Below are positions 1 through 64,000 of a stretch of 64,000 nt of DNA, in pieces; positions within the stretch are counted from its first letter, which is position 1; each line of letters opens with the position of its first letter. The DNA comes from a virus (Duplodnaviria > Heunggongvirae > Uroviricota > Caudoviricetes), in IMG/VR virus record IMGVR_UViG_3300024343_000007, positions 1 through 64,000 of that record. One strand, 5' to 3'. The position numbers and the translations under genes are program-made. The notes below the pieces were generated by a model. That model was not told where the DNA came from, did no database searches, and was given only the letters and a program-made list of their open reading frames with translations.

Positions 1-332
1 CTTTAGCCATAATGGTAAATTTGGTGAATCCTACTTCTGTAGCTCTTGCTAACATATTGAAACCCATAATGTAATTAGAGTCTTCAATAATAATGTTCTT
101 AATGTGTGGTGCCTTGTCAGAGATAGTCTTTAATAGACGTGTAATCTCGTTAGCATCATCCACTTCTTTGTAGTTTTTAGCCTCAGCGTTATACAACTTC
201 TCTGCTCCTTTAAAAGGTAATTCCTTTTTAGCAACATTGATGATGTAAGTTTCTTTTGGATCTAAATGTTTTACTGATGTTGACTTGCCAGTGCCTGTAG
301 CACCAACAATTCCAATTAATTTGCTTGCCATG
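1..332 (-). CDS. P-loop NTPase, N-terminal part only (gene continues beyond the window start); kinase-like N-terminal Walker A
   Basis: Reverse translation from ATG at 330-332 gives MASKLIGIVGATGTGKSTSVKHL... with Walker A GATGTGKST at residues 10-18 and a hydrophobic-ED stretch (IIIEDSNY). The open frame runs off the window edge. A P-loop this close to the N-terminus is typical of nucleotide/polynucleotide-kinase-like folds rather than AAA+. Confidence 0.6.
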
Positions 333-336
333 TTTT

Positions 337-552
337 TTACTGTTTTTGTTCTGATAAAGGTACTTCAATTTCTTCAGATTGCAAAATAATTTCTCTAGTT
401 TTTGTTGCATCTGGGTTGTTAACTATATCATTATAAATGGCCTCTGCAACCTCTTTATCTCTAGTCCATCTTATTGATGTACCATTGACTCTTACACCAT
501 ACCATGCTTGATCACTAAATGGCTCCATTTGTTCAACTAGTTCTACTTTCAT
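337..552 (-). CDS. hypothetical protein (71 aa)
   Basis: ORF packed between the NTPase and helicase genes with a 4-nt overlap to the helicase stop. No recognisable motif. Confidence 0.45.
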   Translation of the reverse strand: MKVELVEQMEPFSDQAWYGVRVNGTSIRWTRDKEVAEAIYNDIVNNPDATKTREIILQSEEIEVPLSEQKQ

Positions 553-1643
553 ATGTATTTAATTTTGTCTTTATCAAAGAATTCTAGTGCTTTTCTAAGC
601 CACTTTCTTTCCACGTCTTCAACAGAAGATATGATGTATATATAGGCTTTCTTTTCTGGATTGTTATACTCCATGGCCATACATCTATTAATCTTTTGTG
701 CTAGATTCTCACCATTACTATCAAAGTAATTAATGATAACCCTATTGAGTGGTTTATATGTAACACCTGTATTACCTATCTTTACAACAGCCAGGTGGTT
801 ACCAACACCAGATGCAAAGTCATCAAATACTTGTTTGTCTCCTGCTTTGCTATGATAGACAGGAATGCCTAAGTCATCTGCTACCTTTGTGACACCACAG
901 AATACTAGTACACGCTCATCTTTGTGCTTAACTAATAGTTCTTTTGTCTTATTAAGCTTAGCAAGACTGTTCTGAATGAGTCTCATTCTAGCTAGACGTA
1001 AAAACATGGTTGCTTTACCTTGCTTCTCTAGCTGATCTATAACCCATCCATATGCAGCAAACTGAGTCTTTTCAGTCTTCCACTTACCTTTGTAGTCATT
1101 CTGCTTTGTGTTATCTAATGGTACTCCTACCACTGTGATTTCATAGTCAGATATGACTCCCTCCTTAATTGCTTGTTCTATGGAATAGGTGGCTAAGACT
1201 GGTAGTCCAAGCTCTGTTCCTAATGTTTGTTCTGTATGTGATGATAAGGTCCCTGTTAGACCTAACACCTTTGTGCATTGTAGCTCCTTTACAGCCTCCA
1301 TTTGTGCTTCAGACAGTAAATGTACCTCATCTAGGATTACTATGTCATAAAAGGCAGCTGTGTGCTTTTTTAGAGACAAATGCGTGGTATAAGTCATATT
1401 GCCATTCTTATACTTTCTAGCTACAAAGTGCTCTTCCCATGCATTCTTAATCTTAAGATCAGGATATGCTATGAGAATGTTAATGTCTTTGTCTAGTTTT
1501 TCTAATATATTAATGGACACATTGATCTTACCAAACCTAGGACATAGGTTTAGGATACCAAACTTACCATTGTTCAGCCATACATCAGCAAACTCTACTT
1601 GTCTCTTATCTCGTAGCGTAAGGGTGGGCTTGCTTTTTGCCAT
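549..1643 (-). CDS. Superfamily-2 DEAH-box helicase (364 aa)
   Basis: Motif I-like LCPRFGK, motif II ILDEVH, motif III LTGT(L)S, motif VI-like QKINRCMAM. Size and motif order fit a compact SF2 helicase of a phage replication module. Confidence 0.7.
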   Translation of the reverse strand: MAKSKPTLTLRDKRQVEFADVWLNNGKFGILNLCPRFGKINVSINILEKLDKDINILIAYPDLKIKNAWEEHFVARKYKNGNMTYTTHLSLKKHTAAFYDIVILDEVHLLSEAQMEAVKELQCTKVLGLTGTLSSHTEQTLGTELGLPVLATYSIEQAIKEGVISDYEITVVGVPLDNTKQNDYKGKWKTEKTQFAAYGWVIDQLEKQGKATMFLRLARMRLIQNSLAKLNKTKELLVKHKDERVLVFCGVTKVADDLGIPVYHSKAGDKQVFDDFASGVGNHLAVVKIGNTGVTYKPLNRVIINYFDSNGENLAQKINRCMAMEYNNPEKKAYIYIISSVEDVERKWLRKALEFFDKDKIKYI

Positions 1644-1818
1644 AGCTTATTATTGTTGTTAATGACCAAAATAGATACTCTACATTTAGAGCTACATATG
1701 GATCATGTTTCTGTATGTTATTCATAACAGATACTGTTGGAAATAATACTACTTGCCACCAATGACTTTTTTCATTGGGTAATGTATTATATGTTTTAAA
1801 ATTTAACTTCATTATCAT
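1606..1818 (-). CDS. hypothetical small protein (70 aa)
   Basis: ORF whose start overlaps the upstream gene stop by 4 nt (ATGA). Its 3' end overlaps the helicase start by 38 nt, so the true extent is uncertain. Confidence 0.3.
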   Translation of the reverse strand: MIMKLNFKTYNTLPNEKSHWWQVVLFPTVSVMNNIQKHDPYVALNVEYLFWSLTTIISYGKKQAHPYATR

Positions 1819-2876
1819 TTATTTAAAAAGAATGTTTTACTAATAATATCATTATATATACTCTCATTCATATACTTAACCTTTGGTAGTTCTTTGAACA
1901 TACCAATCTGGCCAAGAAAACTTAACCCTATTCTCACATCATCTTCCCCATAACTATTCTTTATTAGTCTCAATGATCTGAAATACTTTGCACCAAACTC
2001 ATCTCTAAGTCTGTTCAGGTCATATCCTGAAGGGTCTGCTACTTTATATCGCATGGGATCAAACAATGCTAGGACAACATCAGCATCATTCTGTGTTTGT
2101 GAACTCTCAGCAAAGTCTTCTAGCTGTGGTTCTACATCACCATTCTTTAGTCTCATTGGACTAGAAATGTCCCTATTAAACTGACTAACAATTACAGGAC
2201 TATATCCATACATGTCACGAGCATATCTCAGCTCATCAGACATCTTGTCTATACACTGTTTCTTAGTAGAATAATCTTTTGTTGGTTTTAAAAGACCTAT
2301 GTGGTCAATAACAACAATAGTGATTTCATTCTCATTATTAGGAATGTACTTCTTATTGTATTGATCTACATCTTCTATTACACCATTAGCTAATGCATGA
2401 TCTTTAAGATGTTTAGATATACCCACTGGGTTCTCTGGTCCATCAATAATAGTGATTACATCTTTCATTTGTTCCATATAATCCTCATACATCAGAAACA
2501 AATCATGCTCATCAGGTGTCATCTTATCTGTCCAACCTAATAGCTTGGATACAGGAATGATTATACCTTGGTCAAGGAATATCTTTCTTGAGACCCATTT
2601 AGCATATTTGTATGTTCTGCTACGTTCCATAGATCTGTATATGATCTTTAACTTAAGACCTGGAGTCTTCTGACTGATAAACCAATCAAATGGATTTAAA
2701 ACATATGCGTCATCTAAGAAGCTTGTTTTACCTGATCCAGTGAGGCCACCTATCAGTGTGTACATGCCTTTTCTGATGCCAATATATCTGTTCAATCTGT
2801 CAAAGCCCATAGGTATACCATTGTTTCTACCATCTAGGCCTGCTTGAACTTCTCGTTTTAAATCTTCAAAACTCAT
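1815..2876 (-). CDS. DnaB-like replicative helicase, RecA-fold C-terminal domain (353 aa)
   Basis: Walker A GGLTGSGKTSF and Walker B VVIDHIGLL. DnaB/gp4-type C-terminal helicase domain layout. Start overlaps the upstream gene by 4 nt. Confidence 0.7.
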   Translation of the reverse strand: MSFEDLKREVQAGLDGRNNGIPMGFDRLNRYIGIRKGMYTLIGGLTGSGKTSFLDDAYVLNPFDWFISQKTPGLKLKIIYRSMERSRTYKYAKWVSRKIFLDQGIIIPVSKLLGWTDKMTPDEHDLFLMYEDYMEQMKDVITIIDGPENPVGISKHLKDHALANGVIEDVDQYNKKYIPNNENEITIVVIDHIGLLKPTKDYSTKKQCIDKMSDELRYARDMYGYSPVIVSQFNRDISSPMRLKNGDVEPQLEDFAESSQTQNDADVVLALFDPMRYKVADPSGYDLNRLRDEFGAKYFRSLRLIKNSYGEDDVRIGLSFLGQIGMFKELPKVKYMNESIYNDIISKTFFLNK

Positions 2877-3499
2877 ATGTCCATGCCTTTAATTGGTTCA
2901 GCAGATTCTATTACAGTCTTACCATCTCTTATCAACTCAATGAATGGTTCAAATGACCTCTGGTTGAGATAGGTGAGACTGTTCTGCATAAATGTAAGTC
3001 TATTGACTTTTGTCTTAATTGAATTCTCTTTCTTCTGCAGTATTTCGTATTCTAATGCTGCTATGAGCTCTGTAGGTTTGTACTCGCCTTCTCCAACAAT
3101 GCTGTCGAATTTGATTTTACACTCATCTTTCTTTACACGCATGCCACGTGTACCTGTAAATGATTGACTCTTATATGTGAAGGTGTCAGTACCTGGGTAC
3201 ATCATCCACCACTTATCAAAGTCAGAATCTGTTTTCTTCTTCTTAGCTATCTTAGGTTGCTCTATCTTCTCATTAAGAAAAGACAAAACTTCATTACCTA
3301 TGATAGTAATCTTATTTGACTCTGACAATAGACCTTTTCTGCGTACAGTTTGATGTAACATTTTCATCTTACTATCATCTGTACACATTTCATCTACATC
3401 ATTGCCTTCTTGAACAAGTGTTATGAAGCATAACATGTCTAAGCTGTAGCCAGCTTTAGTCAGCTCCTTAAAATGGGAGAACGTTAGCGTGAGGTTCAT
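2873..3499 (-). CDS. hypothetical protein (208 aa)
   Basis: Long ORF in the operon, 4-nt overlap with the helicase gene. No motif recognised. Confidence 0.6.
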   Translation of the reverse strand: MNLTLTFSHFKELTKAGYSLDMLCFITLVQEGNDVDEMCTDDSKMKMLHQTVRRKGLLSESNKITIIGNEVLSFLNEKIEQPKIAKKKKTDSDFDKWWMMYPGTDTFTYKSQSFTGTRGMRVKKDECKIKFDSIVGEGEYKPTELIAALEYEILQKKENSIKTKVNRLTFMQNSLTYLNQRSFEPFIELIRDGKTVIESAEPIKGMDI

Positions 3500-3668
3500 T
3501 ATGTTTCTCTAGGATTTTATCTGTGTCTATTACTTCAATACGAGCAGGTTGTTTCTGATTTAATTCTTTCTGAATTGCTTCGTTCCACTCCTGTCCTTCT
3601 TCATGCAAATATATGAAATCCTTGAGATATTCTCTCTCCCAATCTTCAATTATTTTTAGGTTCTTCAT
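3468..3668 (-). CDS. hypothetical small protein (66 aa)
   Basis: ORF filling the gap in the leftward operon. 32-nt overlap with the downstream gene. Confidence 0.3.
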   Translation of the reverse strand: MKNLKIIEDWEREYLKDFIYLHEEGQEWNEAIQKELNQKQPARIEVIDTDKILEKHNEPHANVLPF

Positions 3669-3906
3669 CTTTATATCCTTTATTATTCCAAAAATAAGAA
3701 CAACTTAATGTTGCAACACCAAGACCAACATGGTGATTGTCAAACATGAAATCTAATTTATATGGAGGGTCACTAAAAAATGATTGTCCTAGTTCTTCAG
3801 CCTTAGCTGTATATCTGTGGCAGTTCAGTCTTAGTAGACAACTACCACCTTTGCACATTGAAATATCTGGCATATTTTTAATTTTAATTGTTATTCTGCA
3901 GCCCAA
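3646..3906 (-). CDS. hypothetical Cys-containing small protein (86 aa)
   Basis: ORF filling an otherwise empty gap. Several Cys/His residues (CKGGSC...CHRY). Short overlaps with both neighbours. Confidence 0.3.
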   Translation of the reverse strand: MGCRITIKIKNMPDISMCKGGSCLLRLNCHRYTAKAEELGQSFFSDPPYKLDFMFDNHHVGLGVATLSCSYFWNNKGYKDEEPKNN

Positions 3907-4442
3907 CCAAAGAGTATGTATTTACCTGCTCTCTCTGTTGTAGACTTCTTATATGTTATCTTAGCTACTGTAGGATCAGATTTGATTAACACCTTACGCA
4001 TTACAATCCTCGTAGTTTTTTGATGCTTCTCTGTATATGCTCTAGCCATCTTAACAGCATCACCTTTGGTCATACATGAAGCTATCACCCCATCTTCAAA
4101 ATAGTTTTCCACTTCATATTTAAGAATCCATTGCTTTGTACCAGGTGTAACTACATGCTCCACTTGAGACTTAGTCTTGTTCTTATTAACAATTGGATCT
4201 AATATACATATGCCAGCACAGTCTCTTTTATGTAACTTATCTTGTTGCATCTTTACATACTCATCAAAGCTTTTCTTACTTCTTCTAAATTGATCTGTAA
4301 GGTCATCAATTGTATGTGTTGTACTAATTGTACCATTATATGAATCATTTCCTGATTCTACTTCTGCCTCTGCAACAGCATTAGTATATGCATCTGATAA
4401 TGTTTTACCATATGCTGTCATTTCAAACCAACTTGCTCCCAT
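3891..4442 (-). CDS. hypothetical protein (183 aa)
   Basis: Well-sized ORF in the operon. No motif recognised. Confidence 0.6.
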   Translation of the reverse strand: MGASWFEMTAYGKTLSDAYTNAVAEAEVESGNDSYNGTISTTHTIDDLTDQFRRSKKSFDEYVKMQQDKLHKRDCAGICILDPIVNKNKTKSQVEHVVTPGTKQWILKYEVENYFEDGVIASCMTKGDAVKMARAYTEKHQKTTRIVMRKVLIKSDPTVAKITYKKSTTERAGKYILFGWAAE

Positions 4443-4454
4443 AATTGTGTTTTT

Positions 4455-4856
4455 TTATTTTACTTCAATATGATTCCTACCATCATTCCAATATGTTATG
4501 TCACCATACCATACAAAGAGTTCTTCGTCAGGTTGGATGAGTCTTGTAGCAACAAACTCAAACGTGTTGCGTTCTATGTTGGATCTCCAAGCAGCGTTGG
4601 CTGTGTCTGAATGATTATAAAATGAACCAAACCCACCAGCTACCACTTGTTTCTCCCATTGTCTACCAGAATCTTGTGGCCAATTAAATCTGTAGTCTAT
4701 TACACAAGGAGATATTTCTCCATTTTGCATACCTATATCAAAAAAGGGACACTCTTCTATAATGTCCCCTTCAAATATTATCTTGTCTGCAAATACTCCC
4801 CAGCCATGTATACTGCTTGGAGCCATATAGACTTTTGTTGATGGATATATACGCAT
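4455..4856 (-). CDS. SET-domain protein, minimal viral-type (putative protein lysine methyltransferase, 133 aa)
   Basis: HGWGVFA (GxG SAM-binding motif), YNHSDTANA (NHSxxPN-like pseudoknot motif) and EELFVWYGDITYW (ELxxxYG...W post-SET-like tail). This is the same motif order and spacing as the roughly 120-aa Chlorella-virus vSET-type minimal SET domains. Confidence 0.7.
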   Translation of the reverse strand: MRIYPSTKVYMAPSSIHGWGVFADKIIFEGDIIEECPFFDIGMQNGEISPCVIDYRFNWPQDSGRQWEKQVVAGGFGSFYNHSDTANAAWRSNIERNTFEFVATRLIQPDEELFVWYGDITYWNDGRNHIEVK

Positions 4857-4857
4857 A

Positions 4858-5112
4858 TTAATCTTTTATACGTAGGCCAAACTCTAAATCAAACCATTGA
4901 AAGTTTGCTTCAGCTCTTGCTTTGTTTATTTTAAATACCTTTTTCATTAATGGTACAGCATATGCTTTGAACTCATTATGTTGTTCTTGAGTCATAGTCC
5001 ATTTGCTGTACCACTCTTTTGTCATATATGCTTCTTGCATAGACTTACCAACCATTTCTAGTTGATAACTAACAAGATGGTCGCCTATGTTTTCTCTATT
5101 TATCTTTGCCAT
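4858..5112 (-). CDS. hypothetical protein (84 aa)
   Basis: ORF directly abutting the SET gene (1-nt spacer) and overlapping the upstream stop. Confidence 0.5.
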   Translation of the reverse strand: MAKINRENIGDHLVSYQLEMVGKSMQEAYMTKEWYSKWTMTQEQHNEFKAYAVPLMKKVFKINKARAEANFQWFDLEFGLRIKD

Positions 5113-5300
5113 TAGAATGTGTCTATAAGTTTAACTATTTCATCGTAGTCATACGTATCTCCTTCTTGTTGTGCTTTCATTAATAGCTTTGCAACTACTT
5201 TACCACATTTCTTAGCTACATCTATACCTGTATATGGATCTTGTCCTACAATTGGTAGGAATTCCAATACTAATTCTGCTGCTTTATGTTTGTTGTCCAT
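5112..5300 (-). CDS. hypothetical small protein (62 aa)
   Basis: ORF with start/stop overlaps on both sides (ATGA-type coupling), between the polymerase and the 84-aa gene. Confidence 0.4.
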   Translation of the reverse strand: MDNKHKAAELVLEFLPIVGQDPYTGIDVAKKCGKVVAKLLMKAQQEGDTYDYDEIVKLIDTF

Positions 5301-7252
5301 TAGAATAATGTCATTTGATTAGGATTAATAATAATTTTACGCTTTCTACCTTCATACTGTATTTTGTGCATGATTCTCTCAGCACGCTCTATATAATATG
5401 CATGATTGATGTTATCTAGAGGATGATCTGGTAATAGATGATTACATACTTTCATCACCCATTCGCCTGCTTCAACTTGTGATACATCAACAGCTGTGCT
5501 ATCTGAATTCTCATTCTTAACCTTCAATAACTTCTCACCTGTATTACTTACATAATATCTGATAAGTTTATTGTAGACTGTTCTGTTTTCTTTCGAGTGT
5601 CCTTCGTAGTGAAAGTCTTTACTAGCTTTCTGTCTGAGACAATAGTCATAAATATTTGTGTGATTATGAATAGTGGTAGCCACAGGCACATCATTAACAA
5701 AAAACTGCTCCAGTGCAATAGGTACAATCCTAGCACTCTTATTTTTGTGCAGCTCAAAGTCAGTAAGGAAATCTCCTTTCTTTTTAATTTCTCCATTGGT
5801 TTTAATTGCTAAATAGTCATTAACTGTTGAGAATATAATCTTTTGATAATCAGTGCGTTCAAGCTCATATTTAGTAGCTTCCATCCACCAACTATTAATC
5901 TCATGCATCTTATCTATTAATGATTTATTAACCATAATAGTTACACCATCTGTATTTGCAGATATAACATGTATATCAGCTAATTCATATGCTTCGATGA
6001 GCATAAGAAGACTCAATTCACCTGTAATAGTTGTGAACATCGTTAGTTGTCTATCATAGATCCAAGACAACATATCACTAGACTTACCATACACAGAGTT
6101 AACTGCAAGCTTTAATGCACCAACAATACCTGCTATCTTCTTATCCTTCTTAGCTAATGGCTTTAGTTCAAGTCTTTTCTCAAACATAGCCCTATATCCT
6201 AAAAGAAACTCTTTACCCAAATGACCAGGATATCTGCCATTATTAATAATAATAGCTGGATAGTAAGAGCTAACATCCCAATCAACAATAATGTTGTCAT
6301 TATCAGCTTCAAATACCTTTGGTTTGTTTTCTGTATGTAAGCCACCTTTGGCAAACGTGTATATATTTTCATAAAACATTAATGATTCTTTGAACTCATC
6401 TTTCATTGTCAAACGCTCCTTACTAACCTTCTTTAAGAATGCTTGTAGCTCTGGTGTCTGGAATGATATGTAATCAGCAATACAATCTCTCACCTTAACT
6501 TCAGTTCTAAACAATCCTTTCTTTGGTAGATCAGAATACTGTATACCTTTCTCTTGGCAATAGTATTTCTTAATCATCTCATCACCAATCTTACTATCTG
6601 AATAGTTTAAGCATGGAATGCCAAACTCTTCGTATATGTCTTGTCTTAGTTCTATCTGATTATTATCCTTATATAGTGGATGTTCAGTGTTACCTGTTGT
6701 TACCTTGTAGAATTCATACGTAGCCATAACATCATTACGACAGTAGTCTATTGTTAGAGCTATCTCGTCTTGTGTCATGTTCTCTTTAGTATGATGGATA
6801 GGCATCTCTTCAATGTTCTCCAGATCCATCTCAAACTCTAACCTTTTTAGTGAGACCATTCTATTCTTGTTATCATAATGATTAATCTTGAATAGGTCTA
6901 ACTGTTTTAGTGATAACCATTCCTCTCTATATTCAGGGAATACATCATAATTAGCATCATGTATTGTGTCTGCAGCCTTCTGTGCTATCATAGCACATAT
7001 CTCTAGTCCACCCAACTCATGCCAATTCTCATAGTTCCTAATTATATGCTCAACAACCTGACTATCAAAGCGTAAGTTGTTGTAGCCCACCCAATAATGC
7101 TCATCATGTTGTTCAGTGAATCTAATGAATCCATCTAATTGATTGGTCCACCTACTCACCTGAAACTCGTATGTTACATCACTCTCTGGATTGTATATAA
7201 CAATAAGAAACAGTTCTTTCAGTGTTTCAATATCATAGATGAGTACGTTCAT
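5300..7252 (-). CDS. Family-B DNA polymerase with 3'-5' proofreading exonuclease (650 aa, compact, phi29/piPolB-like motif pattern)
   Basis: Exo I YDIET, Exo II GYNNLRFD, Exo III YCRNDV. Pol motif A DVSSYYPAII (DxxSLYPS), motif B KLAVNSVYGKS (KxxxNSxYG), motif C ISANTDGV (DTD variant). Short length and the NLxFD / YxxND exo motifs resemble compact phi29-type and piPolB-type enzymes. Confidence 0.85.
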   Translation of the reverse strand: MNVLIYDIETLKELFLIVIYNPESDVTYEFQVSRWTNQLDGFIRFTEQHDEHYWVGYNNLRFDSQVVEHIIRNYENWHELGGLEICAMIAQKAADTIHDANYDVFPEYREEWLSLKQLDLFKINHYDNKNRMVSLKRLEFEMDLENIEEMPIHHTKENMTQDEIALTIDYCRNDVMATYEFYKVTTGNTEHPLYKDNNQIELRQDIYEEFGIPCLNYSDSKIGDEMIKKYYCQEKGIQYSDLPKKGLFRTEVKVRDCIADYISFQTPELQAFLKKVSKERLTMKDEFKESLMFYENIYTFAKGGLHTENKPKVFEADNDNIIVDWDVSSYYPAIIINNGRYPGHLGKEFLLGYRAMFEKRLELKPLAKKDKKIAGIVGALKLAVNSVYGKSSDMLSWIYDRQLTMFTTITGELSLLMLIEAYELADIHVISANTDGVTIMVNKSLIDKMHEINSWWMEATKYELERTDYQKIIFSTVNDYLAIKTNGEIKKKGDFLTDFELHKNKSARIVPIALEQFFVNDVPVATTIHNHTNIYDYCLRQKASKDFHYEGHSKENRTVYNKLIRYYVSNTGEKLLKVKNENSDSTAVDVSQVEAGEWVMKVCNHLLPDHPLDNINHAYYIERAERIMHKIQYEGRKRKIIINPNQMTLF

Positions 7253-7375
7253 ATAGTTCTATTAATTGTTCAACTTTTAAATACACAGTGGGAAATTGTG
7301 CTGGTTTGTACCATTTATCATCTTTATACCTAACATAATTGTTTTCTGTTATCCATTCTAATAAACTTAACATAA

Positions 7376-7609
7376 TTAAAATGTTATTTGTGGTGTAACA
7401 AAACTAAATTTTATAGGCTCACCTAATTCATAAATTTTAATCTTATCCTTAGCATCTAAATATGTATCAGGATTTTCATTGAAATCATCAATTATGTCTT
7501 TTTTTGTACCTACTACCCATGCTTCTGTATTTTCATACATTACAACATATTGTTTTTGTTTAGCTTTTGATAGTTCTTTAACTAAGTGAGCTGGTGTTTT
7601 CTTTCTCAT
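7376..7609 (-). CDS. hypothetical protein (77 aa)
   Basis: Small ORF in the densely packed minus-strand early region. Confidence 0.45.
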   Translation of the reverse strand: MRKKTPAHLVKELSKAKQKQYVVMYENTEAWVVGTKKDIIDDFNENPDTYLDAKDKIKIYELGEPIKFSFVTPQITF

Positions 7610-7612
7610 AGG

Positions 7613-7846
7613 TTATTTGTTTTGGTTATAGGTTTGGTTGTAGTAGTTTTCCCCCTTGGTAATAACTTCATCACTACCTGTAAAAGTTATATCGCCAAAT
7701 ATCTTTTGATTGGCAGCATCTATTATCTGCTCTTTTTCTTTTTCAAGTAATGATTCAAATTTGTTTAATAATTGAATATGAAATGTTGTTTTAACAAAAT
7801 GTTCTTGATTATACCATTCAATCAATTCTTGCATTGCAGTTTTCAT
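7613..7846 (-). CDS. hypothetical protein (77 aa)
   Basis: Small ORF, 3-nt spacer to the downstream gene and 4-nt overlap with the upstream one. Confidence 0.45.
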   Translation of the reverse strand: MKTAMQELIEWYNQEHFVKTTFHIQLLNKFESLLEKEKEQIIDAANQKIFGDITFTGSDEVITKGENYYNQTYNQNK

Positions 7847-8058
7847 AATATTGGTTTGTTTTTATCTTTATGCATACCATACTTCTTCAACCTAAATTCT
7901 AATGCAGACTGTTTACCATTAAGTTTGTCTCTTGTTTTATCAGTAAGGTTTAACTTACTAGTTTCTATTTCAAAATCAAACTTATCATCATATGATAATG
8001 TAGCTCTTTGTTTTTTAATAGCTATCATTATGTCTATTTCTGATATATATGTTTCCAT
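7843..8058 (-). CDS. hypothetical protein (71 aa)
   Basis: Small ORF, 4-nt overlap with its neighbour. Confidence 0.4.
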   Translation of the reverse strand: METYISEIDIMIAIKKQRATLSYDDKFDFEIETSKLNLTDKTRDKLNGKQSALEFRLKKYGMHKDKNKPIL

Positions 8059-8210
8059 TATTTATATGTTTTAATGTATGCTTTGATGCACCACTTAATC
8101 ATGTCCCAGAGATAATACCTCTGTTTTGATTTAGGAAGATTGTGTAAGCTCTCATAATAACTAAAATATTCATTCATAATGTGTAGGTTAATTTATTTTT
8201 AATGCTGCAG

Positions 8211-8513
8211 CTATTTCTTTGTAGTTTTTCTAGTCTTTACAAATGGTGCATCACTCTTAACACCATTCATTTGCTTAGGATTAGGTTTCTTTTTAGAACT
8301 ATCTTTCTCTTTTTCATTAAGAATTGTAATCATTGCAGCACTCAATACCTTAAATAATTGTTTATCTTTCTCTAATGCACTTGCAAATGCAGCACCAATT
8401 GCTAAACCATTCTCTGTGTTATCATGATAAACTATATCTACAATGTTACCCTCTATACTCATAAAGAAATAACCACTTAAATCTTTCACCTTTGGAACTT
8501 TAATCTTTGCCAT
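8211..8513 (-). CDS. hypothetical protein (100 aa), Lys-rich C-terminus
   Basis: ORF in the early region. Basic C-terminal tail (KKKPNPKQ...TRKTTKK) suggests nucleic-acid binding (inference). Confidence 0.45.
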   Translation of the reverse strand: MAKIKVPKVKDLSGYFFMSIEGNIVDIVYHDNTENGLAIGAAFASALEKDKQLFKVLSAAMITILNEKEKDSSKKKPNPKQMNGVKSDAPFVKTRKTTKK

Positions 8514-8669
8514 GTTGTTTTGTATTTAAATACCATCAGTCTTTGTGACTGATGGTATCGTTAGGTTTAATTGAATCATCCTTGTCTTGTTTTGTATCAT
8601 CAGGTGGTGCGTTCATCCATTCTGCAATGATCCATATCCACACTAGTAATACAAAGGTAATAAAATATA

Positions 8670-8918
8670 TCATTTGTCAAAGTTTTTTACCCTGATGAGT
8701 AGCTGATATGTATCAGAGCTGATGTACATATATTTGCGTCCCTTAATATGTAAACGTTTAGATGGTGTAAAATGTGCTTTGGTAGCAAATATAACATCTA
8801 TTAGTTTAGAGCACGCTTTAAGTCCCCTAACATAAGGAGAATCTTGTTGGTTTGGTTCGTAAACCTGGATTGTATGTGTGCAATGTGGTTTTGCACTGTA
8901 GACTAGGCTGTAAGACAT
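8670..8918 (-). CDS. hypothetical protein (82 aa)
   Basis: ORF in the early region. No motif. Confidence 0.4.
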   Translation of the reverse strand: MSYSLVYSAKPHCTHTIQVYEPNQQDSPYVRGLKACSKLIDVIFATKAHFTPSKRLHIKGRKYMYISSDTYQLLIRVKNFDK

Positions 8919-8936
8919 GATGTGTTAGTTTATTAG

Positions 8937-9224
8937 TTAGAAATAGAATGTCATACCTTGATCAGAAATCTCTATCTTGGTTGGTCTACTACTAATAGTG
9001 TGTTTCTTACCTTCCACTACTGTTTTAGTACGTACAGTGTTGGTGATAACAGGCTCCACTTTTGTATGCCTACGCATAATTAATAGTTTAGCATACACCC
9101 CACCATATGTTCTGTTGAACTGTTTAGCTAGTCTTTTAGCTAATCTAGTTGTTGAAATAGGCTTTTTAGCCATTTCTTGCATTGTTGATAACTCTGCTTG
9201 AGAGTACATTTTCATGTTTTTCAT
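8937..9224 (-). CDS. hypothetical basic protein (95 aa)
   Basis: ORF. Arg/Lys-rich (RLAKRLAKQFNRTYGG), possibly DNA-binding. Confidence 0.45.
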   Translation of the reverse strand: MKNMKMYSQAELSTMQEMAKKPISTTRLAKRLAKQFNRTYGGVYAKLLIMRRHTKVEPVITNTVRTKTVVEGKKHTISSRPTKIEISDQGMTFYF

Positions 9225-9228
9225 GTGC

Positions 9229-9561
9229 TTATTTTTTGTTTTTGTTTTTAAAATGTCTACTAGCTTGTTGTTGTCTAATCACCTGCTTTGGTATATCATT
9301 AACCCAATCAGGTATACTATCTAACATTTCTGCTATCTTTGTTGAAACAGGACTCATTGGTTTAAGTGGTAATGGTACTTTGTTAGAACTAAATCTACCT
9401 GTATCCACTCCATCTTTATATCTCTTATCTGTGGCTCTCTGGCCTGGCTTAAGTATAGTGCTGTATATTATGCCACTCTTTATTTTTCTTCTCATAATAA
9501 TGGGTTTAAGAAAAGCCCCACATTTCTGCAGGGCTTTCTCGTTTACTAACCACACACACAT
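9229..9561 (-). CDS. hypothetical protein (110 aa)
   Basis: ORF, 4-nt spacer from the previous gene. Confidence 0.4.
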   Translation of the reverse strand: MCVWLVNEKALQKCGAFLKPIIMRRKIKSGIIYSTILKPGQRATDKRYKDGVDTGRFSSNKVPLPLKPMSPVSTKIAEMLDSIPDWVNDIPKQVIRQQQASRHFKNKNKK

Positions 9562-9566
9562 CTAAC

Positions 9567-9758
9567 CTAATTTCTTTGTAATGAGTTATAGACATGTCTA
9601 TACCACTCATTTATCTCTAATTGCTCTTCAGGTGTAGCTGTAGACTTAAGTTTTATCTCAAGCTTTAATGGCTGCTCCTCAGGCTTTTTATCTTCAAATA
9701 AAATTTCATATAGCTTCTTCATCTCCTTGGTTTTAAAGGGTTTATTAATCTGGGTCAT
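9567..9758 (-). CDS. hypothetical small protein (about 63 aa; the longest frame extends to 9845)
   Basis: The longest ORF (9567..9845) overlaps the 210-aa acidic gene by 100 nt. The internal Met (MTQINKPF...) at about 9758 is the more plausible start. Confidence 0.3.
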   Translation of the reverse strand: MTQINKPFKTKEMKKLYEILFEDKKPEEQPLKLEIKLKSTATPEEQLEINEWYRHVYNSLQRN

Positions 9759-10377
9759 AATCTGTCTTGTCTTTAGGGTGATCGTGTGGCCATTCAGGAT
9801 TGTCATAATCAGTGAGGTCATCCATATCATCAAAGTTTTCTTCATCTTCTAATCCATCATTTGATGTGACATCATAATCATCATCCCAATCGTCTTCATC
9901 TACAAAGCCAGCTTGTTTAATCATCACCTTGTCAGTGTCTTCATATAACAGTGGTTCTCTAGTCTCATCATCTACCTCAAGAGCTATGAGACCATCATTA
10001 TCACCATTCTCACCATATAACCAATCATTGATAATCTTGGGTGACAAGTCTTCTAATGTAGTGTGATCTGTCCATGTACCATCTTCATTCTCTTCAGCAA
10101 GGTTATCTTCCCACCAACCTATGTATTCAGGACGTACAAGTATATCCTCTACATCATCAGGGTTAGTCATTGGTTGAATAATGAATGGTTCAACTGGTGC
10201 ACCACTAGTAGACATGTATTCGTACATGTCATATGGTATCTCTTTTAGTTCATATATGGTAAAATAGTTATATACTTTACCATAGACCACATCACTGTGA
10301 TCTCTTTTAAACCACATACCTACTTCCAATTGCTTGGGCATATATGATTTAAATATAAGTTTTGCTAATATAAACAT
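9745..10377 (-). CDS. hypothetical highly acidic protein (210 aa)
   Basis: Asp/Glu-rich throughout, especially the C-terminal 60 aa (DEDDWDDDYD...DDMDDLTDYD). Early-module position. Confidence 0.6.
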   Translation of the reverse strand: MFILAKLIFKSYMPKQLEVGMWFKRDHSDVVYGKVYNYFTIYELKEIPYDMYEYMSTSGAPVEPFIIQPMTNPDDVEDILVRPEYIGWWEDNLAEENEDGTWTDHTTLEDLSPKIINDWLYGENGDNDGLIALEVDDETREPLLYEDTDKVMIKQAGFVDEDDWDDDYDVTSNDGLEDEENFDDMDDLTDYDNPEWPHDHPKDKTDYDPD

Positions 10378-10456
10378 AATTGTTTGTTTTTATAATGATT
10401 AAAATAGAGCCCTGCTAGGGGAAGCAGAGCCCTAAATCTAACACACATATTACCAA

Positions 10457-10651
10457 CTAGCCAATCTTTTTTGTGTTTTGTTTGTGATTGTAAAAATACA
10501 ATGCAGATGTTAAATAACCTGTAATAGATACAAGTATTAACATACCCCATCCAAGATCACTCTCTTCAAAGGTATATAATATCCATAGGATAATAAATGT
10601 CGTAATTAAAGCCATCATAATGGCTATAAATAAATTAAATGCTTTTTTCAT
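10457..10651 (-). CDS. small predicted membrane protein (64 aa)
   Basis: Two hydrophobic helices (LFIAIMMALITTFIILWILY ; GMLILVSITGYLTSALYF). Confidence 0.4.
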   Translation of the reverse strand: MKKAFNLFIAIMMALITTFIILWILYTFEESDLGWGMLILVSITGYLTSALYFYNHKQNTKKIG

Positions 10652-10678
10652 GTTGTGTATTGTGTAATTAATAAATAT

Positions 10679-10885
10679 TTATTCTACCATATCAGCAAAG
10701 GCTAATTGCCATTCTTCATCTGTAATGCCTGTCATTAAGAACTCACGTTCTGCAGGTGGTAGATGAGGAACAATACGTTGAATAAGATCTGTCTTGTTTT
10801 CAATCTTCCATAGTTGTTCTTCTGTAACATCTATGTCCATAGTGTGCTCAACTTTTGTTAATGAGCTTATTTTAGTAATTTTCAT
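10679..10885 (-). CDS. hypothetical protein (68 aa)
   Basis: ORF, 2-nt spacer to the downstream membrane-protein gene. Confidence 0.4.
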   Translation of the reverse strand: MKITKISSLTKVEHTMDIDVTEEQLWKIENKTDLIQRIVPHLPPAEREFLMTGITDEEWQLAFADMVE

Positions 10886-10887
10886 AA

Positions 10888-11115
10888 CTAATTGATTTTA
10901 AATAATTTAATACTTTCAAAGTCCTTTTCATCACCTGACATGTATAATATAGACATCATCATAAAATAGAATGCATAAGCTATAATGTAAGGTGTGGAAG
11001 TAATAGCATCTTGGTATACAAATGCAAATCCTGATACTAATAAGAAGAATAGGACAATTACATATGGTATTGTCCATAGTGCTAATAAATTAGCAATGTG
11101 TTTAATAAAGTTCAT
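10888..11115 (-). CDS. small predicted membrane protein (75 aa)
   Basis: Hydrophobic segments (LALWTIPYVIVLFFLLVSGFAFVY ; IIAYAFYFMMMSILYM). Confidence 0.45.
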   Translation of the reverse strand: MNFIKHIANLLALWTIPYVIVLFFLLVSGFAFVYQDAITSTPYIIAYAFYFMMMSILYMSGDEKDFESIKLFKIN

Positions 11116-11202
11116 AAATGTGTGTTAAATGATTGATTAATAATGTGTTATATAAATATATATCGCCTTTGGTACGCTAAAGGCTAATGACAGAGATATA
11201 TA

Positions 11203-11709
11203 TTATTCAGAATGAGATGCATCACCATCCCAATAGTCTGTTTCTGTTAATGGTTCTTCAACTGTGTTTATTTTTCTAAATAGATTATGTATGTTATTAC
11301 CACCATTATCAAGCGTCTTGACATGTATATATTTATACTCATCAGTGTTTAATTGAATAACAGCAGCCATAGGATCTTCCCAATTATCAGAGCCATATCT
11401 TAATGCTAAACAGGCTAGATCACCATAATCAGTGATTTCTCCTTCTGCATTAGAAGGAAATACCATTGTCTCTTGCATAAGATCACTTGTAGAAGCAAGA
11501 ACATACTCTGGATGATAATCATCAAGATTAGGAAAATGAGCTAATGCTAATTGTTCTGCAGCCTCATTTTCAGCAGCCATTTGTTTGTAATCATCATCAG
11601 ACCAATCCATTTGATCAGCATCGTTCTCAGGTTCTCCTGAATTAACATAATCGAATACATCTTGTAATGTAATAAAGCCATTGTCTATTAAGACTTGAAT
11701 CTTGTTCAT
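11203..11709 (-). CDS. hypothetical acidic protein (168 aa)
   Basis: Asp/Glu-rich (ENDADQMDWSDDDYKQMAAENEAAE...). First gene after a 225-bp spacer that contains a terminator. Confidence 0.6.
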   Translation of the reverse strand: MNKIQVLIDNGFITLQDVFDYVNSGEPENDADQMDWSDDDYKQMAAENEAAEQLALAHFPNLDDYHPEYVLASTSDLMQETMVFPSNAEGEITDYGDLACLALRYGSDNWEDPMAAVIQLNTDEYKYIHVKTLDNGGNNIHNLFRKINTVEEPLTETDYWDGDASHSE

Positions 11710-11880
11710 GTGTTTTTTATTTAATATGTGTGTGAATAAAATCCCTCTGTACTCAGATGTAATACATACACTTCGTCAGCTAATTTGATGAGGATTGGTT
11801 TTTATACCCTAACTCAAATCTGAAGCACTGTTCTGCCATGTATTACATCTGTCTATCCTTGGGAAATAGAAATGGTACAT

Positions 11881-11909
11881 TGAAACAAAAGAGCCCATTA
11901 CAGGCTCTT
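11881..11909 (-). terminator. Rho-independent terminator on the minus strand
   Basis: Stem AAGAGCC (11889-11895) / GGCTCTT (11903-11909) with a 7-nt loop. On the minus strand it is followed by TTTGTTTC (complement of 11881-11888). Lies just downstream of the small ORF 11936-12092. Confidence 0.45.
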
Positions 11910-11935
11910 ATTATCCATTATAAGAAGATTCTAAC

Positions 11936-12092
11936 ATAGCTATAGAATGTTCTCTTTGTATCTGTCCAGCTAATGCTTCAAGCTTCTTTGCCATTTGTCT
12001 AACAAACTCTATATGCTCTATGTTAGAATAGACAGCTTCCTTACACTCACAAGAGAGTGCATATACTAATTCATCTAATGACTTTTCCATGT
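11936..12092 (-). CDS. hypothetical small protein (about 52 aa)
   Basis: Reverse-strand ORF MEKSLDELVYALSCECKEAVYSNIEHIEFVRQMAKKLEALAGQIQREHSIAMLESSYNG. Below the 60-aa cutoff of the ORF track. Bounded by two terminator-like hairpins. Confidence 0.3.
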
Positions 12093-12281
12093 TAATTGTT
12101 ATTTAATGCTATATATATTGTATTGTATAGCACAGATTATCAAATGTTGTTTAGACCACTAAAAGGGTCAATAGAACCTACACCATCTCGTTCATTCACA
12201 CAGAATGTATTGAATTTCAGTGAGTTATATAATTATTCCCACCCAAACGTGTCATTACACCCACCCTTATATACGAATAAG

Positions 12282-12316
12282 GGAAAACAAGAGCTTGGAT
12301 GATGTTCCAAGCCCTT
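12282..12316 (-). terminator. Rho-independent terminator on the minus strand, following the 128-aa first early gene
   Basis: Imperfect 11-bp stem CAAGAGCTTGG (12287-12297) / CCAAGCCCTTG (12306-12316), 8-nt loop, followed on the minus strand by TTTTC (complement of 12282-12286). The 128-aa gene stop is at 12330. Confidence 0.45.
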
Positions 12317-12329
12317 GTTAAGTGTGAGA

Positions 12330-12716
12330 TTAAGCCCCTGCCAACTCTTCAAGCTCTGCTTCGCTTGTGATGCCCACAGCAGTGTACTCTTTCTTGATAG
12401 CCTGTGCAACTTCTGCATCTAATGTAGCGTCTATCACGTGAGCGTCAATGTACTCTTGCTTGGTCTTGAACACTGCAGTTGCAGTATCACGAGTCATTGT
12501 TAACTTGCCATCAGCGTAAGGTATTGCATTACCATCTTTGTCAAGTCTTGCACCATAAGTCTTCTTTGCAACTATAGCGAAGAATTGCTTAAAGTCTGCA
12601 TCAACCTTAATGCCCAATGCATCCATCTGACGCTTGTAGATGTGGATTCTTTCGCCTTTAGTGTTGTAACCATTGAAGTTACCATTTGGTGAGAAGTTGC
12701 CTGAATTGATTACCAT
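12330..12716 (-). CDS. hypothetical protein (128 aa), promoter-proximal first gene of the leftward module
   Basis: ORF directly adjacent to the divergent control region and followed by its own terminator. Noticeably GC-richer codon usage in its 3' half than surrounding genes. No motif recognised. Confidence 0.65.
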   Translation of the reverse strand: MVINSGNFSPNGNFNGYNTKGERIHIYKRQMDALGIKVDADFKQFFAIVAKKTYGARLDKDGNAIPYADGKLTMTRDTATAVFKTKQEYIDAHVIDATLDAEVAQAIKKEYTAVGITSEAELEELAGA

Positions 12717-13381
12717 AACGAATTTTACAGTTTTGTAGTGGTGTCTCCACTATAGGTTTGTTAATTGTGAGCCATAGGGGGGCTATGTCAACCCCCTGTT
12801 TTGTGCACGGGGGTGCAATCTGGGTTACCCTCCTCCCCTATACATACAAAGGGGGTAGGGGGGCTATATAAAATTTTGGGCCTAAGCACAGGATAGTTCC
12901 ACAAGGAACGTTGCATGAATTTTTCCAAATTCTTCATGCACATTGTGTCACAATTTTTCAAATATTTGTGACATATTTATATAAATAGGTAACAAGGACT
13001 TCTGGGTTTGGCTGTGTTTTACTTCCTGATTTGGCAAGTTATAACAAGTCTATATTCTGCCAAAAGTCAAGCTATAGCTTTACCCATCTTACGTTTTGTC
13101 AAGCTATAGCTTTACATAATGTGTCTTATAAGGGATATGCTCAGCTTAACAATGTTGCTTTTATGACACATTATGATATGTCTTTACATATAATGATGGA
13201 ATCATCTTACATATTATATGCTTTATGATATAATATCCTGTTGTATCAAAACTAGAAAATCCTGCAAGTTTTGATAATAGGAAAAAATAAATTTGGCTGG
13301 TAAATTTATTTAGCAGTATCTTTGGGGGGGATTTAGGGGGGGCCCTGCTAATTCACCTCTCATTAATAAAAGCTTAGATAT
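12717..13381. promoter_or_regulatory. Divergent non-coding control region between the leftward and rightward modules (candidate early promoters, operators, possible origin)
   Basis: 665 bp without a convincing ORF (only a 65-aa frame). Contains palindromes GCATGAA-n13-TTCATGC (12913-12939) and TGTCACAA-n12-TTGTGACA (12946-12973), two copies of the near-palindrome GTCAAGCTATAGCTTTAC (13066-13083, 13098-13115), the repeated element TAGGGGGGCTAT (12774-12786, 12856-12867), and G7-ATTTA-G7 (13324-13342). Genes diverge from both ends. Confidence 0.5.
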
Positions 13382-13627
13382 ATGGTAGTAGTAAATGTGT
13401 TGTTGGTTATAGTGACGTTACTTAGTATGGCAGTGATTGTATGGGGGTTAGTCTGCTTTGAGGAGTATGAGATAGGTATAGAGTTTCTACCTAAAGACTA
13501 CAATAGTTTTGAACTAGGAGTGTCTAATAGAAACTACAAGTTGGAAGATGAAGGGTTAGAACAGGAGCTTAGGATAGGACTGTTGTTATTCAGTGTTATT
13601 TTCCTGTTTAGGAGATTTGATGCATAA
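13382..13627 (+). CDS. small predicted membrane protein (81 aa)
   Basis: N-terminal hydrophobic helix VVVNVLLVIVTLLSMAVIVWGLVCF and a C-terminal hydrophobic segment. First ORF of the rightward module. Confidence 0.4.
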   Translation: MVVVNVLLVIVTLLSMAVIVWGLVCFEEYEIGIEFLPKDYNSFELGVSNRNYKLEDEGLEQELRIGLLLFSVIFLFRRFDA

Positions 13628-13690
13628 TATAGCATTAACTTTTGCAATAACTAAAATAGTTATTTGTAGATAGGTAAGATATACATACCT

Positions 13691-14065
13691 TTGTATCAAC
13701 TAATTATGGAAACCAAACCTAAATCTCCTATTGTACAACGACTGAAAAGATCAGTGGAGGACAGTTACGTCCTGGCTGAGAAGTATTATAGGATCTTGTC
13801 ATCTGTCAACGACCTTAAGTTGACAAACAGGGAGATACAGCTTATTGCGTTTGCTGCCATGAAGGGTAATATATCCTATGCTAACATACGTAAGGAGTTT
13901 TGTGAGAAGTACGACAGTACATCTCCTGCAATCAATAACATTATTAGTAAGCTGAAGAAGATGGGTGTGTTTGTAAAGGATGGGACAAAGGTGAAGGTCA
14001 ATCCTCTCATCTTGCTCAACTTCGACAAGGATATTATATTGCAAATAAGTCTAATACATGGATAA
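13691..14065 (+). CDS. hypothetical protein (124 aa), possible winged-helix DNA-binding protein
   Basis: ORF preceded by TACCTTTG (a Bacteroidota-type -7 box TAnnTTTG) about 20 nt upstream of the ATG. Sequence LTNREIQLIAFAAMKGNISYANIRKEF is reminiscent of a wHTH recognition region (weak inference). Confidence 0.5.
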   Translation: MYQLIMETKPKSPIVQRLKRSVEDSYVLAEKYYRILSSVNDLKLTNREIQLIAFAAMKGNISYANIRKEFCEKYDSTSPAINNIISKLKKMGVFVKDGTKVKVNPLILLNFDKDIILQISLIHG

Positions 14066-14459
14066 GCCTATAAGCATGTCTGTTAAAGACTTCCTAGTTA
14101 GGACGCTTGCAGTTAAGATGATGATGAATGAAAAGATGATTGAGGCTGTGATAAACCATCAGTTTCAGTCTGCCAATGAGGCAATGGATCTTAACAATAG
14201 TCTAGAGATATCTGGCTTTGGTAAGTTCTATTTCAATGAGAAGAAAGCTATAAAACGACTTGGACAATTGAATGCTAAGAAGCAGGCAATGGAAAGGATA
14301 ATAATAGATGAAACTACATCTGAACAAAAGAAACGTTCATCTAAGGTGACACTAGAAAAAACAGAAGCTCTGATCAATTTGCTAACAACAAAAACTATAT
14401 ATGAAGATCAACTTCTCTCAGATATACGAGGGGTGGAAGAACAACCTCTTTCCAGCTGA
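14058..14459 (+). CDS. HU/IHF-like DNA-binding protein homolog (133 aa)
   Basis: N-terminal helix followed by LEISGFGKFYFNEKKA, matching the conserved HU/IHF beta-arm entry motif (GFGxF). Overall length and layout are HU-like; the C-terminal tail is divergent. Confidence 0.55.
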   Translation: MDKPISMSVKDFLVRTLAVKMMMNEKMIEAVINHQFQSANEAMDLNNSLEISGFGKFYFNEKKAIKRLGQLNAKKQAMERIIIDETTSEQKKRSSKVTLEKTEALINLLTTKTIYEDQLLSDIRGVEEQPLSS

Positions 14460-14748
14460 TGAAATAAAAGAACAGATTAGACAAGTCAGTAAAGAACGTA
14501 TGGCCATTTGTGATCAATGCGAATGGTGTTCTGAGAACAAACCTAAGAAGCCTCGTAGGTTTGATAAGCATTGCACCCATTGTGGATGTGTCCTATCAGC
14601 AAAAACTAAGTGTTTATCTTGTAGCTGTCCCATAGACAAATGGGGACCAGAGATGGAATCTAAGGAAGATGAAGATCAATTAATACAAACAATATATGGA
14701 AAGCAGGGAAGTGAAAATAGAGAGGATTCCACTGGACAGGCTAATTGA
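14401..14748 (+). CDS. Cys-rich zinc-ribbon protein (115 aa from the longest frame; alternative start MAICDQ at about 14502)
   Basis: Cys pairs CDQCEWC...CTHCGC...CLSCSCP (several CxxC). The 5' end overlaps the HU-like gene by 58 nt in another frame, so the real start is uncertain. Confidence 0.45.
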   Translation: MKINFSQIYEGWKNNLFPADEIKEQIRQVSKERMAICDQCEWCSENKPKKPRRFDKHCTHCGCVLSAKTKCLSCSCPIDKWGPEMESKEDEDQLIQTIYGKQGSENREDSTGQAN

Positions 14749-14950
14749 TACGCTTGTTGACTTATATAATAAAGGTATAGACTATGTTGATATAGTGGGA
14801 GTTCCTGGGGTTGAGTTTGATAGAATGGGTATAGCCTTTACAAGAGACTATATGACAGAACATGGAAAAGAAAACTTTGGAGAAATAGGTGTTGACCTAG
14901 AGATCATATCTTCAAAGCTAACAGATGATGATTTAAATGAATTAATATAA
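14696..14950 (+). CDS. hypothetical protein (84 aa)
   Basis: ORF; 52-nt overlap with the preceding gene in a different frame. Confidence 0.4.
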   Translation: MESREVKIERIPLDRLIDTLVDLYNKGIDYVDIVGVPGVEFDRMGIAFTRDYMTEHGKENFGEIGVDLEIISSKLTDDDLNELI

Positions 14951-14955
14951 AACTA

Positions 14956-15243
14956 ATGAGTAAAAAGACTCACTATACAGAAGTCATTAATATACTACAA
15001 GAACTACATGATGATTTTCCAACATATAATATTGGAAGACATCTAGCTACAGCTCTTTCAGACTATGGTGATATCTGGGGTATAACAGATAAAGAACTTG
15101 CTTTTGCTCTAAGCAAATATAAGAGCGAGATTGAGATGGATGTCCCACACACAGATGACTCTGAACTTGAAAAAATAATTAAAGAAGGCATGGACCTTGA
15201 TAATATCCTTAAGGAGGAGGAAGAAGAAGATGGCAACTATTAA
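14956..15243 (+). CDS. hypothetical acidic protein (95 aa)
   Basis: ORF with an acidic C-terminus (LKEEEEEDGNY). Confidence 0.45.
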   Translation: MSKKTHYTEVINILQELHDDFPTYNIGRHLATALSDYGDIWGITDKELAFALSKYKSEIEMDVPHTDDSELEKIIKEGMDLDNILKEEEEEDGNY

Positions 15244-15562
15244 AAAAACTACATACGTAAATACAGAGCTTGAATGGGCTGAGTCACAACTCGTTTCATG
15301 GAAAGCTTATGTGAATGCTAACCCACTGCATGAATTGAAAGATAGGATTGAGTGGAAACCTACAGCAAAAGGAGGACTGTTACCTATGGTGATAGCATCT
15401 ATTGAAGCTCAAGGTAAATTTGTCCAAGAGACAATGAAAAACTATCTAGCATTAATAGAGGTGGTAGATAAGCTAAGAAACATGGAAGAAGCTAAGGTGG
15501 AAGTGAGAGGTAAAGGTGAGTTGTCAGGAGCTGCTGCTGAGTTCTTAGCAAATAGAAAATAA
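15230..15562 (+). CDS. hypothetical protein (about 110 aa from MATIKK), candidate small terminase subunit by position
   Basis: Its TAA stop (15560-15562) overlaps the ATG (15562-15564) of the putative TerL, giving TAATG. Size and position immediately upstream of TerL are the only support; there is no sequence motif. Confidence 0.35.
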   Translation: MATIKKTTYVNTELEWAESQLVSWKAYVNANPLHELKDRIEWKPTAKGGLLPMVIASIEAQGKFVQETMKNYLALIEVVDKLRNMEEAKVEVRGKGELSGAAAEFLANRK

Positions 15563-17601
15563 TGGAACTACAAAGTATAGACTACAAAGACTGGTTTATA
15601 AATCAGAAGCGTATTCCTGATAAAGAGTCTCAGGAATGTAAGCCATTCTTTGACTTTCACAGAGAGCTATGCTTAAATGGAGCTATGATGGGAGGAACTT
15701 ATATTAATCCTTTCCTTTACTGGCACCTTAATATATGGCATACAGAAGTAGATATAATAGATAGTTATGGGAGGATTGCACAGAAATATGCCAATCCCCT
15801 ATTGAGAGATAATGAATGGCTTGTGACGAACGAAATTGACAGAGCTCAACAAGAAAAGAGGGGCTTAGTCATTCTAGGTATTAGACGTTTTGCCAAGTCT
15901 GTTCTTGAAGCATCCTATATTGCATGGGGTGCGACCTTTGATGAAAACAGTCAGAATATCATAGCAGGCTTAAATGCCCCAGATATAAAACTGATTACTG
16001 ATAAGATTGACAAAGGATTGAATTTCATTCCTGAGTATTGGAGGTGGCAGAGAATTGAGGACAACTGGAAGAACCAAGTGACTCTAGGTATAAAGACCAA
16101 GTCTGGTGAACGTATCCCATTCTCTTCCATTCTAATACGTAACCTTGATGAAGGTAATAATGAAGAGGCAATTGCAGGTACAAAACCACGTAAATTAATT
16201 ATAGATGAGATTGGTAAAGGAAATTTCCTTCGAGGCTTACAGGCAGCTATTCCTGGTTTCACTACACCCTATGGTTGGGGATGTAGTCCCATTCTTACTG
16301 GTACAGGTGGTGACATGAAGAAATTCATGGATGCCAAAAGCTTAATGTTTGACGTAGACAACTTTAATTTCCTTACATATAATAATGCTAAAGATGACAA
16401 ACGTATACATGGGTTGTTTATCTCCCATAAATATAGAATGGAGGCAAAGGAGGATTCTACACTAGGAGCATACTTAAATGAGTCAGCTAGTTCAGACTTA
16501 CATAATGTTAAAATGCTTGTAAGTAATGAAGATAAGGCTACAGAAATTACTAATAGAGATTTAGAAAGACTTAAGAAAGCTGGTGATCGTATTGCCTATC
16601 TAAAAGAAAAGATGTACTATCCTCAAGAGGTAGATGATATCTTCTTGAACGAGGACACAAATATATTTGATATTGAGAGTGCTAAGAGACAGAAGTCCAG
16701 GTTGTTACAACAAGAAAGAACAGGAACTCCAGTTATATTATTTTCTGGAGAGAATGGTATAGAGCATGAGTTTACAGATAAACTACCTATCTCTAACTTC
16801 CCTCTAAAGAACTCAGACTTAAAAGAAGCACCTGTAGTTATATATGAATTCCCTATAGATAATCCACCTTATGGATTGTATGTAGCAGGAGTCGATCCAT
16901 ATAGACAAGGTAAGTCTGCATATTCAACTTCGCTTGGATCTGTATACATATATAAGAGGATGCATGAAATTAGTGGTGAGAAATATCAAGATATGTTCGT
17001 AGCTTCGTATTGTGCAAGACCTGATAAGAAAGAAACTTGGGAAGAACAAGCTAGACTTCTTATAAAGTATTATAATGCTAGAGCTCTTTGTGAGAATGAT
17101 GATATATCCTTTATTGAATATATGAAAGCTAAAGGAGATGCTCACTTTTTAGAAAGACAACCTGAATGGTTGAAAGAGATTGTTCCTAACACTACAGTTA
17201 AAAGAGATTATGGTATTCATCGTTCAAGTCAGAAGATAATTGACTATCTTCACACTTGTTTAAAGAAGTATATGGAAGCTCCAATCTTTGTGGAAAAGAA
17301 TGAAGCAGGTGAAGTGATTAGAGAAGTGTTAGGTGTGAGTAAGATATTTGATCCTGTATTGCTTGAAGAGATTATTCAATACAATGATCAAGGTAACTTT
17401 GATAGAATCATAGCTGCAGAGTTAGCCATAGCACAAGCTTTGAAGATGGACCCAATTATGGGTAAGATAGGTGGAACAAGTGATGAACGAGTTGCTTCTA
17501 TGTTTAAGAAGAAGAGAGGAAACATACTCTTCACTGACTCTAGAAATAACATGTTTGGACAATCAAAAAATAAATATAAACGAAATAAATTGTTTTCATA
17601 A
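15562..17601 (+). CDS. Terminase large subunit (679 aa)
   Basis: N-terminal ATPase with a deviant Walker A (GIRRFAKS) and Walker B LIIDEIGKGN. C-terminal region has acidic residues in RNase-H-like nuclease positions (VAGVDPYRQ..., ...CENDD). Size and position ahead of a portal-sized gene fit TerL. Confidence 0.7.
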   Translation: MELQSIDYKDWFINQKRIPDKESQECKPFFDFHRELCLNGAMMGGTYINPFLYWHLNIWHTEVDIIDSYGRIAQKYANPLLRDNEWLVTNEIDRAQQEKRGLVILGIRRFAKSVLEASYIAWGATFDENSQNIIAGLNAPDIKLITDKIDKGLNFIPEYWRWQRIEDNWKNQVTLGIKTKSGERIPFSSILIRNLDEGNNEEAIAGTKPRKLIIDEIGKGNFLRGLQAAIPGFTTPYGWGCSPILTGTGGDMKKFMDAKSLMFDVDNFNFLTYNNAKDDKRIHGLFISHKYRMEAKEDSTLGAYLNESASSDLHNVKMLVSNEDKATEITNRDLERLKKAGDRIAYLKEKMYYPQEVDDIFLNEDTNIFDIESAKRQKSRLLQQERTGTPVILFSGENGIEHEFTDKLPISNFPLKNSDLKEAPVVIYEFPIDNPPYGLYVAGVDPYRQGKSAYSTSLGSVYIYKRMHEISGEKYQDMFVASYCARPDKKETWEEQARLLIKYYNARALCENDDISFIEYMKAKGDAHFLERQPEWLKEIVPNTTVKRDYGIHRSSQKIIDYLHTCLKKYMEAPIFVEKNEAGEVIREVLGVSKIFDPVLLEEIIQYNDQGNFDRIIAAELAIAQALKMDPIMGKIGGTSDERVASMFKKKRGNILFTDSRNNMFGQSKNKYKRNKLFS

Positions 17602-20186
17602 TGGCAATTATAAGGTACACGAAAGACGCAACAATAAGATATGCTTATCTAAATATCTTTCCTGATCAGTTTAAAACTGAGAAGGAAAAGATGGATGAAA
17701 GCTGGATCAAAAATACAATGGACTACTTTGCAAACAAAGCCTATGCTGAGTATGTCAAAGCTAGAGATACATTTGTAAAAAACTATGATCTTGTTAAAGG
17801 TATTTTAAGAAGAGAAGATTTCTTTGTAGAACCAGAAGTTAGAAGTTTTACAGATGTACTTACATCAGATCTTGAACTTCCTGCTTATGTAAAACATTAT
17901 TCTATAATGACAACTCCTATTAATGAATTAGTAGGAGAGATATCAAAGCGACCTGATGCTTTCCTAGTAAAAGCATTTGATGATGATAGTCAAGCTGAAG
18001 AGTTACAATTTAAAACTCAGATACTAAACGAATATGTAATCAATCAAGCAAAGCAAAAGATAGAACAAAATGCTATGGCTCAAGGTCAAGAAATTGATCC
18101 TGAGGAGTTGGATCAAATGACCATGGAACAAGTAAAAGATGAAATAGATAACTATACATCTGTAGCAGAGAAGTGGGCAAATCATATTCTTTCAGCTCAA
18201 AAGATTGAATTTAATCTTAAAGAAAAAGGAGAAGATTCATTTAGAGACTTATTAATATCTGCTAGAGAGTTCTTTCATGTCTATGAGGACAACTCTAAAC
18301 TTGGATTTAATATTGAGGTAGCTAACCCTAAGAACACTTGGTTCTTAACTACTCCAGATAGAAAGTGGATATCTGATACAACTGGTAGAGCACAAGGAGC
18401 ATACGCTGCTGGTACTGTACAAGTATTAGAATTATCTGAAATCATTGAAGCTATTCCTGACTTAACCAAAGATGAGATAGATCACTTACGTAGTTCATTA
18501 CAAGACTATGGATTAATCAATGTACGTGAATCTAACTTAGGTAATCCTAACGCTGTTCCAGGTAATGACTCTATCCAATATGATACATTTGACCCATTAG
18601 TCTTACAGACTAGAATGCTTATTGAATCAGAAATGAAAGAGAACAATGATGGTCTTAAGGACTTCTTGGGACTTACATCTAACGTATCTTCATTTGGTTA
18701 CAAGTATGTAGTGGTAAGAGCTTACTGGATTTCTAAAAAGAAGATAGGTAAAGTAATCTACACAGATGAGATGGGTAATGAGCAATCTTTACTTGTAGAT
18801 GAAAATTATAAATCAGGAACTATCCCTACACAAGAATCATTAGAATGGGGATGGATTAACCAATGGTACCAAGGTATTAAGATTGGTCCAGATATCTATC
18901 ATGTTAAACCTTATAAGTTATTACCTTATTGTCCTATCATAGGTCAAACATTTGAAGTTAAGAATACAGAAGCTAAGAGTTTAGTAGATATGATGAAACC
19001 TTTCCAAGTTATATACAATGTTTGTATGAACCAATTGTATAAGTTACTTGAGAAGGAAGTGGGTAAAGTGCAGTTGATGTCTATTAGACACATTCCTATT
19101 CCTAAGGATGGAGATGCTCAAGATGCATTAGATATCTGGGAAATGGAAGCACGTAACAGAGGAGTTGTATTTGTAGATGATAGTCCTGAGAACTTAAAGA
19201 GTCCATCTAGCTTCAATCAATTTACAAGTCTTGACCTTACACGTACTACAGAGATCCAAGCAAGATATACTCTAGCTCAACAAATAAAGAATGAGTGTTG
19301 GGAATTAATTGGTATGTCTAAACAAAGATTAGGATCTGTATCTGCTAGTGAAACAGCTACAGGTACCAATACAGCAATTACACAATCTTATGCTCAGACA
19401 GAACCTTTGTTTGTAGCACATGAATATATTATGGGTCAGTTATATCAAGCTGTTATTGATGCAGCTTTATATGTAGAAGCTAAGAAGCCACAATCAACTA
19501 TATCTTATATTACTAATCAAGGAGAATCTGCTTTTGTAACTGTAAATGGTACAGATCTTAGATTCAGAGATTTAAAAGTATATTTAACTAACAGACCTGA
19601 AGATAGAAAAGCATTTGATGAAATTAGAGGATTGTCTCAAGCAGTTCTTCAAAATGGTGGATCTTTACATGATGTAATTGAACTTTACAGTACTAACTCC
19701 ATGAGACAAATGAAGAAGGTATTTAAGACACTCAAGGAGAGACAAGAGCAATTACAAAATACTCAAATGCAACAAAAGCAACAAGAACTTGAACAACAGC
19801 AACAACAAGCTCAAGCTCAACTTCAGTTGGCTCAACAACAAGCTGATAATAAGATAGCTAATGACAACTACCAAGCTGAGCTTGATAGAATCAATAAGAA
19901 AGAGATTGCTCTTATTGGAGCTGAATCTAAAGCAGGTCCATTGTCTGATGTAGATAAATCTGGCTCTCCTGATGTTCTAGAAATTGAAAAGATAGGATTA
20001 CAAAAAGAAAGTGCTTCAAGAGATTATCAAATGAAGATGCAAGATAATATGACTAAGAATAGACTTGCTGCTGAGAAGTTACAATTAGAGAAAGAGAAAC
20101 TACAAGTGGCACGAGATAACCAAGCAAATGACTTAGCTGTTGCTAAAGAAAACGCTAAAGGAAGAGCTACTAAAAAACCTAAATAA
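17601..20186 (+). CDS. Putative portal protein (861 aa)
   Basis: Large protein immediately after TerL with TAATG coupling. Gln-rich coiled coil near the C-terminus (QQKQQELEQQQQQAQAQLQLAQQQ). The assignment rests on synteny and size only. Confidence 0.5.
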   Translation: MAIIRYTKDATIRYAYLNIFPDQFKTEKEKMDESWIKNTMDYFANKAYAEYVKARDTFVKNYDLVKGILRREDFFVEPEVRSFTDVLTSDLELPAYVKHYSIMTTPINELVGEISKRPDAFLVKAFDDDSQAEELQFKTQILNEYVINQAKQKIEQNAMAQGQEIDPEELDQMTMEQVKDEIDNYTSVAEKWANHILSAQKIEFNLKEKGEDSFRDLLISAREFFHVYEDNSKLGFNIEVANPKNTWFLTTPDRKWISDTTGRAQGAYAAGTVQVLELSEIIEAIPDLTKDEIDHLRSSLQDYGLINVRESNLGNPNAVPGNDSIQYDTFDPLVLQTRMLIESEMKENNDGLKDFLGLTSNVSSFGYKYVVVRAYWISKKKIGKVIYTDEMGNEQSLLVDENYKSGTIPTQESLEWGWINQWYQGIKIGPDIYHVKPYKLLPYCPIIGQTFEVKNTEAKSLVDMMKPFQVIYNVCMNQLYKLLEKEVGKVQLMSIRHIPIPKDGDAQDALDIWEMEARNRGVVFVDDSPENLKSPSSFNQFTSLDLTRTTEIQARYTLAQQIKNECWELIGMSKQRLGSVSASETATGTNTAITQSYAQTEPLFVAHEYIMGQLYQAVIDAALYVEAKKPQSTISYITNQGESAFVTVNGTDLRFRDLKVYLTNRPEDRKAFDEIRGLSQAVLQNGGSLHDVIELYSTNSMRQMKKVFKTLKERQEQLQNTQMQQKQQELEQQQQQAQAQLQLAQQQADNKIANDNYQAELDRINKKEIALIGAESKAGPLSDVDKSGSPDVLEIEKIGLQKESASRDYQMKMQDNMTKNRLAAEKLQLEKEKLQVARDNQANDLAVAKENAKGRATKKPK

Positions 20187-20716
20187 TGTTTGATAAACTG
20201 ATTGAGGTATTGATTGAATGGTGGAATCACATTCTACCATTTATCATTATCAGAGACTACGAACAAGCTGTACTCCTTAGATTTGGAAAGTTTAATCAAG
20301 TGTTACTACCAGGTATACACTTTAAGATTCCTTTCTTTGATGAGGTGATTGATCAACACGTAGTGGTAACAACACTTAGTCTTGATGCTCAATCTTTATA
20401 TACAAAGGATAAGCAAAATATTGTAGTCAAAGGACTTGTCAAATATAAGATAGCAGATGTTAAGATATTCTTACTAGAAGTCTATGATGCACAGGATGCT
20501 CTGTCAGACATGTCTCAAAGCATTATAAAAAATATTATTATGTCCATGACCTTAGAAGAGTGTACAGATTCTGAACTTGATAATATTTTGACAAAGAAAG
20601 TTAGGGTGGAAGCACGCAAGTGGGGAGTTGAAGTTCAACAAGTTACGCTTACAGATCTTGCTCCAATAAGAAGCTATAGGCTTATAAATGACAATTTTAC
20701 TAACAAATTAGATTAG
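20186..20716 (+). CDS. SPFH/band-7 (stomatin-prohibitin-like) domain protein (176 aa)
   Basis: N-terminal hydrophobic anchor (LIEVLIEWWNHILPFIII). VVTTLSLDAQSLYTKDKQNIVVKGLVKYKI, ALSDMSQSIIKNI and EARKWGVEVQQVTLTDL match the SPFH core including the conserved WG(I/V)xVxxVxIxD(I/L) segment. TAATG-coupled to the portal gene. Confidence 0.6.
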   Translation: MFDKLIEVLIEWWNHILPFIIIRDYEQAVLLRFGKFNQVLLPGIHFKIPFFDEVIDQHVVVTTLSLDAQSLYTKDKQNIVVKGLVKYKIADVKIFLLEVYDAQDALSDMSQSIIKNIIMSMTLEECTDSELDNILTKKVRVEARKWGVEVQQVTLTDLAPIRSYRLINDNFTNKLD

Positions 20717-20834
20717 AGTAAAAAATATTAATGCTATATTATATTGAATAATAGCCTATATGGAGCCTTGTCTCTTTGCTGTTAATTTAACTTGATATAC
20801 TTTTACATTGAAAACCAAATAAATACAACTACAT

Positions 20835-22109
20835 ATGGCTGAAAATCTAGATATGCCTCAGATAGGCAACTTTAGTATTCAAGATACTATGGACATGGGT
20901 ATGGGCAACCAAGAGTTATTAAATGATTTAATGTCTCCTGAAAGTGCTACATCTAATCCTGATGACATTCATGACATCAAAGATGAACCTGCTCCTGCTC
21001 CAACAAAGAAAACTACTTCTAAGCAACACGCTATCCCAGATCCTGCAGATCCTGCAGAAGATAAGAAAGACGAACCTGTTAAAGGGATTCAAGATTTCTT
21101 GTATGGTGAAGATGATGAAGAAAGTGAAGATGACGAACCAGCAACTGCACCAGCTAAAAAAGCTACGCAATCTGCTGATAATCAAGAAGATAGTAAGGAT
21201 GATAATGAAGAAGGTGAAGAAGCTCCTACGAGTCAATTCACTGCATTATCAAATGACCTTTTCAAACTAGGTGTTTTCTCTAAAGAGGACGAAGAAGAAG
21301 AAACTGCAATAGATACTCCTGAAGCATTCTTAGAACGCTTCCAAGCAGAAAAGAAAAAAGGAGCTATTGAAATTGTAGATAATTTCATTGGACAGTTTGG
21401 AGAAGATTATCAAAAAGCATTTGATGCCATATTTGTAAAAGGAGTTGATCCTAAAGATTACTTTGGTGCATTTAGCCAAATACAATCTTTTGCTGAAATG
21501 GACTTAACTCAAGAGAACAATCAAGTGGCTGTTATTAAACAAGCTTTGACTGATCAAGGATTTGAGCCTGAAGATGTTATAACAGAAGTAGAAAGATTAA
21601 AAAACTATGGTGATTTAGAAAGTGTTGCTGCTAAACATCATAAGGTTCTAATAAAGAAAGAAGGCCAAAAGCTTCAACAAATGGAGCAACAAAAAGAGGT
21701 CCAATTACAACAGCAACAAGCCATCAAGCAACAATACTTACAGAATGTAAACAATGTTTTACAAGAGAAGATTAAAGCTAAAGAATTTGATGGCATACCA
21801 ATTAACCCTAAATTAGCTGGTGAACTACAAGATTTCCTAGTAACAGACAAGTACAAAACAAATTCAGGTGAGACTCTCACTGATTTTGATCGTACAATTC
21901 TGGAGCTGAAACGTCCTGAGAATCATGCAACCAAAGTAAAGCTTGCGTTGATCATGAAGATAATGGAGAAAGATCCTACATTATCTACTATTCAAAAGAC
22001 AGGTATCACCAAAAAGTCTAATGAATTATTTGGTGAAGTTGCCAGACAAGCCCAGAAGAGTTCAGTGAAATCTAAACCAACCACTAAATCCACTTCTTGG
22101 TTTCAATAA
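20835..22109 (+). CDS. Acidic low-complexity/coiled-coil protein (424 aa), candidate scaffolding protein
   Basis: Asp/Glu-rich N-terminal half, Gln-rich coiled coil (QQMEQQKEVQLQQQQAIKQQYLQN). Located between the portal and the putative capsid gene. Confidence 0.45.
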   Translation: MAENLDMPQIGNFSIQDTMDMGMGNQELLNDLMSPESATSNPDDIHDIKDEPAPAPTKKTTSKQHAIPDPADPAEDKKDEPVKGIQDFLYGEDDEESEDDEPATAPAKKATQSADNQEDSKDDNEEGEEAPTSQFTALSNDLFKLGVFSKEDEEEETAIDTPEAFLERFQAEKKKGAIEIVDNFIGQFGEDYQKAFDAIFVKGVDPKDYFGAFSQIQSFAEMDLTQENNQVAVIKQALTDQGFEPEDVITEVERLKNYGDLESVAAKHHKVLIKKEGQKLQQMEQQKEVQLQQQQAIKQQYLQNVNNVLQEKIKAKEFDGIPINPKLAGELQDFLVTDKYKTNSGETLTDFDRTILELKRPENHATKVKLALIMKIMEKDPTLSTIQKTGITKKSNELFGEVARQAQKSSVKSKPTTKSTSWFQ

Positions 22110-22145
22110 ACAATTTATATAACAAAAATTAAAAAAGGATAACAA

Positions 22146-23699
22146 ATGGCAATTCAAACAATCCCAGGTTTAACTGGTTTTACCTATGCTAGAGTAGCTT
22201 CTATGGACAAGCGTGCAGTAGGTAAATTGACTGACTCAAACCATCTAGAGAGCTTTCACTCAACTGAGCCTGCTGATTATGATAAGAAAATCATCAGCTT
22301 GTATACTCAGAGTTCTCTTTATAGTAATGACTTCTTGGACATGATTAACAAGAGCACACCTTACTATATCGACAATAATAGTGATGCTTGGAAATGGCAG
22401 GTACAAGTACCTTACAAGTTCCCAAAAATCATTGACGTTCCTACTAGCACTTTGGAGTTATCCAAGCCTGGTATCGATGGTCAAGAGTTTCAATTAATCA
22501 TTGACACTAATGAATTTTCTAAGAACGCAATTATCTCTGTAGGTACACGTCAATATGGTCCACGTTTCTACGTAGTAAAAGATCCAGTTCCTTGGAACGT
22601 TGGATACTTATACACTTTCAATTTAGTAAGTGACAACCCAACTGTTGATTTCGTAAGCCCTATCTTCTTGCAAGTGGGTGTGGAATTAGAGTTAGTTGAT
22701 GCTGCTATTGGTGAGTTCGATCAAGACTTATTAGGTCTTCCTCGTTTAGGTGAGCAAATCACAATGTTTGAATCTTTAGGTTCTGCATATGGTTATGAGC
22801 ACAAAATCACTGAGTGGGCTGATGACAAGATGATGAGAGATGCTTCTGGCAAACCTTTAGACATCTTAGTATATGCTCCTCAAAGACGTAACCAATTACC
22901 TTTAACTCGTAATGATGTTAAGTGGGAACCATTTATTGAGTTCTGGATGCGTAAGTCTATGTTAGAATTAAAAGTTAAGCGTATGATCTGGGCTCGTCCT
23001 GGAACTGTGAAGACTAATGGTTCTAAGCAAGAATTAAAGCGTACTTCTGCTGGTGTATATCACAGAATGCGTAACAATGGTAACTTAGTACAATACAATC
23101 GTGGTGAGTTTACAGCTAACTTGATTCGTTCTGTATTTGGTGACTTATTCTACAGACGTGTGGATGTTAAAGACAGACGTGTTAAAATGTACACTAATGA
23201 AGCTGGCTTTGACGTATTCCAACAAGCTTTAAAAACAGATGCTTTGAATTCTGGTCTTACTTTCATGGCTGATTCTGGTAACAGATACATGCAAGGTGAA
23301 GGTCAACATATCACTTACAACTTTGCATTCGATGCAATGGTAACTCGTGAGACTGGTCGTGTTGAATTAATTCACTTGAAAGAATTAGACTTACCTCAAA
23401 CAAACTTAGAATTTGGACAAAACAAGAAGTCAACTCCAGTATTTATGGTGTTTGATGTATCTCCAATGTCTGATGGTTCTATGATCAACAATATTCGTGA
23501 AGTACGTATGAAGGGTGCACCTTCTATGACTTGGGGTTATATCGATGGTACTCGTCACCACTTAGGCTTTGCTAAGTCTCAAGGTATGAGTTCTGCGAAC
23601 AAATTCCCTGGATATGAGATCTGGATGAAAGATCGTTGTGATGTATTTATCGAAGATTTATCTCGTACAGTATTGATTGAAGAAATTCCTCAATTCTAA
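22146..23699 (+). CDS. Putative major capsid protein (517 aa)
   Basis: Size typical of large HK97-fold capsid proteins of crAss-like phages. Follows the scaffold-like gene and is followed by a 190-nt hairpin-rich non-coding spacer. No diagnostic motif. Confidence 0.5.
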   Translation: MAIQTIPGLTGFTYARVASMDKRAVGKLTDSNHLESFHSTEPADYDKKIISLYTQSSLYSNDFLDMINKSTPYYIDNNSDAWKWQVQVPYKFPKIIDVPTSTLELSKPGIDGQEFQLIIDTNEFSKNAIISVGTRQYGPRFYVVKDPVPWNVGYLYTFNLVSDNPTVDFVSPIFLQVGVELELVDAAIGEFDQDLLGLPRLGEQITMFESLGSAYGYEHKITEWADDKMMRDASGKPLDILVYAPQRRNQLPLTRNDVKWEPFIEFWMRKSMLELKVKRMIWARPGTVKTNGSKQELKRTSAGVYHRMRNNGNLVQYNRGEFTANLIRSVFGDLFYRRVDVKDRRVKMYTNEAGFDVFQQALKTDALNSGLTFMADSGNRYMQGEGQHITYNFAFDAMVTRETGRVELIHLKELDLPQTNLEFGQNKKSTPVFMVFDVSPMSDGSMINNIREVRMKGAPSMTWGYIDGTRHHLGFAKSQGMSSANKFPGYEIWMKDRCDVFIEDLSRTVLIEEIPQF

Positions 23700-23761
23700 T
23701 AAATGCCCCTCTAAGGATAGTATCCTAAGACTGACACCAATGGTGTTTCGCAAAAAACTCA

Positions 23762-23855
23762 GAAGACCTTCCCCCCACATCCCAGTGGGGGAGTCTTCTA
23801 ACACAGATGGACATGTACAGGCTCCATGCCTTACAGTGTTCCCTTCGATGGGAAC
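23762..23855 (+). other. Structured intergenic RNA element / possible terminator or processing site downstream of the putative capsid gene
   Basis: Long imperfect hairpin GAAGAC...CCCCAC-ATCCCA-GTGGGG...GTCTTC (23762-23798) and a second hairpin GTTCCC-TTCGAT-GGGAAC (23838-23855). No T-run follows, so this is not a canonical intrinsic terminator. Confidence 0.35.
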
Positions 23856-23889
23856 CATCTGCAAATAAACCAATAAAAAACAACTACAT

Positions 23890-24855
23890 ATGGGTAAGAT
23901 AGGAAAAATCTCTACTATTAAAAAAGAGTACAACAATTCACAATTGCAAACAATGCAAGGTGGACTTGCAATGAAAGGTTACACAAGAATCCCTGGTACA
24001 GGTGTATTTAAGTATCCTTACAAAGAGTTAGATGGACAGTACAGAACAGGCTTAGATCCTAAAGCTAGTTATATCAAAAGAATCCAAGACCCTTTAGAAA
24101 GGGAATTAGAAACTGAAAGAGTAACAGAGTTAAGGGACAAACTTGAAGCAGCATTAAGTGCTGACTTAAGTCCTCGTTCTACATTCTGGAATTATGGCTT
24201 ATCAACTTCTGTTGATGATTCTATGCACGTTCAACCAGTTAAGTTGTTAGATGGTGATAACTATTTTGACTTTACATTGCCATTACAAGAGTTAGCATTT
24301 TCATGGTTGAGAGTTCATCCAACAATTGCTTCTAGCTATCAAGCTTGGGAGCGTGGTGAATTCCCTGCTGATATTCAGTACTACGTTGCTGATGATGATA
24401 TTGAGAACAAGGTGATGTTTAAGAAGAAACAACTTATTAATAAAGCAATTGTTAAGTTTGATAGTATGACTCCTGAGAAGAAGAAGAAAGTGGCTCGTCT
24501 ACTTGGTCTTCCAGTATCAGATGATTCCAAAGAAGAAACAGTTTACAATCAGGTGGATAACCTATTGAAACAAACTGAATTCAAGAATGGCAAATACCAA
24601 GGCTTAAATCCAATTGAGGTGTTTGGTAGATTTGCAGATATGAAAGAAAACTTACTCCATATTAAAGACTTGGTTAAACAAGCTGTTGCTCATTCAGTAT
24701 ATAGAGCTAAACCAAATGGCAAGATTTATGAAGGTGAGTTTGAGATAGCTACTGATGAGGATGACTTAGTGAAGTTCTTAGCAGATGAAGATAACCAAGA
24801 CCAATTATTAATTTTAGAAGGTAAATTGAAAGGTAAAAAAATAGCTGCAATATGA
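23890..24855 (+). CDS. hypothetical structural-module protein (321 aa)
   Basis: ORF preceded by the conserved CCAATAAAAAACAACTACATATGG start context. No motif recognised. Confidence 0.6.
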   Translation: MGKIGKISTIKKEYNNSQLQTMQGGLAMKGYTRIPGTGVFKYPYKELDGQYRTGLDPKASYIKRIQDPLERELETERVTELRDKLEAALSADLSPRSTFWNYGLSTSVDDSMHVQPVKLLDGDNYFDFTLPLQELAFSWLRVHPTIASSYQAWERGEFPADIQYYVADDDIENKVMFKKKQLINKAIVKFDSMTPEKKKKVARLLGLPVSDDSKEETVYNQVDNLLKQTEFKNGKYQGLNPIEVFGRFADMKENLLHIKDLVKQAVAHSVYRAKPNGKIYEGEFEIATDEDDLVKFLADEDNQDQLLILEGKLKGKKIAAI

Positions 24856-25583
24856 TCCCAGTAGATAGTTTATTATATAAGATTGATCAGAAACTAAATA
24901 AACTATCCACTAATGAGCATCAAGAGATTCCTGTAGAAGATAAGATCTTAGCGTTGAATGAGGCTCAAATTAAGCTTATAAAGCAAAAGGTTGATGGATT
25001 TAGTACAGTTTCTGGATTAGGCATGGATGCGTTCAAGAAGCGTTACGAAGACTTACAAAGTCTTGTACAGCCTTACAACCACCAACCTCTTCCTCTAGTA
25101 TTGAAGAATGCTGAACTAAATCAATGGTTTGCAAACATCCATCTTCTTGTACCTCAGTACATGTTCTACATAGATAGTTACATATTAGCTGATAAAGGAA
25201 GATGTGTAGATAGAAAGGTTTGGATTAATAGAGATCTTGCTAAGCATGGTGATTTACAGTTTTGCTTAAACAATGTCCACTACAGACCTTCTTTTGAATA
25301 CCAAGAGACATTCAACTTTATATCTTCTGATGAGATCTCTATATTTACAGATGGTACATTTACACCTAAGGATATATATATCTCTTACATGAGATATCCT
25401 CAATATATAAATAAGACAGGATATATTATGCTTGATGGCTTACCCTCATTCGATCAGGATTGTGAACTTGAACTATACCTAGAAGATGAACTATTAGATC
25501 TGACAGTACAAAACTTGGCAATGTATACAGAAAACCAAAGTGCTGTTCAAAGCTCAATTTACAGAATACAAACAAACGAATAA
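24852..25583 (+). CDS. hypothetical structural-module protein (243 aa)
   Basis: ORF, 4-nt overlap (ATGA) with the upstream gene. Confidence 0.6.
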   Translation: MIPVDSLLYKIDQKLNKLSTNEHQEIPVEDKILALNEAQIKLIKQKVDGFSTVSGLGMDAFKKRYEDLQSLVQPYNHQPLPLVLKNAELNQWFANIHLLVPQYMFYIDSYILADKGRCVDRKVWINRDLAKHGDLQFCLNNVHYRPSFEYQETFNFISSDEISIFTDGTFTPKDIYISYMRYPQYINKTGYIMLDGLPSFDQDCELELYLEDELLDLTVQNLAMYTENQSAVQSSIYRIQTNE

Positions 25584-25609
25584 TTTTTAACAATTAAATA
25601 TAAAGCAAA

Positions 25610-26770
25610 ATGGCTGATTTTTCTCTAACCACCCTCTTTGTTGTACCAGTAGGAAATACATTACCTAGCTCTGGATCAACACAGAATTTAACAGCTGGTC
25701 AAGTAGGAATATTCCTAAATGACTACAGCGTTGCAGATGCAAGTAACATTGCTGCTGCCCCTTACTTTTATGTAGCTCAAGGTAGAGTTAACACCTACTT
25801 ACAAGGTTCTAAGCGTTCAGACAAAATCTCTGGATGTCCTAGTGGTAACTCTTGTAAAACAAATGTAACTGAATGGTACAAATCTTTAGGTTGTCCTACT
25901 CCAGTGAATCAAGTAACTGATGTAGTTGACTTCACAGTAAAACCTGGTGAGATTGTAACATTAACTTTACGTGGTTTCTCTAGCTACTTAAACACATTGT
26001 ATTTCAATGGTTTCACTCGTTCTGTAACAGTTAATGCTCCATGTCTTGGATGTGGTGATGATCCTTGTACAGACGTTGATGTTCCTGCTTTAATTGATTC
26101 ATTAATCTTAAAGTTAGAAGCACGTGCACCTGGTGATAACCCAGACAACATTTATTTGACTCAGTTCTATCAATTCCAAAGAATTGGTAACGATCAAGAT
26201 GCGTTGTTACGTATTACTGGTAAACCTTTGACTGCTTATGGACAACCTTGTGACGTTGCTGCATTCCCTTGGGAGTATGACAGATTCTACTTTAGAACTT
26301 TCATCTTCTCTGGTCCAGCTACAACTGCTGACTTCATCGTTGACGATCCTTGTAATAGAGTTGCTCAACCTGTTATCACACAACGTTCTAACTATGCTGT
26401 TGGTACTTCTGCTGAAGTTCAACAATTAGAGAAGAACTTCTATAGCTACCAAGCTGGTTACTTAAAGCATTTATACAGAATGAATGGTTACAACGAGAAC
26501 TTTGAGTCTTGGGTAACTGATGGTCAGATCTATGATTTGTACTATATCAAATTCAATGAGTATGATAAGAGTGCTTACCAATGGGGTGACTATATTATGG
26601 AAGATAGCATGGTGATCATTGCTGTTCCTGAGAATCAAACATCTGCTATCGAAGCTATATTAGTAGCTGGTTTAGGAGCTGTTGCAGGTGACACAGCTTG
26701 TATCACTACTACTAGTACTACAACTACTGTATGGCCTAGCACTTCAACAACAACTACTTTGATCCCTTAA
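25610..26770 (+). CDS. hypothetical virion protein with C-terminal Thr-rich tail (386 aa)
   Basis: ORF ending in TTTSTTTTVWPSTSTTTTLIP and followed by a strong terminator, suggesting high expression. Could be a decoration or auxiliary capsid protein, or alternatively the capsid protein itself. Confidence 0.6.
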   Translation: MADFSLTTLFVVPVGNTLPSSGSTQNLTAGQVGIFLNDYSVADASNIAAAPYFYVAQGRVNTYLQGSKRSDKISGCPSGNSCKTNVTEWYKSLGCPTPVNQVTDVVDFTVKPGEIVTLTLRGFSSYLNTLYFNGFTRSVTVNAPCLGCGDDPCTDVDVPALIDSLILKLEARAPGDNPDNIYLTQFYQFQRIGNDQDALLRITGKPLTAYGQPCDVAAFPWEYDRFYFRTFIFSGPATTADFIVDDPCNRVAQPVITQRSNYAVGTSAEVQQLEKNFYSYQAGYLKHLYRMNGYNENFESWVTDGQIYDLYYIKFNEYDKSAYQWGDYIMEDSMVIIAVPENQTSAIEAILVAGLGAVAGDTACITTTSTTTTVWPSTSTTTTLIP

Positions 26771-26797
26771 GGAAAAAAGGTAGCATCATATTAACCT

Positions 26798-26842
26798 ATG
26801 CCAGAGGGTGAGAGGATATCTCAAATCCTCTGGCATTTTTAT
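26798..26842 (+). terminator. Rho-independent terminator
   Basis: Perfect 10-bp stem ATGCCAGAGG (26798-26807) / CCTCTGGCAT (26828-26837), 20-nt loop, followed by TTTTT (26838-26842). Confidence 0.6.
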
Positions 26843-26853
26843 TAGAAAAAACC

Positions 26854-27411
26854 ATGACATTAGATTTTTTAGTAATTAATACATACACTACACAAACATT
26901 AGGTATAGCTGACATATCTGTCTATGATACAAATCCACCTGTTGTTAGTGCTCCTACTATGCAAATTACTGTTCCTGGTTTCACAACACCTGTAGCTATT
27001 CCATTTAATGTTAATAGCTTCAATGTTTATAATTCAATCATTTTAGGACTAACTCCATTTCCAGCAACATCGCCTTTGCCTGATGGAATATATTTCATGA
27101 AATACTCAGTTGCTCCAGCTACTACAAATTTTGTAGAGAAGAACATTATGCGTACTGAGCTTATTCAAGAAAAGTTTGATGGTGCATTTATGAAATTAGA
27201 CATGATGGAATGTGATTCAGCTATAAGAACACAAGCAAAAGTAGTTTTAAGTAGTATAAGCTTTATGATTCAAGGCTCCATAGCAGCAGCTAATAACTGT
27301 GCTATTGATACAGCCAACAAATTATATATCCAAGCTAATAGACAATTGGATTATTTTATTGCAAACCAATGTGGTTGTACAGGAAACAACTATATAATTA
27401 ATTTTCCTTAA
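26854..27411 (+). CDS. hypothetical protein (185 aa)
   Basis: ORF directly after the terminator. Confidence 0.55.
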   Translation: MTLDFLVINTYTTQTLGIADISVYDTNPPVVSAPTMQITVPGFTTPVAIPFNVNSFNVYNSIILGLTPFPATSPLPDGIYFMKYSVAPATTNFVEKNIMRTELIQEKFDGAFMKLDMMECDSAIRTQAKVVLSSISFMIQGSIAAANNCAIDTANKLYIQANRQLDYFIANQCGCTGNNYIINFP

Positions 27412-27412
27412 T

Positions 27413-27559
27413 ATGGCAAACTGTAGAGGATGTGGCATGAAGGTAGGATGTGGGTGTCAATTAATTAATGGCCTATGTTCAGCATGCAACAACAAACTTA
27501 AAACTGCTACAAATAGAATAAAAGATGTTATCACCAAGATTAACAGATTGTGTTATTGA
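27413..27559 (+). CDS. small Cys-rich ORF (about 48 aa)
   Basis: Frame MANCRGCGMKVGCGCQLINGLCSACNNKLKTATNRIKDVITKINRLCY. Below the ORF-track cutoff. Starts 2 nt after the upstream stop. Overlaps the next ORF, so one of the two may be spurious. Confidence 0.25.
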   Translation: MANCRGCGMKVGCGCQLINGLCSACNNKLKTATNRIKDVITKINRLCY

Positions 27560-27800
27560 TGCCAGTATTCCTGTTACATTAACACAAATTGATGAAAGAT
27601 TAACATATTGGGCAAAGCTCCAATATAATAATATTGTCTTCTCTTTGAATAATTATATTCCTGGAGAGATAATACAAGATTTATTAAATTACAAACAAAT
27701 ATTAACATACAGACTTTGTAACCCAACCTATGCTATGGTATGTGGTCTTCCCACTACATCTCAAGTTGTAAGTAGAGTTAAAGTGTTAATTTATAAATAA
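27525..27800 (+). CDS. hypothetical protein (91 aa)
   Basis: ORF; overlaps the small Cys-rich ORF at its 5' end. Confidence 0.35.
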   Translation: MLSPRLTDCVIDASIPVTLTQIDERLTYWAKLQYNNIVFSLNNYIPGEIIQDLLNYKQILTYRLCNPTYAMVCGLPTTSQVVSRVKVLIYK

Positions 27801-27807
27801 ATAAACC

Positions 27808-28941
27808 ATGTCTTGTGAAAGTTGCTATAATGGCTGTGTAGAAACTGTATCTGACCAATGTGTTAGATATACAGGTCTTGACAGCATTCCTTTAGATATA
27901 CAATCTGGAGATAATCTTCAGACTGTCTTAGATAATATAATTAATAGTTTAGTTCCTCTTTTAACTGGGGAAGGAGATAGCATTGTTATATTAGAAAGTA
28001 TACGTTGTGCTATTTTAAATGGTTATTTACCTACTCCAAGTGAAGCAGATACTTGGACATCTGCACAGTTGTTTAATGCTTTAGTAAAAGTAGTTTGTGA
28101 CTTACAAGCTCAGATTGATGCAATTGATGCTGAAATAGCTATACTAAATGCTGACTATACAATTGATTGTTTGACTGGTGTAACAGCTAGCTCAGATACA
28201 CATGCTATTGTCCAAGCTATTATAACAAGGCTATGTGATACTATAGCTGATCTTGCTGCTCTTGAACTTGATGTAGCTACAAACTATGTTAAACTATCAG
28301 ACCTTGATGCTTTGATAGCAGCTTATATAGCTAGCTCTTCAGGTGGTTCTTCTATCCAACAGTATTTGAAAATGGTTCCATTTGTAGCATATGAATACTA
28401 TGGACCATTAACTAACTTTGATGGATCAGGAGTTGGTATTCCAAGTCTTGGTTTCTATAAGGTATATTTATGTAATGGTCTTAATGCCACTCCTGATAAA
28501 AGAGGACGTGTTGCTGTTGGAGCTATTGCAAATGTTCCTCCTATTAATATTGGTCTTGATGCTGCTGTAGATCCTAACTTTGTAGGAAATCCAAACTATG
28601 CATTATTTACCACAGCAGGTGCAAATACTGTAACACTTATTACATCACAAATGCCTTCTCACTCACATACTGGAATAGGAACAACAACTGTTACATTAAA
28701 TGATCCTGGTCACTTTCATTTTGTTGGTAATACACCAGAAGGTTGGGATAGTTCAGGTAGTATTGGTATTGTAAATAGAACTCCTAAGAATGTTCAAACT
28801 ACAACTAGTACAACTGGAATAACAGTTACTTCTAACAATCCTGGTAACGTAGCTATTGGAATTGATAACACAGGTGGTGGTGGTTCTCATGCAAACATTC
28901 AACCTGTTATTGCTGCGTATTATATAATGTATATTCCTTAA
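27808..28941 (+). CDS. Tail-fibre-like protein (377 aa) sharing an N-terminal Cys-containing module with the collagen-like fibre
   Basis: N-terminus MSCESCYNGCVETVSDQCVRYTGLDSIPLDIQSGDNLQTVLDNI parallels [13 protein letters not shown]...[23 protein letters not shown] of the next gene (C..C..Y...C..YTG...IQ(S/T)G(D/Q)NL...L..I). Ala/Ile-rich coiled-coil mid-region; Gly-rich C-terminus. Confidence 0.5.
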   Translation: MSCESCYNGCVETVSDQCVRYTGLDSIPLDIQSGDNLQTVLDNIINSLVPLLTGEGDSIVILESIRCAILNGYLPTPSEADTWTSAQLFNALVKVVCDLQAQIDAIDAEIAILNADYTIDCLTGVTASSDTHAIVQAIITRLCDTIADLAALELDVATNYVKLSDLDALIAAYIASSSGGSSIQQYLKMVPFVAYEYYGPLTNFDGSGVGIPSLGFYKVYLCNGLNATPDKRGRVAVGAIANVPPINIGLDAAVDPNFVGNPNYALFTTAGANTVTLITSQMPSHSHTGIGTTTVTLNDPGHFHFVGNTPEGWDSSGSIGIVNRTPKNVQTTTSTTGITVTSNNPGNVAIGIDNTGGGGSHANIQPVIAAYYIMYIP

Positions 28942-28962
28942 TTTATTTAAACTAATAATAAA

Positions 28963-31149
28963 ATGGCTTGCAACCCTGGCGATCCTTGTTATAACGCATA
29001 TTATCATCCTAATGAAAACTGTAATTCACTTCCTTGTGCAACTACAGCAAATCTTGTTATATATAATGGACCTAACTTACCTTACACAGGAATACAAACT
29101 GGACAAAACTTAGACTGTGCACTATCATTAATAGATGATGCTTTTAGTAATGGTGTAGTAGGATTGAATGGAACCTCTGGTACTTCAGGTTCCTCTGGCT
29201 CTTCTGGTAGATCTGGAACTAATGGAACATCTGCAACCTCTGGTGCTACAGGTCCTTCTGGATCAAATGGTACTTCTGGTTCATCTGGAGTTACAGGTTC
29301 ATCTGGTACATCATCAAATGGTTCTAGTGGTACAAGTGGTTCTTCTGGTAGAGCTGGTTCAAATGGAACTAGTGGCTCTGGTGGTGTAAGTGGTACAAAT
29401 GGTTTAAGTGGTACTTCAGGTACTTCTGCTACTAGTGGTACTTCTGCTGCTGATGGAACTTCTGGAACATCTGGAACTAATGGAACTACTGGAACAGATG
29501 GAAGTTCTGGAACTAGTGGTCAGGATGCCACAGCAGGAACATCTGGTCAAGATGCTACAGCTGGTACAAGTGCAACTTCAGGTACCTCTGCATCTAGTGG
29601 ATTAACTGGTACAGCTGGAACATCTGGCACATCAGCATCTTCTGGAACTGCAGGTCTAGATGGAGATAGATATTTAACAAGTTCTACAACTTCTTTATTA
29701 ATAGGAGCAGGAGCAAAGAGTTTAACAGTAGGAACAGGACTAGCATATAGTATTGCACAGACAGTTATCATAGTATATGATGTAAGCAATACAATGCAAG
29801 GAACTGTTACCTCTTACAATAGTGGAACAGGTGCTATGGTGGTTAATGTCACCACAGCAGTGGGTGCAGGAACTTATGCTGTATGGACAGTGAATCTGTT
29901 TGGTGCAGCTGGTGGTAATGGTACTTCTGGAATTAATGGCACGTCTGGTACAGCTGGTACGTCTGCTTCCTCAGGCACATCTGGTACTACAGGTACCTCT
30001 GGTACCACAGGTACTACAGGTACGTCTGGAACAACAGGCACCTCAGGTAGCACAGGAACATCAGGCACAACAGGGACTACAGGTACATCAGGTACTGCTG
30101 CCACTTCTGGTACAAGTACTGGTACAAGTGGTACAAGTGGTACAAGTGGTGTTGCTGGTCCTACAGGTCCAGTAGGACCTACTGGACCACAAGGCATTGC
30201 AGGCCCTACTGGACCACAAGGTATTGCAGGTCCAACAGGCCCTACTGGTCCTCAAGGTGCACAAGGACCTCAAGGTGTAATAGGATTAACTGGTCCAACA
30301 GGCCCAACAGGTCCTCAGGGTTTAAAGGGTGACACTGGTTTAACTGGTCCCACTGGACCTCAAGGTGTAAAAGGTGATACAGGTGATGCTGGAGCCAATG
30401 GTACATCTGGTACATCTGGTACTAATGGAACAAGTGGTTCTTCTGGATCATCTGGTTCTTCAGGATCAAGTGGATCTAGTGCAACTTCTGGAGCTACTGG
30501 AACATCTGGTTCAAGTGGATCATCTGGTTCATCTGGTTCATCTGGATCTTCTGGTTCAAGTGGTGCTGGAACTATAAGTGGTACAACAAATAACCTTGCT
30601 AAGTTTACTAGTGCCACAGCAGTTGGTAATGCTCCTATAACAGATAATGGAACTGTAGTTAATTTTACTAGATATGTATCTATTAATGCTGTTGGTGGCT
30701 TAGGACAAAGTCTTGAATGTAGTGGAAGTGTATATAGTGGTACAGAAATAAAGAGTAGTGGTCACTTTGTAAATGATGTTGCAGATAAAGGTATATATAA
30801 CTCAGCATTAGCTTTTTCATTTTATGCAATTACAGCTACAGGATGGGTATCTAATACAGCCATCTCAGCAACAGGATTTTTTGAGACATCAGATATTAGA
30901 TATAAAAATGTATTAGAATATAATCCTCAAATAGATTTATTAGGTATAGACGTAATTAAGTTTATAAGAACTGACAATGACACAGATAAAGTTAGATATG
31001 GTTATTCTGCTCAACAAGTACAATCAATACTTCCAGACGCAGTTACAGGAGAAGATAAACTATCTGTAAATTACATGGACGTACATACATTAAAGATAGC
31101 AGCATTAGAAAAAAGAATTGCAGAATTAGAAGCTAAATTAAACAAATAA
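28963..31149 (+). CDS. Collagen-like-repeat tail fibre with C-terminal intramolecular chaperone (peptidase S74-type) domain (728 aa)
   Basis: Long G-X-Y repeat blocks ([10 protein letters not shown]..., [16 protein letters not shown]...). The C-terminus has SDIRYKNV (the SDxRxKxN autocleavage-site motif of endosialidase-type intramolecular chaperones) and [17 protein letters not shown] (the IGFIAQEV..LPELV-like core), ending in a coiled coil ([15 protein letters not shown]). Confidence 0.75.
29150..30580 (+). repeat. Low-complexity (GGT/ACT/TCT)n coding repeat encoding collagen-like Gly-X-Y tracts
   Basis: Visible triplet periodicity. It generates multiple spurious ORFs in all other frames on both strands. 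Confidence 0.8.
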
Positions 31150-32804
31150 TGAGTTGGAATACATTACTACCTAATCAGTGTATATCATTTAATAATTTAC
31201 AAGATGCTTGTAACACAGGATTGTTTTTCTTTAGTCAACCTATTCCTGTAAGTAATGAACAAATTACCAAACAAGATTTTGAAGATTATATAGTTGTACC
31301 TAGTAGTGTATCAGAATATCCTCCATTTGCTAATAAGTCTCAAAATCAACTAATTGTAAAAGACAACGTTGCATTGTATGGAGGTGCTACACTAGTTCCT
31401 AATTATGGTATATCTTTCACAGGAATATATTATTATGATTTTACTTATCAAGTACCAGTGGGACTTTGGAGTCTTCCTGCATCTTCAACTCAAACTTCTC
31501 AATACTATTCTCAATTTGGTAGTAGTCTTGACCCTTTTTTATATATAGAAGTTGATGGTACTAGTACTAGCCCATCAGGATTTTTTAGTGTGACATTATC
31601 TGTAAATGGAAATGTAGTCTCTGATGGTACTTTTTTTAATGTAAGTGGACCACAATATACTTTAATTCCTCTTAATTATGAAACTATATATGCTCCTAAT
31701 GATATAGAATTAACTATCATTGATGGACAAGCAACTCCTATAAATGTTAACTTCCAAGATCAGAATGGAGGAATTCCTATAACAGCAGTATCTATGAATA
31801 GAGGATCTGGTCAATATCAAATGGTAGCAACTGGTTCTGCTGGAGGAAATATAGGTTTCTTACAAGGAAGTTTATATAGATCTATTGATTATGGTGCAAC
31901 GTGGCAAGCATCTTCTACAAATACATTATATTATTGGCAAAGAATAGCAATGTCTGACACTGGTCAGTATATGATTGCTAGTTCATTAAATGGTCCACTA
32001 TTTTTATCTAGTAATTATGGTGCGTCTTATGATGATATAACTCTAAGAGTAAATGCTCATACACAAGAATATTTTGAAGGAACAGGAATGTCTGGAAATG
32101 GACAATATATAATAGTTTGTTATGAAGAACCAGGTGGTATAACTTTTAGTACAAAGATTTCAAATAACTATGGAGCTAATGGATCTTGGTCGTATGTTCC
32201 AGGATTAATAGCACAACAGTATAGAAGTATACAAGGAGTAGCAATAAGCAATGATGGTCAATATATGTATCTTTCATATACTGATTTTTCTTATGGATAT
32301 GTAATGAGATCATCTAACTATGGTGTAACTTGGCAAACAATAAGTGTTGGAACTCAATATGTAGTAGATATTAGTTGTAGTAGTGATGGTTCAACTGTTG
32401 TTGTAACAGGATCTACTAGTGGTTTTGGTGGAGGATATTTATCAAGAGGATATATGTTTAAGTCTACTAATTATGGAGCATCTTTTACCAGTATTACAAA
32501 TGGAGACTCTTTAAGAAGGTGGTACAGAGTTGGACAATTATATACATCTACATCTCCTTCTGGATATGGCACTGTAATGACTTATGCAGGTGACTCTCCT
32601 AACCAAATAACTTTTCCAGCAGAAACATATCCTGTTGGTGGTGATACTTTAGGATCTGTTATTAATAGTAATCTTACTGGTATGGGACAAAGACCATTTA
32701 CAGATTGTGCTGTAGGTGGTACAGATGGAGTATATAGATTACTTGCATCAACAACTGGATTATTTAGATCAATAACTGGAGGAGGCTCATGGACTCAACT
32801 TTAA
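31149..32804 (+). CDS. Asp-box (BNR) repeat beta-propeller protein, probable fibre/receptor-binding or glycan-interacting protein (551 aa)
   Basis: Five copies of the Asp-box/BNR signature S-x-(D/N)-x-G-x-(T/S)-W/F/Y (SIDYGATWQ, SSNYGASYD, SNNYGANGSW, SSNYGVTWQ, STNYGASFT) plus a C-terminal GGGSWTQL, at the regular spacing of a propeller. TAATG-coupled to the fibre gene. Confidence 0.65.
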   Translation: MSWNTLLPNQCISFNNLQDACNTGLFFFSQPIPVSNEQITKQDFEDYIVVPSSVSEYPPFANKSQNQLIVKDNVALYGGATLVPNYGISFTGIYYYDFTYQVPVGLWSLPASSTQTSQYYSQFGSSLDPFLYIEVDGTSTSPSGFFSVTLSVNGNVVSDGTFFNVSGPQYTLIPLNYETIYAPNDIELTIIDGQATPINVNFQDQNGGIPITAVSMNRGSGQYQMVATGSAGGNIGFLQGSLYRSIDYGATWQASSTNTLYYWQRIAMSDTGQYMIASSLNGPLFLSSNYGASYDDITLRVNAHTQEYFEGTGMSGNGQYIIVCYEEPGGITFSTKISNNYGANGSWSYVPGLIAQQYRSIQGVAISNDGQYMYLSYTDFSYGYVMRSSNYGVTWQTISVGTQYVVDISCSSDGSTVVVTGSTSGFGGGYLSRGYMFKSTNYGASFTSITNGDSLRRWYRVGQLYTSTSPSGYGTVMTYAGDSPNQITFPAETYPVGGDTLGSVINSNLTGMGQRPFTDCAVGGTDGVYRLLASTTGLFRSITGGGSWTQL

Positions 32805-32823
32805 TATAAAAACCAAATATAAA

Positions 32824-33678
32824 ATGACAGTATTAGTAACATTAACTTTAGCTGGGGTAGATACAGGACCCTTTAATCTTTATTCAGATGCTGATGGCTT
32901 TACAACAGCATTAGCATCTGGTATATCAAAAGCTGCTTTGCAAGCAGGATATAGTCTTACAGGTGTGCCTGATAATGCTACAATCATTAGAACACAATCT
33001 GAAGGAGCTTGTGTAAACTTTATTGATATGTTTATCAGTGGAACAATAACCACTACAACAACATCAACTTCTTCTTCTTCAACAACAAGTACAACTACTA
33101 CAAATCCATTGGGTTGTTTAACTGGTGATACAAACGCAATTGCTACATGCTCTGCAGGTGATTCATCATTATTTACAGTGACAGCAGGTAATACAGCATT
33201 TATTACTCCTGGTGGATATTACTACTCTGGAACTGGTACAAGATACTATTCAGCATACATCATGGACGCTGCAAACACAACTGTACTATATACATTTAGC
33301 TATGTCCAAGTAGGTTCTAATCCAGGAACATGGACATCTAGTTTAACAAATTACATTCTACCTGCAGGTACGTATCGTTTAAGAACTGATATAGTAAACT
33401 GTTCAACCAATGGCTCTGGTACATTTAGCTTAGTTGCCACTTGTAATGATAGCTACTACTATTACAACATACTAAGATTGGATTGTACACAAGATTGTGC
33501 AGAAGGAACAACTGCTGTAGGAAGAGCTACAAATGCATTAGACCTTGGTTACTTCTATCATCCACCTGCAAGCACTGATGTTTATGAAATATTAAACCCT
33601 GTAGCTGGACCTTACTTTAATGTAGATTTATTTGGCTCACCAAGCAGATCAACCTGCTCTGAAGCTTGTACTGCTTAA
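32824..33678 (+). CDS. hypothetical tail/fibre-associated protein with Thr/Ser-rich linker (284 aa)
   Basis: ORF with TTTTTSTSSSSTTSTTTTNP linker and multiple Cys. Followed by a terminator. Confidence 0.55.
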   Translation: MTVLVTLTLAGVDTGPFNLYSDADGFTTALASGISKAALQAGYSLTGVPDNATIIRTQSEGACVNFIDMFISGTITTTTTSTSSSSTTSTTTTNPLGCLTGDTNAIATCSAGDSSLFTVTAGNTAFITPGGYYYSGTGTRYYSAYIMDAANTTVLYTFSYVQVGSNPGTWTSSLTNYILPAGTYRLRTDIVNCSTNGSGTFSLVATCNDSYYYYNILRLDCTQDCAEGTTAVGRATNALDLGYFYHPPASTDVYEILNPVAGPYFNVDLFGSPSRSTCSEACTA

Positions 33679-33689
33679 GATACCAAAAA

Positions 33690-33745
33690 ATCCTGTTTAT
33701 TGGTTTACAGGATATCCCCTGGCCTTTCAAGGCTGGGGGTTTTTG
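33690..33745 (+). terminator. Tandem hairpins plus T-run: Rho-independent terminator
   Basis: Hairpin ATCCTGT (33690-33696) / ACAGGAT (33707-33713), then CCCCTGGCC (33716-33724) / GGCTGGGGG (33731-33739) (9 bp including 2 G-U pairs, loop TTTCAA), followed by TTTTT (33740-33744). Confidence 0.6.
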
Positions 33746-33858
33746 TTTAAACTCTAACTAAAAAAGTTATTCTATATAACCAAAATAGTTAGGTTATTTT
33801 TGGGAATTTCAGAAATAGTTCCTATCTTTACAATAATTTTAACCAAAATAAACTATAT

Positions 33859-35109
33859 ATGCCTGACTATCAAGCATTGCTGAACCAGCTAGAAGAGATT
33901 TTGCACTGGAAAAAGAGTAAAAAATTCTACGCTGATAAGCTTGGAATTGCAGAATCAGACGTTGATGAGTTATTAAAAGAGTTGAGAACTAGAGAAAGTA
34001 TTATACAAGAAGCAGAATTAGGTAACTACATTTCTGAGTTAGAGGAAACAATAGTAAGATTTGAAGAAGACATTCTTAAAGGAACTGGAGAGATTGTCAT
34101 CAATACAAAGGATGAAATCAAGAGCTTAGATGAGCTCATAGTAAAGTGTAAGATTGACACAGATAAATGGGAAATCACCAAATACGTACAGAACTACTGG
34201 GGAAATGGAGAAACACCCCATTGGCAAGTCAAAGCATGGTTAGGGAAGAAGTCTACAGAACAAGTTTTTCAAGATGCGTTTGTAGACTTTTTAGATTCAT
34301 ATAAGCCTGTGTCTCAAGAAGTTATGAGTCCTAAGTGGGAAGGAAATAAGTTTCCTGCTATGTTAATCATTAACAAACAGGATTCTCATTTAAACAAATA
34401 TGACATTGATGGCAATAATAATATTACTGACAGACTAGCTAATATTATGTACAAGGTAGAGGTGATTGCTAATCAAGCAACACTTTCAAATAACTTAGAT
34501 CAAATTACATATATCCTTGGTTCTGATGAGTTTAACAGTGAGTTTACAGGAATGACCACAAAGGGTACTCCTCAAACAAACACTCATACATATCAAACAT
34601 CTTTTGAATATATCTGTGGACACGAGGTGTTGATGATTACAATGTTATTACAATATGCTGAGAATGTAAATGTTGTGTATGTAGCAGGTAATCATGATGA
34701 GTTTGTAGGATGGCATATGGTTAATTGGTTACAAACTTACTTTAGAAATACAGAGAGATTAACATTTGATTGTTCTCCTAAGTATAGAAAGTATGTAAGT
34801 TATGGTGGTTCAGCATTGATGTTTAATCATGGAGATGCAATTAAGCCTGCAAAGCTTGCTGCATTGTTTCCAATAGAATATAGAGAAGGATGGTCTTTCC
34901 ATAATAACTTCTATATCTTCACAGGAGATAAACATCATGAAGTGAGTCATGATTTCAATGGTATTAAGTTTTACCAAATTCCAGCATTCTCTAATGCTAA
35001 GAGTCTTTGGGATGATAAGAATGGTCACACTATGTCCAAAGCAGAAGTGACAGGGTTCTTGATAGAACAAGGCTCAGGAATGACAAATATATTCAAACAG
35101 TATTTATAA
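33859..35109 (+). CDS. Calcineurin-like metallophosphoesterase-domain protein (416 aa) with N-terminal coiled-coil region
   Basis: C-terminal half contains VYVAGNHDE (GNHD/E motif), FNHGDA and IFTGDKHHE (GD/H-containing metal-ligand motifs) in the order expected for a metallophosphatase. Preceded by TATTTTTG (-7 box) and the conserved AACCAAAATAAACTATATATG start context. Confidence 0.45.
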   Translation: MPDYQALLNQLEEILHWKKSKKFYADKLGIAESDVDELLKELRTRESIIQEAELGNYISELEETIVRFEEDILKGTGEIVINTKDEIKSLDELIVKCKIDTDKWEITKYVQNYWGNGETPHWQVKAWLGKKSTEQVFQDAFVDFLDSYKPVSQEVMSPKWEGNKFPAMLIINKQDSHLNKYDIDGNNNITDRLANIMYKVEVIANQATLSNNLDQITYILGSDEFNSEFTGMTTKGTPQTNTHTYQTSFEYICGHEVLMITMLLQYAENVNVVYVAGNHDEFVGWHMVNWLQTYFRNTERLTFDCSPKYRKYVSYGGSALMFNHGDAIKPAKLAALFPIEYREGWSFHNNFYIFTGDKHHEVSHDFNGIKFYQIPAFSNAKSLWDDKNGHTMSKAEVTGFLIEQGSGMTNIFKQYL

Positions 35110-35846
35110 TGGCTACATTAAGAAAAATGGTCTCAGATGTTCGTGCAATGCACAAACTATTAACAACAGATAACCTTATCACTGATAGGGTTGTTGCGTC
35201 TGAGATCAGGAACAATACATTTTTACTAATTAAGAGAGAAACAAATCTTAGAAAGCTTTGGGCTACTGATACAGTATTCCAGACACTTCCTTGTTTGAGT
35301 ATGGTAGAGGTTCCTATTTCTGATTGTTGTGAGTATGTAGATCCTTGCAATGTAGCAAGAAGCCAATATAAACTTCCTCGCATCAGTGAAGGAAACTATC
35401 AATATCTTATCCAAGGTGTTTACTCTATCAACGCTATGGGTGGTAAAGGAAGAAGATTTAAAGAGATCACAATTAACAGATATTTAAATTTATTAAAGCT
35501 GCCTATCATTAAGAAAGAGCAATACTACTGGATAGCAAATGGTGGATATTTATATGTTAATAATCCTAGTTTACAATCAGTAAGAATTGCTGCATTCTTT
35601 GAAGAAGATATTCCTAATGATATATTATATCCATCAGACTGTGCATGTGGTCCTACTCCTCCAGTAAGTAATGAAGATTACTGTTTAAACCCTTTAGATA
35701 AAGAGTTTGGATGTCCTGGTTACTTAGAGAAACAAGTATTAGAGTTAACATCTCAAAAACTATTATCTACTTACTTTAGCATTAAAACAGACATGACATT
35801 CGATGGTATAGATGGTCAAGCTCCTAATGCTAAACCAACTAGCTAA
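35109..35846 (+). CDS. hypothetical protein (245 aa)
   Basis: ORF, TAATG-coupled to the upstream gene. Confidence 0.55.
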   Translation: MATLRKMVSDVRAMHKLLTTDNLITDRVVASEIRNNTFLLIKRETNLRKLWATDTVFQTLPCLSMVEVPISDCCEYVDPCNVARSQYKLPRISEGNYQYLIQGVYSINAMGGKGRRFKEITINRYLNLLKLPIIKKEQYYWIANGGYLYVNNPSLQSVRIAAFFEEDIPNDILYPSDCACGPTPPVSNEDYCLNPLDKEFGCPGYLEKQVLELTSQKLLSTYFSIKTDMTFDGIDGQAPNAKPTS

Positions 35847-36322
35847 TGCGAACCAAGATTGATTGGAGAAGCTCCAGTAAAGAAAACTACAACAACTTCT
35901 GCAAAAAAAACCCCACTGTAAAAATTACATTTGATCAGTGGAAAAACATTATATATCAATATAATGAACATTTCAAAAACTACATTCTAGAAACAGGAGA
36001 AAGAGCAAGACTTCCTTTTGGCTTTGGTGAGTTCTCTATCAATAAAAAGAAGAGAAAGAAGATGAAAACAGTTGATGGTAAAGAGATGGTTAACTTACCA
36101 GTTGATTGGAAAAGAAGCAGAGAAAAAGGCAAGATCATCTACAACTTCAATTACCATACAGAAGGTTACTTCTTTGGATGGATGTGGTTTAAAGAGTCTG
36201 CTAGAATTAGAAATATAAATCTTTGGTATTTCAAACCCTCTCGTACAACTTCTAGATTGTTGTCCCATTACATAAACACAGACGAAAAATACCAGCACCT
36301 TTACAGGCAATGGAAAAATTAA
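35846..36322 (+). CDS. hypothetical basic protein (158 aa)
   Basis: ORF, TAATG-coupled. Lys/Arg-rich (KKKRKKMK). Confidence 0.5.
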   Translation: MRTKIDWRSSSKENYNNFCKKNPTVKITFDQWKNIIYQYNEHFKNYILETGERARLPFGFGEFSINKKKRKKMKTVDGKEMVNLPVDWKRSREKGKIIYNFNYHTEGYFFGWMWFKESARIRNINLWYFKPSRTTSRLLSHYINTDEKYQHLYRQWKN

Positions 36323-36328
36323 AACAAT

Positions 36329-37285
36329 ATGGCATATTATTACAAATACAACTTTGTCTCTCCTGAGCCAATCTACTCTATTGTTAAAGAAGAGTTAAAA
36401 TCTTATTTTGACACAGGAGCTGTTGATGATTTGATGTTCCCAACTTATTTAGACAAGTGTCTACAAAAGATGGGTAGGTCAAGTTATGTCATTGCTGAAC
36501 AAACATTAGATATCTCTGGATACGAAGCTAGACTTCCTGACAACTTCTTTGCTGTTAGAGAAGCTTGGATGTGTACAGAGATTCCTCAACGTCCATATCA
36601 AACAGCTAACTCATTCTATTCTCAAGCTGCATCTCAGACTACTATTCAAGTCTCTCCTATCATTAGTGGTGGAGTTCCTTGCGTAGAACCTAATTGTACA
36701 ACAGGATGCCCTACGTGTATGCCTGATATCATCCAAGCTGTATATAAAACCAATCAACAAGTAGCTAGAGGTATAAGAAAAGAATATCTATTAAAACCAG
36801 GCAATATATCTTGTCAAGGTAAGTGTGATGTAAGTTATACAGATGCTTGGCAATTCTATTCAACTGCTCCTCCTGTACATGAGTTTACTCCAGGAAGTGC
36901 TGGTTATGATAGCTTTGATATTAGAGACAATAAGTTTGTCACTAACTTTAGCTGTGCTATAGTTCACATGATATTTTATGCTACAGACTATGATGCTATA
37001 GGTAATCAATTGATTCCTGATAACTATCGTGTCAGAGAATATATAGAAGCGTTCCTTAAATACAAAGTTTTTGAAACCTTATCTAATCAAATTAATGATG
37101 AGACATTCAATCAAATACAAGCTAAGTTAGCCTACTATAAGCAACTTTCAGAAGAAGCCTTTATCATGGCTTACATTGAGATTAAGAAACAAGATCCATG
37201 GACAAAGCAAAGAAGAGTAAGAAATGACTTACAACGTTTTGCACAATATGAATTACCAAACAGAAGCTCAAGATATGGCAGATAA
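36329..37285 (+). CDS. hypothetical Cys-rich structural protein (318 aa)
   Basis: ORF with a Cys cluster (CVEPNCTTGCPTCMPD; CQGKCD). Its 3' end overlaps the start region of the following giant gene. Confidence 0.55.
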   Translation: MAYYYKYNFVSPEPIYSIVKEELKSYFDTGAVDDLMFPTYLDKCLQKMGRSSYVIAEQTLDISGYEARLPDNFFAVREAWMCTEIPQRPYQTANSFYSQAASQTTIQVSPIISGGVPCVEPNCTTGCPTCMPDIIQAVYKTNQQVARGIRKEYLLKPGNISCQGKCDVSYTDAWQFYSTAPPVHEFTPGSAGYDSFDIRDNKFVTNFSCAIVHMIFYATDYDAIGNQLIPDNYRVREYIEAFLKYKVFETLSNQINDETFNQIQAKLAYYKQLSEEAFIMAYIEIKKQDPWTKQRRVRNDLQRFAQYELPNRSSRYGR

Positions 37286-40200
37286 CCAAGAAGGACCATC
37301 TAACATAAAACAAGAATTTAATCTTGGAAGAATTGGACTAGATATGGACTCTTCTGTAAATCAAGTACAGAAGGGAAAACTTTCGTATGCACTAAACGCA
37401 GCACTAGAAAACTTTGATGCTAACTCTGTAAACTATCAGAATGAACCTGGTAATGAAGCTTGTCTAGAGTTTCCTGAAGGCTATCAACTTATTGGAACAC
37501 ATTTCATACAAGAGAAAAATAAACATATATTCTTCTTAGCTAATCCTGAAACAGGAGGAAGTGAGATAGGATATATGGAAAACAATGATTGTGTATATCG
37601 TACATTGTGTACTCCAATCCCTGATACAGATTTAATAGTTTGTGCAAATTCAACTTGTTTGAACTTTAACATTGACTATCCTATTCATAAAGCTGTACAT
37701 AAGATTACCAACTGTAGCACTGAGGTTTATTGGACAGATGGTCTTAATCCAAGAAGATATATTAATATTGATCAAGTTCCATACGTAGCTGCCTATCTTA
37801 GTGATCAAAACTGTGATCCACAAATCCAACTTCCTCCTACACTTGATTGTAACAAGTTAAAAGTACAACCTAACTTTAGCATTCCTAGCTTGGACATTAT
37901 TGATATTGTTGTAGGTGGAGATATCCAAGCTGGTACATATCAGTTTGCTATTCAATACTGTAATGCTTCAGGTGATGCATATACCTCCTACTACTCTATT
38001 ACTAATCCTACATCAATTGCAAATACAGAAGTAACAACACCTGACTTTCAATATTCTGTAGGAAAATCTATTGTAATAAACATAAATAATATAGATATTA
38101 CAGGATACTTCCAATATTTTAATATAGCTATTATTAAAACTATAAATGGTGGTACATCTGTAGAACTTATGGGTACTTATAATATCCAAGATAAAGACAG
38201 AACAATCACTTATACAGGTCAAGCTTTAACCAATATTCCTTTAAGTCTTCCTGATATACTTGAGAAGTTTCCTTACTATGAGATTGCTCAAGACCTTACA
38301 AACGTACAAGATGTTATAGTTTGGGACAACCTTACTTCTATTGATAGGATTAACTATCAAAGCATTGCTAGTCAAATTCAACTTCAATGGGAGACATATA
38401 AATTACCAGCTAACAATACATATGCTGATGGTTTCTACACTGCTAATCTTAGAGGATATTTAAGAGATGAAGTGTATGCCTTTGAAATAGTCTTTTTATT
38501 AGACAATGGTAAACAAACAGATGGTTTTCACATTCCTGGTAGAACAGCAATTTCTACTGATTTAACTCCTGTATATAATACTAATGCTGACTTTATTGGA
38601 GAAGGAACTGTAGCTCCTTATTGGAAAATATATAATACAGGTAGTGTATTAGTTACATATCCTGTTCCTATAGGAGATGCTGGTAAAATAGGAGAAGCCT
38701 ATCCATACCAATCTGGAGACTTTTCTTATTGGGAATCTACAGATACATATCCTTGTAATGTAGACGTATGGGGAGATCTTGCTGGTGAACCAATTAGACA
38801 TCATAAGTTTCCTGATGTATTAGTATCTCCTTATTTTGAGACTCCTCCTATTACATATGTTGGAGGTCAAATAGAACCAGTGATGCAGGCATCTAATGCT
38901 ATTTATCCAATAGGTGTAAAGATAGATGTACAACAAGTGGGATTTCTTATTCAATCTTCTAGCTTAACAGATGCTGAGAAAGATGCTATTGTTGGATTTA
39001 AAATAGTTAGAGGTAATAGATCTACAAACAAATCTATTATTGCTAAAGGTATATTAAGAAATGTAGGTAAATATAAAAGAGAAGAAACAGAATACTATTA
39101 TCCTAACTATCCTTACAATGACTTAAATGTAGATCCATTCTTACTTCAGGATAGTAATGCGTATATGTCTCAATGTGATACGTTCAAAGTTACAGCTACT
39201 GTTGATGGTGCTTTACAATATACAAACTGTAATACAGGAGAAGTAACTAGTCTTGAATTTACTACAGCAACCACTGAAGTGTGTTCTCTTACACTTCCTG
39301 TTATAAATACTGGTACTGCTACGTTTCAAAATGTTACACCTGAAACTTTTATAATCTCTGCACAAAATGGATGTAATGGATTTTTAAGTTTTCAACCAAG
39401 TCCTACTTTCAGTTATCAAAATCCTGTTACATTAGTTACAGAATTTATAATTGTAGAAAAAGGTACTTCAGAAACAGTTAATTCAATTGGTACTCCTGTG
39501 TTTGTATCAGGTTGTGATAAATTTACAATAGTTGCAGGAAGTAGTGTAAATATGAATTGTTTTCCTGATCAACTAGATGGATTTAATAATGCTCAATCTC
39601 CATATAGACAAGTATTTAACTCACCAGAAACTTCTTTTGGACAACCTACATTAGGATCTGTTCTTAAGCTTGAGAGTGTATTATTTGGAGCTGGTAGAGC
39701 TCACTTTGTTCAAGTGAAGAAACATTCAATGTATAGACTTCTTACTATACAAGCACAAATAGATGCATTGAACTCTAGTAAAAAGATTGCTGATCTAGGT
39801 GGATTTAGTGCCACAGCAATGTTCACAGCATACCAAACTTATTTACAGATATATGTAAATGGTGCTACTAGAAGAAACTTTGCATATTCTTTCAACTCTA
39901 TATCTAGCTATGACTATAGTGCAGATATTCAAAACGATCAAGGAATTAAACAAAGAGAGCTTGATAGATATCAATACATATTCCCTGGTGTACAGAATGT
40001 AGGAGATGATCTTGATCTTAATAACTGGAACAGAGAATCATCTGTTTACACTAAAAGTATTGAAAATAGAAATGGTGCATTTGTAGCACCTTTACCATAC
40101 CCTAACCAAACAACTTCTCTTGTCGTAGCAGGAACAAGTCAGATTAGTGATAACTCAAGATTTACACTTTCACAAAGAGGAAATTGTGGAGCCCCTGAGT

Positions 40201-42314
40201 TTCAGGAACCTATAAAGGTTGTTTCATATTATGGTTCTATAAAGACAATTAACAATGGTCAATATGGACAGATATATTCATATCAAACTATTGATACAGG
40301 ATTCCAAAGAATATTTGGAGCATTGCCTTCTCCTGATCCTGAAGTGATATTTGGTGGAGATACGTTTATTGGTAAGTTTGGATTTAAAACTAAACTACCA
40401 TTCTTTATTGATAATAGAGTGGGAGCTCCAGATGATTCTGATATATTTTATGATGAGATAGGTAATGTAGCATATCCACAATATTGGTATTCTGCTAGAT
40501 CTGTATTGTATGACTATTATGTAGGTGGTACTTTGATGAAGAACATTATATCAGTAAAAGCTAATTATCTAGACTGTCCTAATAATACTAAAGTAGATGA
40601 TCCTAATACTACCACTACTACTTCTTCTACAACACCTGCTCCAGGTACAACATTACTTGGTAACCAAAACTATGTATATGATGGTAAGATGTATACATTT
40701 GCTTATGGTGTTCCTTACTACTATGTAGAAACTTCTATCAATGTAGACTTACGTCAAGCCTTTAATAACTTAGAAGGTGACTTCTACCCACACGTAAGCT
40801 CAGGTATTCCTGATACTTGGTTCCAAGAATCAGTGGTGCCTATTACATTTGATAATACATATTATTACAATAATACTTTTTCTAAGCAAAACACAGAGAA
40901 TTTCTTTTCTCATTTGCCTTCAGATTGGAAACAACAATTATGTTATACATACTTTCCATTCAGAGCAATATACTCTGATAGACAAGAAAGTTATTCTGAT
41001 AACAGAATAAATAGCTGGTTGATATATCGTCCAATAAGTTTCTTTGATTTTCCTCAGAACTATGGCAATCTAATATCTTTAGATGGTATACAGAATAGAG
41101 CAACATTGGCTAGATTTGAGAACAAGACATTGTTATATGGTAATATGTTAACAGTGAATACAAGCAATCCTCAAGCAGCTTATTTAGGTAATCCTTCATT
41201 GTTCAGCAGTGTTGAACCACCTCCTATAGATTATGCTGAGACAGATCTTGGATATGTGGGTAGTCAGAATAAGTTCTTACTTAAGATACCTCAAGGACAA
41301 ATAACTGTAGATGCTAAGAGAGGACAGATATTCTTAATAACTGGTACCCAAGCAACTGACATATCTGGATATGGTTCTGGTCTTAACAGATTCTTTACAG
41401 ACCATTTGTCATTTGAGATATTAAGATACTATCCTACTGTTGATATAGATAATCATTTTAAAAACATTGGTCTTCATGGTGTGTATGATAGTAAGTATGA
41501 TAGAGTGATTATCACTAAGTTAGACTATATCCCTCAGCCAGATAAGAACATATTCTATGATGAGTTGACTAAAGAGTTTTATATAAATCAACCTGTAGCT
41601 GGAAACACTTCAGTTAAAAGATATATTGAAATAACAGACTTAAACTATTTCTGTAATAAATCATGGACAGTATCCTTTAACTTCAATACTAAGAGTTGGG
41701 TGAGCTTCCATACATACATACCTAACTTCTACATAGGAGAAAACAATTTCTTCTATTCAGGATTAAATGAAGGTTGTAACATCTCAGCAGTGGCTGTAAC
41801 AGAGATTCCTTCTCCTACCACTACAACTACAACAACAGTTATATACTACTGTAACCTATCTGGTACAGCAGTGGTAACAGAGTCTGCTTGTACATTAGAA
41901 GGAACAGCAGCTTGTACAGATTGTACAACTACTACAACAACTACCACAGCTGCACCAACAACAGTTAGATTAGATTGGAGAGTTGGTAATCAATCAGGAG
42001 GAGCATTAACAATATTTAATAATGTTGCATCTCAATTATTAAGCATTACATCTACAGCAGGAAGTGTTCAAAGTGGAACTATATACCCATTGATAAGCGA
42101 GTTACCTTACACCATACGTGGTGAGTGGGTATCAGGTTCAGGAAATATTATACAATTTAACGTATGTGATGTAACAGCTGGTGGAACAATATATACAAGT
42201 GGACCAATTACTAGTGTAGAGGGGTATGAGGATTACTTAGTAACTCCAACTCCTGTTTATGGTCTTGTAAATTTAACAGCACAGAATGTAACTCCACCAA
42301 CTTGTCCAGTATAA
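37275..42314 (+). CDS. Very large tail/receptor-binding-type protein (about 1680 aa from MADNQEG; the longest frame starts at 37224) with Thr-rich linkers
   Basis: Uninterrupted 5-kb ORF. Thr/Ser/Pro linkers (TTTTTSSTTPAPGTT; PSPTTTTTTTV; TTTTTTTAAPTT) separate predicted domains. Sits in the tail region. No catalytic motif recognised. Confidence 0.6.
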   Translation: MADNQEGPSNIKQEFNLGRIGLDMDSSVNQVQKGKLSYALNAALENFDANSVNYQNEPGNEACLEFPEGYQLIGTHFIQEKNKHIFFLANPETGGSEIGYMENNDCVYRTLCTPIPDTDLIVCANSTCLNFNIDYPIHKAVHKITNCSTEVYWTDGLNPRRYINIDQVPYVAAYLSDQNCDPQIQLPPTLDCNKLKVQPNFSIPSLDIIDIVVGGDIQAGTYQFAIQYCNASGDAYTSYYSITNPTSIANTEVTTPDFQYSVGKSIVININNIDITGYFQYFNIAIIKTINGGTSVELMGTYNIQDKDRTITYTGQALTNIPLSLPDILEKFPYYEIAQDLTNVQDVIVWDNLTSIDRINYQSIASQIQLQWETYKLPANNTYADGFYTANLRGYLRDEVYAFEIVFLLDNGKQTDGFHIPGRTAISTDLTPVYNTNADFIGEGTVAPYWKIYNTGSVLVTYPVPIGDAGKIGEAYPYQSGDFSYWESTDTYPCNVDVWGDLAGEPIRHHKFPDVLVSPYFETPPITYVGGQIEPVMQASNAIYPIGVKIDVQQVGFLIQSSSLTDAEKDAIVGFKIVRGNRSTNKSIIAKGILRNVGKYKREETEYYYPNYPYNDLNVDPFLLQDSNAYMSQCDTFKVTATVDGALQYTNCNTGEVTSLEFTTATTEVCSLTLPVINTGTATFQNVTPETFIISAQNGCNGFLSFQPSPTFSYQNPVTLVTEFIIVEKGTSETVNSIGTPVFVSGCDKFTIVAGSSVNMNCFPDQLDGFNNAQSPYRQVFNSPETSFGQPTLGSVLKLESVLFGAGRAHFVQVKKHSMYRLLTIQAQIDALNSSKKIADLGGFSATAMFTAYQTYLQIYVNGATRRNFAYSFNSISSYDYSADIQNDQGIKQRELDRYQYIFPGVQNVGDDLDLNNWNRESSVYTKSIENRNGAFVAPLPYPNQTTSLVVAGTSQISDNSRFTLSQRGNCGAPEFQEPIKVVSYYGSIKTINNGQYGQIYSYQTIDTGFQRIFGALPSPDPEVIFGGDTFIGKFGFKTKLPFFIDNRVGAPDDSDIFYDEIGNVAYPQYWYSARSVLYDYYVGGTLMKNIISVKANYLDCPNNTKVDDPNTTTTTSSTTPAPGTTLLGNQNYVYDGKMYTFAYGVPYYYVETSINVDLRQAFNNLEGDFYPHVSSGIPDTWFQESVVPITFDNTYYYNNTFSKQNTENFFSHLPSDWKQQLCYTYFPFRAIYSDRQESYSDNRINSWLIYRPISFFDFPQNYGNLISLDGIQNRATLARFENKTLLYGNMLTVNTSNPQAAYLGNPSLFSSVEPPPIDYAETDLGYVGSQNKFLLKIPQGQITVDAKRGQIFLITGTQATDISGYGSGLNRFFTDHLSFEILRYYPTVDIDNHFKNIGLHGVYDSKYDRVIITKLDYIPQPDKNIFYDELTKEFYINQPVAGNTSVKRYIEITDLNYFCNKSWTVSFNFNTKSWVSFHTYIPNFYIGENNFFYSGLNEGCNISAVAVTEIPSPTTTTTTTVIYYCNLSGTAVVTESACTLEGTAACTDCTTTTTTTTAAPTTVRLDWRVGNQSGGALTIFNNVASQLLSITSTAGSVQSGTIYPLISELPYTIRGEWVSGSGNIIQFNVCDVTAGGTIYTSGPITSVEGYEDYLVTPTPVYGLVNLTAQNVTPPTCPV

Positions 42315-42327
42315 TAAAATAATATAA

Positions 42328-43194
42328 ATGGCTAAAACAGTAATAATAAGATTAACATGCTCAGGTGGCAGAACAGGACCCTTTGATATCACTGATAACT
42401 TAGGGACAGTCTTGGGCACTGACATCACTAAGCAAAATCTAATTGATGGGTATACTGTCAGTGTAGATGATGCTGTTACTAAGATTATTATAACATCTGT
42501 AGGTAAGTGTCGTACAATTTTAGAGGTTACAATTGGTACTGCCACTATAGAACAACTTGCTGCATTAAGATACACTGTGTGTAATACAGCGTCTATGTGG
42601 AGACACTTAACAAGTGTAGTACACTATAATAAATACTATGACAATGTAGAACCTTACATCATTGAGTATCCATTCTCTTATCAGAGCTATGATGAGATAC
42701 TTCAGAATGTAAAAGACTACAGTAAGGTATATAACTACCTACCTATTCTAGATGGTGTGTTTAATGACAATGCTCAGATAGCTGTTGATAATCAATGGTT
42801 TAACAAAGCTGTATTATACAATAGCCAACAGTCCACAGGTATATTAGAGTTAGTACCTAAGCCAATGCATAACCTAAAACAATACTTAACCTACCCAATC
42901 TATAATACTGAAAGCAAAACTATCACTTATACTAAGTCAGATAATTTCTATCAATATAATACTTTTTGGGGGTTAGTTAAAAATAAAGCATTACCTTTAT
43001 TTACAACAAGTTGTGAATCTTTATCAATAGATAAGGTTGTAAATCAAGTGAATATGGATTATGGAAAAAGATCATTTAAGAAAGAACCATTAAGAGCTAA
43101 AGACTTGAAGGTAAGACATATCCTTGATAACAGTTCTATAGCTCACATTGTTTCTCAATTCATTATTACACCTGCTCAAATCTCTTATAAGTAA
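42328..43194 (+). CDS. hypothetical structural protein (288 aa)
   Basis: ORF. Its stop is TAATG-coupled to the next gene. Confidence 0.55.
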   Translation: MAKTVIIRLTCSGGRTGPFDITDNLGTVLGTDITKQNLIDGYTVSVDDAVTKIIITSVGKCRTILEVTIGTATIEQLAALRYTVCNTASMWRHLTSVVHYNKYYDNVEPYIIEYPFSYQSYDEILQNVKDYSKVYNYLPILDGVFNDNAQIAVDNQWFNKAVLYNSQQSTGILELVPKPMHNLKQYLTYPIYNTESKTITYTKSDNFYQYNTFWGLVKNKALPLFTTSCESLSIDKVVNQVNMDYGKRSFKKEPLRAKDLKVRHILDNSSIAHIVSQFIITPAQISYK

Positions 43195-44942
43195 TGGCAA
43201 AGTGGTTAGACAAATATGAACAAGGAGGTTTGGTCTTAAAGAAAAAGACTAAAGATAACTATGGTAAGAAACCTAATGTTAATGATGTCAAAGTATCTGC
43301 AGGTCCTAACTTTGTAGGAGAAGGATATACAGCATACAACTGGAAGTCTCCAGCATGGGGTGGACAGTTTGCAATGGGAGGTGCTTTACCAGGTGCTGTA
43401 GGATTCACATACGCACGCACAGCTGGCTCAGCTCCTGCTAATGGTAAGTATACTAAGAAGACAAAAGCAAGTGCTCAGAATGGCAAGGAAATGAGTTTCT
43501 ATCAGAATGGACTAGACTTCAAACCTAAGACTATAAGTAAGAATGGTTCTGTGATTAAAGATGATAGAGGACAATGGGCTTACCCAGGTGAAATAACAGA
43601 GATAGGTTCTAATAACATCACTATGCAGGGAGTTGACTATCCTGTACTTGGTGTATCTGATACAGGTGATACACAGATGATGTATCCTGATCAAGATTAT
43701 AAGTTTGATGGTGAGAAGGTTACAGAGTTTCCTATGGCTCAGAATGGAGATTGGTTAAGTAAGTATGATAATATTTCTAACACAAATTCTTTAAAGAAAG
43801 AAGCTGAAGAAAGATTAAGTAGAATGAATAGACCTAAGTCTACTATTTCTCAATACACTCCTAAACCAGGAGAACAAGCTAAGTTTGATAAACAGAAGTT
43901 ACAAAGAATAGCTGAAGACAATACTCCATTAAATAGAATGGCTGCTAGCAAAGGAGCTGAGAATATGCAAGATGCTATAGAAGCAGCAATGATAATGGAA
44001 GGTGGATTGGCAGCAGGTAAGCTTGTTGGTAAAGGTGCCAAAGCTGCTGTTAAACAAACTGGTAGAATTTATAATACAGTAGCTACAGGTGAGTCTGCTT
44101 TACCTATTGCTTGGAAAAGTCCTGCTAAAGGAATTAGTCAAGAAGCAAGTGATTCTATGTTTAAAGGAATAGCTAACGCAAATAAACTATCAGATGCTGA
44201 TAGAGCTTTGTTATTAGAATATCAATATGATAGTAAACCATTTACAGGAAGATGGGGAACAATTGATCAATCTAAAAAAGATGCTTTAAATAATGCTATC
44301 AATAATAATGAATTAACTATTAATAATAATGCTATCCTTACAAGAAGGTTTAATCCTGAAAACCAATCATTAGGTGCAGAGTTTGTAGGTAATAAATTGA
44401 ATTTAGGAGATCGTCCAAGTTCATTTTCAGCTGGTGTGGGATTACCATCTTATCAAAGTGGTGCTGTAGATAGATTAGTTATACCAAACAGATATGCTAA
44501 ACAAATGGGTAATGAGTTTTTAGCAAATGAATATGGAATACCCTCAGATAAGACTTTTGATTTACTTAAAGGTAAATCTAAAGATTGGGCTGCAAGTATA
44601 GGTGTAAACCCAACTGATATGGTTAATGCAGAAAGAGAAGTTATTGGAACAGGATTAGATCTTAGAAGAATTGGTAGAGTTAAAAATGATATAGGTGGGT
44701 ATGATCATATCGTAAGACCTAGAACTATAAATAAATCTACTGGTACACAAAGTGTTACAAGAGGTCCTATTAATTGGTGGGATGAACCTAAATATAAAAA
44801 ACAAAATCCAAACTTTGATCCTCAAACATATTTAAATAATCCTGTAGGTAATCAGTTTTATTCAAGAGATATTCCTAAAGGAATGGAACCTAGATATTTT
44901 GAAGAAAAGAAAAATGGTGGCTGGTTAAATAAATATAAATAA
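43194..44942 (+). CDS. hypothetical virion internal/'cargo'-like protein (582 aa) with repeated QNG(G/D)WLxKY motif
   Basis: The motif appears at the N-terminus (AKWLDKYEQGG), middle (MAQNGDWLSKYD) and extreme C-terminus (KNGGWLNKYK). Gly/Ala-rich segments. Confidence 0.55.
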   Translation: MAKWLDKYEQGGLVLKKKTKDNYGKKPNVNDVKVSAGPNFVGEGYTAYNWKSPAWGGQFAMGGALPGAVGFTYARTAGSAPANGKYTKKTKASAQNGKEMSFYQNGLDFKPKTISKNGSVIKDDRGQWAYPGEITEIGSNNITMQGVDYPVLGVSDTGDTQMMYPDQDYKFDGEKVTEFPMAQNGDWLSKYDNISNTNSLKKEAEERLSRMNRPKSTISQYTPKPGEQAKFDKQKLQRIAEDNTPLNRMAASKGAENMQDAIEAAMIMEGGLAAGKLVGKGAKAAVKQTGRIYNTVATGESALPIAWKSPAKGISQEASDSMFKGIANANKLSDADRALLLEYQYDSKPFTGRWGTIDQSKKDALNNAINNNELTINNNAILTRRFNPENQSLGAEFVGNKLNLGDRPSSFSAGVGLPSYQSGAVDRLVIPNRYAKQMGNEFLANEYGIPSDKTFDLLKGKSKDWAASIGVNPTDMVNAEREVIGTGLDLRRIGRVKNDIGGYDHIVRPRTINKSTGTQSVTRGPINWWDEPKYKKQNPNFDPQTYLNNPVGNQFYSRDIPKGMEPRYFEEKKNGGWLNKYK

Positions 44943-44962
44943 ATCATACAATAGAGTATAAT

Positions 44963-47900
44963 ATGAAAGACCAAATGTTAAAGATTGCTGGAGTTAAATC
45001 TGAGAAGGAGTTCTATAAGAAATATCCATCAGAGGAAGCGTTTATGAAAGCTCACAAGAAAGAGTTTAAGAAAGCTGCCATGGGTAGTAAAATGGTTAAT
45101 GACCAATTACATCAGTTGACTGACTTTGGCAATCCTCCTATTGCTCAGTATGGAATAGGAATGAAAAAGAAACCACAAAACTTTAATAATTATCTTCAAG
45201 GAACAAATCAAGCTGGGATGAATCCAGATGGTAGTATGAAGCAAGTGGGAGATGCTTTTAATAATGCATCTATGGCTAAGATGAGTGGACAACAGATGGG
45301 ATCTGATATGTCAGCTCAGTTTGCCACTCCTTCTGCTGATCAGTTGTTAGGTAAGAATGCAATTAATTCAGGTGCTAAAGCTGGTGGGTTTGATGCTGCT
45401 GGTGCAGGTATGGCAGCTCTAGGAGCATTGCCAGCAATAATAGGAGGTATCGAAGCAATTGGTGCACAAAAGAAAGCTAAGAAGAAAGCAGAACAAGCTA
45501 CTCAATTATCAGGACTTGCTTTGACAGCTCAACAAACTAATGAAAGACCTAAGAATCAATATGTAAGACCAGAAGATGATAAAGTGCAACCAGGACAATT
45601 AGGTAATCCTTATGGTAATAAAACAAACTATTTACAAGCTCAGAATGGTACAATGATTGGTGGCAATCCTACAGAGATTCAGAACATGTACAATCCTGGT
45701 GATATGTACAATGATCTTGGATTTGAACCATTAGAAGAAACATACAAACAATACAGACGTGGTGGTGATATACCTAAAGCAGAGTTTGGAGAATACTTCC
45801 AAGATTCTGGTCAAGCACAAATTGGTAGTGCTGTAGGTACAGCAGCTGGTACTGCTTTATTTGGACCATTGGGTGGTGCAGTTGGTGGATTAGCTGGTAC
45901 ATTCTTTGGTAATTTAGCAGGTGGTGCTAAACAAGCTAGAGAATTACAAAAACAAAAAGACAAGACTGCAATGAGTACAAGTATGATGGGGTTCATGGAG
46001 AACAGATCTCAAGGTCCTCTTAATGCAAATGTAAAGAATGGTGGATGGATTAGTCATGATTGGCAGCCACAGACATTCACTAAGTTTGGTGAGTATAGTG
46101 CTAAAGATCTTTTGAAACCTCCACATGATGCAGACATGTTAAGAGCTGGTGGACACATTGCACAAGTGGGGTATACAGCTCCTAGTGCAGAAGCATTATA
46201 CACTGGTAGACCAGATATGCCTCAAGCTCAAAATGGTTCAAAGATGGCACTAGGTGGAGAGTTACAAATAGGAGAAGGTGGATATGCTGAGACCTTATCA
46301 TACAATCCTAACTTACCTAGTGGTGAGATAGGAATGTTCAGAGGAGCATCTCATGACAATGGTGGCATACAAACTCAGTATGGTGAGAATGGTGTAGAGG
46401 TAGAAGGTGGTGAACCATTTACTGTTCTAGAAGACAATGGCTCAGAAGATGGCAATAACCTAGAAGGTGGTGGATCTAAAGAGAACCTTGTTGTGTTTGG
46501 TAACATTAAAATTAATAAAGAAATAGCAGACCTTATGGGAGATCCAAAAGCAAAGGGTAAGAAGTTTAAAACATACATAGCTGACGTAGCTAAGAATGAT
46601 GCAAAGCAATTAAAGACTATTCAAAAAGGACTTGACTTAATTGAAGAGTATGATGGAAATAGTTCATATGATAAATTAGGTATGAATTCTGGTATGGCTA
46701 ATCTTATGGGTGCAAAAGCACAACAAAAGATTAATGCTGACAAAATTAAAGAAGCAGGGTTAGTACAAGACTCTATTCACAAAACAGCTAATGAGTTAGG
46801 TGTTAAAAGTGACAAGCTAGCTGAAGGTAAGTTAGAGAAAGAAACAGATATAAGCATGATGGGAAAGAATGGTAAGAAAATGAAGAAAGCTCAAGAAGGA
46901 ATTGAAACTCTTAAAGGTCTTGATGATGAAGCATTGCTTGATCCTAACTATCCTGAACGTATGGAGATTCTTAAAAATTACTATTCATTAAATAATGCAG
47001 ATCGTGAGATGATGAAAAGAGGAATGAGTAAACCAGGATTCATGGGACTTGGTGCAACAGATTTACCAGAAGCTGTAGTTAGTTCTTCTAAGAAACCAAA
47101 GATAGATTATAGCTTGTTAGAATGGCCAGACTTACCTGGACCTTTTACCAAAGCGGAAGCTGAAACTAATACTAAAGATAAAAAGCAACGTAAACCAATT
47201 GATTGGAAAAAATTAGGAGATATAGGTAAAGTAGCATTGTCTTATGCAGAACCTTGGTTAAGACCTTCTAATGCTAATGAAGACTTAAACCCTGATCAAT
47301 TGATGGGTGAGTACTATGCGTTGGCTAACAATCAGTTAGAACCTGTACAAGCTCAACAGTTTCAACCAATGTTGGATACTCCATATGACATTTCTTTCAA
47401 TGACCAAATTAATGCTATTGATTCTCAATCTAGAGCTTTTCTTAGAGCTGCTGGTAATAATCCTGCTGCCCAAGCAGCAGTTATGGCTCAAACAATAGAA
47501 GCTAAGAACAAGTTATTTGGAGAATCAAATAGAGTTAATCAGGCAAATAAAATGGGAGTATATGATAAGAACAGAGCTATTATAAATGATGCTAAGCTTA
47601 AAAACTTGGCAATCAATGATCAACAATACGTTAGACAGTCTCAAGCTAAGTCTAATACCAAAGCTCAAACTATTGAAGCTCTTAAATCTATAGGTGATAA
47701 GGTTACAAAACAAAGAGCTTCTAATAGAAAGCTAGCTATTATGGAGAACATGTATGGATTCAGATTCTCCCCAAGTGGCAGAGCTATTAATATGAATGCT
47801 CCTGCTCAATTTGATCTATCAGGTGCTGGTTCAAGAAGGGGTGGTCTTTCAGCTGCAGGTTTACCAGCTAACAAAAGATTTACAATAGACTCTGTAACAG

Positions 47901-48064
47901 GAGAACCTGTTGGAATTAGAACATTAACTAAGGACGAGATGGCAGCTGGTGGTCCTTCTATGTCAGAATTAGATGGTGCTTTTGATAATCAAAAGAAGGG
48001 TGGGAAGACACCAAAGACAAAAGCTAGGAATAGCTCTATCGTAAAAGCATTAAAGAGTCTCTAA
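44963..48064 (+). CDS. hypothetical large virion internal/'cargo'-like protein (1033 aa), Gly-rich
   Basis: Gly-zipper-like segments (GTAAGTALFGPLGGAVGGLAGTFFGNLAGG). Repeated AQNG motifs and VKNGGWISHDW related to those of the previous protein. Confidence 0.55.
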   Translation: MKDQMLKIAGVKSEKEFYKKYPSEEAFMKAHKKEFKKAAMGSKMVNDQLHQLTDFGNPPIAQYGIGMKKKPQNFNNYLQGTNQAGMNPDGSMKQVGDAFNNASMAKMSGQQMGSDMSAQFATPSADQLLGKNAINSGAKAGGFDAAGAGMAALGALPAIIGGIEAIGAQKKAKKKAEQATQLSGLALTAQQTNERPKNQYVRPEDDKVQPGQLGNPYGNKTNYLQAQNGTMIGGNPTEIQNMYNPGDMYNDLGFEPLEETYKQYRRGGDIPKAEFGEYFQDSGQAQIGSAVGTAAGTALFGPLGGAVGGLAGTFFGNLAGGAKQARELQKQKDKTAMSTSMMGFMENRSQGPLNANVKNGGWISHDWQPQTFTKFGEYSAKDLLKPPHDADMLRAGGHIAQVGYTAPSAEALYTGRPDMPQAQNGSKMALGGELQIGEGGYAETLSYNPNLPSGEIGMFRGASHDNGGIQTQYGENGVEVEGGEPFTVLEDNGSEDGNNLEGGGSKENLVVFGNIKINKEIADLMGDPKAKGKKFKTYIADVAKNDAKQLKTIQKGLDLIEEYDGNSSYDKLGMNSGMANLMGAKAQQKINADKIKEAGLVQDSIHKTANELGVKSDKLAEGKLEKETDISMMGKNGKKMKKAQEGIETLKGLDDEALLDPNYPERMEILKNYYSLNNADREMMKRGMSKPGFMGLGATDLPEAVVSSSKKPKIDYSLLEWPDLPGPFTKAEAETNTKDKKQRKPIDWKKLGDIGKVALSYAEPWLRPSNANEDLNPDQLMGEYYALANNQLEPVQAQQFQPMLDTPYDISFNDQINAIDSQSRAFLRAAGNNPAAQAAVMAQTIEAKNKLFGESNRVNQANKMGVYDKNRAIINDAKLKNLAINDQQYVRQSQAKSNTKAQTIEALKSIGDKVTKQRASNRKLAIMENMYGFRFSPSGRAINMNAPAQFDLSGAGSRRGGLSAAGLPANKRFTIDSVTGEPVGIRTLTKDEMAAGGPSMSELDGAFDNQKKGGKTPKTKARNSSIVKALKSL

Positions 48065-48150
48065 CTATTTCAGTTAGAGCAATTTAACAAAAATCATTAT
48101 CGCTCTTGGTAGATCCAAATTTTTAAATTACATTTGCTAACATTATTATT

Positions 48151-50859
48151 ATGGCATCGTTTACAGATCAAATATCACAGTTTAACCCCTACATCCAGGA
48201 ACTCCCAGTTGAGGCCATGGCCCAGGTTGGTATGGCCAAACAGGCCCAATATGACCAAGGTGTACGAAAAGTTCAGAGCTATATTGATAGAGTATCTGGT
48301 CTAGAAATAGCTAAGCCTCAACATAAGCAGTATCTTGAATCAAAGATGAATGAGCTTGGTAACAGATTAAAGACTGTAGCTGCTGGTGATTTCTCTAATC
48401 AACAATTAGTTAATTCTGTTGCTGGTATGACAGGTCAGGTGGCTAAAGATCCTATAGTTCAAAATGCTGTATATTCCACAAGTGTTATTAAGAAAGGGTA
48501 TTCAGAAATAGAAGCTGCTAGAAAGGCAGGTAAGTCAGGTAAAGACAATGAAGATTTTTATGAATCTAATGTAAATAACTGGATGACTAATCCAGATTTA
48601 AAAACTCCCTTCCAAGGAAGATATACACCCTATACAGATGTAGATAAGAAGCTTAGAGGATTAGCAGAAGAACTTAAGAAGAACCCTTCATCAACAAGTG
48701 TTGATAATCCTTTTGTAAGAAATGATAAAGGAGAAACACTTTACTTTAAAACTGTTATAGATCCTACAACAAAGAAGAAAGTTACAATAAGTTCTATAGA
48801 TCCTTCACAAGGAGGAGAGAAACAACTTGATCTTGATATGCTTAAGATCAAAGTAAAAGGAACACCTGCTCAACAGATATATGATACCTTTACTGATAAC
48901 TTAACTAGTGATGATGTAGAACAGTTAAAGATTACTAGTTGGGCTAAGTTTAAAGGAGCAAACACTAAAACTTTTCAAGATTCTATACTAGATACATATA
49001 AGTTAAAAAAGGATATGCTAAATGAACAGATTACTAATTTAGCTGTTGAGTTACAAAATCCTAAATTAACAAGTGCACAAAAGTCTCAAGGAAATGCAAT
49101 TCTTAAGAACTTGACAGACATGTATGATGGTGGAGTTCTTGATAAAAAAATGAATGAAGAACTTTCTACTCTTGATAAAAAGATTAATGAGCAAGGATTA
49201 GATACAGTTAAATATGATGTTTATGTAGATAACCATTTCAGTCGTCTTGCTAAAGAGTTATCTTTCAAAACATATGAAGAAGAAAGGGTAGCTAACCCTG
49301 CATCTCAAGCACTGTTAGCTAAACAAAAGTTTCAATTAGATCAACTTCAGTTTCAAGATGAAAGTAGAAGAGGATGGGCTAGTATTACAAATGCTCAAAA
49401 TAGACTTGCATGGGAAAAATTAGTAAAAGCACAAGAGCTTGCACCTACTAATTTACTAGATGTAACTGAGGGAACAATTGGTACAGGTAAAGCCATCCCT
49501 ACAGTGGGAAGCGAAAGAAAAGATTTAGTAGATATATTATCACAGAAGGCTACATTAGATAGCAAATGGGCTAAATATATATTTCCTGATTTAAAACAGG
49601 CTAATCAATATACAACTGCTCTTGGGGGATTATTAAATAACTATAAGAAGAATCCTCAAATGAATCTTACTGCTAATCAAAAAGCATATATAAGAGAAGC
49701 TGAAGCATTAGATAATGCAGCTCAGTCAAAAATAAATGCAATAAGCTATGCAGAGAAGAAAGGATTAGATAAAGCTATTGATAAAACAGCAAATGCTCTT
49801 GGTACTAATGATGTTGTAATTAATGGAAAAACGTTTACATCAAAAGAACTAGCAGATGTTGCTGTTAGAATGGCTGAATATAAAAGAGAAGGTGTTCCAA
49901 GTTATACATCAGCTGCTACATCAGAGTATGGTGTACCAGGTCGTCCTGGCATTCCTGCTACTTTTGATGTGAAAGGAGCAAATGATTTCTTTTCAAATTA
50001 TCAAGGTGGTAAATACTATTCAATAATAGCTCCTCTTTTAAAAAGACAAACAGGAAAAGCTTTAACTGCTAGTGAAACAGATGCTTTAAATAAATTTAAT
50101 ACAGCATCAGATATAGTTAAACGTGAAACAGGAAATATACCTAAGTATGAATCTGAAGCTTTGGTAGGTATAAGTCCAAGTACTGTTTCACAAAAGGCAA
50201 CTTTAACTCCTGACCTTGTAAAAGGTGATGAATTAGCCATTGATAAATTCTTGACCAAAGCTGTAGGTAGATATAATGCTCTTGAACAAAAACCAAATTG
50301 GAATGCTGATAATATAGCTAAGCTATGGAACACTCGTAAAAGTGGTGCTGAAGGAGGTGCAAAAGTTGGTTGGGAACTTGAAAAGTTTAGAGATGGCACT
50401 GCACAAATAATAGTATCACAAGGAACTACTGTAGAAATAATTCCTGTACTTCCTGAAGATTTACGTAACTACTTTCCACAAGCAACACAAGTGAGTCCAT
50501 TTAATCAAATAAGAGATTTAATATATACATCTCCTACTAAGACAACAAACTTAGCAGGTGCAACAGATGACAATCCTACTAATGCAGTGAATGCTAGATA
50601 TTCAGGATATGATCTTCCTCAATTAGAAAAAGCTAAAGATGCTCCTTTATTTAGATATGATATTATTGGAAGTCCAAACAATACAGGAAGATCAGAGACA
50701 GATCAATTTTTATTTGTTGGATATGTAAAAGATCCTAAAACAGATGGTTGGAAAAGAAAAGAATTAAGTGATGGATATCAGGGAGAAGGAAAGATGTTAC
50801 AAATAATGAGTCTTTGGAATAAGGATAATATAACAGAAGCACAAAAAACTTGGAAATAA
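48151..50859 (+). CDS. hypothetical large virion protein (902 aa)
   Basis: ORF preceded by TACATTTG (-7 box-like). Coiled-coil-rich. No catalytic motif recognised. Confidence 0.55.
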   Translation: MASFTDQISQFNPYIQELPVEAMAQVGMAKQAQYDQGVRKVQSYIDRVSGLEIAKPQHKQYLESKMNELGNRLKTVAAGDFSNQQLVNSVAGMTGQVAKDPIVQNAVYSTSVIKKGYSEIEAARKAGKSGKDNEDFYESNVNNWMTNPDLKTPFQGRYTPYTDVDKKLRGLAEELKKNPSSTSVDNPFVRNDKGETLYFKTVIDPTTKKKVTISSIDPSQGGEKQLDLDMLKIKVKGTPAQQIYDTFTDNLTSDDVEQLKITSWAKFKGANTKTFQDSILDTYKLKKDMLNEQITNLAVELQNPKLTSAQKSQGNAILKNLTDMYDGGVLDKKMNEELSTLDKKINEQGLDTVKYDVYVDNHFSRLAKELSFKTYEEERVANPASQALLAKQKFQLDQLQFQDESRRGWASITNAQNRLAWEKLVKAQELAPTNLLDVTEGTIGTGKAIPTVGSERKDLVDILSQKATLDSKWAKYIFPDLKQANQYTTALGGLLNNYKKNPQMNLTANQKAYIREAEALDNAAQSKINAISYAEKKGLDKAIDKTANALGTNDVVINGKTFTSKELADVAVRMAEYKREGVPSYTSAATSEYGVPGRPGIPATFDVKGANDFFSNYQGGKYYSIIAPLLKRQTGKALTASETDALNKFNTASDIVKRETGNIPKYESEALVGISPSTVSQKATLTPDLVKGDELAIDKFLTKAVGRYNALEQKPNWNADNIAKLWNTRKSGAEGGAKVGWELEKFRDGTAQIIVSQGTTVEIIPVLPEDLRNYFPQATQVSPFNQIRDLIYTSPTKTTNLAGATDDNPTNAVNARYSGYDLPQLEKAKDAPLFRYDIIGSPNNTGRSETDQFLFVGYVKDPKTDGWKRKELSDGYQGEGKMLQIMSLWNKDNITEAQKTWK

Positions 50860-50860
50860 T

Positions 50861-53800
50861 ATGGCAATGTCTGAGCAAGAACCTATACAAGATACTGATT
50901 ACTTAAGTGAATTAGGTGCACCTAAATCTGTTTTAGGTTCTGCAAAACCAGTAGATTTATCTATTGGAGGAGCTTTATATGGCCCTGAAAAACAACGTGG
51001 ATTAAGTATTGATGAAATAATAAACTTACCAGATGTGGCTCCAAAAGGATTTGGTAAATCTTTTGGTTCTATTTCTGCTGCTGAAATATATGCAAATAGA
51101 CGCTATCCTATCTATGATAGGAACATGCCTGATTTAGAAGATGTATATGCAGAGAGCCAACCTTGGTATAAGATATTAGGTAATGGTATTGCTAAGATGG
51201 GATTGATAGGAGCTGGAACATTTGCTCAATCTTTAACAAACTTTCCTAATGTATTAGATGCTGCAAGATCAAAAGATCTATCTGAGTTATCAGGAGATCC
51301 AGATGGATATGAAGGGTCTATTGATAACTGGGTAAAAAATATAAATGAGGATCTTCCTAACTATGCTAGTAAGTATGTTAGAGAGAATCCTTTCTTATCT
51401 GCTATTCCCTTTATGAAAGGAAATGCATATTGGTGGGGTGAGAAGTTTATTCCCAACCTAGGATTTATGTTAGGAGCTGTTGGTGGTGCTGTTGTACAAG
51501 ATATTGCAATAGGTGCTGTAACAGAAGGTATAGGTGAGATTCCACTATTAGCTAACCAAATTGGTAAGGCTTCATTATATCTAAATAAATTATTTAGTGC
51601 TGAGACTGCTATAGGTAGAGGATTAGGGGCAACGCAAATTTCTCAATTAGGAAGACTTGAACAATTAGGTGAAAGACTTGGTAAGACAGAAGCTCAGATG
51701 TTCAAAGTAACTGAACTTGCTCAATTGGCAGCAGCTGCAAAATTAGGAAAAGGATTTAGAACTACCACAGCTATATTAGGTTCTGCTATGACAGAAGCTG
51801 GTGTTGAGTCTAGGAATGGATATAGTATGGTTAAGGATGAATTAACTAACCAATACAAACTCACTCATGCAGGAGAAGAGCCTACAGGAGATGATTTACA
51901 ACAAATAGAAAACCTTTCTACAAATGCTATGAATACCAGGTTTGGTATTAACATGGCATTACTCACTGTATCCAACTCATTACAGTTCAATAACTTATTT
52001 AAAACAATGGTTGGTGTTCCAGGCAGCAGAGCTATATCTGGATCACTTACACAAGAGTTAGAAGGACTTGGTAAAGTAGGATTAAAAGAAGGTAGCTTAG
52101 ATGTGTTTGAAAAAAAGGCAGCTACATCTGTTTTAGGAAAGGTATGGGAAAGTGTTAGACCAACAGGTGCTAATGTATTTAGAGAGGGTGTGTTTGAAGA
52201 AGGTGGACAGTTTGCAGCTGAGAGAGGAACATATGATTATTACACAAGAAAGTACAAGAGTGATAAGTATAAGGAACAATGGAATGGTGTTAATGAATTA
52301 ATCAATTCCACTGTCTATGGATTGAATGAACAATTTACTAGTACAGAAGGTCTTGAGAACATGTTGATTGGTGGATTAACAGGTCTTGTTGTTGGTGGTG
52401 TACAAAGTGGTATTGATGCTAAGAGAGGATTAAGTAAAGATGCTAGATTAGCTACAGCAACTAATGTACTTAATCAAGTGGGTATTACTAGTACATTACA
52501 GAATAACTATGATAACACTGTAACTTCTGCAGGTATTGCAAAAGATATGGAAGAAGCTGCTGCTTCAGGTGATGTGTTTAAATATAAAAACTTACAGGCT
52601 GATGAGTTCTTCAACTTTGTAACATCTCGTCTTCCATCAGGAATGCATGATGTAACAGTTGAGCAATTGAATATGTTGAAAAACCTATCCAAAGAACAGT
52701 TTGAAAGTATGTTCCAATTGGATTTCAATTCTACAAACAGAGCCACTGTAAGTGAATATGTAGATGGTATGATTGCCAAATCAAATGATATTAAAGATAC
52801 ATATGAAACTGTTAATACTACATTTAAGAATCCATTTAAGATAAACTATAATGCTGATAATATAGATAGTATTGTTGAGGCTAACAACTATATTACATTT
52901 GAAAAGTATAAGAAAGACTTAACCTATTTTGCTGCAATGCCAACGCTTGCAGATAGTAGAATTCAATCTATTCAAGAGTCTGTTAATAAGATTAATCCTA
53001 ATATCACTACAGACGTATTATCACAACTTACTAATAATCAAGGTCTTGCAGAATTAGCTAAGTTCTATGAAGAGAAAGCTACATCTTTAAAGAAGACTAT
53101 TACAGATTACACTACACCTGTAGATAAGAAGAAAATAAATGATCAGATCAAAGCATTACGTACAAGATCTGAACTAATTGCCCAAGCACTTAATACTGGT
53201 AAGGTAGATGATAAAACATTTGATAGCTTATTAAACTTTGAGTTGAATGGTCAAGATGCTACATTAGGTAAATCTGTAGCTTCTTTACATGCTCAAGAAT
53301 TAATGGATTATAGTGTAGATATCAACGCTTTAGAAAAAAGAAAGAAGGATGCATCTAAGGCTTATGATGAGATGTCTACTAAAGAAGGCTTTGAGAAATA
53401 CTTCAAAGAGGCAGAAGAAATGGCTTCTGATAAAGATGCTGTTGTAAATGAGGAAGAGAAGAAAGAAGAAACTGCTCCTACACCAGAGACACCTAAAGAA
53501 CCTGTAAAGTTTAGATTCAACAATGCTAATAAACAAGCTGAGAATCTTGAGGTGGATAGAGAGTATGAGATGGGTAAGGTGTATAAGACAAAGATTAATA
53601 AACTTGATGATGATAGATGGCAAGTTGTATCTCCTGATGGAACATATGAGATACTTCCTAGCAAAGAAAAAGCACAAGAAAGATCTGATGAACTAACTGA
53701 TGAGTTTAATAACTTACAGAAGATTAAGGTTTTGGCTCTTAATCCAGATGGTTCAATTAAGATAGAAGATGTTAATGGTGACATCTATGATATTAATCCT

Positions 53801-56800
53801 AGAAAGTTATCTGGTTTCAGTAGAGTTCAAACAGATCAAGAGAAACTACAGAAGATAGCTAATCAGTTAGGAGCTGCTCAAACTAGAATAGAAATAAAGT
53901 CTGGAGCAGTATCTACTGATGACCCAAGCAAAGAGCAGCAAGTAAAAGAACCTAAGAAGAAGAGAGTTGATATATTCTTTATCTCCACTGTAGACTCAAT
54001 GGATGATGGTGTTGCTCCTTCTAAGACATATCAAATACGTACAAGACAGTTCTTAAATAATATTAAGAACTTCTCTAATAGAGACAACATCAAAGTGATG
54101 CTTGTCACTCCTAAACAATATAAAGGATTAGGATTAACCACTCTTGATAATGTAGCTTATGGCCAAGAAACGTTTACACCTGAGGAGCAAGCAAAGCTTA
54201 TTGATGTAGATAATGGATTGGTAACTGCTGTTTATGTGGAACAAGAGGGTAGCACTCTTTATTATGTTGATAAAGATGGTAAGCGTTTATCTAAAGTAGA
54301 TGGTACACAAGCAGATGTTAATAGTTTAGTATTTGCTAATATGCCTACAGCATCATTGTATTATAATTACAAAGATGCTCAAGGCAATCCTGTGCCTAGA
54401 TTTAAAAAAGGTGAGGAGGCAGAAGCAGAAGCATATATGGAGGCTTGGAAGAAAGCAAGGGCAGATGTGTTTGCTTCAGATCCTAACAATCCACAGTTAT
54501 ACAGCTTCTCTATCTCTAGAGGTATGGCTGTTGAAACTCCTGTAGATGGTAAGCCTGAAACTAATCATGTTGGTGATAACTTAATCCCTGAAAAGAAGAT
54601 TAAGAATCAAGCTAATGTAATTGTAGTTTCTACAACAGGAATCATTTCTCACAATGGAGAAAACTATAATATCCCTAAAGGAAGACCAATGTTGCAATAT
54701 GGTGACACATTGCAGTGGTTAAACAATAGAAAGTTTACACCAGATGAAGCTAAGAGTATCTTTGAAGCATTAAGATTGATGTCAGAAGATGTTCAAAAGA
54801 AAGCTAAAGATGGTAAGGATGTTGAGTTTAATCCATTGTATGCTAACTTCTTACAGAATGTATTGTTCTGGAAGAAGGGGGCTGATACTAAGAACAACCA
54901 AATGTATATAGATGATAGAACAATGGATCTATATCTTGGTGGTAAGAAATATAACTTTGCTAACTTAGCTATCTCTGAGAAAGAAATAGTTAGTCAGCTT
55001 CAGAATACATTTAACACAGTTAACAATGACTCTGTTAAAAAGAATGATGAAGAATTTACAGAACTTTACTTTGAGGATAAATATTTAAAAGATAGACAAT
55101 GGCCTAATTATCAAAGCTATTTGTTATCTAGTAAACTTCCTAATGGTAAAGGAAGATCAATTAAAGATACACCACTATCTACATCTGTAACAAAACCATC
55201 TGATCGAGTTCCATATAACTACAGACAGAAGTATGTAACGTTAGGTGGATTAGAACTTGCTGTACAGAAGATTACTAAACCTGTAGCTCCTGTAGCTAAA
55301 GGTGGTGCCACAGAGATTGGTGGATATAAGATGGATGGTACAACAACACATACAAGAGAACTTAAAGCTCTTGGTAATGTAACGTTCACAGCTAGATTAA
55401 ACTCTAATGGTGTTCCAGCAGTTACAGTTGATACAATAGAAAACTTAGAATCTATTGTAGCAGACCCAGCTAAGACAGCTCCTTATTTTGACTTCTTAAA
55501 AAACAATAAGGATGCTAGTGGTAAATCTTTATTTGATGCTACAAGAAGTGAGCAAGAGCTAATGTATGATTTTGCATCTATAGCAATTGCTAATCAATTG
55601 AATAAGATGAAGAATGCTGAGACAGCTCCTGCAGCTCAACCAGCTCCTGTAGTTTCTAATGAGAAAGGTTTCCAAGGATATAAAGGAGGTTTTGAAAATA
55701 CAGGTAAAGGTACTGTTCAAGGTGATGGTAAAGATAAGGCAATGAGGAAAGTTGCTGATGGATTTATTGGAGAATCTGTATCAACTAATAATAAATCATT
55801 TGTAACTTCTACTCAAAGAATAGAAAACTTAAAACCTTTATCTTCAACAGATACAAGTTATAAAGAAATAGCTGATAAAACTGGTACTAATTATGAAGGA
55901 TTAGATAATAATCCTTCTCTTCAATCAGGAAATGATGATGGTATAATTATGTTAGCTAGAAATTCAAAGTTTAGTGGAAAAGGTTTACAAAAATCTACAA
56001 AGGATGCAATATTAAAAGCTAAAAATAATGGTGCAGAATTTGTTGTAGGAGATATGCCAGGAGTAGATATTCAGTTTATAGATTACTTACAAGAGATAGG
56101 TGCTAAATTTACTATATATCATACAGGTGCTACATCTAGAACAACAATAGTTGGCTTAGTAGATGATATAGCTCCTGCTCCAACTGTTCAAGAGAACGTT
56201 GAGAAGTTAGAACAATTAGAAGATACTGTTGATGATGCTGAAGAGAAAGCTCTTGAGGATGAAATCAATAAACAAATAGCTGAGAAGGTTAATGCTCTTG
56301 GGAAAACAAAAGCACCAAAGAAACGTTATAGAGAGATTGCAGGATTAGATGTTCCTAGAATGACTGACGCTGAGCTTCAGTTATTTAAAGAGTGGCATGC
56401 TAAGAACGCTGCTGGTATTCCATTTGAAGTGTTACAACGTGTGATGACTACTAATGATGGTAGACAAGCATGGGGAGCATTTGAGAATGGTGTAGCTAAG
56501 TTTTATAAGTCTGCAGCTAGAGGTACAGAGTATCATGAGATATTCCATGGCATCTTTGGTGGCTTCTTAAGTGCAGAAGAAAGACAACTTATTTTTGATG
56601 AGTTTAAATCTAAATCTGGTAAGTTCAAAGATAGAGCTACAGGTAGTATGATCTATTATGAGGAAGCTACAGATCAACAAGCTGAGGAAAGAATAGCTGA
56701 TGACTTTGCTGACTTTAGATTAGGTAAGTTACCTGCTAAAAGTATTGGTGAAAGAATATTAAAATTCTTCAGAAGTATCATACAATTTGTTAGAGAGTTT

Positions 56801-59800
56801 GTAAATAAACCATCTAAGAAAGATGAGTTATTCAAAACTATTGAGGCTGGTAGATTTAAAGATACTAAGTTAAATCCTGCTGTATATAATCAACTTACAC
56901 AGTGGAGCGTTATCCCTGGTCTTGATGAACCCACTACACACGAGTCAGTTCAGGACGTGGCTGCTAGATTCTTCTTTGAAGTGTTTAGCAAAAACATGGA
57001 CTTATATAATCCTAAGTTATTAACTTCTCCTGAGATATTTGATACAATCAAAGAAGAATTTGCTGAGGAAGGAAAGCTAGATGTGTTAGGTGAAGAAGGT
57101 TGGAGTCAGCTGGTTAAGAAATCAAGAGAGTTCTTACGCACATTCAAGATTCAATTTGATGAGAATAATGTTATTGTTTTTAATAATGATGATAATACTA
57201 ATCGTGACTATGCACCAGAACCATTCTCTGTAGACTGGAAGAAACAATCTAGTTTCCCAATCAAGATTACTGTAGGGTCATTAGTTTTAACTGTACCTAC
57301 TAATCAAGAGAATGCATTACGTTTACAAATGCCTGATGAAGTAATTTCAGGTAGTGCAAAAGGCTTCATGTTATTGAACTTTAGTAGAGCGTTTGCCACT
57401 ATATTGAATAAGATTTCTAATACATCTTCTATAGGTAAGGTGGTAGATAAACTACTTACTCTAGCTAAGCAAGATAGTAACTATGTAAGATTATGGTCTA
57501 AACTTGGTGGAACTATAGATAAATTAGGTTCTGAAAATAAGGAAACAGCTATAGACTATTCTAAGTTCCAAGCTCATGACTGGAGATTATTTATTAACTT
57601 CTACCAAACATTTACTAAGCAACATCCTAATGCACGTATACAATATGTTTCTGATGATGAGGTGTATACAGGATCTGCAGAATTATCTGATGCTATAGAT
57701 GATGTAGTAGAGGGTTGGATTGAAGGTATCAAAGCTTTATCTAAAGATAGTAAGTCTCTTATTGTTCTTGATAAACCAAATAAGGTTTACAAGGTGGGTG
57801 ACCTATCTAATATAGAGATTAAGAACCCTGAGCAAATGGTAGACTTCTTAAGTAAGATAGGTGTAATCTTTCCAATTGATGTATACAATAAACTTACCAC
57901 TAGAGAAAAGAATGTATTTGGTAGAGCAATAGGAGGTCTTTTAACATCTCTTCGTAGTAAGAGTGATATACTAAGTAGTGTTACCAGTAAGTTATTAGAT
58001 ATCAAGGGACCATTAAATGCTATGGGTGAAATGTTAGTTAGAGTTACTAATCCTAACTTTGATCCTACGCATATTAATGTGGAAGGAGAAAGAACTAATG
58101 GCTATGCAGAAAATAATAATTCTTCTGTATTTGAGAATGAATGGAGAGAAGCTGGTACATTAGAAAACCTTAAGCAAGCTAGACCAGAATTAAATGATCC
58201 ATTCTCTACAAACAGTCTCATCTTAAAGAAAGATGGATTATATATTGATGAAGATGGTAATATTAAACGAGATCTTAAAGTAGGATATATTCAAGGTACT
58301 AAAGATGTTGATACAGATGATGGTACTTCTACAAGTAAACTAACACTTGGTAATAGATATACACAAGAGATTAATGAAAATGTTAATGGTAGATTCTATA
58401 TATTACTTCCTGCTGAAAGTAGTACAGAATGGCAAATGGACCTTGGTATAAATGTTCCATTTAAACAATTTGGTACTAAAATAGGATGGGATACTACATA
58501 TAAGATATTCCAAGGATACTTAAAAGATGATATTGCTTTAGCTAAAGATGCTGATGTAAGAAAGAAACTTAAGAATATAGGCAATAGAGCTTATGACTTG
58601 CGTTTCTTCAAAGACATTCTATCTGAAGATATGTTAGCTAAGATCAATACTGAATTAGTAATGAAGTCTGCTTCTGATGAGGAAGTGATTGCCTTTATAG
58701 CTGAGAATGAAGAGGAGATTAATGGTTCTATAAAGTCATATTTTGACGAATATATAAACGATACAATTGCTACGCTTAAAGAATATGGACAAGTAGTTCC
58801 TAGTGCAAATGGTAAAGCTTTAGCATACCCAATGCTTAATAGTGTATTTGCTAAGATATCTGGAATCAATAGATATAATCTTACAGACGAAAAGTTAAGA
58901 AACCTTATTGAGTATGTAAATATCAACTATGTCATAAGCAACATTGAATTCCATAAGATCTTATTTGGTGATCCATATCAGTTTGCTTTAAAAGAAGGTG
59001 AGTCAGAAGAAACTAAACGTATTAAGTCTTTCTTATCTCCAAGAAGAACAACATTTGATATGCCAGAATACAATGAGTTTCTTAATAATGAATTCAATAA
59101 AGCTGGTGAGATTGAATTAACACCTGATGATCTTGGTTATCATAAACATAAATCTCATACTAACACAGTGACTATCAAAGAGATATATGTGGAAGGTGGG
59201 TTAATGGGCAGAACAAAAGAAGCAGATGCTCAGTCTTGGATCATGGATACTACAAACAGAGAGGTGAAGTTAAAGAACGCTCAGTGGACAGATGAAGCAG
59301 AAATATTCCACCAATGGCAAATGGCTTACACTAGAAACAGAATGGCTGCCAAAGGTAAATATACATATACCAATGATACACTTAAAAAACAAGACGCAGC
59401 ATTAATTGAAACTCCTGTACCTAAATATGGTGTAGAAGTATTGAAGCCTATTGTAACTGGTAACAAGTTAGGTAAGACATACTTTGAATTAGTACTAGAT
59501 AAGTTCTCACAACTGCCTTTGTATTATCAAGCTATTGAAGGAACTACATTAGAAGGACTTTATATAAAGATGTGGGAAGAGAAGATTGGTTATGCTATTT
59601 TAGAGAGTGGTAGAAAGATGGGTACAACAGAAGCATTTGACTTATACAAAGATGGTAAGTTAAACCCAGAACCATTTAACAACTTAGTTCAAGTTCCTTG
59701 GAAAGCTTATGGCATCCAAGTAGAAACTAACTATGATGTTGTCAAAGCACAAACACGTGGTAGTCAACCTACTAAGTTAGTTACTGTAGACTTGTTTGAT

Positions 59801-62800
59801 AATGGTGTACCTGTTAGTCAAAGAGCTAAAGAAGCAACAGATAGAAACAATAATATATTGGACTTAATGCATGAGAATGCATATAATGTTTTGTTAGAAA
59901 GATTAGGTATTGAGGATTTAGGCACTGAGTTTATATTAGCAAACAAACAAGCTGTATCTAATACATTAGTATATGAGATGCTTAGAAGAGAGTTAGATGA
60001 GAATGCTAAGGATACAGTTCAATTAGATAGTAAAGGTGAGTTCCCTATTCCTTTTGAAGCGTCTCCTTCTTACAAGCAAATTAAAGATATCCTATACTCT
60101 GTTGTACAAAAGACTATGGTTTCTCCTAAAGTGAATGGTGGTCCTAAGGTACAGGTGAGTGTTACAGGATGGGAAAACTTAGAGAAAGGAAGAAGATTAG
60201 CTATCAAAACTGAGGATGGATATAAAGAAATATCTAGAGAAGACTATGACAAACTATCTGATGAGGAGAAGAAGAAGGTAGTATTAACAGATGATACACT
60301 TAAGTTTTATACCAAAGATGATCCATACATGGAAATCATGTTACCTCATTGGTTTGGTGATACGCTTAGAAAGACTACTAAGTATACGACTGATGAAGAA
60401 ATCATTAACTACTTAAATATTACAGAGGAAGGTAAATCTATCTTAAGAGGTATAGGATTTCGTGTTCCTGCACAAGAATTAAGCTCTCTGGTAACATTCA
60501 GAGTGAAAAAGTTCTTACCTCAATTCATGGGAGAATCTGTTGTTGTACCTTCTGAAATCACTACTCTTGCTGGATCTGACTTTGATATAGATAAGTTAAA
60601 TACATATTTGAAATCTATATACATAGATGTGAATGGTAACATACGTTTAGTAAAGTGGTTAGGTTCTGAGGAAGCTACAAAAGACTTCTTCAGAGGTGTA
60701 TATAAAGATACCATCCAAAGAGACATAGATAAAATTGAAGAGTTTGAAGAATTCAGAAGTAAATTAGTAGATGTATTATCAAAGCTAGAAAGAATAGAAG
60801 GTGCTGCCAGTCCAGAATCTTTGGAGAGTGCACTTACTCCTTCTGAGCTTGACTTCTTCTACGATCGTTTATCTATATTCAAAGCAATCACTGATCAAGC
60901 TGCACAAAAAGATATTACAGCTGTAGATTACATGAATAAGCAAATTGAAGACTTATCTATTAATAAAGAAAAGCTGACAAAGGATATACTTAGTAATTCT
61001 CTTAGAGAAGATTATGTAAAAGATATGTATAAGCGTTCTCTTGAGAATGAGTACTATGATAGCATGGAAGAGTTATTAACTCTACCTGAGAACTTTGAAA
61101 GACTTATTTCTCCTGTAAATGATGCTGGATTAGAAAAGCTTTCTGTTAGAATAGGCAAACTAGTTAATCCTAAAGGTGATCAAGTTAAGAACAAGATTCT
61201 TAACAGAAACTTTATGACTAAGTTAAGACACTACTTTGTAACAGCTAAAAGATGGATAGGTATTGCTGCTACAAATATTACAAGTCACTCTCTATTCCAA
61301 AAGGGTCAGATATATTTGAACCCAGAAAGATTCTTCATGTTACCACAGCAAGATAGAAAATTTATTGGAGATGGTAGTATTATCTTGCCTCATAACAAAG
61401 TGAAGATTGGTGATAAAGAATATGCTTCATTATCAGGAACTAAGACAGCTGATGGTAAAAAACAATACATATCATCTAGACTATCTGGATATGGTACATC
61501 ATTTGTGGACGTAGCTAATAAACCATATATTGTTGAACTTGTTACTAGTGACTTATCTGTAGGTACTTTTATGTTCTTAGAGAGAATAGGTGCAGGTGAA
61601 TACACTGGTATTTTTATGAGCCAGCCTATTATTAGAGAATACTTAAAACAACTTGATAGCCAAAATAAAAAGGGTCTATTTAGTAAATTTGATATTGATA
61701 GTATTAAAAGTAACTTTGTTACAACAAATAAGGCTATTGAGACAGCAAGAATAGATATAAGTAACTTAGAGGCAAACATTGCTGATTACTATGCAGGTAA
61801 CGAATTAGGCATTGAAAGAAATGCTGAACAACATGCAATTCTTAATGAGTTCTTGAAATATGCTAAGTTAGCTGAATATAACTTTGACCTTACACAGGCT
61901 ATTAACTATGATACCACTAGATATAGAAGTGGTGATACCTTGTTTAAGAAGCAGGTTAGAACTGATATAACCATAGCAAGAAGTCCATTTAGTGGCATTG
62001 CTGAACTATTAGATCCTGAGAATCCTAAGATATTTATTGCTAAGCAAAGACATTATCTTGACTTATCTATGGAAGGAATGGGAGTAATATTAAAGCTTGA
62101 GCAAGATCAATTTAGAATTAATGTAATTGACCCATTATTAAAACCATATGCTAGAAATAAATATGTTGGTGCAGATGACTTTGAAAGAATAGCTAACAAG
62201 TTGAAAGCCAGCTTCTTAGATTATATTATACAAACAAAGACAGGATTTAACTCAGAGATAAATAAATTATTTGTAAATCCAAAGACCTCTGTATCTGCTC
62301 AATTAGAAGAAGCTAAGAAGATAAGTTCTAATCCTATCTTGAATGATTTTAAGGTGATTAGTTCTCCAAGACCAGATGGTGTAATGAGTGTTAAGTTAAC
62401 TGTGAATATTAAAGGAAGTGCATATGATAAGAACTTATACATAGGATATATGAGACAATTAAGAGATACTCCTAGTACTAATGCTTTATATAAAGACTTA
62501 GTTAAGATGGCTCTCTTACAAGGTACATATGAGAATGGTGTAAGTATTGCTAGCATTATTCCTATTGAGGATTCTAGTAAATACGTTGCTCCTATCATGG
62601 CACCTTTGATGTATGATGAATCATTAGATGCTTTTGCAGATGGAGGTTTCCAAAGAAACAACTGGAAAGACAATAAGGTATTTAAAAAGTTTGAACCTAA
62701 GTTTTGGTTAGCTGATGAAGCTCCAGTAGATGTACAGGTAAATGACTTTGGTGATATTATTGGTGACATTTATCAATATCAATCCTCTGATTATTTCCCT

Positions 62801-64000: not shown

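Follow-up and report, generated by a model that had tools for sequence, protein, structure and literature searches.

Among solved structures the closest match to the phage protein described here is vSET (A612L of PBCV-1; PDB 1n3j/3kma), which is likewise virus-encoded and a single-domain protein of ~120–130 aa that lacks pre-SET and post-SET zinc clusters. vSET acts on histone H3K27, and its dimerisation is essential. The same minimal architecture recurs in Set7 of S. pombe (5h6z, a 'histone methyltransferase' according to its PDB entry) and in PFL0690c of P. falciparum (4rz0), which, unlike the phage protein, are eukaryotic and cellular and are not mobile accessory genes. The nearest functional precedent comes from organisms without histones, where small SET proteins act on DNA-packaging proteins: Go1-SET of Methanosarcina methylates MC1-alpha and cpnSET of Chlamydia methylates Hc1 (PMC3980110). 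Both of these are encoded by chromosomal genes of the cell, unlike a SET gene borne by a phage. The known substrates of prokaryotic SET proteins are few, MC1-alpha and Hc1 being examples, and those bacterial SET proteins that have been characterised serve mostly as effectors that target eukaryotic hosts (PMC3980110, PMC10117894). Amongst tailed phages, ORF62 of Stenotrophomonas phage Ps15 has been listed as a SET-domain protein with no assigned function (PMC9025141). It shares its uncharacterised status with A0A6J5L8Y2, a UniProt entry from an uncultured Caudovirales phage that is the best BFVD match to the fold of the protein described here (TM 0.85–0.88, 32% identity); the two belong to other, more distant subfamilies. 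A search of the literature found no functional work on any phage SET, and lysine methylation has, to our knowledge, so far not been reported as a phage chemistry.

Here we report on a SET-domain ORF in a 64-kb stretch of phage DNA, which we refer to as the window. The novelty that the preliminary description attached to this ORF was overstated, since IMG already names the exact protein a 'SET domain-containing protein' (on 28 contigs) and several SET entries from uncultured Caudovirales are held in UniProt and BFVD; the domain call itself is thus already part of public annotation. What is new is, on the one hand, the delineation of a clade that is phage-specific, is centred on large myoviruses and evolves under purifying selection, and on the other, the presence of a precise accessory SET cassette in a putative crAss-like lineage that provides its own SET-less controls. 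The subject bears on the role of SET enzymes in histone-less organisms; the phage SET must act inside a bacterium.

The SET-domain ORF and its signature motifs

The preliminary description had placed a 133-aa product at exactly the position given in Table 1, which was borne out by our analysis; the strand, on which it was silent, is the minus strand, and translation of the plus strand over the same interval meets stops throughout. The product has the sequence MRIYPSTKVYMAPSSIHGWGVFADK...FGSFYNHSDTANAAW...QPDEELFVWYGDITYWNDGRNHIEVK, in which the three SET signatures on which the original assignment was based occur in the expected order, namely GWGVFA (residues 18–23), YNHSDTANA (80–88) and EELFVWYGDITYW (111–123). 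A comparison with the Pfam SET profile (PF00856), which had been proposed as a check, scores 52.2 bits against a gathering cutoff of 22.4 (E 9.3e-14), and the match of residues 18–118 to model positions 1–105 of 105 spans the whole domain. Together with the 99 homologue clusters and the low dN/dS ratios detailed below, this match indicates that the quoted strings lie far beyond what chance would produce.

Table 1 Position of the features discussed in the text, and residues that make up the motifs of the SET-domain ORF
Feature	Position	Strand	Remarks
SET-domain ORF	4455..4856 (stop codon included)	minus	133 aa; predicted vSET-like minimal SAM-dependent protein methyltransferase
SET ORF, motif I	H17-G18-W-G20-V-F-A		
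SET ORF, SET-I insert	D54-Y55-R-F57-N-W-P60-Q		
SET ORF, motif III	Y80-N81-H82-S		
SET ORF, motif IV	E112-x4-Y117-G118-D		
SET ORF, C-flank	Y122-W123-N-D-G-R127		
ORF-sized cassette	4453..4857 (approximate limits)	minus	~404–405 nt; from alignment with L134 and L017
g84	4858..5112	minus	small ORF upstream of SET; present in SET-less relatives, outside the cassette
g183	3891..4442	minus	ORF downstream of SET; directly after g84 in SET-less strains, outside the cassette
DNA polymerase (phrog_1252)	5300..7252	minus	heads the tightly packed run that includes SET; marker for the 79 relatives
DnaB-like helicase	1815–2876	minus	in the replication block
SF2 helicase	549–1643	minus	same replication block as the polymerase
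Replication block	228–12,961	minus	includes the polymerase and both helicases
HU-like gene	14058–14459		15 lysines; in the virion module

Two observations support M1 as the start codon: the conserved residues 8–14 make up the first beta-strand of the structural model, and the indel that distinguishes the window from SET-less strains begins 1 nt before the SET ATG. The protein has two cysteines, and in the family, whose members are 123–146 aa long, the median is one, which leaves no room for a pre-SET or post-SET zinc module. The family is furthermore uniformly acidic, with a median pI of 4.8 and a net charge of about -8.

Fold, active site and selective constraint

An AF2 model of the monomer, computed on the family alignment, reaches a mean pLDDT of 86.9 and a pTM of 0.80 and is weak only over the last ~13 C-terminal residues. 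The predicted fold is that of a SET domain, with the beta-fold characteristic of these enzymes, rather than the unrelated fold that the preliminary description had named as grounds for giving up the assignment. In the structural comparison with vSET that it had proposed, Foldseek ranks vSET first in the PDB (E 1e-8, TM 0.85 normalised to vSET), followed by PFL0690c and Set7, which at E 1e-7 to 1e-8 are nearly equal to vSET, and then by the SET domains of MLL, EZH2, SETD8 and G9a. In total 338 matches were obtained at E ≤ 1e-3, and amongst the 50 matches listed all are SET enzymes. Sequence searches of solved structures likewise place vSET on top, with PFL0690c and Set7 next; a profile derived from an alignment of 44 members of the family assigns E values of 5e-18 to vSET, 6e-18 to Set7 and 3e-17 to PFL0690c, and the next family, MLL1, follows at 7e-7. 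By both profile and fold the phage SET is nearer to the minimal SET proteins than to the canonical histone SETs, and the compact vSET-like architecture that had been proposed for it holds at the level of sequence, profile and fold.

The alignment of the 44 members shows which residues the family does not vary. Invariant are H17, G18, G20, V21 and F22 in motif I, F57 and P60 in the SET-I insert, Y80, N81 and H82 in motif III, E112, the catalytic tyrosine Y117 and G118 in motif IV, and Y122 and R127 in the C-flank, while Y55 and W123 are conserved in at least 90% of the members. HMMER alignments map the SET residues onto G15/G17, Y50, F52, N69–H70, Y105 and Y109–W110 of vSET, and the conserved tyrosine and histidine positions, which a proper alignment could have shown to be absent, are all there. 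Nei–Gojobori dN/dS ratios of 0.04–0.22 in nine within-family pairs indicate that the clade is under purifying selection. From the conserved residues and these ratios we infer that the protein binds SAM and transfers a methyl group to protein lysine; judged by its sequence, the ORF would encode a functional SET methyltransferase, the acceptor of which would almost certainly be the epsilon-amino group of lysine.

The similarity to vSET extends to the GxG, DY-x-F, NHS, E-x4-YGD and YW motifs, which the two proteins share residue for residue, and Set7 has in common with the phage SET a tryptophan after NHSxxxNxx and an aromatic-W C-flank. Overall sequence identity between vSET and the phage SET amounts to only ~25–30%, and in the phage clade the SET-I insert (RFNWPQ-x5-W-E-x-Q) is longer than in vSET and a conserved NDGR tail is added. 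The two proteins are also of opposite charge, with a pI of 4.7 for the phage SET and ~8 for residues 5–110 of vSET, and the H3K27 target of vSET is inapplicable to a bacteriophage, since histone H3 is missing from its host. Given the missing histone, the low identity, the insert and tail motifs of its own and the opposite charge, the phage SET would be vSET-like in its chemistry without being a functional orthologue of vSET. The residues that are specific to the phage family are concentrated in three places, namely the SET-I insert (D54-Y-R-F-N-W-P-Q), the surroundings of W90 and the C-flank (Y-W-N-D-G-R127), regions which line the substrate groove in vSET-type enzymes. These groove motifs are conserved amongst carriers with unrelated virions.

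Distribution of the SET clade

The 90%-identity cluster to which the protein belongs in IMG has 224 members. A word-indexed search retrieved 99 clusters of 123–146 aa at 49–90% identity, and a pattern scan of IMG/VR found SET relatives at 53–100% identity on 291 viral contigs. When the same kind of scan was applied to 185,579 prokaryotic species, each represented by one genome, the best SET relative was 42% identical; the remaining cellular matches lie at 28–38% identity and come mainly from MAGs of alphaproteobacteria and Bacteroidota. When 1.84 billion representatives were searched exhaustively with HMMER, 43 clusters reached E ≤ 1e-30 and 2,482 reached E ≤ 1e-10; the proteins are mostly single-domain and 115–140 aa long. 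In the GenBank phage records three queries (the SET protein, a bacterial relative and vSET) gave a single match, to one 735-kb uncultured megaphage, and PHROGs contain no informative family, the weak matches being to the unannotated phrog_28741 only. The statement that SET domains are rare in tailed phages is consequently true of GenBank and of cultured phages and fails for the uncultured aquatic phages, in which the IMG/VR contigs reside.

Judging by these sequence searches the clade is phage-specific. An origin from a bacterial host was considered on account of the 42% match to a 'Fluviicola' MAG, which we rejected as a chromosomal homologue: of the ten ORFs that flank it nine lack a Pfam match, and the remaining one encodes a FkbM methyltransferase like those located beside SET in jumbo phages. 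The contig is most simply explained as viral DNA. An origin from a giant virus had been suggested by the first homologue found on a long contig (219 kb, with glycosyltransferases and a 927-aa PolB), which resembled a virus of eukaryotes, and was discarded, since sister contigs encode T4 gp13 and a tail sheath together with an L5 gp82-like gene.

The carrier phage

A DNA-level search with 5 kb around the SET gene found no match in 50,697 GenBank phage records. The window is divided into a minus-strand block with the replication genes and a plus-strand block that encodes the large terminase, the portal, the major head protein and collagen-like tail fibres in addition to a virion protein of 1,696 aa and an unannotated ORF of 4,306 aa; portal, TerL and MCP have PHROG matches. 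TerL is 39% identical to that of Leptolyngbya phage Lbo-JY46, 31% to those of the Cellulophaga phages phi4:1/phi17:2 and ~27% to those of gut crAss-like phages, and on the strength of these nearest relatives the window therefore appears to derive from a distant crAss-like phage. A Shine–Dalgarno-like motif precedes just one of 33 window genes, and the Bacteroidota promoter pattern TTTG-N17-21-TAnnTTTG occurs eight times against an expectation of 2.6, a number reached in none of 100 shuffles; three of the eight sites fall in the strand-switch region. The scarcity of the former and the enrichment of the latter make a member of the Bacteroidota the likely host. Relatives of the lineage are found on contigs of 105–118 kb, which suggests the genome size of the window phage. 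The GC content of the window is 34.8% overall.

The preliminary description had located the SET gene in a replication operon next to the DNA polymerase. The operon part of this claim stands, in that SET and the polymerase belong to one dense block of minus-strand genes; the adjacency does not, as two small ORFs separate the two genes.

SET as an accessory cassette

Comparison of the window with its relatives reveals that the SET ORF is an insertion of almost exactly its own length. In the window the stop codon TAA of g84 is followed by T-ATG(SET)...TAA-A and then by the unchanged leader of g183, AAAACACAATT-ATG; in strain L134, with a polymerase 96% identical to that of the window, the g84 stop TAA joins the leader AAAACACAATT-ATG directly, which constitutes a clean indel. 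The ends of the cassette are ambiguous by a base or two because of an A-run at the downstream junction. We retrieved relatives of the lineage by means of the neighbouring polymerase (n = 79, 73–96% polymerase identity), and SET is absent from all 79 of them, including the 96%-identical strains, while the flanking genes are kept. In a second sub-lineage (L005 and L014–L017, polymerase 85–89% identical) a SET that is 91% identical occupies the same slot, which in L014–L017 houses a further small Cys-rich ORF, and the region between polymerase and DnaB as a whole is a hot spot of small-ORF turnover. SET is thus a precise, dispensable single-ORF cassette in the lineage of the window.

The SET ATG lies 1 nt from the stop codon of g84, a spacing that makes translational coupling of the two genes likely. 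A scan for promoters and terminators around the cassette gave no signal above shuffled expectation, and with the 1-nt spacing this points to read-through and coupled expression within the replication operon. SET would probably be co-expressed with the replication genes, presumably early in infection.

Several features bear on the provenance of the cassette. The GC content of the SET gene is 38% compared with 33–35% in its flanks, the window SET nests inside a myovirus-borne clade in a neighbour-joining tree (a rough one, without support values), and the two types of phage, those of the window type and the myovirus carriers, co-occur in six IMG samples. By its sequence the window SET thus appears to have been horizontally acquired. 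A BLAST search of all window ORFs (64 kb) against the flanking DNA sampled from the other carriers, ~20 kb of genomes that measure up to 274 kb, found that SET is the only gene shared, and within the regions sampled SET passes by itself from one phage to another to which it is unrelated.

SET in myoviruses and jumbo phages

The main home of the clade is in large T4-like freshwater myoviruses. Its site is fixed, sheath | SET-SNF2 helicase-SOD-gp13-PolB, in 19 of the 29 groups of SET sequences, all in a lineage that encodes a 1,064-aa T4-type sheath, T4 gp13, a PolB of ~930 aa and an Fe-SOD-domain protein; SET is the first gene of the rightward operon there and shares 4 nt with the start of the SNF2-family helicase gene. 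A subgroup related to this lineage has SET within glycan-biosynthesis islands, where it overlaps the gene of a FkbM methyltransferase, and in a third set, with contigs of up to 274 kb, it is found among genes for WavE-like proteins, sulfotransferases, GT2, MoxR-ATPases and GTP-cyclohydrolases. Clustering of the neighbours within 5 kb over 91 viral SET loci identified no partner that is conserved between lineages. The surroundings thus range from the replication block in the window through the head of the SNF2-helicase operon in most myoviruses to glycan and auxiliary islands in others, and genomic context yields no consistent hint as to function. Close relatives of the SET protein are fused to PhyH and 2OG-Fe(II) oxygenases, to Methyltransf_24 and to GT9+FkbM, and such fusions to modification enzymes could mean that the targets are components of the phage or of a surface and not proteins of the host.

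Candidate substrates and function

The reading that we prefer, and hold to be rather probable, is that the ORF encodes an active SET lysine methyltransferase, carried as a lone and dispensable cassette that stems from a myovirus-centred clade, and that it is directed at a host protein and confers a conditional advantage. The phage would have gained it as a bare ORF, inserted downstream of the polymerase where two small genes meet, and would transcribe and translate it along with the replication genes. Using S-adenosylmethionine, the enzyme would methylate a protein side chain, that of lysine, in a conserved and probably basic host protein, be it nucleoid-associated, ribosomal or part of the translation apparatus, and this methylation would provide the conditional advantage in the course of host takeover or defence evasion. 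A host substrate is favoured over a phage substrate because SET is optional, because it is the sole gene shared between carriers and because its groove motifs are conserved over unrelated virions. Basic substrates such as those named are weakly favoured on the grounds that the enzymes are uniformly acidic. A host-takeover function, as the preliminary description had suggested, may reasonably be supposed, and its idea of nucleoid-protein methylation in general appears reasonable by analogy with the pairs Go1-SET/MC1-alpha and cpnSET/Hc1.

The specific partner that had been put forward, an HU-like protein encoded by the phage itself, is another matter. The gene passes the Pfam Bac_DNA_binding threshold at 28.9 bits, as the preliminary description implied, but the match covers the N-terminal half of the profile only. 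A search by sequence found no solved relative of the product, and the gene is part of the virion module, where it closely precedes the terminase. With the half-profile match, the lack of a solved relative, the location of the gene and the optional nature of SET, methylation of this protein is disfavoured and finds no support in our data.

More broadly, it is conceivable though unlikely that SET methylates a phage protein, either the HU/IHF-like protein or lysines on the surface of the virion or capsid, instead of a host protein, with the effect of stabilising the particle, masking lysines from proteases or host modification, or tuning DNA packaging. The location of SET at the boundary with the tail-sheath/structural block in most myovirus carriers speaks for such a role, as do its translational overlap with glycan-modification genes in other jumbo phages and the GT9+FkbM+SET fusion in one relative; glycan-modification islands often decorate virions. 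The lysines of the HU/IHF-like protein of the window phage are at hand, and a shared phage-encoded substrate might lie beyond the ~20-kb flanks sampled in the other carriers. What weighs against a phage substrate is that SET is missing from the 79 relatives, which have the same flanks in the replication module and, as presumed from their relatedness, the same virion and HU-like genes, and that it moves by itself, with no other gene shared in the sampled regions. A gene that is dispensable and moves alone between phages argues against a dedicated, lineage-specific phage partner, and the conservation of the groove motifs despite unrelated virions is equally at odds with a virion target. Less probable still is an anti-defence enzyme, one that would switch off a host immunity protein by methylating it or would hide a phage or host protein from a sensor of the defence. 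Strain-level patchiness and lone mobile cassettes are typical of phage counter-defence genes, and SET fits this pattern in that it is present in some near-identical strains and absent from others, lies in a hot spot of small-ORF turnover and was acquired horizontally as a single-gene cassette; but lysine methylation is without known precedent as an anti-defence mechanism, no defence-related neighbour was seen around SET, and its stable position over 19 diverged myovirus sequence groups looks more like that of a housekeeping takeover function. We regard it as very improbable that the protein is a catalytically dead SET-fold binder or an enzyme with an acceptor other than lysine. SETD3, a SET enzyme that methylates histidine, illustrates the latter, the motifs R56-F-N-W-P-Q, W90 and N-D-G-R127 differ from those of histone SETs in a way that leaves the acceptor chemistry unreadable, and the structural model is of low confidence over the last 13 residues. 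Yet G-x-G, N-H, Tyr117 and the channel residues Tyr55/Tyr122 are invariant or nearly so and subject to strong purifying selection, and these are residues that pseudoenzymes usually lose.

Returning to the host-directed lysine methyltransferase that we prefer, a bolder proposition, which we put forward tentatively and rate at a little below even, is that SET represents the first phage protein-lysine methylation system, mobile and shared by freshwater crAss-like podophages and jumbo myoviruses, with one conserved bacterial target and a role as a host-takeover or counter-defence modification. Precedents by analogy for the modification of host proteins by phages are the ADP-ribosylation by T4 and the protein phosphorylation by T7. 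If a host protein is the target, lysine methylation would join ADP-ribosylation, phosphorylation and acetylation in the repertoire of phage takeover, and if the protein is inactive or acts on phage proteins only, SET is one more annotated accessory gene. The strains with 96%-identical polymerases that differ by the SET ORF form natural near-isogenic pairs, which make the question of the substrate directly testable.

Turnover of small genes between the polymerase and DnaB

The interval separating the polymerase from the DnaB-like helicase, in which the vSET-like SET gene lies (minus strand, window ~2876-5300, and its equivalent in L134-L212), is a hot spot of turnover. Among the 79 relatives, small ORFs have been gained, lost or replaced there; for example, g62 is present in some relatives and absent in others, and g183, g86 and g66 fall to 40-60% identity or are missing altogether, with the polymerase and DnaB remaining at 73-96%. 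In strains whose SET is 91% identical (L014-L017), SET and g183 are separated by another small cassette. Its ORF encodes a Cys-rich product of ~61 aa (MAYSTCCGAYSRMPEIDICPECRDHCDWEDEEDDEP...), which may be a zinc ribbon carrying an acidic tail.

Features of the window and of related loci
Feature	Location	Strand	Remarks
Second small cassette	L017 ~6930-7115, also L014-L016		alignment A2; corresponds to window junction ~4443-4455
SET homologue	L091 = JAJTEO010000009.1 ('Fluviicola sp.' MAG), 5971-6387		closest 'cellular' homologue
Megaphage SET	LR756501.1 / LR756503.1, 692189-692545	-	36-44% identity to the three queries
Multi-domain SET relatives	P0116, P0121, P0126, P0260, P0117, P0122, P0146, P0175		fusions and tandem SETs together
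'HU-like' ORF	window 14058-14459	+	Pfam Bac_DNA_binding, 28.9 bits, threshold passed
Tail-fibre protein, 728 aa	window 28963-31149	+	collagen-like repeats; 27 tail-fibre PHROGs matched
1,696-aa ORF	window 37224-42314		phrog_37948, virion structural protein (PHROG search)
4,306-aa ORF	window 50861-63781	+	terminal ORF of the virion block

SET relatives in other genomes

The closest 'cellular' homologue is itself probably encoded by viral DNA binned into a MAG, because its contig is rich in ORFans (nine of the ten SET neighbours lack a Pfam match, the remaining one being an FkbM methyltransferase) and has a 284-aa protein in common with the jumbo-phage loci. Among GenBank phage records, searches with the window protein, a bacterial relative and chlorella virus vSET retrieved a vSET-like SET solely from two unannotated records, which are versions of one 735-kb uncultured megaphage.

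Several close relatives of the phage SET were matched by HMMER as called genes with additional domains. These comprise apparent fusions with PhyH or 2OG-Fe(II) oxygenases, with Methyltransf_24, and with a GT9 glycosyltransferase plus an FkbM methyltransferase, as well as tandem double SETs; they may be real fusions or gene-calling artefacts.

The myovirus carriers of SET (L002, L007, L022 and others) also encode a 512-aa protein with the N- and C-terminal domains of Fe/Mn superoxide dismutase, which makes it unusually long for this enzyme. It is located ~2-4 kb downstream of SET, between a SNF2 helicase and a T4 gp13-like neck protein, and is kept in 31 loci of this large myovirus lineage.

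HU-like ORF, promoters and virion genes

The Pfam match of the HU-like ORF, which lies directly upstream of the terminase, is confined to residues 10-64 (profile positions 3-57 of 90); a Lys/Glu-rich, unrelated C-terminal region takes the place of the DNA-binding beta-arm half, and a sequence search of the PDB returned no match.

The Bacteroidota-type promoter pattern TTTG-N17-21-TAnnTTTG occurs eight times in the whole window versus 2.6 expected, a count reached by none of 100 shuffles. Three of the sites are located in the strand-switch region 12732-13693, the divergent stretch that separates the replication module from the virion module. Together with an SD-like motif in merely 1 of 33 window genes, this enrichment suggests a Bacteroidota host.

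At the end of the virion block, neither the 4,306-aa ORF nor the 1,033-aa and 902-aa ORFs preceding it matched a PHROG at E<=1e-5; the 4,306-aa product may be a counterpart of the giant proteins that crAss-like phages carry in the virion or eject. The tail-fibre protein produced spurious cross-matches to ORFs of the jumbo-phage loci because of its low-complexity repeats.

Follow-up and report, generated by a model that had tools for sequence, protein, structure and literature searches.

The crAss-like phages rank with the most abundant phages known. Points of interest in them are the activation of the early genes by the giant polymerase that is injected, the place at which replication starts, and the timing of the expression of the structural genes. 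In phage N4, the virion RNA polymerase (RNAP), which is a T7-like enzyme, uses hairpin promoters with a stem of 5–7 bp and a 3-nt loop. The consensus of the Bacteroidota sigma-A promoters, with a -33 TTTG and a -7 TAnnTTTG box, is said to have been described originally in Bacteroides fragilis. In flavobacteria, the -7 box spans positions -12 to -5 (Flavobacterium psychrophilum, PMC9723704). The early genes of the crAss-like phage phi14:2 are transcribed by the virion RNAP, and the middle and late genes are transcribed from promoters of the host RNAP (10.1101/2020.03.07.982082).

The DNA studied here, a stretch of 64 kb analysed as a whole and called the window below, resembles phi14:2, which uses a DFDxD virion RNAP for its early genes, in that a 4306-aa ORF carries a DFDID motif and host-type promoters are present; the virion RNAP of the window is of the DFDID two-barrel type. 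Long non-coding regions adjoin the early genes in both cases. However, the intergenic regions of phi14:2 are 1.7 kb long and known to be transcribed, and the two regions are not similar in sequence. When the initial 9 kb of phi14:2 were searched with the profile of the conserved G/C-tract element (LE) of the window, there was no match, nor is there a cluster of G runs in that part. We consider it fairly probable that the region at 12717–13381 is a transcription-control region, with the predicted host-type promoter P2 facing right (and a second one, P3, just to the right of the region), palindromes for regulators, and LE serving the leftward genes.

Genomic setting of the non-coding region

Positions 12717–13381 (665 bp) form the largest ORF-free gap of the window, the next internal gap being 201 nt long, which agrees with the sequence-only reading of this DNA as having its largest non-coding stretch at the switch between two gene modules. 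Small leftward genes are located to the left of the gap and, beyond them, those of DNA polymerase and helicases. The genes to the right, which are directed rightward, include the winged-helix gene (13706–14065), an HU-like gene (14058–14459), and those of TerL, portal, and MCP; a Zn-ribbon protein is encoded at 14401–14748. All related loci long enough to include the gap have it as conserved non-coding DNA, and this, together with the opposed gene blocks on either side, supports the divergent control region that had been proposed. The cumulative GC skew has its minimum at the gap (12–13 kb).

The TerL and portal proteins of the window match crAss-type families, and we assign the source to the crAss-like phages of fresh water. 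Relatives of the TerL are found in Sediminibacterium, Cytophagales, and Bacteroidota MAG bins; judging from this binning, the host probably belongs to the Bacteroidota. The TerL shares about 25–28% identity with gut crAss-like phages. Its nearest cultured relatives, Leptolyngbya phage Lbo-JY46 (39% identity) and Cellulophaga phi4:1 (31%), have another upstream layout or are without LE; in Lbo-JY46, the homologous block is preceded by an array of tRNA genes. Searches for similar DNA in cultured phages with megablast and blastn gave no match. The comparison set comprised about 85 related loci (80 IMG/VR and 5 MAG loci, several binned as Bacteroidota). Modules were scored over 38 distinct architectures, and the G-rich block of P2 was scored over 37 distinct P2 copies.

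In the related loci, the non-coding sequence of the gap is better conserved than the adjacent ORFs, and the first leftward gene next to LE belongs to three unrelated clusters. Two small ORFs inside the gap (12788–12961 on the minus strand and 13031–13228 on the plus strand) were rejected because indels in the relatives break their frame. No tRNA or tmRNA was found with ARAGORN. The hairpin in the leader of p128 shows compensatory stem variants among the loci (GTGG/CCAC, GTGC/GCAC, GAG/CTC, GGTG/CACC, and CGTG/CACG); RNAalifold itself gave no pairs for this leader. The features of the region are listed in Table 1.

Table 1. Coordinates of the features in and around the non-coding region.
Feature	Position	Strand	Basis or occurrence
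p128, first leftward gene	12330–12716	-	
Leader of p128 with hairpin TAGTGG-TGTCT-CCACTA at 12739–12755	12717–12769	-	Compensatory stem changes
LE, conserved G/C-tract element of about 105 nt	12770–12879	+	nhmmer across relatives
O1 palindrome GTTCCACAAGGAAC (consensus GTTCCACGTGGAAC)	12896–12909	.	Between LE and P2 in 29/38 architectures
GCATGAA-N13-TTCATGC inverted repeat, optional module	12913–12939	.	In 17/38; unique in the window
ATTGTGTCACAAT / TGTCACAA-N12-TTGTGACA palindromes, optional module	12942–12973	.	In 12/38
Direct repeat ACTTCYnGnTTTGGC, two copies (12998–13012, 13021–13035)	12998–13035	+	In 23/38
DR18 pair, two 18-bp near-palindromes	13065–13116	.	Extended consensus TGTMAAG-N6-CTTKACA
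Long inverted repeat CATAATGTGTCTTATAAG / CTTTTATGACACATTATG	13115–13175	.	Left arm in 28/38 architectures
TATCAAAACT-N13-AGTTTTGATA inverted repeat, optional module	13244–13276	.	In 10/38
P2, predicted promoter of Bacteroidota sigma-A type	13283–13324	+	Perfect consensus match, conservation
G7-ATTTA-G7-CCC, G-rich start of P2 (predicted discriminator and initial transcribed sequence)	13324–13345	+	Fixed register with the -7 box
p81, small hydrophobic protein, first rightward ORF	13382–13627	+	Absent or replaced in some relatives
P3, second predicted host-type promoter, outside the gap	13622–13693	+	Consensus match, conservation

Palindromes, repeats, and G runs

The gap contains 14 perfect 7-nt inverted-repeat seeds, compared with 1.27 ± 1.45 in Markov-1 simulations (0 of 1000 reached 14), and this is the highest count of all 665-nt windows, the median of which is 1. 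The stacked palindromes reported earlier are thus present and enriched; however, several of them are optional modules missing from many relatives, with the GCATGAA repeat found in 17 and the TGTCACA palindrome in 12 of the 38 architectures. All five motif groups of the sequence-only reading were found where it had placed them, apart from a shift of one position. GCATGAA (12913–12919) and TTCATGC (12933–12939) are separated by 13 nt, ATTGTGTCACAAT is located at 12942–12954 and TGTCACAA-n12-TTGTGACA at 12946–12973, and GTCAAGCTATAGCTTTAC occurs exactly at 13066–13083 and 13098–13115, 32 bp apart. The G7 runs (13324–13330 and 13336–13342) flank ATTTA and are followed by CCC at 13343–13345. The motif TAGGGGGGCTAT is also present twice, with the second copy at 12856–12867 and a C5 run at 12792–12796, but the first copy begins at 12775 (12775–12786), not at 12774. 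Most motifs were also recovered by a repeat search. A search for TAGGGGGGCTAT with up to two mismatches gave no more hits than shuffled sequences, and therefore this pair alone is weak evidence.

The G runs are as striking as had been claimed: seven of the 12 runs of at least 5 nt in the window, and all four of at least 6 nt, lie in 12777–13447. Six of the 10 GGG[N]GGG words of the window fall within 12230–13350, which makes up 1.75% of its length, and the two highest G4Hunter scores are located at 13318 (2.2) and 12848 (1.72). The earlier description had not included the palindrome GTTCCACAAGGAAC (12896–12909), the two copies of ACTTCYnGnTTTGGC (12998 and 13021), or the promoter context of the G7 tracts.

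The main elements of the region were found in the related loci compared. A check for recurrence over the 64 kb gave no further copy of GTCAAGCTATAGCTTTAC with up to three mismatches (0.09 expected by chance), and the GCATGAA repeat is likewise unique, but the palindrome of P3 does recur, with copies at 33754 and 33776 that precede a further site resembling a promoter. The two copies of GTCAAGCTATAGCTTTAC form the DR18 pair. At least one copy of DR18 is present in 35 of the 38 architectures, and the pair is kept at a spacing of 32–33 bp in about 30 of them. The relatives L008 and L010 have three copies, and the minimal relatives have none. The outer half-sites are conserved, and the inner CTATAG varies. 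In its occurrence and spacing, the pair appears to behave like two sites for a dimeric protein, as the earlier suggestion of operators for a dimeric regulator had implied. The long inverted repeat CATAATGTGTCTTATAAG / CTTTTATGACACATTATG lies at the left end of a stretch with 26% GC (13116–13291).

Predicted host-type promoters and the G-rich start of P2

P2 has both features of the consensus, namely a -7 box of the TAnnTTTG form (TATCTTTG, 13317–13324) and a -33 TTTG (13292–13295) at a spacing of 21 nt, together with an A-tract (AAAAATAAA); its predicted start lies near 13329. It is predicted to be a canonical host promoter of the Bacteroidota sigma-A type facing right, a call made with a consensus learnt in Bacteroides and Flavobacterium for a host inferred from MAG binning. 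The window contains nine perfect matches to TTTG-N17-22-TAnnTTTG, compared with 2.9 in shuffled sequences, and three of the nine are on the plus strand in 12732–13693. P2 is conserved in 36 of the 38 architectures, and P2 and P3 are kept base for base in loci with differing flanking ORFs. P1 (12732–12760, plus strand), with a perfect TTTG-N17-TAGGTTTG overlapping the hairpin of the p128 leader, was rejected, as it is not conserved.

P3 consists of a conserved GCATAATATAGCATT, the palindrome ATAACTAAAATAGTTAT (13647–13663), a -33 TTTG (13663–13666), a 19-nt spacer, and the -7 box TACCTTTG (13686–13693). Its predicted start is near 13698, and the ATG of the conserved winged-helix gene that it precedes is at 13706; both boxes are kept in the relatives. 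Like the Bacteroidota sigma-A promoters, P2 and P3 match both boxes perfectly and are located upstream of genes. However, a 17-bp palindrome abuts the -33 box of P3, and P2 is followed by a G-rich block of 15–19 nt in strict register (G7-N5-G7 or GGGTGGAGGGTGGGG). To our knowledge, a G-rich block after the -7 box is not part of the described Bacteroidota consensus.

G7-ATTTA-G7 overlaps the -7 box of P2 by one base, the final one of the box. A G-rich block directly 3′ of this box was found in all 37 distinct P2 copies, with the form G7-N5-G7 in 12 and a GGGTGGAGGGTGGGG-like form in 25. Since the predicted start of P2 lies inside the first G7 run, G7-ATTTA-G7 would represent the discriminator and the first ~15 transcribed bases of this promoter, and not a free-standing element. 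Such a start may act as a GGG-type discriminator steadying the open complex, or it may form a G-quadruplex or R-loop involving the non-template strand. The canonical G-quadruplex motif (G3+N1-7)x3 G3+ fits the window and 12 of the 37 P2 copies when each G7 is split; in the remaining 25, one of the tracts is only GG or a loop is longer. Candidate G-quadruplex DNAs at P2-type starts are GGGGGGGATTTAGGGGGGG and GGGTGGAGGGTGGGG.

The same G runs bear on the idea that the gap holds the physical genome ends or a packaging site (cos, pac, or a direct terminal repeat), which we regard as very unlikely. Packaging sites in many phages lie just upstream of the terminase block, which is where the gap is located. 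An HU/IHF-like gene adjoins the gap, about 40 of the 80 IMG/VR contigs terminate in the few kb that precede the winged-helix gene, often inside the gap, and the early genes of crAss001 are situated at one end of its linear genome (PMC8375218). However, these contig ends are scattered and share no single homologous position, and many contigs of 102–117 kb read through the gap at arbitrary internal positions. A contig of 113,936 bp closes on itself except for 53 nt that correspond precisely to P2 and end at the first G7, which points to an assembly break at the homopolymer; several other metagenomic contigs break at the G runs of P2. Terminal repeats were rejected for two contigs that begin in the gap and exceed 100 kb, neither of which has one, and the cluster of contig ends was explained by breaks at the G tracts. 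For practical work, this is a warning that metagenomic assembly of these phages is interrupted by the G7 tracts at exactly the P2 start.

The protein encoded downstream of P3, p119 (119 aa), was modelled with AF2 at a pLDDT of 75.8 (a single-sequence model, with a pLDDT of 44.8, was unusable). The model has the H-H-H-beta hairpin topology of a winged helix. The top Foldseek matches were ST1710, OhrR, MarR, and the DNA-binding domain of NtcA, with a probability of up to 1.0 but E-values of only 0.01–0.08. Thus, p119 is predicted to have a winged-helix fold, and its best matches, at weak E-values, are regulators of the MarR type. Profile searches of Pfam, PHROGs, NCBIfam, and PDB all remained below threshold for a curated family.

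Comparison with replication origins

The gap might also be a replication origin, in which the DR18 copies would serve as iterons, the stretch with 26% GC would be the unwinding element, and a stable R-loop or G-quadruplex, formed when transcription from P2 passes through the G-rich non-template strand, would activate or prime rightward synthesis, somewhat as in the activation of lambda ori; we consider this unlikely. An origin is compatible with a control region at the same place. Repeats, a promoter, the GC-skew minimum at 12–13 kb, and the 26% GC stretch that follows DR18 show the anatomy of an origin, and the fixed spacing of the DR18 pair also suits it. In addition, P2 and its G-rich block, where the G4Hunter score of the window peaks, are kept even where no ORF lies between P2 and P3. 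Near-palindromic repeats beside an AT-rich stretch resemble the iterons of lambdoid ori, and a promoter reading into G runs resembles mitochondrial CSBII (G6AG8), where priming involves an R-loop or G-quadruplex, as in ColE1 RNA II. Iteron-type origins have an array of at least three direct repeats to which an initiator binds. Here, only two repeats are present, they are dispensable in minimal relatives, and no initiator gene was identified, p119 having only a non-significant ORC1-type match (E 0.023).

In prototypic crAssphage, an origin was predicted at the junction of two gene blocks (PMC10983915), that is, at the same position and with the same switch of gene orientation and GC skew. However, OriFinder, RepL genes, and coverage were the basis of that prediction, whereas no RepL-like gene is present here and the two phages are distantly related. 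The GC-skew switch is not independent evidence for an origin, because the gene orientation changes at the same place. The minimal relatives lack both the iterons and the AT-rich stretch and keep LE and P2. Moreover, an RNA starting at ~13329 would not contain enough G tracts to form a quadruplex as RNA, and 25 of the 37 relatives have one GG tract and therefore fail the strict G3 motif.

The conserved G/C-tract element LE

LE contains the tracts G6 (12777–12782), C5 (12792–12796), G5 (12809–12813), G5 (12851–12855), and G6 (12858–12863), as well as a GG..TTA..CC / pyrimidine tract (CCCTCCTCCCC, 12826–12839) and AAAATTTT (12870–12877). Its GC content is 53%, compared with 35% for the genome. 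With nhmmer, LE was found as one copy per locus and in a single orientation in 67 of the 80 IMG/VR loci and in the 5 MAG loci; it is present in all 55 loci that extend far enough. A pattern scan gave one copy in each of 17 contigs. In the relatives, LE and the ATG of the first gene on the leftward side are always 22–67 nt apart. The minimal relatives keep it 14–72 nt from P2, and thus LE and P2 represent the core of the region.

We find it highly improbable that LE or the middle part of the gap encodes a structured non-coding RNA. Phage phi14:2 makes abundant RNAs from long intergenic regions beside its early genes (10.1101/2020.03.07.982082), the non-coding sequence here is more conserved than the ORFs next to it, and many G:C helices are possible (MFE -45.3 kcal/mol). 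However, the fold z-scores were insignificant (-0.7 and -1.2), and the LE profile found nothing in the phi14:2 region. Rfam gave no match at the gathering score over the whole window; at E≤5 over 12600–13800, it gave only two chance miRNA hits with E>1, and, as noted above, tRNA and tmRNA were not detected. Two fold models of 54 sequences (nested and tandem) had 74.6% and 75.6% of paired cells, compared with 74.3% and 74.9% in shuffles, and their covariation scores were not above those of shuffles. RNAalifold on MAFFT alignments gave almost nothing, the averaged pair probabilities contained no consensus pair above 0.25, and mutual information revealed no Watson–Crick pairs. The third tract of LE consists of G in 26 sequences but of C in 10 others, with no change of partner, and there is no conserved plus-strand promoter upstream of LE. 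Pairing at the level of shuffles and the swap between G and C tracts argue for recognition at the DNA level. LE most likely acts as double-stranded DNA made up of G-box words (GGGNGGG in either orientation), not as folded RNA.

No conserved leftward promoter of the host type or the sigma-70 type was found in or near LE. A TTGACA-16-CACAAT site at 12791–12764 was rejected, as it is specific to the subgroup of the window and the sigma-70 scan was at the level of chance (6 hits, 4.3 expected). LE abuts the first leftward gene and there is no host-type promoter at that place; we therefore infer that LE contains the promoter and upstream sequences from which the leftward early unit is expressed, a role assigned by position, because a leftward promoter motif was not identified.

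Less probably, LE, or LE with the G-boxes, might be the promoter or entry site of the DFDID two-barrel virion RNAP for the first early unit. By this mechanism, extrusion or melting of GC-rich inverted repeats within AT-rich DNA would provide a single-stranded template. LE is universal, it borders the first leftward gene, and it lacks the host-type promoter seen at P2, at P3, and at 8681–8652 on the minus strand. The phi14:2 enzyme transcribes early genes and strongly prefers single-stranded DNA; however, the early transcripts of that phage have no upstream motif in common (10.1101/2020.03.07.982082). The preference for single-stranded DNA is a likeness to N4, and so is the short G:C hairpin (a stem of 4–5 bp and a loop of 3–4 nt) found in many relatives at the gene-proximal end of LE, near the presumed early genes. 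Nevertheless, the two-barrel crAss-type RNAP is unrelated to the N4 enzyme, and the G6/C5 pair of the window, which encloses a 10-nt loop, does not fit the N4-type hairpin promoter, although a mechanism like that of N4 is conceivable. Moreover, there is a single copy of LE in the 64 kb, its pairing is no better than in shuffles, and the early status of the small leftward genes is deduced from their size, variability, and position only.

Proposed transcription control in the phage clade

If the gap is read as a transcription-control region, the packaging and structural block would be transcribed rightward from two host sigma-A promoters, P2 and P3, as predicted from sequence and conservation. 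Transcription from P2 would start inside the first G7 run, and that from P3 directly before the winged-helix gene. DR18, O1, and the other palindromes may be sites at which dimeric regulators adjust the activity of P2, of the leftward promoter, or of both; these sites are gained or lost as modules between relatives, and p119 is one candidate for a protein binding them.

A more speculative and rather improbable extension is that LE and the G-box words in 12230–13350 form a recognition or melting platform for the crAss-type virion RNAP at the first early unit. In the same system, the G-rich start of P2 could serve the hand-over from the virion to the host polymerase, or the R-loop priming of replication. 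If this is true, LE would be the first sequence-defined early promoter architecture for the crAss-type class of virion RNAPs. With LE and a host promoter that has a fixed G-rich start, the clade offers a compact conserved core of about 250 bp, which can be synthesised and tested directly.

Genomic setting of the control region

The window belongs to the genome of a crAss-like phage, and the region studied here is the gap between its leftward presumed early and replication genes and its rightward packaging and structural genes (Table). Nucleotide searches found no DNA similarity to cultured phages; the closest TerL proteins were those of Leptolyngbya phage Lbo-JY46 (39% identity) and Cellulophaga phi4:1 (31%). 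From 512 TerL relatives in IMG/VR, 80 loci (TerL identity 83–98%) were taken for comparison, together with ten more derived from MAGs. Five of the ten MAG loci carried Bacteroidota labels (Sediminibacterium twice, Cytophagales twice, and Bacteroidota; one is a 112-kb contig).

Table. Features in and around the gap, with the occurrence of its modules among 38 distinct architectures
Feature	Position	Location or remark	Architectures
Small unannotated genes (~4 kb), then DNA polymerase and helicases		left of gap, opposite strand
Host-type promoter, minus strand	8681–8652	in 156-nt gap 8514–8669
Terminator-like hairpin, then TATATAAGGGTGGG-N14-TTTGGGTGGG, minus strand	12232–12300	behind p128
p128, first leftward gene	12330–12716	minus strand
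p128 leader hairpin	12739–12755
G/C-tract element LE	12770–12879	left G/C runs at 12777–12863
O1 palindrome GTTCCACGTGGAAC	12896–12909		29
GCATGAA hairpin			17
TGTCACA palindrome			12
Long inverted repeat starting ACATAATGTGTC			28
DR18, two 18-bp near-palindromes	13066–13083, 13098–13115	pair spaced 32–33 bp in about 30	35
ACTTCYnGnTTTGGC repeat			23
TATCAAAACT repeat			10
p81, small hydrophobic ORF	13382–13627	right of gap
Promoter P3	13663–13693	13 nt before ATG of p119 gene
p119, 119-aa winged-helix protein	ATG at 13706	right of gap
HU/IHF-like protein, then Zn-ribbon protein		right of gap
TerL	15562–17601	right of gap; portal and major head protein beyond
Major head protein	22146–23699
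C6...G5 hairpin	23771–23791	in 190-nt gap 3' of major head protein gene
Intrinsic-terminator-like hairpin	33716–33748	just before P3-type palindromes
P3-type palindromes	33754, 33776	before gene at 33859
4306-aa ORF		far right; DFDID motif of crAss-type virion RNA polymerases

All motifs listed in the sequence-only reading were found in place to within one base. The gap was indeed the largest ORF-free stretch of the window: it measures 665 nt, and the next internal one 201 nt. It contained 14 perfect 7-nt inverted-repeat seeds (1.3 expected), the top value among all stretches of equal size. All four runs of at least six G in the 64 kb fall in the gap, as do the two highest G4Hunter scores of the window. 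The 18-mer GTCAAGCTATAGCTTTAC occurs in two copies, with no third in the window at up to three mismatches. The duplicated TAGGGGGGCTAT is also present, yet it is the weakest item on its own.

A universal G/C-tract element

The left G/C runs form part of LE, an element of about 105 nt. A profile search detected LE in 67 of the 80 IMG/VR loci and in five MAG loci, once in each and invariably oriented like TerL; among loci reaching far enough, it was found in 55 of 55. A degenerate pattern of the LE core matched 17 further contigs, again with one copy each. The consensus order is a G run, a C run plus AAC, GGGGT, GGAGTAGnCTC, CTCCCAT, a third run of either G or C, and AAAATTTT. Between the end of LE and the first leftward start codon there are always 22–67 nt.

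The complementarity within LE raises the question of a structured non-coding RNA, which we consider highly improbable. LE had no match in Rfam, and its fold energy was no better than that of dinucleotide shuffles on either strand. In two explicit fold models covering 54 distinct sequences, about 75% of cells were paired, which equals the partner-shuffled value, and covariation showed no excess over shuffles; the complementarity reflects no more than the presence of G runs and C runs. In addition, the third tract consists of G in 26 sequences and of C in 10, and no other position changes to compensate; nor was a conserved plus-strand promoter found upstream of LE. Taken together, these results point to recognition of LE as double-stranded DNA.

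The product of the first leftward gene is always 126–168 aa long and falls into three clusters unconnected by BLAST, with no match in Pfam, PHROG, or PDB. The gene has the look of an early gene that stays in one place and either evolves fast or is replaced repeatedly. Between loci, substitutions in the stem of the p128 leader hairpin compensate one another (GTGG/CCAC, GTGC/GCAC, GAG/CTC, GGTG/CACC, and CGTG/CACG); RNAalifold made no call because the stem is short. The terminator-like hairpin behind p128 precedes the motif TATATAAGGGTGGG-N14-TTTGGGTGGG, which contains two minus-strand G-box words (GGG[N]GGG) and recurs in relatives. Such words are strongly clustered, with six of the ten in the window at 12230–13350. 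Among 41 distinct architectures, 7 have the motif about 485–560 nt to the left of LE. In the 64 kb, TTTG followed by GGGTGG was observed only behind p128 (12232–12300, minus strand) and at the promoter P2.

Putative host-type promoters P2 and P3

The whole window was scanned for the Bacteroidota sigma-A consensus TTTG-N17-22-TAnnTTTG, which gave nine perfect matches against 2.9 in shuffles; three of the nine are on the plus strand at 12732–13693. In P2, AAAAATAAATTTGG-N-TATCTTTG, the -7 box and the first G7 run share one base, the G at 13324, which ends the box and opens the run. Since the -7 box spans -12 to -5 in flavobacteria (PMC9723704), the P2 transcript is predicted to start near 13329, which would place G7-ATTTA-G7 at -5 to +14. 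Across 37 distinct P2 copies, and in an alignment of the relatives, both boxes were nearly invariant, and a G-rich block followed the -7 box directly, with no gap, in all 37. The block was G7-N5-G7 in 12 copies and GGGTGGAGGGTGGGG, GGGGTGGTTGGGTGGG, or similar in 25, so that what P2 conserves is G-richness in a fixed promoter register and not the homopolymer itself. Thus, the G7 tracts are no separate element but would be the discriminator and initially transcribed part of a putative host-type promoter. P2 was also retained in relatives without p81 and without any ORF before the next promoter.

The small hydrophobic p81, between P2 and P3, is conserved in many relatives. In some (L054, L060) another small hydrophobic ORF takes its place, and others (L019–L029) lack it. 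Homopolymer lengths also vary among relatives (C9 after LE in L035 and L047; G8 in L012 and L021). Tracts this long are prone to slippage, and expression could therefore vary within populations.

P3, the upstream GCATAATATAGCATT, and the palindrome ATAACTAAAATAGTTAT abutting its -33 box are almost invariant in relatives. The palindrome recurs as CTAACTAAAAAAGTTAT and ATAACCAAAATAGTTAG, with two mismatches each, followed by a near-consensus promoter TTTG-N20-TATCTTTA; a hairpin, CCCCTGGCC..GGCTGGGGG plus T5, precedes them. The presence of this palindrome before the promoter of the gene at 33859 suggests a common regulator and operator of structural-gene promoters. The C6...G5 hairpin behind the major head protein gene is probably a terminator.

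Accessory modules and a candidate binder

The middle section between LE and P2 spans 406 nt in the window, and in a dozen relatives the distance is only 14–72 nt, which makes LE and P2 the core and the middle section a series of add-on modules. The stacked palindromes of the sequence-only reading are present, but they are accessory, and the GCATGAA hairpin and TGTCACA palindrome occur in fewer than half of the architectures (Table). The main elements are not missing from related genomes. In DR18, the outer half-sites, TGTMAAG and CTTKACA, are conserved in relatives and the central CTATAG is variable, a pattern that would be expected for the site of a dimeric helix-turn-helix protein. One relative has a lone DR18 copy, 9 nt away from the P2 -33 box.

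The p119 protein is very conserved and has about 1500 metagenomic relatives, some labeled MarR-type by JGI. Its alignment-based model (pLDDT 75.8) has a winged-helix topology, and the best structural matches, all with weak E-values, were MarR-family regulators, the NtcA DNA-binding domain, and T4 MotA. On this modeled fold, p119 is a reasonable candidate binder of the operator-like sites.

Contig ends

Roughly half of the contigs from IMG/VR stop a few kb or less upstream of the winged-helix gene, and many of these ends lie inside the gap region. Such clustering could mark genome termini or a packaging site; however, the ends are scattered, two contigs of >100 kb starting here have no terminal repeat, and many contigs of 102–117 kb read through the region. 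Moreover, a 113,936-bp contig is a closed circle save for 53 nt, the missing piece being exactly P2 to the first G7. Termini at this site are thus very doubtful, and the cluster is best explained by assemblies breaking at G tracts and in a mosaic region that varies between strains. Contig breaks at or beside G runs are common in the clade (L023/L111, IMGVR_UViG_3300046804_001058; L010; L006; and L039).

Functional interpretation

The best-supported reading of the gap, which we regard as probable, is that of a transcription-control region. The rightward block would be driven by the two host-type promoters P2 and P3, the operator-like sites would modulate them, and LE would serve the first leftward unit, for which there is no host-type promoter, as its upstream or promoter region. 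This reading fits the division of labor in the crAss-like phage phi14:2, in which transcription of early genes falls to the virion polymerase and that of later ones to the host polymerase; the virion enzyme favors single-stranded DNA, and no promoter motif is known for it (10.1101/2020.03.07.982082). A perfect match to the host-type promoter, TTTG-N18-TACCTTTG, lies on the minus strand (8681–8652) and may mark the onset of host-dependent leftward transcription and the point at which the small leftward genes give way to those for replication.

A replication origin would be compatible with the control-region reading and is a genuine alternative, though a weaker and, in our view, rather unlikely one. 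The GC-skew minimum at the gap, the iteron-like repeats with a 26% GC stretch, a promoter reading into G runs, and an origin predicted at the equivalent junction of the prototypic crAssphage (PMC10983915) argue for it. On the other side, the change of gene orientation confounds the skew switch, and minimal relatives do without both the repeats and the AT-rich stretch.

In conclusion, phage control regions that are divergent and combine host promoters with operators are of a known kind. New here are the universal G/C-tract element LE and the fixed G-rich start of P2, both conserved across a large uncultured clade.
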